From Microcystis aeruginosa NIES-843 (GTDB taxonomy: Bacteria; Cyanobacteriota; Cyanobacteriia; Cyanobacteriales; Microcystaceae), in assembly GCF_000010625.1 (NCBI RefSeq), contig NC_010296.1, positions 4,380,001 to 4,412,000 on the forward strand: a DNA stretch of 32,000 nucleotides, read 5' to 3'. Below the pieces are notes generated by a model. The model was not told the DNA's origin and did no database searches. It saw only the letters and a list, made by a program, of their open reading frames with translations. Positions 1 to 32,000 of this stretch are shown here, piece by piece. The number at the start of each line of letters is the position of its first letter. Within the stretch, counting starts at the first letter, position 1. Position numbers and translations under genes: made by a program.

Positions 1-1
1 A

Positions 2-316
2 CCGAAGAATCGCAGGGCTGAAATAAAAAAACAAGCTCAAGAGGACGAGAGTTTTCGCAATGCAATAGAAGGGAAATTCGGACAAGCTAAGAGAAGATTT
101 GGTTTAAATCTGTGCATGACAAAACTACCTGAAACTTCAGAAACGTCCATTGCTCTTACCTTTTTGGTTGTCAATCTTTCCCGACTGCTTCGGCAGTTTT
201 TTGGGCTTTTTTTGTCTTTCTGGCTTTTTCGGCGAACAAATGAACTAAGATGCCGCCAACGCTTTAACAAAAATTATGTTAAAAGTTATTTTACTCAAGT
301 AAAACTTATCAGTTGA
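2..316 (+). CDS. DDE transposase, C-terminal part (5' end outside window)
   Basis: Frame 2 is open from base 2 to the TGA at 314-316; track ORF 116..316 is only its tail. Translation ...FRNAIEGKFGQAKRRFGLNLCMTKLPETSETSIALTFLVVNLSRLL resembles the conserved C-terminal block of IS4/IS5-superfamily DDE transposases. Family not resolved. Confidence 0.55.
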   Translation, partial: PKNRRAEIKKQAQEDESFRNAIEGKFGQAKRRFGLNLCMTKLPETSETSIALTFLVVNLSRLLRQFFGLFLSFWLFRRTNELRCRQRFNKNYVKSYFTQVKLIS

Positions 317-363
317 ACGACAAATTATTGGCACTCAATAGCATAATTCTTTGAGCGACTTTT

Positions 364-1264
364 TCAGCAAGCCCTAATTACGAAAGTTCCAGGATTTACA
401 CTTAGTAGAGTTGCAGCAATCGCTAAAACTCTCAGAGTACCATCGGACAACAAAGGAGCATCTATCTGATGTTCTTTGTTCCCAAAAGACTCTATTAGTT
501 TCACCATAACATCCTTGCGGTCTGTAATGATAAAGCGAATATCGGTAATATCCTGTTCTGGTAATGAACGAATGAAGTCAAGCAACTTGTTTTTTTGAGT
601 CTCTCCCTGCTGACAAACTGCGTAAAGAACACTAGAAAGGTTAGAGCCATCTTCTTTAATATCATCATATTTAGCGTAAGCATAATCCCGCATTACTGCT
701 GGACGAGGATCAAGAAAGACAATATTTCTCAAGGTTTCTCGAATTACTTTAGTAACTGCTGGAATAATTTTTTGTGATTGAGTATGAGTTTGCTGGAACC
801 GACTGGGAGTTTCCAATTGATAAAAAATGGCTTGTCGGTTAGAGCAAGGTATGTGGGGCTTATTTCCACCTGTCTTAAAATTGTTATACATCACCCTAAT
901 TTCATCGGTGTGTGAGTTGGGAGCGCATCAATTTTGTAAAGTATTAATTCCTGATCTTTACTAGCTTTACTGACACTTTCTCCGCTGATAATAAGTTGGT
1001 CTGATAATAGCCCAATCTCAATCTCGAAATCAGTCCAACCGTCAGGAGCGTTATCAATGTGTGTTCCCAAGGTAAAATACTGTTTTTCTGCACTGAAAAG
1101 ATCGATCGCTTGTCCACGGGCAATTGCATTACCGCTTTGAATGTTGCGTTCAATGTCATCTAACCTGCTGCCTTTCGCTAACCACGAAAGTAAGCGAATT
1201 GCTTCTAGTGCATTACTTTTTCCTGACGCATTAGCACCGATTAAAAAGGTGATGGGTGCTAGAG
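364..1264 (-). pseudogene. ABC/AAA_21-like ATPase, disrupted (frameshifted, IS-interrupted, 3'-truncated)
   Basis: Track ORFs 891..1271 and 364..894 are two frames of one gene. The N-part ITFLIGANASGKSNALEAIRLL carries a Walker A. The C-part DAPLLSDGTLRVLAIAATLL is ABC-signature-like. Lesions: a frameshift near 895-960, the 5' end severed by the IS at 1265, and no Walker B (ends ...SVNPGTFVIRAC*) next to the transposase tail at 2..316. Confidence 0.75.
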
Positions 1265-3252
1265 CCCGCATTTCTCACAAAAAGTACGATCACCAACCCC
1301 CGAAGCCTTACAAAATCTGGGTTTTGACTGGGTGATCGCCTTGTAGCAAAAACGACAGTGTGTTGTTAGGATTCAACTTAAGCTCATCATCAATTAGACC
1401 TTGAAAAAAGAACAAATTTAAAATGCGTATTTTTAGGTTAATTAGTTGATAAAGTCTCAATTTTAAGTAGAGAATGAAGTCAAAAGCTTGCTATAATTTA
1501 ATCATTAAAACTATTTAAAGTATGTCAAGTTTATGACTCCTAGTTCAGACCAGTCTCGACTCAATCAATTAAATTTTGGAAACCTCAATGGAAGACAAGT
1601 AATCGCTAATTTTGAGGGAGAAAAAATCACCTCAGATGCAGGAATTATTTTGATGGCAGAGTTAGACCAAAAGCTAAAAATAACGGCTCGGTTTGCCGAA
1701 TGTTTTCGAGATTATCGAAATTCATCCTATCTAGATTATTCAGTTCATGAACTACTCGCACAAAGAGTTTATGGGATAGTTTTGGGATATGAGGATGTCA
1801 ATGATCATGATAAATTACGTCATGCTCCAGCTTTAGCAATAGCATTGAAAAAACTAAATTTTATTGACTCAGCCCAAGCAAATTTAGCGGGAAAAAGTAC
1901 AATTAATCGACTAGAATATTGTCCGGAAACAGTCATCAATCAAGAGAACAGTCGTTACCATAAAATCGAGCCTAACCCCAAAGAAATTGAAAAAGCTTTT
2001 GTGGACATCTTTCTAGAATCCTACAAAAAGCCACCGAAACCAATTATTTTAGACATGGATGTCACCGATGACCAAGTGCATGGAAATCAAGAGGGAGCGT
2101 TTTTCAATACTTATTATAAAGGAGTGTGTTATGCTCCTTTGTATATTTTCTGTGAGCATCATTTATTAGTAGCTAAACTCCGGTCTTCTCATGTAGATAC
2201 TGCTGGGGGAGCATTAGAAGAATTGCAGCGAATAATCGGTATAATTCGAGAAAAATGGTCAGATACGCAGATATTAGTACGAGGAGATAGTGCCTATTCC
2301 CGTGAAGATATCATGAAATTTTGCGAAAGTCAAGCAGGAGTTGATTATGTTTTAGCAATGGCAACGAATAGTCAATTAAAATTACGAGCGACCGATGTAA
2401 TTGAGAAAGCTAAGGCAGATTACGAGCAAAGACTTCAGCCAGTTACTGAATTAATGGAGACGTTATTTTCTCCCGATGAAGAGTTAGGAGAATTGGCGAA
2501 ATTGGTACCAGAATCGACTTGGTATCGTTCCCTATGTTATCAAACCCAAAAATCCTGGAGCCGTTCAAGAAGAGTGGTGACAAAAGTTTGTCCTGGTAGT
2601 GAGGGCGTAAAAATTCGCCACGTTGTGACTTCTTTACCTGCATCAAAGATTCCCCCATCTAAACTTTACACTGAAAAATATTGCCCCAGAGGTGAGAGGT
2701 CAAATCGAATTAAAGAGCAACAATTAGACTTATTTGCTGACCGGAATTCGACACAGACATTTGAGAGTAATCAATTAAGACTTTGGTTGTCATCAATGGC
2801 TTATGTTTTAATGCAAGCTTTTCGTCAAAATTGTTTGGCTAAAACTTCTTTTGCCAAAGCGACAGTGGGAACAATTCGCCTTAATTTCCTTAAATTAGGA
2901 GCTAGAATTACTGTTAGTGTCAGAAGAATTTTAATCGCAATTGCCAGTTCTTGTCCCTATCAAGATATTTTAGCGATAGCTTACTCTAGAATTCAAGCGA
3001 TAGCGGGAACTGGATAAGTTGAAGAGTTTTCAAAGATCATTAAATAGTCTTAAAAATGGCTGCTTATAAATTCAGCTAACTTTGTCGTGAACATTTTCCC
3101 TAATTGACGGAATTTTTCCAGTAATTCAGGAATTTTTTGATTAGTTTAGTCAGATTATTCCTTGATAACTAAGCGGGTTTCTCTTATTTTTGAAAAACAC
3201 CAACTTTTAACCTCCAAATTAGGTTCTTAATTCAGTTTGTGAGAAATGCGGG
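1265..3252 (+). mobile_element. IS1380-family insertion sequence, apparently intact (1988 bp)
   Basis: Perfect 17-bp terminal inverted repeats CCCGCATTTCTCACAAA (1265-1281) and TTTGTGAGAAATGCGGG (3236-3252). Flanked by a 5-bp direct repeat TAGAG (1260-1264 and 3253-3257). Removing the IS plus one TAGAG restores the ATPase reading frame; compare the uninterrupted paralog GCTGCTAGAGACAAGG at 5255-5270. Confidence 0.9.
1533..3017 (+). CDS. IS1380-family DDE transposase
   Basis: Intact 494-aa ORF between the IRs. The N-terminal block GEKITSDAGIILMAELDQKLKITARFAECF...LLAQRVYGIVLGYEDVNDHDKLRHAP is the hallmark region of IS1380-family transposases. The 5-bp TSD fits that family. Confidence 0.85.
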   Translation: MTPSSDQSRLNQLNFGNLNGRQVIANFEGEKITSDAGIILMAELDQKLKITARFAECFRDYRNSSYLDYSVHELLAQRVYGIVLGYEDVNDHDKLRHAPALAIALKKLNFIDSAQANLAGKSTINRLEYCPETVINQENSRYHKIEPNPKEIEKAFVDIFLESYKKPPKPIILDMDVTDDQVHGNQEGAFFNTYYKGVCYAPLYIFCEHHLLVAKLRSSHVDTAGGALEELQRIIGIIREKWSDTQILVRGDSAYSREDIMKFCESQAGVDYVLAMATNSQLKLRATDVIEKAKADYEQRLQPVTELMETLFSPDEELGELAKLVPESTWYRSLCYQTQKSWSRSRRVVTKVCPGSEGVKIRHVVTSLPASKIPPSKLYTEKYCPRGERSNRIKEQQLDLFADRNSTQTFESNQLRLWLSSMAYVLMQAFRQNCLAKTSFAKATVGTIRLNFLKLGARITVSVRRILIAIASSCPYQDILAIAYSRIQAIAGTG

Positions 3253-3312
3253 TAGAGACAAGGTTGCCTCCTGATAGCTTTTGAAATTCCGAAGAGTCAC
3301 CGATGTTAACAT
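3253..3312 (-). pseudogene. 5' end of the IS-interrupted ATPase gene
   Basis: The reverse strand reads ATG (3312-3310) MLTSVTLRNFKSYQEATLSL. This joins in frame to APITFLIGANASGKS at 1264 once the IS is removed. It is about 95 percent identical to the paralog start at 5319. Confidence 0.85.
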
Positions 3313-3972
3313 ACTTTTCACCCATTAAATCTTGACTGGTGCAGTTTGAGCATTTGTACTAAAAGTTCCAATACGCAGTTTAAATTCAGCGCAGCTTATA
3401 GACTCTAACAAGTACCGAAAACTAGCACCCATAACCTTGAAAACTCAAACTGTAGGGCAGGGCATATCCGAACAGTATAATCTAGGCTTGGGGAGATAAG
3501 GTCGCTGTTTATTGGCATTAGGGCGGAACCCTTACCCTTACTGCATGGGGCTTCTCAGAAAAAATTGACAAGCCGTTACTGAGTACATTTTCCCTTGAAA
3601 ATGGCTGTACCGTTGACTGTATCTAGAGTAGAGCGATTCTGTGGAGTTGGCTGTATAGTGATCGCTAACCTTATGATCACAGATGATGTCATTAATCTCT
3701 AGAGTAAGCGATTCCCTCTGTAGCCATGTTTTTGCTGGTTTTCTGCCCCGAAACAAGCTATAATGGTGGAAAGGTCAAATTTGAAAATTTTTGCCTCAAA
3801 CCCTATCTGCGTAAAGACTTCAGGATTTTGTGTTCAGTAGCTCATTGGTATTATATGGCTTTAACTCAGGCTCTGTAAGACTTTTAGCCATAGCTAGTAT
3901 TTTTGTACGGGTAAAGTCCAGAGCTAAATGGTTGCCTTTTTTAACTTTTTTATTGATCTCATTAAGCATTTC

Positions 3973-3999
3973 TACTTATTGCAAGGGTGAGATGCTCCC
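3973..3999 (-). repeat. Solo terminal repeat of an unclassified IS family (GGGAGCATCTCAC... end)
   Basis: The reverse complement GGGAGCATCTCACCCTTGCAATAAGTA aligns with ends at 20907 (GGGAGCATCCCAATTTTGCCATAAGTA), 25266 (GGGAGCATCTCACCTTTGCAATGAGCA) and the reverse complement of 25421-25447 (GGGAGCATCTCACTTACGCGATAAGTA). No partner end was recognised in 3313-3972. Confidence 0.6.
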
Positions 4000-4053
4000 T
4001 TATGAAATATGAAACTAGAGGCAAAGTCAAAATTAATAATCGTCTTAATTCCA

Positions 4054-4404
4054 ATGAAATTAAAAGATATTGTCAACAAAGTCAAAATAGATTCTAGAAA
4101 ATTAACCCAATATGCTCTCAATTTAGACAATCCAAAAGGATTAAATAAAGCCATCATGTTTCAACGCCACTTAGGATATACTCAAGATAATTATGAGCCA
4201 CTTCTACAACAAATCGCTAACAAATCCCTTGAAGCAAAAGCTGTTTATCAAAGTACAGATCGACATGGCAAACGCTATCAAGTTGACCTAGAAATTACAG
4301 GAATTGAACCAGGGCAACAAGAAATAGTGAGGACTGGATGGATTGTTGAGCCTGATAGTGATACAGCTAAATTAGTAACTTTATATGTGAGAAAAAGACC
4401 ATGA
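4054..4404 (+). CDS. DUF6883-like protein (putative toxin-antitoxin-type partner)
   Basis: ORF 4009..4404. I prefer the ATG at 4054 (MKLKDIVNK...). The motif SRKLTQYALNLDNPKGLNKAIMFQRHLGY resembles the DUF6883 N-terminal signature. The stop overlaps the next start (ATGA at 4401-4404). Confidence 0.6.
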   Translation: MKLKDIVNKVKIDSRKLTQYALNLDNPKGLNKAIMFQRHLGYTQDNYEPLLQQIANKSLEAKAVYQSTDRHGKRYQVDLEITGIEPGQQEIVRTGWIVEPDSDTAKLVTLYVRKRP

Positions 4405-4709
4405 TTAAACCAGAATTATTTGACCTTGTGGAATTATTAGTTGACTTGCCTGAACATAACTTAATAATGGGAGAACAAGGGACAATTGTTGAAGACTACA
4501 ATGATGGTTGTTACGAAATTGAATTTAGTAATGATCTAGGGGAAACTATCGCCCTTTGTTCTCTCCCAATGCAGCAATTTATTGTCATCTGGAAAGCTCA
4601 GAACAAAACTTGGTTATCTTTAACAGAAAAGCTAACAGCTTTAATCGATAAATTACCCAAAGAAAAGCAACAAAAAGTTTTAGATTTCACCCGCTCTTTG
4701 TATCAATAA
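4401..4709 (+). CDS. DUF4926-like protein
   Basis: 102-aa ORF. FDLVELLVDLPEHNLIMGEQGTIVEDYNDGCYEIEFSNDLGETIALCSLP matches the DUF4926 pattern (D.PE..L..G..GTIV....YEVEF). Translationally coupled to the upstream ORF by a 4-nt overlap. Confidence 0.65.
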   Translation: MIKPELFDLVELLVDLPEHNLIMGEQGTIVEDYNDGCYEIEFSNDLGETIALCSLPMQQFIVIWKAQNKTWLSLTEKLTALIDKLPKEKQQKVLDFTRSLYQ

Positions 4710-4893
4710 AATCGGAAAAATAGGCTATTCCAGAATTGTTATGCAAATAATTAACTTAAAATAAAAGCTAAAATTCATATAGGGAAGGACTTAAGGCACA
4801 AACAAGTTAAGGCCACAAAGATAGACAATAGAGTTAAGATTTGATATAATCGCCAAAAACGAGAGTATTTTACCTATAATAGTTGATAAATTT

Positions 4894-5150
4894 TTGAACC
4901 TAAAAGGAACCTCTATTCAAGGCTATCGACACCTAGAAAATATCGGTATATTTTGACGAATTGAATCAAAAAATAAAAAAGCAACCTGTCCTCGTTGTGG
5001 GTTAGAGAGCGATAAACTACACCAAAATCATCGACATTTAGTCAAAGATTTACCGCTCTCAGGCTAACCAGTGTACCTACAAGTTAATCGTCGTCAATTT
5101 AAGTACGTTAATTGTCAGAAACCCTTTAGCAAAGAGTTAGATTTTGTCGC
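4894..5150 (+). pseudogene. ISL3-family transposase N-terminal fragment
   Basis: One frame reads LNLKGTSIQGYRHLENIGIF*RIESKNKKATCPRCGLESDKLHQNHRHLVKDLPLSG*PVYLQVNRRQFKYVNCQKPFSKELDFV. This is the zinc-finger N-terminus typical of ISL3 transposases, with two in-frame stops. It ends abruptly at the junction with the ATPase fragment. Confidence 0.7.
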
Positions 5151-5319
5151 CAATGTCATCTAACCTGCTGCCTTTTGCTAACCACGAAAGTAAGCGAATT
5201 GCTTCTAGTGCATTACTTTTCCCTGACGCATTAGCACCGATTAAAAAGGTGATGGCTGCTAGAGACAAGGTTGCCTCCTGATAGCTTTTGAAATTCCGAA
5301 GAGTCAGGGATGTTAACAT
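5151..5319 (-). pseudogene. Second copy of the ABC/AAA_21-like ATPase, N-terminal 56 codons only
   Basis: Track ORF 5137..5319 reads MLTSLTLRNFKSYQEATLSLAAITFLIGANASGKSNALEAIRLLSWLAKGSRLDDI. Nucleotide homology to copy 1 (1150-1264 plus 3258-3322) stops at about 5151, where the ISL3 fragment begins. Confidence 0.8.
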
Positions 5320-5766
5320 ACTTTTAAATTAAGGTATTTAAAAACATCTAAAGTAAGGGGATTAAGGTTTTATCAGATTCTTTATTCCAGCTACGGCACA
5401 ACCTAGCCCAGCTAGTGGGACTTAGGCGTTTTCGGTCAGCAAAAAAGGCTCAAACCATTACGGGACAAAGGGTTAACCTCGATTTATGATTTTCCTTGAT
5501 ATATCTGGGTTTCAGCGATTTTGGGCTTCTCGAAGTAAATCCCAAGCGGGGATTGGAGTTGAGGCTTTTCTCGATTTGTTTTTTGTCTAAGTCCCACTAG
5601 ACCCAGTGTAGCACCTCCAAGATAAAGCGTGGGTTGTACGAAAAATCTTATGAACTGATTTTGCACCTCCTTATCAGCTTTATACGTTTTGGCAGCGGTG
5701 GTAGAATCGGGCCAAGATTTAAGCGATCTTTACGCGCAGAAAACGGGTTTCTTCAAGAAACCCGTT

Positions 5767-6720
5767 GGTAATGATTCGGTAGTAGTGGCGTAGCTCTCTT
5801 GCTTACCTGGTATGAATTGTGTAAAATATTTATTAATAAAAATAATTGGCTCGAATCAGTCTTTAAACCTCTAGCTTGATCATGACTTTTCTGATAAATA
5901 TCTTTTTCTGGCTCCTGTCTGGCTTACTGAAATATCAGTCTAGCACCGAACAAAGTACCCCCTTCACCTCCGTTCCCCTGTCCTAATTGTGGTTCTCACC
6001 ATACGATCAAGAATGGTTCTATTCATAATGGAAAACCCAAACGTCAAGGTAAAGAATGTGGTCGTCAGTTGGTGATCAATCCCACTAATAAAACCGTCTC
6101 TGACGAAACCAAACAATTAATTGATAAACTCTTGCTCGAACGAATTTCCTGACGAGGAATTGCTAGAGTAACAGGGGTAAGTTGGTCATGGTTACAAAAT
6201 TATGTCAACAATAAACTGGCGGCTGTCCCCCGTCAAATAAAGGTTTCGGACAAACCAAAAGCCAAAAGGTAAATTGGTTAGAGAATGTGATGAAATGTGG
6301 TCTTTTGTTTTTTCTAAGACGATAAAGGTCTATATTTGGCGGTTAATTGATAGAAATACAAGGAAAATTATTGGTTGCTATGCGCGGAGATAGGAGTCGT
6401 CAATCAGCCAAAAAACTTTGGGCTAGTTTACCAGGTGTTTACCGACAATGTGCAGTTGCTTACACAGACTTTTGGGAGTCATATAAGACAGTAATTCCCA
6501 GTAAACGTCATCGACCAGTCGGGAAAGAAACTGGTCAAACTAATCCTATTGAAAGATTAAATAATACCTTTCGACAAAGGATTTCTCGGTTGGTGAGAGA
6601 GAGTCTATCTTTCTCTAAAAAAATGGAGAATCACGTTGGGGCTGTTTGGTATTTTATCCATGACTACAATGCACACCTGGCAAAGGATTAAGCCGCCATC
6701 ACTACTACAGAATCACCACC
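5767..6720 (+). mobile_element. IS1-family element, degenerate
   Basis: Imperfect terminal inverted repeats: GGTAATGATTCGGTAGTAGTGGCG (5767-) versus the reverse complement of the right end, GGTGGTGATTCTGTAGTAGTGATGGC (-6720). Inside are InsA-like and InsB-like coding remnants. Confidence 0.75.
5931..6691 (+). pseudogene. IS1-family transposase (InsA/InsB-like), inactivated
   Basis: The InsA-like part reads CPNCGSHHTIKNGSIHNGKPKRQGKECGRQL...ERIS*RGIARVTGVSWSWLQNY, with an in-frame TGA. The InsB-like part reads ECDEMWSFVFSKTIKVYIWRLIDRNTRKIIGCYA. A 1-nt frameshift near 6378-6382 then leads into GDRSRQSAKKLWASLP...NPIERLNNTFRQRISRLVRESLSFSKK (track ORF 6347..6691). Confidence 0.8.
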
Positions 6721-6722
6721 TA

Positions 6723-6867
6723 AATCCTTATCTGGCAAGAGACTTAATTGATTAGTTCGCTCTAGAGCAAAAACAATTGATAAAAATCGCCAAATGTCTT
6801 TCTCTATAAGGGTTCCATCCCTTATAACCCCCGTCCATTGCATAACACAAACCGAAGAACCGAATTT
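6723..6867 (+). repeat. 145-bp dispersed repeat, copy A
   Basis: AATCCTTATCTGGCAAGAGACTTAATTGATTAGTTCGCTCTAGAGCAAAAACAATTGA...ACAAACCGAAGAACCGAATTT recurs at 23457-23600 in the same orientation with roughly 90 percent identity. No TIRs and no ORF. It abuts the IS1 right end. Confidence 0.85.
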
Positions 6868-6953
6868 ACCAATGTCAAGGTCGATGATCGCACTAAAATA
6901 AGCTCTCTCAGTGTTAGTTATTATTACCCGTTCGGATCAGCTTAGGAAAAAAC

Positions 6954-6982
6954 TTGAGAAAAGTTTCATATTAGATTATAAT
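6954..6982 (+). promoter_or_regulatory. Sigma70-type promoter of the ATPase/DUF4435 operon
   Basis: TTGAGA (6954-6959), a 17-nt spacer, then TATAAT (6977-6982). This predicts a TSS near 6989-6990 and a UTR of about 27 nt before the ATG at 7016. Confidence 0.6.
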
Positions 6983-7015
6983 TTTCGTTTGAGACTGTTA
7001 TATGAGATTAAAGGT

Positions 7016-8446
7016 ATGTCTCGATTTATTAAGCGTTTAGAAGCGATTGGAATACATGGAAGATTTGATATTAATCTTGATTTTCAAGATGGAGTTAATA
7101 TTATTCATGGAAGTAATGGCACAGGCAAAACCACTGTATTGCATATTCTTGCTAATGCCGTCAACGAAGATTTTAGACGTTTTGGCTATTTAAAATTTCA
7201 AAAATTAACCATTACATTAGATGATGATACGAAAATATTGATAGAACAGCATAATTCTCCTCAAGAAGATATAAAAGAAACAGTAACAACAGTCTTTGTT
7301 AATCATGAAAAAGTCGATTCTTACCCTTTTACAAAATTATTAGAAGAAGAAAAGCAAAAAGAAAATAGCGAAATTTTCTTATCTGCACTTTATTATCGAT
7401 CATCTTCTAGGAAAAAGCAAGATATTGACTTAAAAGCAACTTATTTCCCTGCTTTTAGAACAATGATTGAGGCATGGGCTACCTTAGATGAAAATGAAAT
7501 TAGACATTTTGCCCGAAGATCACCTAATTTTAGCAAAGTTCTCAGAAGTTCCGCCAGATCAACCGAATTAGCTCGGATTCTATTTGGGAAATTTGTCCCT
7601 AGACTTGAGTATCCTTCACCGATAGAAATAGAAGAACATATTAATTCAGAATTAACAGAAGCTCAATTAAAAATTGCTAGTCTTGATAGAAATTTGCTTT
7701 CACAAGCTTTTATTCAATTTTCTCAAGCTATTTCTCAATCATCTGAGACAGACGATAATACAAAAGAGCCGGAAGAAGTTATTACAGAAATAATAGAACT
7801 TTCGGAAAAATTGCAAAATTCATCTTTTCAAGTTAATCGTAATCAATCAGATGATGTCTATAAACAATTAATAGAACAGTTGAAATCGTTTGAATCAGAT
7901 CCAAAATACAAAACTATTGCTAGTAGAGTTTTATCAGTGTATAAAAGTTCTCTTCAACAAAGACTAGATGAACAAATAACAGCTTATTCTAGTATTGAAA
8001 GATATCTTGAATCAGTCAATGGATTTTTAGAGAGAAAGCAATTAAAAATAGGTTCTACAAGCTTACCTCAAGGCAGAGGGAAATTAGGTGTTAAAATTGG
8101 TGATGAAGAAGCTATTCATAGTCTGCAAATTTTGTCTTCTGGAGAAAGACAAGTCGTAGGTTTAATTTATGCCGCCAGTCACATGACAAGTGGTAGGGTT
8201 GTCTTAATTGATGAACCTGAAATTTCACTTCACATCGATTGGCAACGTAAATTATTACCAGAAATGGTTAAACAACTTGATGAGAAACAACTCATTATTT
8301 GTACTCATTCTGCTGTAATTGCATCCAAATATCGAGAGAGAATGATAAAACTTGAACTACAACCAACGGCAAAGGCTAATATAAATACTGACACTCTTGA
8401 AAGTGATACACTAGATAATGATTTGTTGGACGACATTCCCTTTTAA
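7016..8446 (+). CDS. ABC/SMC-type ATPase with central helical insertion (AriA/AbiLi-like candidate)
   Basis: Track ORF 6911..8446. I prefer the ATG at 7016 because the promoter lies inside the GTG extension. Motifs: Walker A GSNGTGKTT (res 32-40 from ATG 7016), YFPAFR Q-loop-like, LSSGERQ (nt 8132-8152), Walker B VVLIDEPEISLH, CTHS H-loop. About 140 aa of helix-prone sequence separates the two half-heads. Confidence 0.8.
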   Translation: MSRFIKRLEAIGIHGRFDINLDFQDGVNIIHGSNGTGKTTVLHILANAVNEDFRRFGYLKFQKLTITLDDDTKILIEQHNSPQEDIKETVTTVFVNHEKVDSYPFTKLLEEEKQKENSEIFLSALYYRSSSRKKQDIDLKATYFPAFRTMIEAWATLDENEIRHFARRSPNFSKVLRSSARSTELARILFGKFVPRLEYPSPIEIEEHINSELTEAQLKIASLDRNLLSQAFIQFSQAISQSSETDDNTKEPEEVITEIIELSEKLQNSSFQVNRNQSDDVYKQLIEQLKSFESDPKYKTIASRVLSVYKSSLQQRLDEQITAYSSIERYLESVNGFLERKQLKIGSTSLPQGRGKLGVKIGDEEAIHSLQILSSGERQVVGLIYAASHMTSGRVVLIDEPEISLHIDWQRKLLPEMVKQLDEKQLIICTHSAVIASKYRERMIKLELQPTAKANINTDTLESDTLDNDLLDDIPF

Positions 8447-8469
8447 AAATTTAGATAATTATCGACTTT

Positions 8470-9480
8470 ATGAACGGATTACAGTTAACTCCTGAAGAAT
8501 ACGTTACTGAAATAATTATGTCACAGGATCGGTTTTTATTGCTAGAAGGAGCCGATGATGAGGATTTTTTTACTATTATTTGTAATCTTTTAAAAAAAAA
8601 TGAAGCTCAGATTTCAGCAGAAAAATTATATTTATTGAAAAAAATTATTATTGATACTGCGGAGCGAATACAAGGAGAATTAGGAAATAGAGCTAAGATA
8701 GAAAAAATCTGTGATTTAGTTGCCCAAGAGCCGCCAGATGTTAACAATAGAGTTTTGGGCTTTGTTGATCGAGAATTTAGAGAATTTGAATGTAGCAATG
8801 ATTTAAAAGATCATATTAAAACTCATAAAATTAACAAGAGATTAATTTGGAGTAGAGGTCATTCAATTGAAAACTATTTTTTTGAAATATCAACGTTGAG
8901 AAAGGCATTCAACGATTATTTAGTCAGTAGTTTTTATCAAGAAGCATTTGAAATTTTTGAATCTAAATTTGAGCATACTCTCAGAATAGCTTGTGCTTTG
9001 AGTTTAGCAGGTTCATCAGAAGAGTTAGTTAAGCCTATTGCTAAATCAGTAAATTGGCAGTGTATAGATATCACCTCCACATCTCTGAAAATTGATTTAG
9101 AAGAATGGGGTAAGATACTGAATAAAAAACACAAACTAGATCAACTTCGGATTCAAAAGCTATTTAATAAATTTGAAGTCTATTTGAATATGACCAATCA
9201 ATGTGACATTGAAACCTCAAGATGGTTATCTCATGGACATATAGGATTTAATTTTATGTTTGTTGTTTATAGTAAATGTCTTTATATAACAGCCTCAGAC
9301 TTATCGGATCCTCGGAAAAATCCTAGTCAAGAAGCCGAGAAAGTTAATCAATATAAAGACACACGCTTCCGCACAGTAGCAAATGCTTGGGTTAGAAATC
9401 AATCTGTAGAATTTCAAGGTAATAACCTTAATGATTTTCCAATCAAGTGTTTTTGGATGTTAATCAACGATTTTCAATAA
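8470..9480 (+). CDS. DUF4435/Toprim-like (OLD-type nuclease fold) protein, AriB/AbiLii-like candidate
   Basis: 336-aa ORF starting 23 nt after the ATPase stop. Motifs LLLEGADDEDFF (E26), LGFVDREF (D100, E102) and RGHSIENYFF (E134-N-Y) match the glutamate, acidic pair and ENY pattern I associate with DUF4435. Confidence 0.65.
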   Translation: MNGLQLTPEEYVTEIIMSQDRFLLLEGADDEDFFTIICNLLKKNEAQISAEKLYLLKKIIIDTAERIQGELGNRAKIEKICDLVAQEPPDVNNRVLGFVDREFREFECSNDLKDHIKTHKINKRLIWSRGHSIENYFFEISTLRKAFNDYLVSSFYQEAFEIFESKFEHTLRIACALSLAGSSEELVKPIAKSVNWQCIDITSTSLKIDLEEWGKILNKKHKLDQLRIQKLFNKFEVYLNMTNQCDIETSRWLSHGHIGFNFMFVVYSKCLYITASDLSDPRKNPSQEAEKVNQYKDTRFRTVANAWVRNQSVEFQGNNLNDFPIKCFWMLINDFQ

Positions 9481-9490
9481 CAAATGATAG

Positions 9491-9517
9491 AAAAAAAGGG
9501 AGGTCTAAGAACCCCCC
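9491..9517 (-). terminator. Intrinsic terminator of rbcS
   Basis: The minus-strand RNA reads GGGGGG-UUCUUAGA-CCUCCC followed by U7. This is a 6-bp GC stem with one G-U, starting about 31 nt after the rbcS stop. On the plus strand the stem has an A-C mismatch and no U-run. Confidence 0.65.
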
Positions 9518-9547
9518 TCAAAAGTTAATAATTAGATGACAGCCAAA

Positions 9548-9883
9548 TTAGTAGCGGCCGGCATTGGGTTTATGAACAATAAAGCTCATGGTTTGACATT
9601 GTTTGATGTTGTCAAAAGCGATAACGCGGATGTAGCAATCAGAATACTCGGTGCGGCACTCGCGAACTTCATTAAGAACTTCTTGGGGACCAGAAACAGA
9701 GAATAAAGGCAGTTTCCACATCGTCCAATGATAATCCGCGGGTTTGGGATCTTTTTCAAATTCCACAGCAGGAATATAACCCTGATCGATCATGTATTGA
9801 ATTTGTTTAGCAATTTGTTGATCGGTGAGGGGGGGCAAGTAGGAAAGAGTTTCGTAACGCTTCTCTTTAGGTAAAGTTTTCAT
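9548..9883 (-). CDS. rbcS: RuBisCO small subunit
   Basis: 111 aa. [43 protein letters not shown]...WTMWKLPLF is a canonical cyanobacterial RbcS. Positioned after rbcL-rbcX. Confidence 0.97.
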
Positions 9884-9898
9884 GGGTTTCTTGATTCC

Positions 9899-10297
9899 TT
9901 ATGGGTTGGGTAGATCATCAACATCGAGATTTAATTCCGATGTCTCTGGTTGACTTATAGCAGTACGGGTGAGACGTTCCAAAAGTTGCCGACGATGTTC
10001 GGTATTGTCATTAATAATTCCCGTTTTTACCATCTCTGGCAAGAACTCTAAAACCTGTTCGGCTAGATGTTCTCTTACCGTCATGATCCGCAAAACTAAC
10101 TCTTTATTCTCAGTCATCAACCCCGCAATATAGGCCTCGCCATCCTGAATGGAATGGCTAGAAGTATAGTGACTCAGCCAAATAGCTAAAGTCGGATTAG
10201 TTTCTGACAATTGATCGATAATCGTGCGAACCGCTTGGTAAGTTAGGTAACTTTGTAAGACTTTCGCGGTATCTTGAACAACTTTTTTCGGATACAT
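9899..10297 (-). CDS. rbcX: RuBisCO assembly chaperone RbcX
   Basis: 132 aa. TAKVLQSYLTYQAVRTIIDQL is the RbcX signature. Located between rbcL and rbcS. Confidence 0.93.
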   Translation of the reverse strand: MYPKKVVQDTAKVLQSYLTYQAVRTIIDQLSETNPTLAIWLSHYTSSHSIQDGEAYIAGLMTENKELVLRIMTVREHLAEQVLEFLPEMVKTGIINDNTEHRRQLLERLTRTAISQPETSELNLDVDDLPNP

Positions 10298-10427
10298 TTT
10301 ATACAGTTTTCAGTTATTGGCTAGACAGTTATCAGTGTTGAAATTCTAGCGACTGCTTCCCGATTTTGGGCAAGTCCCCGGCATTATTTTCCACCGATAA
10401 CTGCTAACAACCTTCTGAAGGGCTGTA

Positions 10428-11843
10428 TTAGAGGGTATCCATAGCCTCGAACTCGAATTTGATTTCTTTCCAGAGTTCGCAAGCGGCAGCCAGTTCAGGA
10501 CTCCAACGGCAAGCTTCCCGGATAACGTCGTTACCTTCGCGGGCCAAGGAGCGTCCTTCGTTACGAGCTTGGATACAAGCTTCCAGAGCCACACGGTTAG
10601 CGGTTGCACCAGGTGCGTTACCCCAGGGGTGGCCGAGGGTTCCACCACCGAACTGTAAGCAGGAATCGTCACCGAAGATTTCCACCAGCGCGGGCATATG
10701 CCAAACGTGGATACCACCGGAAGCAACGGGCATTACCCCGGGTAAGGAGGCGTAGTCTTGGGTGAAGAAAATACCACGAGCGCGATCTTCTTCTACATAG
10801 TCTTCACGCATCAGGTCAACAAAACCCATCGTGATCCCGCGTTCACCTTCGAGTTTACCGACAACGGTTCCCGAGTGCAGGTGATCACCACCAGAGAGAC
10901 GTAAGCACTTAGCTAAAACGCGGAAGTGGATACCATGATTTTTCTGACGGTCGATAACCGCGTGCATTGCCCGGTGAATGTGGAGCAGTAACCCTTTGTC
11001 GCGGCAGAATTTAGCCAGGGTGGTGTTAGCGGTGAAACCACCGGTGAGGTAGTCGTGCATGATGATGGGGGTTTTGATTTCGGCAGCGAATTCAGCCCGT
11101 TGCATCATCTGCTCGCAGGTAGGAGCAGTTACGTTGAGGTAATGTCCTTTAACTTCGTTGGTTTCTGCTTGGGATTTAACGATCGCCTCTTGGACAAAGA
11201 GGAAACGATCGCGCCAACGCATGAAGGGTTGAGAGTTAATATTTTCGTCGTCTTTGGTGAAGTCTAAACCACCGCGGAGACATTCATAAACGGCACGACC
11301 ATAGTTTTTAGCGGAAAGGCCGAGTTTGGGTTTGATGGTGCAACCGAGTAGGGGGCGACCGTATTTGTTTAATTTGTCCCGTTCAACGGTGATACCGTGG
11401 GGAGGACCTTGGAAGGTTTTGATTAAAGCGACGGGGAAACGGATATCTTCTAAACGGAGACCGCGTAGAGCTTTGAAACCGAAAACGTTACCAACGATCG
11501 AGGTGAGGATGTTGGTGACGGAACCTTCTTCAAATAGATCTAAAGGATAGGCAACGAAACAGAAGAACTGGTTATCTTCGTTGGGTACGGGTTCGATATC
11601 ATAACAACGACCTTTATAGCGATCGAGGTCGGTTAAGTTATCGGTCCAAACGGTGGTCCAGGTACCTGTGGAAGATTCCGCCGCTACTGCCGCACCTGCT
11701 TCTTCCGGAGGAACTCCGGGTTGGGGTGTCACCCGGAAGCAAGCTAGTAGATCGGTATCTTTGGGGGTGTAGTCGGGGGTGTAGTAGGTCAGTCGGTAGT
11801 CTTTTACGCCGGCCTGGAAACCTTTGGATTTGGCTTGCACCAT
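10428..11843 (-). CDS. rbcL: RuBisCO large subunit, form IB
   Basis: 471 aa. Contains [24 protein letters not shown], the active-site region [16 protein letters not shown] and [26 protein letters not shown] lies upstream of the ATG. Confidence 0.99.
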
Positions 11844-12394
11844 TGGGATTATTCCTCCATAAACTGCATGATTAGTCGCACCTGTAAAATCTCGCCGTCA
11901 ACCGACATAGATTTTTCTTAAGCTCCTTTCCCCTGCTGCCAGGAGCGAAGTTAGGGAGCAATTTTCACTAATGTTTTTTTCAACTGATCATCTTAACACG
12001 AACTTTATCCTATTCTGATCATTTTTTTTCCCTATCTCTAAAATTTTGATTGTTTTTTTTTCTCGGGGGGATTAGTTTCTTTAATCTGTCGTCATCTAAC
12101 TTTGACAATCTCTACAAAAACACAAAAAAATCAACAAAAATTTACCTGATTGACGCACAGAAAATTCTGCTCATCAGGCTTTGAGCGATTAAAACTACTC
12201 TTTAATTGAGGAAGATTATCAATAATTACAACCTCAAAAAATTGTCGGCAATCGCTAAATATTAACTGGATTTCTAAGCAATTATACCCAGTACCTAGAG
12301 GACAGTTAGACAGCCGTGAACTCTAGATAAATTAGGTCTAATTACTCAGTAATTATTGTTGAGATTTTTGGCTTGTGAACGATTATTTTCCCCT

Positions 12395-13057
12395 TCAAGA
12401 ATTATGGTTATTGTTGCCATTAAAACGATGACGTTCTGGAAATAGCGTGACCAATAACTGATTGATATAGACCTTTCCGACCACCGATGCTTGATTCGGT
12501 CGGTTAGTAGTAGATGCTTGTTCTCTGGTTTCCGCGGGACTGGCCTCGGCGACCATTTCCTCGCTATCCCAAGGACTGGCCACGGTTTCAGCGACCACTT
12601 CCTCCACTGACGGGACTGGGGACACTTGACTGACTACGGGTTCCGGTTCCGGTAAAGGGGGTCTTTCCGGTTCCGATCGGGTCGCTGACACCTCGATGGT
12701 AATTTGACGGGAAGTATCCCCGATCAGGGAGCCAGACGGCACGAGTGACATTGCTGCCACAGAAGCATTAAAAATCGTTGTGGTTGACCCAATACAGGCA
12801 TTTTCACCGATTTCACCCCGACCGACGACGAGAACACCTGTACCTAAAATTGCTCCCGCACCGATAGCAATAACACCCTGATAGGCGGTTAAAATTGTTC
12901 CCATACCCAGGCAAGCACCCGCACCGATAATTATTTGGCTATTGGGGGCTGCTCGGAGAATCACCCCCGGAGCCACGATCGCACTCTCATCAATGGTTAC
13001 ATCACCATTGACATAGAATTCCGAGCGGCTAATAGGTTGAACGGGGGGTAAGGACAT
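12395..13057 (-). CDS. ccmN: Carboxysome assembly protein CcmN
   Basis: 220 aa. An N-terminal hexapeptide-repeat (left-handed beta-helix) region, a Pro/Glu/Ser-rich linker, and a C-terminal amphipathic peptide VVGKVYINQLLVTLFP consistent with the CcmN encapsulation peptide. Follows ccmM. Confidence 0.9.
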   Translation of the reverse strand: MSLPPVQPISRSEFYVNGDVTIDESAIVAPGVILRAAPNSQIIIGAGACLGMGTILTAYQGVIAIGAGAILGTGVLVVGRGEIGENACIGSTTTIFNASVAAMSLVPSGSLIGDTSRQITIEVSATRSEPERPPLPEPEPVVSQVSPVPSVEEVVAETVASPWDSEEMVAEASPAETREQASTTNRPNQASVVGKVYINQLLVTLFPERHRFNGNNNHNS

Positions 13058-13063
13058 AATTGA

Positions 13064-13116
13064 CAGTTATTCAGTGATCAGTGATCAGTGACCAGGGGTT
13101 AGGGGGTAGGGGTTAG
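13064..13116. repeat. Composite heptamer repeat module in the ccmM-ccmN spacer
   Basis: CAGTTAT-T-CAGTGAT-CAGTGAT-CAGTGAC is followed directly by GGGGTTA-GGGGGTA-GGGGTTA (13095-13116). AACACCT x2 lies nearby at about 13149-13163. Confidence 0.85.
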
Positions 13117-13188
13117 AGTTTCGGGTATTTTTCCCGATCCGCCAACACCTAACACCTATCTCCCTTCACCGATCGCCGAGTCCTGAAA

Positions 13189-15147
13189 TTAAGGGCGTTG
13201 AATAATCGATTCGAGAACACGACGTTTCGCTTGGGAGTCAATCCCGATCAGACGAACGTATTCCCCTTGATGGTCGCGCAGACAGGTTTCTAAAGCGGCC
13301 ACCACATCGGATTCGCGACTGCTCTCGATCGGGGTGCAGCTTTGCCAAGAACCGGTTTTAAAACGACGTTTATCCGCGTGTTCACTGCCAATTTTGTGAC
13401 CTTGGTTCAATAAAGAACGAATCTGAGCGATCGTTTCCGCCGTTAAGGTACTGGTTAAAGTGGCAGTACCGCCGCCGGAGGAACTGGAAGCAGAGCTTTT
13501 GAAACTCGGTTCGGCAACGGTGGCGGTTTTACTGCTGCCATTACTACTCACCGAACCATCGGGACGCTGGATCACCGTTTCTAAAACTCGTTTTTTGGCT
13601 TTAGCATCGATACCGAGTAAGCGGACGTATTCGCCGCTATGTTCCCGTAAACAATCTTCCAAAGCAGTAATTACCTCGGATTCGCGATTACTTTCGATCG
13701 GGGCGCAACTCTGCCAAGAACTGGTTTTAAACCGGCGTTTATCCGCGTGTTCGGTGCCGATTTTGTAGCCTTGGGCGAGCAGGGAACGAATTTGAGCGAT
13801 CGTTTCCCCACTTAAGCTACCACTGATGCTATAACTGGCTCCGTTACTAGCGGGGGCGCTGTAGCTGCTGGCTTTGCCGCTGCCGTTACTAGCGGGGGCG
13901 CTGCCGGGGCGGTGAATAATCATTTCGACGACGCGTTTTTTCGCTTGCGGGTCGATCCCGATCAGGCGGACGTACTCATCGCTATTTTCAGTCACGATCG
14001 CTTCAATATCGCGAATGATGCCCGCTTCGCTCTTGGTTTCGATCGCCGGTCCGGTTAACCAAGAACTGGTTTTAAAACGGCGTTTATCCGCGTGTTCGGT
14101 GGCGATTTTCAGTCCTTGGGCCAGCAGGGAACGCACTTGTACGGACAGGTCGGAATGGCCGTTACCGTTGCCATGACCGCCGTGGACGGCGGTGGTGGTG
14201 CGGGCCGGTTCTCCCGGGGTGTCTTCGGGGCGCTGGATAATCATTTCCAGTATGCGCCGTTTAGCGGCGGGATCGACTCCGATCAGGCGGACGTATTCGC
14301 CTTGCAGGTCTCTCAGGGAGGCTTCTAGGGATTGGGATACCTGTTCTTCGCGGCCGCCGTCGATAAAGCCGGCACTTAACCAAGAACTGGTTTTAAAGCG
14401 GCGTTTGTCAGCGTATTCGATGCCGATCTTGTAGCCTTGGGAGAGGAGGGAGCGAACCTGCGCTCGAATGTTTGTATTTAAACTCATAGGTGTCACCGAA
14501 TTTCTATATAGCGTCTCATTAGCGATGTTTATAGCGGCTGCCGGTGGAGGAGTCGCTGGGCTGTGGGCTTTGACCGGGACGCTGGGGGCGAGGTCGATAT
14601 CGACAATGTGACGGGTGAAGGCTCGATCGATTTCTGTGACATCGGGTAAGCGGTCGGCCTGTTGTTGGCTGGTGATCACGGAACCGGATGGCACGAATTT
14701 CCCGGCGGGGATTTCCACGTCTTGAACGAGGGCGTGCATCATGACGATGCAATCGGCACCAATGCGGGCATTAAAGACGGTGGAGCGAAAACCGATAAAA
14801 CAGCGATCGCCCACATAGGCAGGCCCGTGAATGAGTGCCATGTGGGTGATACAGCTGCCCCGGCCGATCCACACCGAATATTCTCGGCCGTCATCTCCCA
14901 CCACACGGCTTTTTTCTAAACCGTGGATGATTGCTCCGTCCTGAATTTTGCTGTCGTCGCCAATGTGAAAGGGGGTTCCTTCATCGGCGCGGATGGAAGT
15001 CCCCGGAGCAATCACCACTCGCGCCCCGATCTCGATAGCGCCACTGAGGTTAGAGAAGGTGTGGACTTTGGCACTCTCGTCTATGCGCGTTTCCTCTGGG
15101 GATTTGGTCCGCTTTTTCGGACTAGCCGCCGTTGTGCGGACGACCAT
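13189..15147 (-). CDS. ccmM: Carboxysome scaffold protein CcmM (gamma-CA-like domain plus four SSUL modules)
   Basis: 652 aa. An N-terminal gamma-carbonic-anhydrase-like beta-helix, then four RbcS-like repeats. Each carries [VI]RSLL.QG.KIG.E[HY]ADKRRFKT[SG]SW and EYVRL[IL]G[VI]D..AK[RK]R. Confidence 0.97.
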
Positions 15148-15217
15148 AGTTAGTCTTCCTCCATACTGAATTTGGCTGGCTGGTTGTTACTTAACTGTGT
15201 TTGGGTTCTATCGATGT

Positions 15218-15529
15218 TTAACCGGATTGACGAAATTCGTCCCTCTTGCTGTAGAGGGTGCGATTTTCTACGGTTATAGTGTCAATAATCCCCACCACCA
15301 TCGCGTCAAGGGGGCGATTGTTCTGTCCGTCTTCGATACGGGCGGCTCCTCCCCGGGACACTAGCACCCATTCATTAATCCCCGCTCCGACAATATCACC
15401 CGCTACTTCGTATTTAGGCAAAAGTTGCCCCTGTGCGTCGATGAATTGCAAAAGCAGAAGTTTCACTCCCGTCATACTGCGCGGTTTCAGGGAGCTAACG
15501 ACGGTGCCGCAAACTTTGGCAATTTGCAT
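15218..15529 (-). CDS. ccmL: Carboxysome vertex pentamer protein CcmL
   Basis: 103 aa. MQIAKVCGTVVSS...GDIVGAGINEWVLVSRGGAAR is typical of the EutN/CcmL family. Operon position after ccmK. Confidence 0.95.
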   Translation of the reverse strand: MQIAKVCGTVVSSLKPRSMTGVKLLLLQFIDAQGQLLPKYEVAGDIVGAGINEWVLVSRGGAARIEDGQNNRPLDAMVVGIIDTITVENRTLYSKRDEFRQSG

Positions 15530-15561
15530 GGAATTTGTTTACACTAAAAGTTAGTTGCGCT

Positions 15562-15903
15562 CTAGATTCGTCTTAAAGGTTGCGGGTTAACACTTTCACG
15601 AAACTGTTCCACGGCTTCTGTATAACGGATGGGAAGAACGTATTCGAGGTTTTCGTGGGGACGGGCGATGATGTGGGTCGAGAGGACTTGACCACCCTTA
15701 ACACGATTAGATGCCGCTTCTGTCCCCGCCGATACGGAGGCCTGTACTTCCGAAACGTCCCCCCGGACGATGACGGTGACGCGACCACTACCAATTTTTT
15801 CGTAACCTACTAGGGTTACGCGGGCGGCTTTCACCATGGCATCAGCCGCCTCGACGACGGCCGGGAAACCCAAGGTTTCCACCATGCCCACTGCAATTGA
15901 CAT
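15562..15903 (-). CDS. ccmK1: Carboxysome shell hexamer protein, longer paralog (CcmK1-type)
   Basis: Track ORF 15562..15963. The BMC-H domain starts at the internal ATG 15903 ([29 protein letters not shown]), giving 113 aa with a C-terminal extension. The K1 label rests on length and order only. Confidence 0.85.
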
Positions 15904-15969
15904 AATATTTTTGTCTCCTAATGGTTGGCTTTCTTCGACTCTATAGATGCTGACCCCGATCAACGGTGT

Positions 15970-16281
15970 TTAATAGCTGCGGAATTGCTCTACTTCTTCG
16001 GTGTAGCGAATGGGCAGCACGTATTCGAGGTTTTCGTGGGGACGAGCGATGATATGGGTAGATAGCACTTGTCCTCCGTTAACCCGGTTGGCGTTTTCCA
16101 CTCCGGCAGCCACAGAAGCTTGCACTTCTGAAACGTCTCCCCGGACGATGACAGTGACGCGACCACTACCGATCTTTTCGTAACCCACTAGAGTCACCCT
16201 GGCGGCTTTGACCATGGCATCGGCCGCTTCCACAACGGCGGGAAATCCTAGGGTTTCAATCATTCCTACTGCAATTGGCAT
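15970..16281 (-). CDS. ccmK2: Carboxysome shell hexamer protein (CcmK2-type)
   Basis: 103 aa. [54 protein letters not shown]. First gene of the ccm cluster. The K2 label rests on length and order. Confidence 0.88.
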
Positions 16282-16796
16282 TTTTTTGTTCCTCGCTTGT
16301 CAAGCCAAACTAAACTATTAATTTTGTTAGCGTTATCAATTTTGTTTCAGTCAAATTCTTTCCTTGTTACTTTTCCTGCTCTAGCTCTGGTGGCAGTCGG
16401 GATCGTGGCAAGGTGGGTAAGACCATCCTGAATTTTATCTCGATCGTGACCGTTTTCATCCACTAATTTTATTTTCTAGGGCCGGTTGGTAAAAATTTGA
16501 CGAGTCAGGCAAAATTATCAACCTAAAAAAAGCATAGGAAACTATGACACCTTTGACAATATAAAACATTATGATTATTTCTCATCTTCAGGTTAACGAA
16601 AGTTAATCATTCCTTGACTTCGCCCATCAGCCTCAGCAATTCTCAGGATATCTACAGCTAAAACCTTTGCTATGAGCCGATTTCCGCTTTAAGTTTTCTC
16701 TTGGCGGCTTGCTTGTCTCTGCTGGATTTATTGGCAGATAAAAGCCTATTTTCCCTGATTTCGGCTTTTTTATAATTTTTTTATACTATATACGGC

Positions 16797-16901
16797 TGGG
16801 GTGGGGGAGTGGGGAGAAGGGGAGCCTTTTTCAGTGATCAGTAAACAGTGAACAGTAATCAGTGAACTGAAAACTCACATCTGATCACTGATCACTGATT
16901 C
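16797..16901. repeat. Composite G-run plus heptamer repeat module with inverted arms
   Basis: GGGGTGGGGGAGTGGGGAGAAGGGGAG (16797-16824) has four or more G4 runs. It is followed by CAGTGAT-CAGTAAA-CAGTGAA-CAGTAAT-CAGTGAA (16832-16866). The inverted copies TGATCACTGATCACTGA (about 16881-16898) can pair with the first arm. Confidence 0.85.
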
Positions 16902-17185
16902 TAGCGATCGATCTCACCTTCGTAGGGTTGGACACCGATCGAGGGATAATTATCGTGGTTAGGACTGAAAACTTCTAACACTGCATGAGCTAACTTTTGG
17001 AAAAAGTCGGGACTCTCGTGCAAGGATTTGAGTGCCGCTTCTAATTCAGGAAGGGAGAAATCGAAGCCTTGCGAGCGAGCTATCTCTAGTAATTGCTGAG
17101 GATCTTGGGTTGAGCGCATTTTTTGACCCAATTCTTCGTTTTTAGCGGCTAAGGCGAAAAAGTCGAACACTTGATTTTTAGACAT
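16901..17185 (-). CDS. Nif11-domain-like small protein
   Basis: 94 aa. MSKNQVFDFFALAAKNEELGQKMRSTQDPQQLLEIARSQGFDFSLPELEAAL resembles the Nif11 N-terminal domain. No GG cleavage motif and no maturation enzymes nearby. Confidence 0.6.
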   Translation of the reverse strand: MSKNQVFDFFALAAKNEELGQKMRSTQDPQQLLEIARSQGFDFSLPELEAALKSLHESPDFFQKLAHAVLEVFSPNHDNYPSIGVQPYEGEIDR

Positions 17186-17339
17186 ATAAATACTTTTCCT
17201 TTGATGATTAAAGGTGTGGCCTCGGCGGCGTGGAGGTTAAACTGCCTAGTATGGTTCATTTTTATCCTACCAGTCAGGAGATATCCTCAAAGCAAAAGTT
17301 TCGTTTTTCTTTGCTTGTATGGCTGAGTATGCTTTTTCT

Positions 17340-17462
17340 GGGGTGTGGGGTGTGGGGTGTGGGGTGTGGGGTGTGGGGTGTGGGGTGTGGGGTGTGGGGT
17401 GTGGGGTGTGGGGTGTGGGGTGTGGGGTGTGGGGTGTGGGGTGTGGGGTGTGGGGTGTGGGG
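17340..17462. repeat. Perfect tandem heptamer (GGGGTGT) x17 plus terminal GGGG
   Basis: An uninterrupted 7-nt period runs from 17340 to 17458, then GGGG (17459-17462). That gives 18 G4 runs separated by TGT. The three track ORFs crossing it translate to GVWGVGC or PHTPHPT repeats. Confidence 0.97.
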
Positions 17463-17480
17463 ACAATAAATAAAAATAAT

Positions 17481-17536
17481 CTCCTGAATCCTGACTCCTG
17501 AATCCCGACTCCTGAATCCTGCCGACCGCCGACCGC
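17481..17536. repeat. Tandem 14-mer x3 followed by 7-mer x2
   Basis: CTCCTGAATCCTGA / CTCCTGAATCCCGA / CTCCTGAATCCTGC (17481-17522), then CGACCGC x2 (17523-17536). Lies 18 nt after the G-rich array and about 68 nt upstream of miaB. Confidence 0.9.
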
Positions 17537-17603
17537 TTCTTTCAAGTCAGAGAATAAATAGCCTAAAATAGAAACCTGCACTCTTGTTTCTGTAGCCAGC
17601 ATC

Positions 17604-18944
17604 ATGAATAAGTCCCCACGTCGTTACCATATCACCACCTTTGGTTGTCAGATGAATAAAGCTGACTCCGAACGCATGGCGGGTATTTTAGAAGATTTGG
17701 GGTTTCAATGGTCTGAGGATGCCAACGAAGCCGATTTAATCCTCTACAATACCTGTACAATTCGCGATAATGCCGAACAGAAGGTGTATTCCTATCTCGG
17801 TAGACAGGCTAAACGCAAACAAACTCAACCCGATCTTACTTTAATTGTCGCTGGCTGCGTGGCCCAACAGGAAGGGGAACAATTATTAAGACGGGTTCCC
17901 GAAGTGGATTTAATTATCGGTCCCCAACACGCAAACCGCTTGGGAGACTTATTACAACAAGTTTTTGACGGTTCCCAGGTGGTGGCCACCGAACCCATCC
18001 ACATCATGGAAGATATCACCAAACCGCGCCGGGATAGTAATATTACCGCTTGGGTGAACGTCATCTATGGTTGCAATGAACGCTGTACCTATTGTGTGGT
18101 TCCGGGGGTGCGCGGGGTGGAACAATCTCGCACTCCTGCGGCAATTCGAGCAGAAATGGCACAATTAGGACAACAGGGTTATCAAGAAATCACCCTTTTA
18201 GGTCAAAATATCGATGCCTACGGACGGGATTTACCCGGAGTGACGGCAAGCGGCCGACATCTGCACAATTTTACCGATTTACTCTACTACGTTCACGATG
18301 TGGCCGGCATTGAACGTCTCCGTTTTGCCACCAGTCACCCCCGCTATTTTACCGAACGTTTGATTAAAGCTTGTCAGGAATTACCTAAAGTTTGTGAACA
18401 TTTTCATATCCCTTTTCAATCGGGGGATAATGATATCCTCAAGGCCATGAAACGGGGCTATACTCAGGAAAAATACCGACAAATTATTGCTAATATTCGC
18501 GATTTAATGCCGGATGCTGCCATTAGTGCCGATGCGATTGTCGGATTCCCCGGAGAAACAGAGGCACAGTTCGAGAATACTTTAAAATTAGTCGATGAGA
18601 TTGGTTTTGATCAATTAAATACGGCGGCCTATTCTCCCCGTCCCGGAACTCCTGCCGCTATTTGGGATGATCAATTAAGTGAGCAGGTAAAAAGCGATCG
18701 CTTACAAAGATTAAATCATTTAGTGGCCACAAAAGCCGCTGAACGTTCCCAAAGATATTTAGGCAGAATTGAGGAAATTTTAGTGGAAGACGTTAACCCT
18801 AAAGATGCTAGTCAAGTTATGGGAAGAACTAGAGGCAATCGCTTAACTTTCTTTACGGGAGATATTGAGGAATTGCGAGGCAAATTTGTTAAGGTTAAAA
18901 TTACCGAAGTCCGTCCCTTTAGTTTGACGGGAGTGATCTTTTAA
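17604..18944 (+). CDS. miaB: tRNA-i6A37 methylthiotransferase MiaB (radical SAM)
   Basis: 446 aa. N-terminal [20 protein letters not shown], the radical-SAM cluster motif [12 protein letters not shown], and a C-terminal TRAM-like region. Confidence 0.93.
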
Positions 18945-19008
18945 TAGTTCACAGTGACCCCTCAGCAGTGAAAAAAGGCAATAGCTATCGGGAATAATTG
19001 GGTACTTT

Positions 19009-19395
19009 ATGGATATTATCGCTATTTTGCAGCAAGATTATCAAAGATTTCCCCTCGATCAAACCTATGACATTTATGCTGATAACGTTTATTTTCAAGA
19101 CCCTCTCAATCAATTTCGGGGGATTAAACGCTATCGGGAAATGATTGGTTTTATGAGTCAATGGTTCCAAGCTATCAAGATGGATGTCCACGCAATTGAA
19201 CAGCAGGGAAATATTATTAATACCCGTTGGACATTGCACTGGATAACTCCTTTACCTTGGCGGCCTCGTATCGCTATTTCTGGACGCAGTGAATTAACTC
19301 TCGATGACAATAATCTGATTATTTCTCATATCGATTATTGGGATTGTTCGCGCTGGGATGTGCTGCGTCAGCATTTACCTTTTCCCGGTTCTTAA
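19009..19395 (+). CDS. DUF2358-like (NTF2-fold) conserved protein
   Basis: 128 aa. YADNVYFQDPLNQFRGIKRYREMIGF...WDCSRWDV matches the cyanobacterial/plant DUF2358 pattern as I recall it. Confidence 0.6.
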   Translation: MDIIAILQQDYQRFPLDQTYDIYADNVYFQDPLNQFRGIKRYREMIGFMSQWFQAIKMDVHAIEQQGNIINTRWTLHWITPLPWRPRIAISGRSELTLDDNNLIISHIDYWDCSRWDVLRQHLPFPGS

Positions 19396-19404
19396 CTAGA
19401 TTTT

Positions 19405-20817
19405 TTAACCAGAAAATGCCGACCAACGAGCGCTCGTTTGCTTGACAAAATCCTGTAAAAATGCTAGGCGCTGATTTTGTTCCCAGACCTGTTTAACTTT
19501 ATCCTGCAAACTCGTCCAATTCCAATCATTATTCAGTTGCTCGTTAATTTCCTGTTCTTGGAAATATTCAACTAAACTTAAACCAGCTAAACGAGTTAGA
19601 TAGGCTGCTCCAATTCCCTGCACTGTACCACCGGCAATATAAGTAATCGCATTTCCCTTGAGAATCGTTCCCAATGCCTGGGTTGTCACCTCTACCATGC
19701 CCAATTGTACCATCATTTTCCCCAGGGTAGTCATGGCTGTTTTTGCTTGTTCGAGGGACATTTTTTGTTGATAAATTGCCCCTAAATCCACTAACATTTG
19801 AGCGTTAGTGGCTGCCGCTAAAACTAAATCTAGGGCTGCGAGAGGATTAGCAAAAGTGGCAGTAGCGGCTATCCATTGGTATTGTTCGATAACAGGTAAA
19901 GCCTTTTTGCGTCGGGATTGATTAAGTAATTGTTTGGTTTCCTTGACTAATTCGAGCGCTTGTCTCCAGATAGTTCCCAGAACTAATTCGGACTTTTCTT
20001 GTTCGATAATTTGTCGGAGATGATTGTCTAAAGGAGCGATAACCACGGTTTGGGGTTCCGTCCATTCCTTGATTTCTCCATTGCTTTGATGTTGACGAAC
20101 TTTTAGGGGTTCGGGGGCAGCGGCTATGGCTAAAATATGATGAGCAGGAATAGTTTCTTTCAGTCTTTGTTTTAGGGAAAGGAGTATTTCTTCTCTGGTT
20201 TCGGCGGGTAAGCGATCCTGTTTATTCAGTAACAGGATAACACGCTGGTGCATTCGATCGAATTGCTGGAGGATTTGCCATTCGGAATCGGTTAAATCCC
20301 CATTGATCAGATACAAAACTAAGTCGGCTGCTAGGGACTTTTTCTGGTTAGCGGTGGAATCGAAAGTTAGAAGCGGTTCCGTTTCCAGAAAAGCGATAGA
20401 TTCCCCAAAGTTGCCGCTTTCTAGTAGTTTTTTTAAGGCAGTTTTACCAGTTTTTCTCGCACCGGTAATGGCAATTTTCAGGTCTTGGCGACTAAATTCT
20501 TGGTTTAATTGGGTTAAAGTGGTTTTCAGTGGGGTTAAGTCTTGATGGGGGTCTTCTTTGGCCAGATAATTAATTATCTTCTCGGCCTTGCTAATCCCTT
20601 GTTTAACCTTTTCTAGACTCAGGGGAGTGGGGGGGGGAAAATCTATTTTCGAGTTGGGTTTTTGCCAAAACCAGATACCGGCACCAAGAGCAATCGCACC
20701 GAAAATACCCCAGGAACCAATTTCGCTCAGTGTACTATTGAGACTTTCCCCCAGGGTGAAAGCGATGGTAATGCCTATCCCCGTCACTAAAATCGGTTTA
20801 CCCAATCTTACCGTCAT
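19405..20817 (-). CDS. GTP-binding protein with C-terminal DUF697-like membrane-associated domain
   Basis: 470 aa. N-terminal hydrophobic segments, P-loop ITGARKTGKTAL, NKxD motif LLNKQD, and a C-terminal region typical of DUF697 proteins. Confidence 0.7.
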   Translation of the reverse strand: MTVRLGKPILVTGIGITIAFTLGESLNSTLSEIGSWGIFGAIALGAGIWFWQKPNSKIDFPPPTPLSLEKVKQGISKAEKIINYLAKEDPHQDLTPLKTTLTQLNQEFSRQDLKIAITGARKTGKTALKKLLESGNFGESIAFLETEPLLTFDSTANQKKSLAADLVLYLINGDLTDSEWQILQQFDRMHQRVILLLNKQDRLPAETREEILLSLKQRLKETIPAHHILAIAAAPEPLKVRQHQSNGEIKEWTEPQTVVIAPLDNHLRQIIEQEKSELVLGTIWRQALELVKETKQLLNQSRRKKALPVIEQYQWIAATATFANPLAALDLVLAAATNAQMLVDLGAIYQQKMSLEQAKTAMTTLGKMMVQLGMVEVTTQALGTILKGNAITYIAGGTVQGIGAAYLTRLAGLSLVEYFQEQEINEQLNNDWNWTSLQDKVKQVWEQNQRLAFLQDFVKQTSARWSAFSG

Positions 20818-20906
20818 TTTTCCTCATCCTCGCCAACTGCTCTGATTATTCTAGCTTTTTTGTGCTGGATTTCATCCCAAACTGAACTTTTTAGCCGACA
20901 ATTCCC

Positions 20907-21131
20907 GGGAGCATCCCAATTTTGCCATAAGTATAAATGCTTAGAGACTAAAAACGTTAGCTAAGGCAAAATAAAGAGAAACAATTAAACGGTAGAATCA
21001 TGAATACAGACCAAAAAGAACAACTAGATCAACATTTAAAAGCCATTGCTCAAATTCTAGTCGATAATACCCCAGAAGAACAACTATACTTTGCACGGCT
21101 ACAACTTGCATTTTTTACTCAAGGACAATAA
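20907..21131 (+). pseudogene. Left end of an unclassified IS (GGGAGCATC... terminus) with the first ~35-43 codons of its transposase
   Basis: The terminus GGGAGCATCCCAATTTTGCCATAAGTATAAATGCTTAGAG (20907-) is homologous to the ends at 3999, 25266 and 25447. The ATG at 21000 opens MNTDQKEQLDQHLKAIAQILVDNTPEEQL.... This runs into IS630 sequence and stops at 21131. Confidence 0.55.
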
Positions 21132-22280
21132 TATAGTTTAAGAGTCATAATTAGAAGCAAAGCACTCATTAAAAACATGATTAACCTAGAATTCACGGAA
21201 GAAGAAAAGAACTCACTGTATTATGAAAGATTTCATCATCCCCATCCCCGGGTTCAACTGAAGATGGAAGTTCTCTGGTTAAAAAGCCAAAAGATACCGC
21301 ACCAAAAAATTTGTCAGTTAGCAGGAATCTCGCCAAATACCTTATTAACCTATCTTCGAGATTATCAAGAGGGCGGAATAGAAAAATTAAAAGAAATCAA
21401 CTTCTATCGCCCTAAAAGTGAATTAGAGTCTCAAAGAGAAACGCTCAAAAAATATTTCGAGAAAAATCCACCAGCCACAATAAATGAAGCTGTATATAGA
21501 AGAGAAGAATTGACAGGAATAAAACGAAGTCCTACCCAAGTGAGAAAATTCTTAAAATCCTTGGGAATGAAATGTTTAAAAATAGGTTCTCTTCCTTCTA
21601 AAGCTGACCCAGATGAACAAGAAGAATACAAAGAAAAAAAGCTAGAACCCAGACTAAATGAGGCTAAAGAAGGAAAAAGGGCTGTTTTTTTTGTTGATGC
21701 CGCTCACTTCGTCATGGGAGCATTTCTCGGTTTTGTTTGGTGTTTTGAGAGACTTTTTGTTAAGTCACCGAGCGGGCGTAAACGCTTCAATGTTTTAGGA
21801 GCATTAAATGCAATAACTCATGAAGTTATTCTGGTTACGAATGACACTTATATTACGGCAACTCAAGTCTGTGAACTCCGGTCAAAAATAGCTGCTTTAG
21901 GACTAATGATTCCCATCACTCTAGTCTTAGATAATGCCCGCTATCAAAAATGTAAAATTGTTGAAGAATTAGCTCTTTCTTTGTCAATAGAACTGCTCTA
22001 TCTGCCGTCTTATTCACCTAATCTAAATTTAATTGAAAGGCTGTGGAAATTTGTCAAAAAGAAATGTTTATATGGTAAATATTATGAAAACTTTTCTGAC
22101 TTTTCTTCAGCCATTTATGAATGTTTGAATGATGCCCATTTGAAACATAAAAAAGAACTGGATTCCTTGCTGACTCTACGATTTCAGAAGTTTAATAAAT
22201 CTCAGATTATGAACGTCTAAAGTATAACCTTTAGCTATTCTTGTTCAACGTCACAGTTATCAATGTGTGCAAGACATTGG
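21100..22280 (+). mobile_element. IS630-family element (boundaries approximate)
   Basis: Contains an intact IS630-type transposase. Imperfect TTGCAC-containing ends lie near 21104 and 22271. The right limit must be before the PEP-CTERM gene stop at 22287. Exact IRs and a TA duplication were not resolved. Confidence 0.5.
21177..22220 (+). CDS. IS630-family DDE transposase
   Basis: 347 aa. An N-terminal HTH region, then the catalytic blocks FFVDAAH, LVLDNARYQK and YSPNLNLIERLWKFVKK. Confidence 0.88.
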   Translation: MINLEFTEEEKNSLYYERFHHPHPRVQLKMEVLWLKSQKIPHQKICQLAGISPNTLLTYLRDYQEGGIEKLKEINFYRPKSELESQRETLKKYFEKNPPATINEAVYRREELTGIKRSPTQVRKFLKSLGMKCLKIGSLPSKADPDEQEEYKEKKLEPRLNEAKEGKRAVFFVDAAHFVMGAFLGFVWCFERLFVKSPSGRKRFNVLGALNAITHEVILVTNDTYITATQVCELRSKIAALGLMIPITLVLDNARYQKCKIVEELALSLSIELLYLPSYSPNLNLIERLWKFVKKKCLYGKYYENFSDFSSAIYECLNDAHLKHKKELDSLLTLRFQKFNKSQIMNV

Positions 22281-22286
22281 TAACTG

Positions 22287-23024
22287 TTATTTTTGTTTCT
22301 TGAAGCGGGAAACCATTCCTAAACCACCCACTGCCAGAAGTCCGAGGATAGTACCCGGTTCGGGGACTCTGGGACCACATAAACATGGGGATGTGAAGTT
22401 GTTAGTGGAAGATTGCAGCAGAGACATGCCACCGTTGCTGATGACCCCATATGTATCGATCACTTTGATGCCTTGAACCATGGCACTCGCAAGACTGCCC
22501 GTGTCCTCAGAGCCGTTTATGGATTCTAGGGTTAGAAGCGAAGTACCTCCCAGGGTTTTAATCTCCTTGGTAGCCTTATACGTCCCCCCCATTCCAGATA
22601 CATCTGTATCGAATGAAACAGAGTCGAAATACACCGTGGGGTCGGCAGTAGCGACTTGGTAGTGCAATTGACCTTGATCACGACCCAGGCCCGCTGGACG
22701 GTATTGTACAGTCCAAACACCGCCAATCAAGAGGAATTTTAGGTTATCGCCGGCAGCAACATCGGCAACAACGCTGAAATCGGAGAACACTTTGTCGCCT
22801 AGCGTAACGGAATGATAGTCCATACCGCCAATAGAAAGACCATACCCTGGCCCAGCAATGTCGACAAGCTTAGCATCGACCATACCCCGGCCCATTGGAT
22901 CGAGTGGAGCGGTAAAATTGGCAGCTTGAGCAGGAGCGGCGATAGCGGTGGCGATACCGAGGGTGGCTACACCAGAAAGGATTTTGGTTAATTTGTTGGT
23001 TGTCAACATAACTGAATTATGCAT
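22287..23024 (-). CDS. PEP-CTERM sorting-domain secreted protein
   Basis: 245 aa. Signal-peptide-like N-terminus ...GVATLGIATAIAAPAQA. C-terminus VPEPGTILGLLAVGGLGMVSRFKKQK has the PEP motif, a TM helix and a basic tail. The start could also be the ATG at 23009. Confidence 0.8.
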   Translation of the reverse strand: MHNSVMLTTNKLTKILSGVATLGIATAIAAPAQAANFTAPLDPMGRGMVDAKLVDIAGPGYGLSIGGMDYHSVTLGDKVFSDFSVVADVAAGDNLKFLLIGGVWTVQYRPAGLGRDQGQLHYQVATADPTVYFDSVSFDTDVSGMGGTYKATKEIKTLGGTSLLTLESINGSEDTGSLASAMVQGIKVIDTYGVISNGGMSLLQSSTNNFTSPCLCGPRVPEPGTILGLLAVGGLGMVSRFKKQK

Positions 23025-23456
23025 CGTTAATTGTGTGTACTATAGCCATCAAAAGAAGTTAAGCAAGCGTTAAGCTCGCTGATAACTTCTTTTGCGACTT
23101 GAAAGAATTATAGCAAAACTTTTCAAAAAAAACAAGTGTTTTAGAATAGGGTGAGCCCATCTCAAACGCTATTGACCATTGACCAATTTGGTCATCCCCC
23201 TGCTGTGTGGGCATTTCAAGCGATACCAGTCAATTAAAACAGTTAGGAACTCTTAACATTTGGTCGATTTTTGCTTAACAATTGAGATGGCAAATTCTCC
23301 TCAAATATGCCTGAATCACCCTCTGGGTAAGCAACTCACATAAATCAAGTTCATTTTGTTAAGGATTGTTAAGATGCGCTTCGCTTACCCTGTGTTTTAG
23401 AAAATTATGGCTCTTCGGGACTTGGTATGGTTCGATAGGGGGGCATAAATCGACTC

Positions 23457-23600
23457 AATCCTTATCTGGCAAGAGATTTAATTGATTAGTTCGCTCTAGA
23501 TCAAAAACAATTGACAAAAATCGCCAAATGTCTTTCTCTATAAGAGTTTCATTCCTTATAATCCTGTACGTTGCATAAGACAAACCGAAGAACCAAATTT
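23457..23600 (+). repeat. 144-bp dispersed repeat, copy B
   Basis: Same orientation and roughly 90 percent identity to 6723-6867. The flanks are unrelated. Confidence 0.85.
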
Positions 23601-23746
23601 TTCGGCAATATTTATCTATTTTTTGTCCAATTTATAGCAGTTTTTATTGAAGATAACTACCCAAAACTTGACAAATATACCCAAGATATTTGGTGAAAGT
23701 TGGACAAATAAACAGGCTCTAGTTCAAAAAAAAAATCTCTCAATTC

Positions 23747-23776
23747 TTTACAAAACTTAATCAAGAGAGGTACAAT
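23747..23776 (+). promoter_or_regulatory. Candidate sigma70-type promoter facing the ORF-free structured segment
   Basis: TTTACA (23747-23752), an 18-nt spacer, then TACAAT (23771-23776). The predicted TSS is about 23783, a few nt before the first hairpin at 23790. Confidence 0.45.
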
Positions 23777-23782
23777 GTATAA

Positions 23783-24415
23783 AACTTAACAGTTTTGACA
23801 GTCAAAACTGGAGTTCGATGGCAATCAACTCCCTAACGGGGAAAACCGGAGAAAGGCAATTCATCCCTACATTGACATACTCCACGCCGTAAACGGACGT
23901 GGATTCTTCTAGCATCACTGCTGTGAATTTCTGGCTCAACGAGTCCACTTGAATTAGATTCCTGGCGAAATCCCACCCAGAGGTGGTTCTCTCCTCAGAC
24001 TTTCGCGACCTTACAGAAGCCTGTTCTCGGTGGCCCCTACGATACAGTTCAAAACCTCTAAAATACTTGGTTTCTCTGGTACTTGACGCTTAGAGCTTTT
24101 ACCTATAGGAGCATTCCCCTAGAGAACCCCATAACTCTGGTTTTCAAGGTGCGTTCATCCGGCGATGACTGGGTTTTTTAAGCGGTTGCTTACCCGGCCC
24201 CCTATTCTTAACCCACATTCCGCACCCTAAGTGTCACAACGTCTCAAAAGAGGAAGGGGCGTGAGTCAAAATACTTATCTAGAGGAGTGAGTTGGCGGCA
24301 AGCTGCCGGCAACTAAGCCGAAAATTTCAGAGTTCCCCCGGTCATTCTCAATAAACAGTGCTTGTTGAGAATGGCTGGGCAATCAGACTTAACATCTAGC
24401 GTCGAGATGTTCGAG
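23783..24415 (+). ncRNA. Candidate large structured RNA, class unknown
   Basis: No ORF of 60 aa or more in any frame across 23025-24457, and stops are frequent in all six frames. The segment is less AT-rich than the surrounding spacer and dense in hairpins (see finding). Several helices contain G-U pairs that exist only in the plus sense. No Rfam family recognised by eye. Confidence 0.35.
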
Positions 24416-24457
24416 TAGTGCTTAAGTTTTGTCACCCCTTGAAGTCAATCCATCTGG

Positions 24458-25265
24458 TCAAGATAAGAGATAATATTCCTGGCAAGGTTTGGGAAAAAAT
24501 CTCAAAATGTTGCGCCTCTCATCCGTTAAGTTGCTAATCTTTTGATTGTCTTGAATACGTAGGAGATGAATCCCTTGAAAGCACTGAAATATCCAGCGTA
24601 ACGTCGGTCGGTCAGTTAACTTACCCAACGGATTTTTCAGTCCCGTCTCCTGCTGTTTTAAACTTAAACGAAGTTGTCTTTGACCAATAGTATAAACCAG
24701 CAGGCACAAGCCCATGAGCATGGCCATGACCTCGATTCTATGGGGAGATTTGAGAAAGACACTGTCAGCAAAAAAGCAGGGGTCTTTGAGAAAAGAAAAT
24801 CCTCTTTCTGGAGCTTGTTGCCCCTTATATTTTTTGAGTATATCCTCACTGCTCAATCGTTTTTTCTCCAAATCGTTAGTTGCTAAAACGAATCGTCCTG
24901 CTCGTTTCTTTAGCCTCTCAATCGCTGCCAAATTCAACTCTAATTCGGCTTGAACTTGATAGCTTTGAGAGGGTAAATCGTCTTTTGATTTGAGTTTTGA
25001 CCCCTGGGACTCAGGCGGAATGAGATTGACTTTAATCTCCGTTAACTGATGAGATTTTAAGGAGTCAGATAATCCTTTGGCTATCGCCAACGCCACCGCT
25101 CTATTCTCAAATTCTCTTCGGGATAGTTGCCGGATTTTTTCTTGGGCAGAATTCTTTTCCTGCTCGATTTTTTTCTCTAATTTTTTCAAGTCTGATTCTT
25201 GTCTAGCTTGACTTTCAACTAGCAACCATCTTTGTTCTATCCCCCCATAGTTAGAGATGGTTTCC
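24458..25265 (-). pseudogene. IS1634-family (IS4-related) transposase, C-terminal ~270 codons only
   Basis: QRWLLVESQARQ...GRFVLATNDLEKKRLSSEDILKKYKGQQAPERGFSFLKDPCFFADSVFLKSPHRIEVMAMLMGLCLLVY is the conserved C-terminal half of IS1634-type transposases. The N-terminal half is missing, and the track's Met lies inside the terminal repeat of the adjacent MITE. Confidence 0.75.
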
Positions 25266-25447
25266 GGGAGCATCTCACCTTTGCAATGAGCATAAATACT
25301 TAGTGGAAAAATAGGCTTTTCGAGGGTAATTCTTGTTTTAATTCTCCATGTACGCAGTCTTTAAAAGCCTCTATTTCGTTCCAAGACACGATTAAGAGTG
25401 GCTTTTAGGCTAAGTATAATTACTTATCGCGTAAGTGAGATGCTCCC
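25266..25447. mobile_element. 182-bp MITE derived from the GGGAGCATCTCAC-ended IS family
   Basis: Terminal inverted repeats GGGAGCATCTCAC (25266-25278) and GTGAGATGCTCCC (25435-25447), with subterminal similarity continuing for about 27 bp. No ORF. No clear TSD. Confidence 0.7.
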
Positions 25448-25474
25448 CAATTCCCTGCGTTGCCCCGGCCGCTC

Positions 25475-25504
25475 TTGCCTAAAAAGCCCCAGATATGTCA
25501 TAAT
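25475..25504 (+). promoter_or_regulatory. Candidate promoter of rpmG-rpsR
   Basis: TTGCCT (25475-25480), a 17-18 nt spacer, then TCATAAT (25498-25504), about 40 nt upstream of the rpmG ATG. Confidence 0.4.
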
Positions 25505-25542
25505 GATCGATTGCGTGTAAATTTACCCGATCCCCTGTTGTT

Positions 25543-25737
25543 ATGGCTAGTAAAAAAGGCGTTCGCCTGATCATCACTGTAGAATGCACGGAATGCCGCA
25601 GTAATCCCGATAAGCGTACCCCCGGCGTTTCTCGCTACACCACCAGCAAAAACCGTCGCAATACCACCGGCAGACTGGAAATCAAGAAATACTGTCCCCA
25701 CTGCAATAAGCACACCGTCCACAAGGAAATTAAGTAA
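25543..25737 (+). CDS. rpmG: 50S ribosomal protein L33
   Basis: 64 aa. [62 protein letters not shown], with the CxxC...CxxC zinc ribbon. Confidence 0.95.
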
Positions 25738-25777
25738 ACACACTTTAGTTAAAAAGTCAAGCAATCTTTACAAATCT

Positions 25778-25993
25778 ATGAGCTACTATCGTAAACGTCT
25801 CTCTCCCATTTCCCCCAGTCAACCGATTGACTACAAAGACACCGAACTCCTCCGCAAATTCATCACCGAACGCGGCAAAATTCTGCCTAGACGTATCACC
25901 GGTTTAACTTCTAAACAACAGCGAGATTTAACTGAAGCGGTGAAACGGGCCCGTTTAATGGCTTTATTGCCTTTTGTCAACCAAGAAGCCTAA
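25778..25993 (+). CDS. rpsR: 30S ribosomal protein S18
   Basis: 71 aa. [50 protein letters not shown]. Confidence 0.95.
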
Positions 25994-25997
25994 ATTT

Positions 25998-26036
25998 AGT
26001 GATCAGTGATCAGTAATCAGTGAACAGTGATCACTG
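25998..26036. repeat. Heptamer tandem repeat (AGTGATC-type) just after the rpsR stop
   Basis: AGTGATC-AGTGATC-AGTAATC-AGTGAAC-AGTGATC-ACTG. It ends in the 12-bp palindrome CAGTGATCACTG. Confidence 0.9.
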
Positions 26037-26344
26037 AAAATAATTGGCTAATTAAAACAGTTATCCTAATGGTGGGGTAGGAGGTTCTCCTTTTGGAGAG
26101 CCGGTCGTCGATGCCAAATTAGGTTATGCTTCCTCTTGATAAGAAACGCTGTATTTGATAAGTAATAGCACAAAATTAACTTCTTGGTGAGGATGTCAAG
26201 CACTTATGGAAGAGGTAGTTAGATATGTTTAATTAATTGTATCTACCTACTTAAGTAGGTAGGCGTTAAAAGTTGTCAGATGCCCCCTTATCAAGGGGGG
26301 ATTAAGGGGGGAACCCCCCGCCTATCGGCGCCCCCCTTATCAAG

Positions 26345-27931
26345 CTATCCATTAGTCACATCTTTCTTAACATAAAATTTGACAAAAAGAGAAAAGTGTG
26401 CCAGATGGCTCAAGGGGGTTCTATAGGGGGACTAATTTGATGAGATAGTTTCCAAGTCTGGCTGATATCATGTAACCTTCGCAGTCCCAACCAAATAGTT
26501 TTAACACCAGGTTCACCGTCACCTTTTCTACCTAAAAACCCCCCAAGAGAAGCAATCATTCTGACCGCTTCTCGAAAGGAGGGCGGCTTTTCAGGTGGCG
26601 GACTCTTTTTATGAATAGTGGCACACAAAGATTGCCATTCATGTTCTTCCAAAAAACTTTCACAACTCTCCTCTCCGTGTAAGCGTGCTTGATAGGTTAA
26701 CCAAAGTAATCTCCAAGCTACAATTGAATAGGTAGCTAAGGCCATCTCAATTCTCCTACCCGTTTCTAATTGCAGTTTTTCTAATCCACAACCACTTTTT
26801 AAAACAAAATGATAGCGTTCTATTAACCAGCGATAACTATACCAGCGCACACAGGTTATCGCTGATTCAAAGCTACTAATGTCTAGGCTAGTTAAGAGCA
26901 GCCAACTGATAGGATTAACTCCGCTATGCGGATTTTCTTCTTCAGCTAAAATTACCTGTAATTTGACCGGTTGACGAGGGGTCGCCTTGGAGTGATGGCT
27001 AGGTACTTGTATTTCAAAACTGGCAAATCTAACTGTTAGTTTAGCTAGTCTAGCCTCGTGATTAGGATTGCGTTTTACTTGCACATCTAAGGTCCCACAG
27101 GCTTTTATTTCTCTGATGGATTGATGTAAATATTTAGGCTCTGAATGCCCTGACCTTTGCTTGTCTTCGAGATAGTTAACTTTTCGGTTATGAGTTCCTC
27201 GAATTAATAAATGAGAGTTAGGACTTCTTGATTGGGCAAATAAATCAAATATGTCTGCCTCACAATCTCCGATTGTTACTACTTGAATATCTTCGGGTAT
27301 CTGTTGTTGTGTTTCTGACAAAGAATCTAACCATCTTTGACTTTCTTTTTCTTGGGTTTCTCTTTTTTTGCGTTGCTTGGCAATCCCTAAATTCTTTTCT
27401 TCTCTTGCCCAGACATATTGATTAATCAGTCCTAAAGGTATTCCGACTGGGGACACTCCTAAGGTGGTATGAACTTTGAGACCAAAGGATTTTTTATAAT
27501 CTAGATAACCCATGCCTTTTTTGGCTTTTTGCGTCGTAAAGTCTAAACTTGTTGTGTCTTGCACTGCCAAAACTATTGGATGTTCTTTGATTCTTTCTAC
27601 TGTACTTTTGGCCTGGGCGGCAATTATATCTGAGGGGTGAAAATAGGGGGAATTCCAAAAGTCGTAGGTGGCACTCGCTGCGGCTAGATTTCCTGAAGCT
27701 TGTGGCACACTTGTACTAGGTTGACTGGCCAAGTTTTCCACGATACTGATTAACCTTTTCTTTCTTCTGGTGTCCCCTAGGTCTGCATACTGTAATTCTT
27801 GGGCTGCCCATTTCTCCATTTTTTTGCTTACCTCCACCTTAATTCCTTCTTTCAAAACTATACCTATCAATCGTTTCCCCTTTTTTTAAGTTTCTTCTCT
27901 TTTTGTTAAGAAAGATCCGACTAATGGATAG
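26345..27931 (-). mobile_element. IS4-family (IS50/Tn5-like) insertion sequence, intact, 1587 bp
   Basis: The ends CTATCCATTAGTCACATCTTTCTTAACA (26345-) and the reverse complement of -27931, CTATCCATTAGTCGGATCTTTCTTAACA, match except 2 nt. Perfect 9-bp target duplication CTTATCAAG (26336-26344 and 27932-27940). Confidence 0.92.
26410..27819 (-). CDS. IS4-family Tn5-like DDE transposase
   Basis: Track ORF 26410..27870. The likely start is MEKWAAQELQYADLGDTRRKKRLISIVENL (ATG 27819), which is Tn5-like. Catalytic blocks: AVQDTTSLDF, GDCEADIFDLF and YSYRWLIERYHFVLKSG. Confidence 0.9.
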   Translation of the reverse strand: MEKWAAQELQYADLGDTRRKKRLISIVENLASQPSTSVPQASGNLAAASATYDFWNSPYFHPSDIIAAQAKSTVERIKEHPIVLAVQDTTSLDFTTQKAKKGMGYLDYKKSFGLKVHTTLGVSPVGIPLGLINQYVWAREEKNLGIAKQRKKRETQEKESQRWLDSLSETQQQIPEDIQVVTIGDCEADIFDLFAQSRSPNSHLLIRGTHNRKVNYLEDKQRSGHSEPKYLHQSIREIKACGTLDVQVKRNPNHEARLAKLTVRFASFEIQVPSHHSKATPRQPVKLQVILAEEENPHSGVNPISWLLLTSLDISSFESAITCVRWYSYRWLIERYHFVLKSGCGLEKLQLETGRRIEMALATYSIVAWRLLWLTYQARLHGEESCESFLEEHEWQSLCATIHKKSPPPEKPPSFREAVRMIASLGGFLGRKGDGEPGVKTIWLGLRRLHDISQTWKLSHQISPPIEPP

Positions 27932-28014
27932 CTTATCAAGGGGGGCAGGGGGGATCGAACCTAAAATCCATTTTTAATTTAATTATAACCAGCTACTTAA
28001 CTTAAAACTTAAAC

Positions 28015-28056
28015 CTGATCACTGATAACTGGTCACTGATAACTGATAACTGATAA
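28015..28056. repeat. Heptamer tandem repeat (CTGATAA-type) x6
   Basis: CTGATCA-CTGATAA-CTGGTCA-CTGATAA-CTGATAA-CTGATAA. This is the complement orientation of the CAGTGAT-type family. Confidence 0.9.
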
Positions 28057-28232
28057 GCGATCTCAGTATATTGGGGTTGCTTTCTCGTTTTTGCAAAGAA
28101 ATATATCGAAATCGGCAGCGGATAGGAAAATTCGTGCGAGAATCTTAAAAAATAATTAAATCGCTCTAGGAGTAGCCAACGATTTTGTGATTATCGATCC
28201 AAATCCACCAATTAGCACAATGGGAGGCTCTT

Positions 28233-30461
28233 ATGGAAAAGCAGCCATCAGCAATCGATACCGAGTTAGATGGACAGCTACAAGAGGAGGATTCCGAGCA
28301 GTTTCTGCGTAGTATATTTAATTCCGTGCAAGCGTCGATTTTTGTGGTGGACGTGCTGGAAAATAGAGATTTTCGCTATGTGGGGGCCAACCCCGTTCAT
28401 GAACGCTGGACAGGACTGCGCTCATCAGATATTAAAGGCAAAACTCCCGAACAGATCCTTCCCCCCGATGATGCGCGTAGTGTGCGGCAACACTATAGTG
28501 ATTGTGTACGTTACGGAACGACTATTTCCTACGAACAGTATTTACCTTTTCAAAATATACCCTACTGGTGGCTAACAACTTTAACACCCCTACGGGATAA
28601 CAATGCGCGCATCTATCGTTTAGTGGGAACCAGTACCAATATCACCGAACGCAAACAGGCCGAAGAAGCTTTAAGATTACAAGCAGAACGAGAACAACTA
28701 CTGGGGGTAATGCAGGAAAGAATCCGGCAATCGTTGGATCTTGATCGCATTTTGCAAAGAACTGTTAAAGAAGTGCGACAATTTCTCAACTGCGATCGAG
28801 TGTTAATTTATCGTTTATTCCCCGATCATAGTGGCATGATTGTGGTGGAATCCCATACTGCGAGGATTAATTCTGTCTTAGGAAACAGGATACAGGATCC
28901 CTGTTTTAATTTATCCCCAGAACGTCTGGAAAATTATCGTCGCGGGAGAATTCAAGTTATTGAAAATGTCCATAATTCGGGACTTGATCCCTGTTATCGC
29001 AGCCTACTAACCTCTTTGCAAGTACAAGCTAACTTGGTGGTGCCGATTATCTGTGATAACCAACTCTGGGGGTTACTAATTGCCCAAAATTGCCAAAAAA
29101 CTCGTTCTTGGCAATCCCAAGAAATCGATCTGCTCAAACAATTAGCCATTCAAGTGGGAATTGCCATTCAACAAGCAGAACTGCACCAACGGGTAAAATG
29201 CTTGAATACTGCCCTAGAATCGGAGGTTCAGCAAAGAACCGCCGAATTGCAGATGAGTTTGAAGTATGAAGCATTAATCGGACGGATTACCGAAAAAATT
29301 CGCGATAGTCTCGATGAAAACCATATTCTGCAAACCACCACTAGGGAATTAGTCCAGGTTTTACCCGTAGAACGCGCCCAAATTGAGCTTTACGATCCCA
29401 GTCGCAGTCAAGCCACTATTGTCCACGAATATACCACTCAAAAGCTTATCTGTCAGGGAATTACCCGTCAAATTAGCGATTTTCCCGAAATCTATCAACC
29501 GCTGCTGCACAAACAAATTTTACAATTTGTTGATCGTCTTCCCCTTGGTAATCCGCAAATTGGTCGTGTTAACCGTTGCGCTTGTGCTATCTTTGACGAT
29601 CAGGGTTTTTTGGGCAATCTTTGGCTAATTCGACCAGCTAATCAGATTTTTAACTCCTTAGAAACTAATTTGATTCAACATATTGCCACCGAATGTGCGA
29701 TCGCTATTCGACAGGCGCGACTTTACGAATCTTCCCAAGCACAAGTTAGGGAACTAGAAAAACTGGAAAGATTAAAAAGCGAATTCCTGAAAACCCTTTC
29801 CCATGAACTGCGAACCCCGATTACCAGCATTCGTCTAGCGGTGGAAACCCTAGAAAGTCTCCTAGAAGATCAAGGGATCGAGATCGATCCACAGGATTCG
29901 ATCGGTCAACTGTTGCAAATTCTTAACATTGAATCTCAACGTCAGAGTAAGTTAGTTAATGATCTGTTGACTTTAACCTATCTGGATGCGGAAACAGAAC
30001 CCCCGGCGATCGAAGCAATTGACTTACTTTCGTGGCTACCCTTATTAGTGGAACCTTTTCGTCATCTCACCCGTGAGCGACAACAGCAGTTAATTTTAGA
30101 TATAGATGGGGATATACCGGAGATTAACACCAGTCTGTGTCATATCGAGCGCATAATAGCGGAATTACTTACCAATGCTTCTAAATATACCCCAGAACGA
30201 GGAATAATTAGGGTAAATGTGAGGCGTGCGGATGAGCAAATATTAATTAGTGTGAGCAATTCAGGAGTAGAAATCGCCCCAGAGGAATTATCAAGAATAT
30301 TTGCCCCTTTTTATCGCATTCCTAGCCAAGATCCCTGGCGCTACAGTGGTACTGGTTTAGGTTTAGCTTTGGTCTGCAAACTGATTAAACCCCTGAATGC
30401 CACCATCGATGTCACCAGTGCCAACGCTGTCACCACTTTTACCCTCACCTTGCCAATCTAG
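28233..30461 (+). CDS. Sensor histidine kinase, PAS - GAF - GAF - HisKA - HATPase_c
   Basis: 742 aa. A PAS-like N-terminal region, then two GAF-like blocks (LDRILQRTVKEVRQFLNCDRVLIY...LWGLLIAQN and ILQTTTRELVQVLPVERAQIELY...). The phospho-acceptor box is FLKTLSHELRTPIT. ATP-binding motifs are ELLTNASKYTP and GTGLGLALV. Confidence 0.88.
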   Translation: MEKQPSAIDTELDGQLQEEDSEQFLRSIFNSVQASIFVVDVLENRDFRYVGANPVHERWTGLRSSDIKGKTPEQILPPDDARSVRQHYSDCVRYGTTISYEQYLPFQNIPYWWLTTLTPLRDNNARIYRLVGTSTNITERKQAEEALRLQAEREQLLGVMQERIRQSLDLDRILQRTVKEVRQFLNCDRVLIYRLFPDHSGMIVVESHTARINSVLGNRIQDPCFNLSPERLENYRRGRIQVIENVHNSGLDPCYRSLLTSLQVQANLVVPIICDNQLWGLLIAQNCQKTRSWQSQEIDLLKQLAIQVGIAIQQAELHQRVKCLNTALESEVQQRTAELQMSLKYEALIGRITEKIRDSLDENHILQTTTRELVQVLPVERAQIELYDPSRSQATIVHEYTTQKLICQGITRQISDFPEIYQPLLHKQILQFVDRLPLGNPQIGRVNRCACAIFDDQGFLGNLWLIRPANQIFNSLETNLIQHIATECAIAIRQARLYESSQAQVRELEKLERLKSEFLKTLSHELRTPITSIRLAVETLESLLEDQGIEIDPQDSIGQLLQILNIESQRQSKLVNDLLTLTYLDAETEPPAIEAIDLLSWLPLLVEPFRHLTRERQQQLILDIDGDIPEINTSLCHIERIIAELLTNASKYTPERGIIRVNVRRADEQILISVSNSGVEIAPEELSRIFAPFYRIPSQDPWRYSGTGLGLALVCKLIKPLNATIDVTSANAVTTFTLTLPI

Positions 30462-30490
30462 TCGAGCAGAAAACTTTTTAGAAAAAAACC

Positions 30491-30519
30491 TTGCAATTAT
30501 TTCGAGGGCGTGCTATATT
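30491..30519 (+). promoter_or_regulatory. Promoter of tRNA-Phe
   Basis: TTGCAA (30491-30496), a 17-nt spacer, then TATATT (30514-30519). The tRNA 5' end lies about 13 nt after the predicted TSS. Confidence 0.55.
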
Positions 30520-30538
30520 GAGAAAGGACAAAAAAAAC

Positions 30539-30611
<73 letters not shown>

Positions 30612-30781
30612 TCGGAAAAACAATAAAATTAGCCCTGTATTTACCTCCTATTCTGCTAGGTTTTGTAAATGTAGCCCTTCTCGTCAAGATGAAGTGTAAC
30701 CTAATTTGGTAAGCTGAAAGCTTTGATGTACTTAGTTTATAACCTTCTTTTTAGGTAGGAGAATTGCCAGATTCTTTCTTT

Positions 30782-30840
30782 TGCCTGTTGCCTGTTGCCT
30801 CTTGCCTTCAGTTCACTGATTACTGATGACTGATCACTGA
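30782..30840. repeat. Composite heptamer module (TGCCTGT-type then TGATNAC-type)
   Basis: TGCCTGT-TGCCTGT-TGCCTCT-TGCCTTC, then AGTTCAC-TGATTAC-TGATGAC-TGATCAC-TGA, followed by a C-run (CCCCCCAACCC). Confidence 0.85.
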
Positions 30841-30918
30841 AAAGTCCCCCCAACCCGCAACTACTTTTTGATTTTTGGCTTGACGTAAGCGGTCACGGAT
30901 TAAGATAATCTAACAAGT

Positions 30919-31662
30919 ATGTACGATAATGAAATCCTAGACTCTAACAACTCCTTAAATAATCCTCTCGATGGGAGCGATCCGGACCTAGCAGCGGAAA
31001 TCCCCCCCGATCCAGAGGAAATGCTCTCATTGCTTACTTCTGATCATCTGAGCGAGAGAATGATCGCGGCCCGCGCCTTTTGTGAATTGCGTGACGAAAG
31101 AGCGATCGCTCCTTTACTGGAGATGTTAAGCGATGTCTGTCCCCTAGTGCGTGTCAGTGTCGCCTACGCTTTGGGCAGAAATCCCAGTCTTAGCGCCGTG
31201 GAGCCTTTAATCGAGCTACTGGCCAGAGATTGGAATGGTTACGTCAGAAAAGGGGTAGTTTGGGCCCTAGGTAACTGTGGTGATCGCAGAGCGATCGAGC
31301 CTTTGGTTCATGCTCTCAAAACCGATATTTCGGCGGTGCGATTATGGGCTGCCAGTAGTTTGGCCCAGATTGCCAAGGTCAATTATGAAGATATCATCAC
31401 CGTCTTGCCGCCTTTAATTGAAGGATTGCGCCGAGATTTAATCGCGGCGGTGCGGAGTAATTGCGCTTGGTCGATCGGTCAATTATGCCGAGAATTGCCC
31501 TTAAATGTGATTTATGCCACGGCGATCGATGCTTTGATCGAGGCCTTGGTGGAAGATGAGGATTTAGGTGTCAAGGAAGATGCCAGGGGTGCTTTATTAA
31601 AAGTGGGCGACCCGAGAGGATTACAATTGATCGAGGAATTAGAGCTTGAAGGAATTATCTAA
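30919..31662 (+). CDS. HEAT-repeat protein (PBS-lyase HEAT-like repeats)
   Basis: 247 aa. Repeated ...R..AA.ALG..GD.RAI.PL...L.D... units, for example ERMIAARAFCELRDERAIAPLLEMLSD and VRKGVVWALGNCGDRRAIEPLVHALKTD. Confidence 0.8.
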   Translation: MYDNEILDSNNSLNNPLDGSDPDLAAEIPPDPEEMLSLLTSDHLSERMIAARAFCELRDERAIAPLLEMLSDVCPLVRVSVAYALGRNPSLSAVEPLIELLARDWNGYVRKGVVWALGNCGDRRAIEPLVHALKTDISAVRLWAASSLAQIAKVNYEDIITVLPPLIEGLRRDLIAAVRSNCAWSIGQLCRELPLNVIYATAIDALIEALVEDEDLGVKEDARGALLKVGDPRGLQLIEELELEGII

Positions 31663-32000
31663 ACCGCTAATTTTGGGCGTTACGGGGGCATCAGGGCTGA
31701 TTTATGCCGTCCGTACTCTCAAATATCTACTTTTAGCCGACTACACGATCGATCTAGTGGCCTCCAAATCAGCTTACACTGTCTGGCAAGCAGAAGATAA
31801 TGTGCGGATGCCTCCAGAACCAGAGCTGCAAGAACAATTTTGGCGCGGCCAATGCGGGGTGATGGAAGGGGGAAAATTACGCTGTCATCGTTGGGGTGAT
31901 GTGGGGGCAACGATCGCCAGTGGTTCCTATCGCACCCTTGGTATGGTAATTATTCCCTGTAGCATGAGTACAGTGGCCAAATTAGCGGGGGGATTAAGTT
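31646..32000 (+). CDS. ubiX: Flavin prenyltransferase UbiX (3' end outside window)
   Basis: The frame is open from 31643 to the window end and is not in the track because it has no stop. It reads PLILGVTGASGLIYAVRTLKYLL...GATIASGSYRTLGMVIIPCSMSTVAKLAGG, typical of UbiX/Pad1. The start is uncertain: TTG at 31646 would overlap the upstream gene by 17 nt. Confidence 0.8.
   Translation, partial: MKELSKPLILGVTGASGLIYAVRTLKYLLLADYTIDLVASKSAYTVWQAEDNVRMPPEPELQEQFWRGQCGVMEGGKLRCHRWGDVGATIASGSYRTLGMVIIPCSMSTVAKLAGGLS

Follow-up and report, generated by a model that had tools for sequence, protein, structure and literature searches.

The two co-directional genes that lie directly behind the RuBisCO genes of Microcystis aeruginosa NIES-843 raise the question of which defence family they belong to, and of how they came to occupy this position. 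A sequence-only reading of the 32,000-nucleotide stretch around them (hereafter the window) had proposed a divergent module of the PARIS/AbiL class, perhaps an undescribed subtype. The two genes are as follows.

7016-8446, plus strand: ariA, predicted ABC/Rad50-like PARIS sensor ATPase, 476 aa, with PDB, Pfam and PADLOC matches; exact match to BAG04607.1 / WP_002731617.1
8470-9480, plus strand: ariB, predicted Toprim (DUF4435-class) PARIS effector nuclease, 336 aa; exact match to BAG04608.1 / WP_012267297.1

Inspection of the open reading frames agreed with the earlier coordinates and lengths and with the gap of 23 nt between the genes. Both proteins match the PARIS pair AriA/AriB by sequence and profile, and the second also by predicted fold. 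We put at about 90 % the probability that ariA-ariB is a canonical two-gene operon of PARIS, the phage anti-restriction-induced system.

Identity of AriA

All of the motifs read from the letters of the first protein (ORF1) were located: GSNGTGKTT (Walker A, with K38), YFPAFR, LSSGERQ, the Walker B stretch VVLIDEPEISLH, and CTHS. Its description as an ABC-type ATPase is borne out by Pfam matches to AAA_15 (73.6 bits, cut-off 32.1) and AAA_21 (63.3 bits, cut-off 27), and its best PADLOC match is the AriA model PDLC04164 (7.3e-26, 89 bits). In a phmmer search of the PDB, ORF1 matched AriA of the Escherichia coli B185 PARIS (8ux9_B, 464 aa) with E = 1.4e-77, 264 bits, and 35.7 % identity. The alignment pairs residues 3-450 with target residues 4-443, with only short gaps across the coiled-coil region, and K38, D399, and E400 (LID399E400PE) correspond to K39, D392, and E393 of the E. 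coli protein.

Three features of ORF1 had been taken as oddities, and none of them sets it apart from other AriA proteins. At 476 aa it is of about median length (471 aa, range 423-520, in 45 homologues). The helical insertion at about aa 200-350 equals the normal coiled-coil four-helix bundle between the ATPase lobes, which defines AriA (PMC10802264). The acidic tail (451-476) has counterparts in most AriA homologues, whose C-termini are likewise poor in K and R.

Identity of AriB

The acidic-residue motifs ascribed to the second protein (ORF2), LLLEGADDEDFF (E26) and GFVDREF (D100/E102), are present, as is HSIENYFF. Residues E26, D30, D100, E102, and E134 each have a counterpart in E. coli AriB (E26, D30, D88, E90, and E122, respectively), and these five Toprim acidic residues show no variation across an alignment of 30 family sequences. 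The PADLOC AriB model PDLC02983 matched ORF2 at 5.5e-62 (208 bits) over profile positions 1-233 of 236, and the PDB chain of AriB, 8ux9_A, at E = 3e-22 with 27.6 % identity. An AF2 model of ORF2 (pLDDT 90.8, pTM 0.89) was compared with the PDB by Foldseek and superimposed on AriB chains 8v46_D and 8ux9_A with TM 0.81-0.89 and rmsd 2.8 Å over ~331 columns (E ~1e-15). No non-AriB PDB chain was returned at E <= 0.001, the next match having E = 0.4.

The DUF4435/Toprim assignment of ORF2 therefore stood by PADLOC, PDB, and fold, whereas in Pfam no family matched at E <= 1, DUF4435 (PF14491) included. The original MacSyFinder rule for PARIS (Rousset 2022) calls for an effector match to DUF4435 (PF14491) of >= 27 bits (PMC9122126), which ORF2 lacks. 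At NCBI, ORF1 already carries the label AAA family ATPase, and ORF2 (WP_012267297.1) that of a "DUF4435 domain-containing protein". Because PF14491 matches only 10 of the 30 AriB family members (best E-value 6.5e-9), we attribute its failure here to the limited sensitivity of a single profile and see in it no argument against homology. Weak OLD-like_TOPRIM matches occur in 6 of these 30 relatives.

Comparison with the E. coli system

The E. coli B185 PARIS (PDB 8UX9, 8V45-8V49; PMC9122126, PMC11464382, PMC10802264) has the same gene order, ariA then ariB, and its proteins (464 and 316 aa) are collinear with those of Microcystis over their full length. Walker A, signature, Walker B, the coiled-coil insertion, the five Toprim acidic residues, and the predicted AriB fold are held in common, as is the AriB dimer-interface residue R289 (R309 in Microcystis). 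The systems differ in sequence (28-36 % identity) and in setting, the E. coli genes being carried on a P4-like satellite and the Microcystis pair lying on the chromosome, in a core-gene-anchored slot beside rbcS.

If the pair works like its homologue in E. coli B185 (PMC11464382, PMC10802264, PMC12409363), the Rad50-like ABC ATPase AriA, with its short coiled-coil bundle, would form a hexamer that keeps AriB, a putative two-metal Toprim RNase, inactive. An acidic phage protein, for example an anti-restriction DNA mimic, would bind AriA in an ATP-dependent manner; the freed AriB would dimerise and then cut host tRNAs in the anticodon stem-loop, so that translation would halt and the infection would be aborted. 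RNase M5 has the same two-metal Toprim active-site geometry, which has been used to model the mechanism of AriB (PMC12409363). RNase M5 differs in its housekeeping role, the maturation of 5S rRNA, and in having no ATPase partner, and it was not recovered with the ORF2 model at E <= 0.001 (Foldseek, PDB).

Expression signals and gene boundaries

Three features flank the coding sequences.

6954-6982, plus strand: sigma-70-type promoter-like site of ariAB, TTGAGA-17-TATAAT, the top site of the region (11/12)
6988-7015, plus strand: conserved 5' UTR block (TTGAGACTG..ATA[G/T]GAG..AAGG) with the ariA Shine-Dalgarno sequence; columns invariant in Microcystis, Pannus, and Crocosphaera
9496-9519, minus strand: hairpin and U-run, predicted rbcS intrinsic terminator and right edge of the variable slot (terminator scan and folding)

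The near-consensus promoter described earlier is present and is the best candidate in its region, although the total number of promoter-like sites is at chance level (15, against 12.9 +/- 3.3 in shuffled sequence). In Pannus the -35/-10 pair and its spacing are kept (TTGAAA-17-TATAAT) despite diverged upstream sequence. The longest ORF1 frame starts at GTG 6911 and would encode 511 aa. Since the promoter-like site sits inside this longer frame, the start at ATG 7016 is favoured. The alignment with E. coli AriA begins at residue 3, tblastn matches in other genera begin at residue 1, and the Pannus ariA starts at the equivalent position with GTG; ATG 7016 is thereby supported as the predicted start of ariA. 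In most relatives the ariA Shine-Dalgarno sequence reads AGGAG, with a spacing of 9 nt, but in the NIES-843 window it reads ATGAG.

Of the interval 6954-9517 first assigned to the module, the genes and the promoter-like site stand; the hairpin near its end belongs to rbcS, as its terminator. On the minus strand it folds with -15 kcal/mol and is followed by a U7 run, as opposed to -8.9 kcal/mol and no U-run on the strand of ariB.

Conservation and distribution of the pair

At 56 of the 61 reference-genome loci with an AriB homologue, the gene immediately before ariB on the same strand encodes an AriA homologue, and this adjacency, together with the short gap and shared strand, agrees with a self-contained two-gene operon. 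Among the remaining loci, ariA is interrupted or displaced by ~1.5-2.3 kb in L047 and L060, the match in L069 is fragmentary, and AriB is at a contig edge in L017 and L037; with the interrupted and fragmentary cases counted, all 59 loci that have room for an upstream ariA possess one. The identities of AriA and AriB to the window drop in parallel across loci. Many Cyanobacteria, Chloroflexota, Proteobacteria, and Planctomycetota carry homologous pairs, and a cyanobacterial host is not the mark of novelty that it had been taken for; PARIS has been reported from 5.2 % of genomes (PMC9122126). Both ORFs are full-length and intact in dozens of Microcystis assemblies, with 355 members in the 90 % cluster. 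A search of 50,697 phage records yielded no AriB homologue.

A variable slot behind rbcS

Comparison of Microcystis strains delimits two further features.

6862-9491: PARIS cassette, a putative exchange unit in the rbcS-3' hotspot (conservation edges and identity with L001)
6720-6867: dispersed repeat of ~148 bp bordering the cassette on its left, variably present, 90.5 % identical to window positions 23454-23600

In strains with PARIS, conservation ends on the left at 6862 or 6720 and on the right at 9491 or 9539. In strains without it, homology to the window ends at 9491/9492 or 9539. The repeat is found upstream of PARIS in L001, L003, L006, L007, L010, and L078 and is absent in L009, L012, and L071. 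With an identical RbcS as anchor, the slot holds PARIS in L071, L072, and L078; GmrSD/HEC-06 in L073, L075, and L079; a decayed GmrSD in L076; M78, DUF3368, and GmrSD in L074; and non-defence genes in L070 and L077. The occupants seen among strains are PARIS, GmrSD/HEC-06, an M78 peptidase with DUF3368, HEPN with an NsnA-like gene, or none. Only the rbcS flank is fixed, the opposite side being rearranged among strains, and the neighbours of the cassette are known or candidate defence genes (PDC-M07, HEC-06/GmrSD).

By these comparisons the region 3' of rbcS qualifies as a defence hotspot in Microcystis; no description of it was found in the literature searched. Core defence hotspots in Pseudomonas aeruginosa (cDHS, PMC10250203) and the defence islands of E. 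coli (PMC10121019) likewise combine a fixed slot with defence cargo that varies by strain. Unlike those, the Microcystis slot is anchored by the cyanobacterial rbcLXS/ccm carbon-fixation cluster.

The horizontal mobility suspected from composition and from insertion-sequence debris gains support from L001, which has 0 mismatches to the window over 6798-9832 amid flanks that differ by 1.2-3.4 %. The genes are indeed AT-rich (GC 0.321 for ariA and 0.310 for ariB, as against 0.423 for rbcS, 0.416 for rbcX, 0.517 for rbcL, and 0.432 for the remaining window), and the debris upstream is an IS1 transposase fragment at 6347-6691 (Pfam 3.6e-11).

Selection, and whether the pair still defends

Purifying selection acts on the pair between genera: in comparisons with Pannus and Crocosphaera, dN/dS is 0.23-0.34. 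Among Microcystis strains, pN/pS takes values of about 1-2.4, compared with ~0.01 for rbcL and 0.2 for ccmM (Fisher p = 2e-5 and 3e-6), which taken alone could reflect relaxed constraint. The variable sites of AriA are concentrated, however: 46 of 57 fall within aa 76-125, 226-325, and 451-476 (p = 2e-11), the ATPase core being almost invariant, and in E. coli the trigger is sensed by these parts of the protein.

The high within-genus ratio would suit a remnant of PARIS that has lost its defence role, either drifting neutrally or kept as an addiction (toxin-antitoxin-like) module that stabilises the island. The same might be read from the weakened Shine-Dalgarno sequence of NIES-843 and from the decay of neighbouring defence genes, PDC-M07A being split by an IS in NIES-843 and GmrSD fragmented in L076. 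Decay of the pair itself is contradicted by several observations: no frameshift or stop was found in either gene in any strain examined, every catalytic residue is intact, the long-term dN/dS is low, and an identical cassette occurs across diverged backgrounds. The non-random placement of the variable sites is the pattern expected of diversifying sensor surfaces rather than of decay. We consider a remnant quite improbable and a functional PARIS operon the better reading.

A broader account of the locus is possible but doubtful. It would combine an undescribed hotspot anchored on core genes, exchange of PARIS alleles by recombination, and diversification of AriA on its trigger-sensing surfaces, by which we mean the central-pore loop (aa 76-125), the coiled coil, and the acidic tail. 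Recombination is suggested because the cassette is 100 % identical within flanks that have diverged by 1-3 %.

Trigger and interface residues

In E. coli the AriA hexamer sequesters AriB in a complex of about 425-430 kDa, in which AriB R28 and R31 form salt bridges with AriA. Activation is by the acidic anti-restriction proteins Ocr, Ptr1, and Ptr2, which act via the positive AriA pores and the coiled-coil interface. After release, AriB dimerises and cuts the anticodon stem-loop of tRNAs (Lys, Thr, Asn), K60 and K64 gripping the loop.

The bridge residues R28 and R31 are A28 and E31 in ORF2, and therefore the chemistry of the AriA-AriB contact is predicted to differ or to have co-varied. In ORF1, E. 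coli AriA R116 is matched by K113, and the pore residue R119 and the Ocr contacts R212, R213, R345, and R346 are replaced by E, T, E, P, and Q, respectively. Since the Ocr-contact residues are not conserved, a cyanophage protein is the probable trigger in place of Ocr. In AriB, charge is kept at the dimer interface in R289 (R309) and at one of the two tRNA "tweezer" lysines, K60 (R66). The other lysine, K64, aligns with L71 in a gapped stretch, and the dimer-interface residues F137, K144, and E285 have become D149, Y156, and N305. Because these contact and interface residues are not conserved, details of triggering, sequestration, and dimerisation may differ from those in E. coli.

Such substitutions, the identity of only 28-36 %, and the missing Pfam DUF4435 match are what speaks for a divergent, undescribed ABC-ATPase and Toprim subtype whose architecture is unlike PARIS in having a longer ATPase, an extra helical insertion, and an acidic tail. 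That proposal is not upheld. Both proteins align with their E. coli counterparts collinearly and over the full length with few gaps, the PADLOC AriB model is covered almost end to end, and the length, coiled coil, and tail of AriA are ordinary for the family, as described above. Moreover, earlier work already distinguishes eleven PARIS clades, in which the pores are poorly conserved (PMC11464382). A separate subtype is thus very improbable.

Other ABC-ATPase families

Assignment to AbiL (AbiLi/AbiLii), to Septu or retron-type PtuAB, or to Gabija/OLD has a probability close to negligible. AbiL and PtuA-PtuB are likewise two-gene systems of an AAA_15/AAA_21 ABC ATPase and a nuclease effector, and ORF1 shares their ATPase lobes: it matches many PtuA models (<= 72 bits, mostly in the C-terminal lobe), touches the LmuB, mad3, and GajA models in PADLOC, and matches PDB chains of PtuA and GajA at 1e-8 to 1e-5. 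These non-AriA matches are confined to the P-loop (residues 18-65 in the case of GajA) or to the C-terminal ATPase lobe and are far weaker than the full-length AriA match; NCBIfam PtuA scored 47.6 bits against a cut-off of 500, and AbiLi was not among the best 25 PADLOC matches of ORF1.

ORF2 is still more specific. Its only PADLOC match is AriB, with no AbiLii, PtuB, or GajB. PtuB is an HNH protein, whereas ORF2 is Toprim by profile and by predicted fold, and no OLD or GajA structure matched its model. OLD nucleases and GajA also join an ABC ATPase to a Toprim domain but do so in a single polypeptide that acts on DNA, the domains here being on separate proteins. AbiLii is an RloB-type Toprim protein and is not known as a DUF4435 protein, so the earlier pairing of AbiL with DUF4435 was loose.

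Significance

To the biology of PARIS the locus adds little, the type, structure, and mechanism being known and the system widespread; only its placement right after the RuBisCO genes, in a defence slot prone to swapping, is mildly new. It does expose an annotation gap. This AriB is missed by the current Pfam DUF4435 profile, which detects only a third of its relatives, so that the PARIS systems of Cyanobacteria and Chloroflexota will be under-counted by surveys that rely on PF14491.

Microcystis forms toxic blooms, and the susceptibility of its individual strains to phages is poorly understood. The polymorphic slot beside rbcS (PARIS, GmrSD, or nothing) lends itself as an easy marker for metagenomes, given how highly conserved its anchors rbcS and rbcL are. 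With an ATPase core that does not vary within the genus, sensor regions that do, and the same cassette in backgrounds that have diverged, the locus also offers a small natural experiment in the evolution of the PARIS sensor. If the broader account of exchange and diversification is true, PARIS transcription, having no terminator of its own, could run antisense into rbcS, and the AriA allele type would be a marker of the cyanophage counter-defence proteins that each bloom strain can sense.

Identity of the gene pair

The proteins encoded by ORF1 (ariA) and ORF2 (ariB) of Microcystis aeruginosa NIES-843 are identical in sequence to BAG04607.1 and BAG04608.1 of that strain, which NCBI names "AAA family ATPase" and "DUF4435 domain-containing protein", respectively. 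ORF1 aligns over its full length with AriA of E. coli B185, whose structure is solved (PDB 8UX9_B, 8V45, 464 aa; residues 3-450 against 4-443, E = 1.4e-77, 35.7 % identity), and the next-best PDB families, PtuA, GajA and Rad50, align only at the P-loop or the C-terminal lobe with E >= 1e-8. ORF2 matches the solved AriB (8UX9_A, 316 aa; 5-310 against 5-290, E = 3e-22, 27.6 % identity) and covers positions 1-233 of 236 of the PADLOC AriB model (5.5e-62, 208 bits), with no other PADLOC profile matching it. An AlphaFold2 model of ORF2 built from 30 homologues (pLDDT 90.8, pTM 0.89) matched just two entries in the PDB, both of them AriB (TM 0.81-0.89, rmsd 2.8 A); beyond AriB, nothing in the PDB had E below 0.4.

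The Toprim site of E. coli AriB is defined by the acidic residues E26, D30, D88, E90 and E122 (PMC11464382). These align with ORF2 E26, D30, D100, E102 and E134, all invariant in the 30-sequence family alignment. In ORF1, K38 corresponds to E. coli AriA Walker A K39 and E400 to Walker B E393. The motifs quoted in an earlier sequence-only reading were all present at the residues given, and its proposal that the pair belongs to the PARIS class is borne out by the AriA match of ORF1 and by the PADLOC, PDB and fold matches of ORF2 to AriB. We consider it highly probable (about 0.9) that ariAB of NIES-843 is a canonical PARIS system. The analysis shows for this locus what the two components are, that their catalytic residues are present, and how the operon is built.

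Organization of the ariAB operon

The features at the PARIS locus are as follows.

7016..8446, + strand: ORF1 (ariA), 476 aa counted from ATG
8470..9480, + strand: ORF2 (ariB), 336 aa
9496-9519, - strand: rbcS terminator hairpin, -15 kcal/mol fold with a U7 run

The two genes are co-directional and 23 nt apart. The promoter proposed for them (TTGAGA-17-TATAAT, 6954-6982) proved to be the top-scoring putative site of the region (11/12), where the total of 15 promoter-like sites is not above chance (12.9 +/- 3.3 expected). The putative -35/-10 pair is kept in Pannus despite diverged upstream sequence, and a 5'-UTR block, TTGAGACTG..ATAGGAG..AAGG..ATG, is common to Microcystis, Pannus and Crocosphaera. 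The ariA Shine-Dalgarno sequence (6996-7003) is AGGAG, 9 nt 5' of the ATG, in Pannus, Crocosphaera and the comparison loci L010, L012 and L078, and ATGAG in the window, L011 and L071; the latter form may cause weaker translation of AriA in that allele class. Gene callers frequently pick an alternative start, GTG 6911, giving 511 aa. We prefer ATG 7016 because the E. coli AriA alignment begins at residue 3, tblastn matches in distant genomes begin at residue 1, and Pannus ariA begins at the same position, with GTG. Both genes are AT-rich, as had been judged by eye (GC 0.321 in ariA, 0.310 in ariB and 0.432 in the remainder of the window).

The operon had been taken to span 6954-9517, an interval that includes the 9496-9519 hairpin, here assigned to rbcS. 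On the plus (ariB) strand this hairpin folds at only -8.9 kcal/mol, without a U-run. No convincing terminator for ariAB was found within 9481-9547, where the sole hairpin has a strong fold and a U-tail in the rbcS orientation. Given the weakness of the hairpin on the ariB strand, any ariAB read-through would be antisense to rbcS.

Comparison with E. coli PARIS

The pair had been suggested to be a divergent subtype on account of a long ATPase, a long helical insertion and an acidic tail, but all three are ordinary for AriA and the suggestion does not hold. The length of ORF1, 476 aa, compares with a median of 471 aa (range 423-520) among 45 AriA homologues from reference genomes. The helical insertion is the AriA coiled-coil four-helix bundle, through which the hexamer assembles and Ocr is bound (PMC10802264). 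Most AriA homologues carry a K/R-poor acidic C-terminal tail.

These tails (L009-L068; window 8366-8443) are near-universal at AriA C-termini and variable in length and sequence, the most extreme, in L058, having 27 D/E in 53 residues. The passages of the PARIS papers retrieved by term search make no mention of a function for the tail.

Several E. coli interface residues differ here. ORF1 keeps neither the residues by which E. coli AriA contacts Ocr (R212, R213, R345 and R346) nor R119 of the pore, and ORF2 does not keep R28/R31 of AriB, which bridge to AriA. At the AriB dimer interface F137, K144 and E285 are not kept, whereas R289 is retained as R309. Of the tRNA "tweezer" lysines, K60 is replaced by R66, and K64 is lost, aligning with L71 in a gapped stretch. 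Such differences are expected within the family because pore variation across clades has already been reported: Burman et al. describe 11 PARIS clades with poorly conserved pore residues, which they read as adaptation to different triggers.

Detection of AriB by Pfam profiles

No Pfam (E <= 1) or NCBIfam profile matched ORF2. For the DUF4435/Toprim assignment of the sequence-only reading, a Pfam DUF4435 signal is absent, while PADLOC, PDB and fold matches to AriB are present. We rejected the missing Pfam match as evidence against AriB, in view of those matches and of a family-wide scan in which PF14491 was reached by 10 of 30 members, DUF3226 was touched by 11 and OLD-like_TOPRIM was matched weakly by 6. 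The original PARIS detection rule demanded PF14491 at >= 27 bits (PMC9122126). Since PF14491 is blind to most of this AriB lineage, a common one among Cyanobacteria and Chloroflexota, that rule would miss it; the dedicated PADLOC AriB profile readily detects it.

Synteny and taxonomic spread

Using one genome per species, we found 61 loci encoding an AriB homologue, in Cyanobacteria, Chloroflexota, Proteobacteria, Planctomycetota and others. The two genes are clearly neighbours elsewhere, as the first reading would have it: at 56 of the 61 loci the AriB gene is immediately preceded by one for an AriA homologue, in the same orientation. In the others, AriB is at a contig edge (L017, L037), ariA is interrupted or displaced by ~1.5-2.3 kb (L047, L060), or there is a fragmentary AriA match only (L069). 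A tblastn search of 50,697 phage records returned no AriB relatives. The Pannus and Crocosphaera pairs, 72-80 % identical, do not adjoin rbcS, and by this comparison rbcS adjacency is specific to Microcystis.

A defence hotspot 3' of rbcS

We typed the slot 3' of rbcS across Microcystis genomes, using the window's exact RbcS protein as anchor (slot at 9481-9547 of the window and about 7337-14336 in each of L070-L079). The slot holds PARIS in L071, L072 and L078 and, by other searches, in L001-L012. A GmrSD-type enzyme (PADLOC HEC-06, 763 bits) occupies it in L073, L075 and L079, and is fragmented or decayed in L076. An M78 peptidase, DUF3368 and GmrSD occur together in L074, HEPN and NsnA-like genes in L079, and non-defence genes in L070 and L077. 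The breakpoints are sharp: homology to the window ends either at 9539, which is 9 nt beyond the stop codon of rbcS, or at 9491/9492, immediately beyond the terminator hairpin and 11 nt downstream of the stop codon of ariB. On the left side, PARIS-containing strains share sequence as far as 6862 or 6720. By these alignments Microcystis has a polymorphic defence hotspot directly 3' of rbcS. Our literature search, incomplete in coverage and weak as evidence of novelty, found no specific account of PARIS or of a hotspot for defence genes, whether in Microcystis or in cyanobacteria at large.

In Microcystis the ariAB cassette comes in at least three allele classes. Compared with the window, L001 (over 6798-9832) and L003 (over 6798-10604) each show 0 mismatches in the cassette, while divergence in the rbcX/rbcL and ccm flanks of the same strains is 1.2-3.4 %. 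The lineages therefore exchanged the cassette more recently than their flanks diverged, and the base-identical tract indicates recent recombination or transfer. Horizontal acquisition had been proposed from AT-richness and nearby IS debris; the identical cassette in diverged flanks is better evidence for it, and the debris mainly reflects IS-driven rearrangement of the NIES-843 genome. Site-specific integration finds no supporting repeats, a search for flanking direct or inverted repeats having given short, chance-level matches only. Homologous recombination between flanking sequences accounts better for the exchange.

Selection on ariA and ariB

Against Pannus and Crocosphaera, dN/dS is 0.23-0.34 for both genes, which indicates purifying selection between genera. 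Within Microcystis, pN/pS is ~1-2.4, whereas in the same strains rbcL gives ~0.01 and ccmM ~0.2 (Fisher p = 2e-5 and 3e-6). AriA has 57 variable positions within the genus, 46 of which fall in three stretches (p = 2e-11), and its ATPase core is nearly invariant. The first stretch, aa 76-125 (window 7241-7390), has 19 of the variable sites (p = 3e-6) and aligns with the E. coli AriA central-pore loop bearing R116 and R119. Another 18 lie in aa 226-325 (window 7691-7990), inside the coiled coil, and 9 in the tail, aa 451-476 (window 8366-8443). This clustering is the pattern expected of sensor-surface diversification, not decay.

The remainder of the island

Further along the island is a candidate system, PDC-M07 (438 + 153 aa, 741 and 207 bits). 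Its candidate-defence ATPase, PDC-M07A, is intact in L071 (438 aa, beside the 153-aa PDC-M07B) and broken in the window (375-1264, - strand), where a DDE_Tnp_1_4 transposase has inserted at 1265-3253 (ORF 1533-3017). An extra 175-bp copy of the PDC-M07A 5' end lies 4 kb away at 5151-5325 (- strand), corresponding to a 60-aa Walker-A ORF, 5137-5319. Other features of this IS-rich window are listed here.

4009-4709, + strand: DUF6883 (131 aa) and DUF4926 (102 aa) pair, 4-nt overlap
6347-6691, + strand: IS1 transposase fragment, upstream of PARIS
21177-22220, + strand: intact DDE_3 (IS630-type) transposase, further downstream

The DUF6883/DUF4926 pair, toxin-antitoxin-like in layout and without a PADLOC match, recurs in the same island in L071, L072 and L074. 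A dispersed repeat of ~148 bp (6720-6867 and 23454-23600, copies 90.5 % identical) has no Rfam match; at the left edge of the cassette its presence varies among strains, a MITE-like behaviour. The sole hit of Rfam and tRNA scans across the window was tRNA-Phe (30539-30611). A block with a MiaB-like radical-SAM gene, DUF2358 and DUF697 (17545-20906) lies beyond the ccm genes here; in other strains (L001 715-4056, L011 1-323) it is inverted and adjoins the rbc-ccm cluster on its PARIS side, an arrangement that a large inversion in the NIES-843 genome could explain.

Proposed mechanism and implications

By homology with E. coli PARIS (PMC11464382, PMC10802264 and PMC12409363), hexameric AriA would bind and silence AriB until an acidic phage protein bound AriA in an ATP-dependent manner. 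The released AriB would dimerise and nick specific tRNAs in the anticodon stem-loop, and translation would halt. For the NIES-843 locus, complex formation, trigger, tRNA targets and phenotype are inferred. A cyanophage protein, and not Ocr, is the most likely trigger. In the first 50 kb of the Microcystis myophage Ma-LMM01, a search for tRNAs of the PARIS-rescue type (Lys, Thr, Asn) found only tRNA-Met.

The locus is modestly interesting for its rbcS-anchored hotspot, for sensor regions that diversify within the genus alongside recent exchange of the cassette, and for the Pfam gap, through which Pfam-based PARIS surveys will under-count the clade of ORF2.
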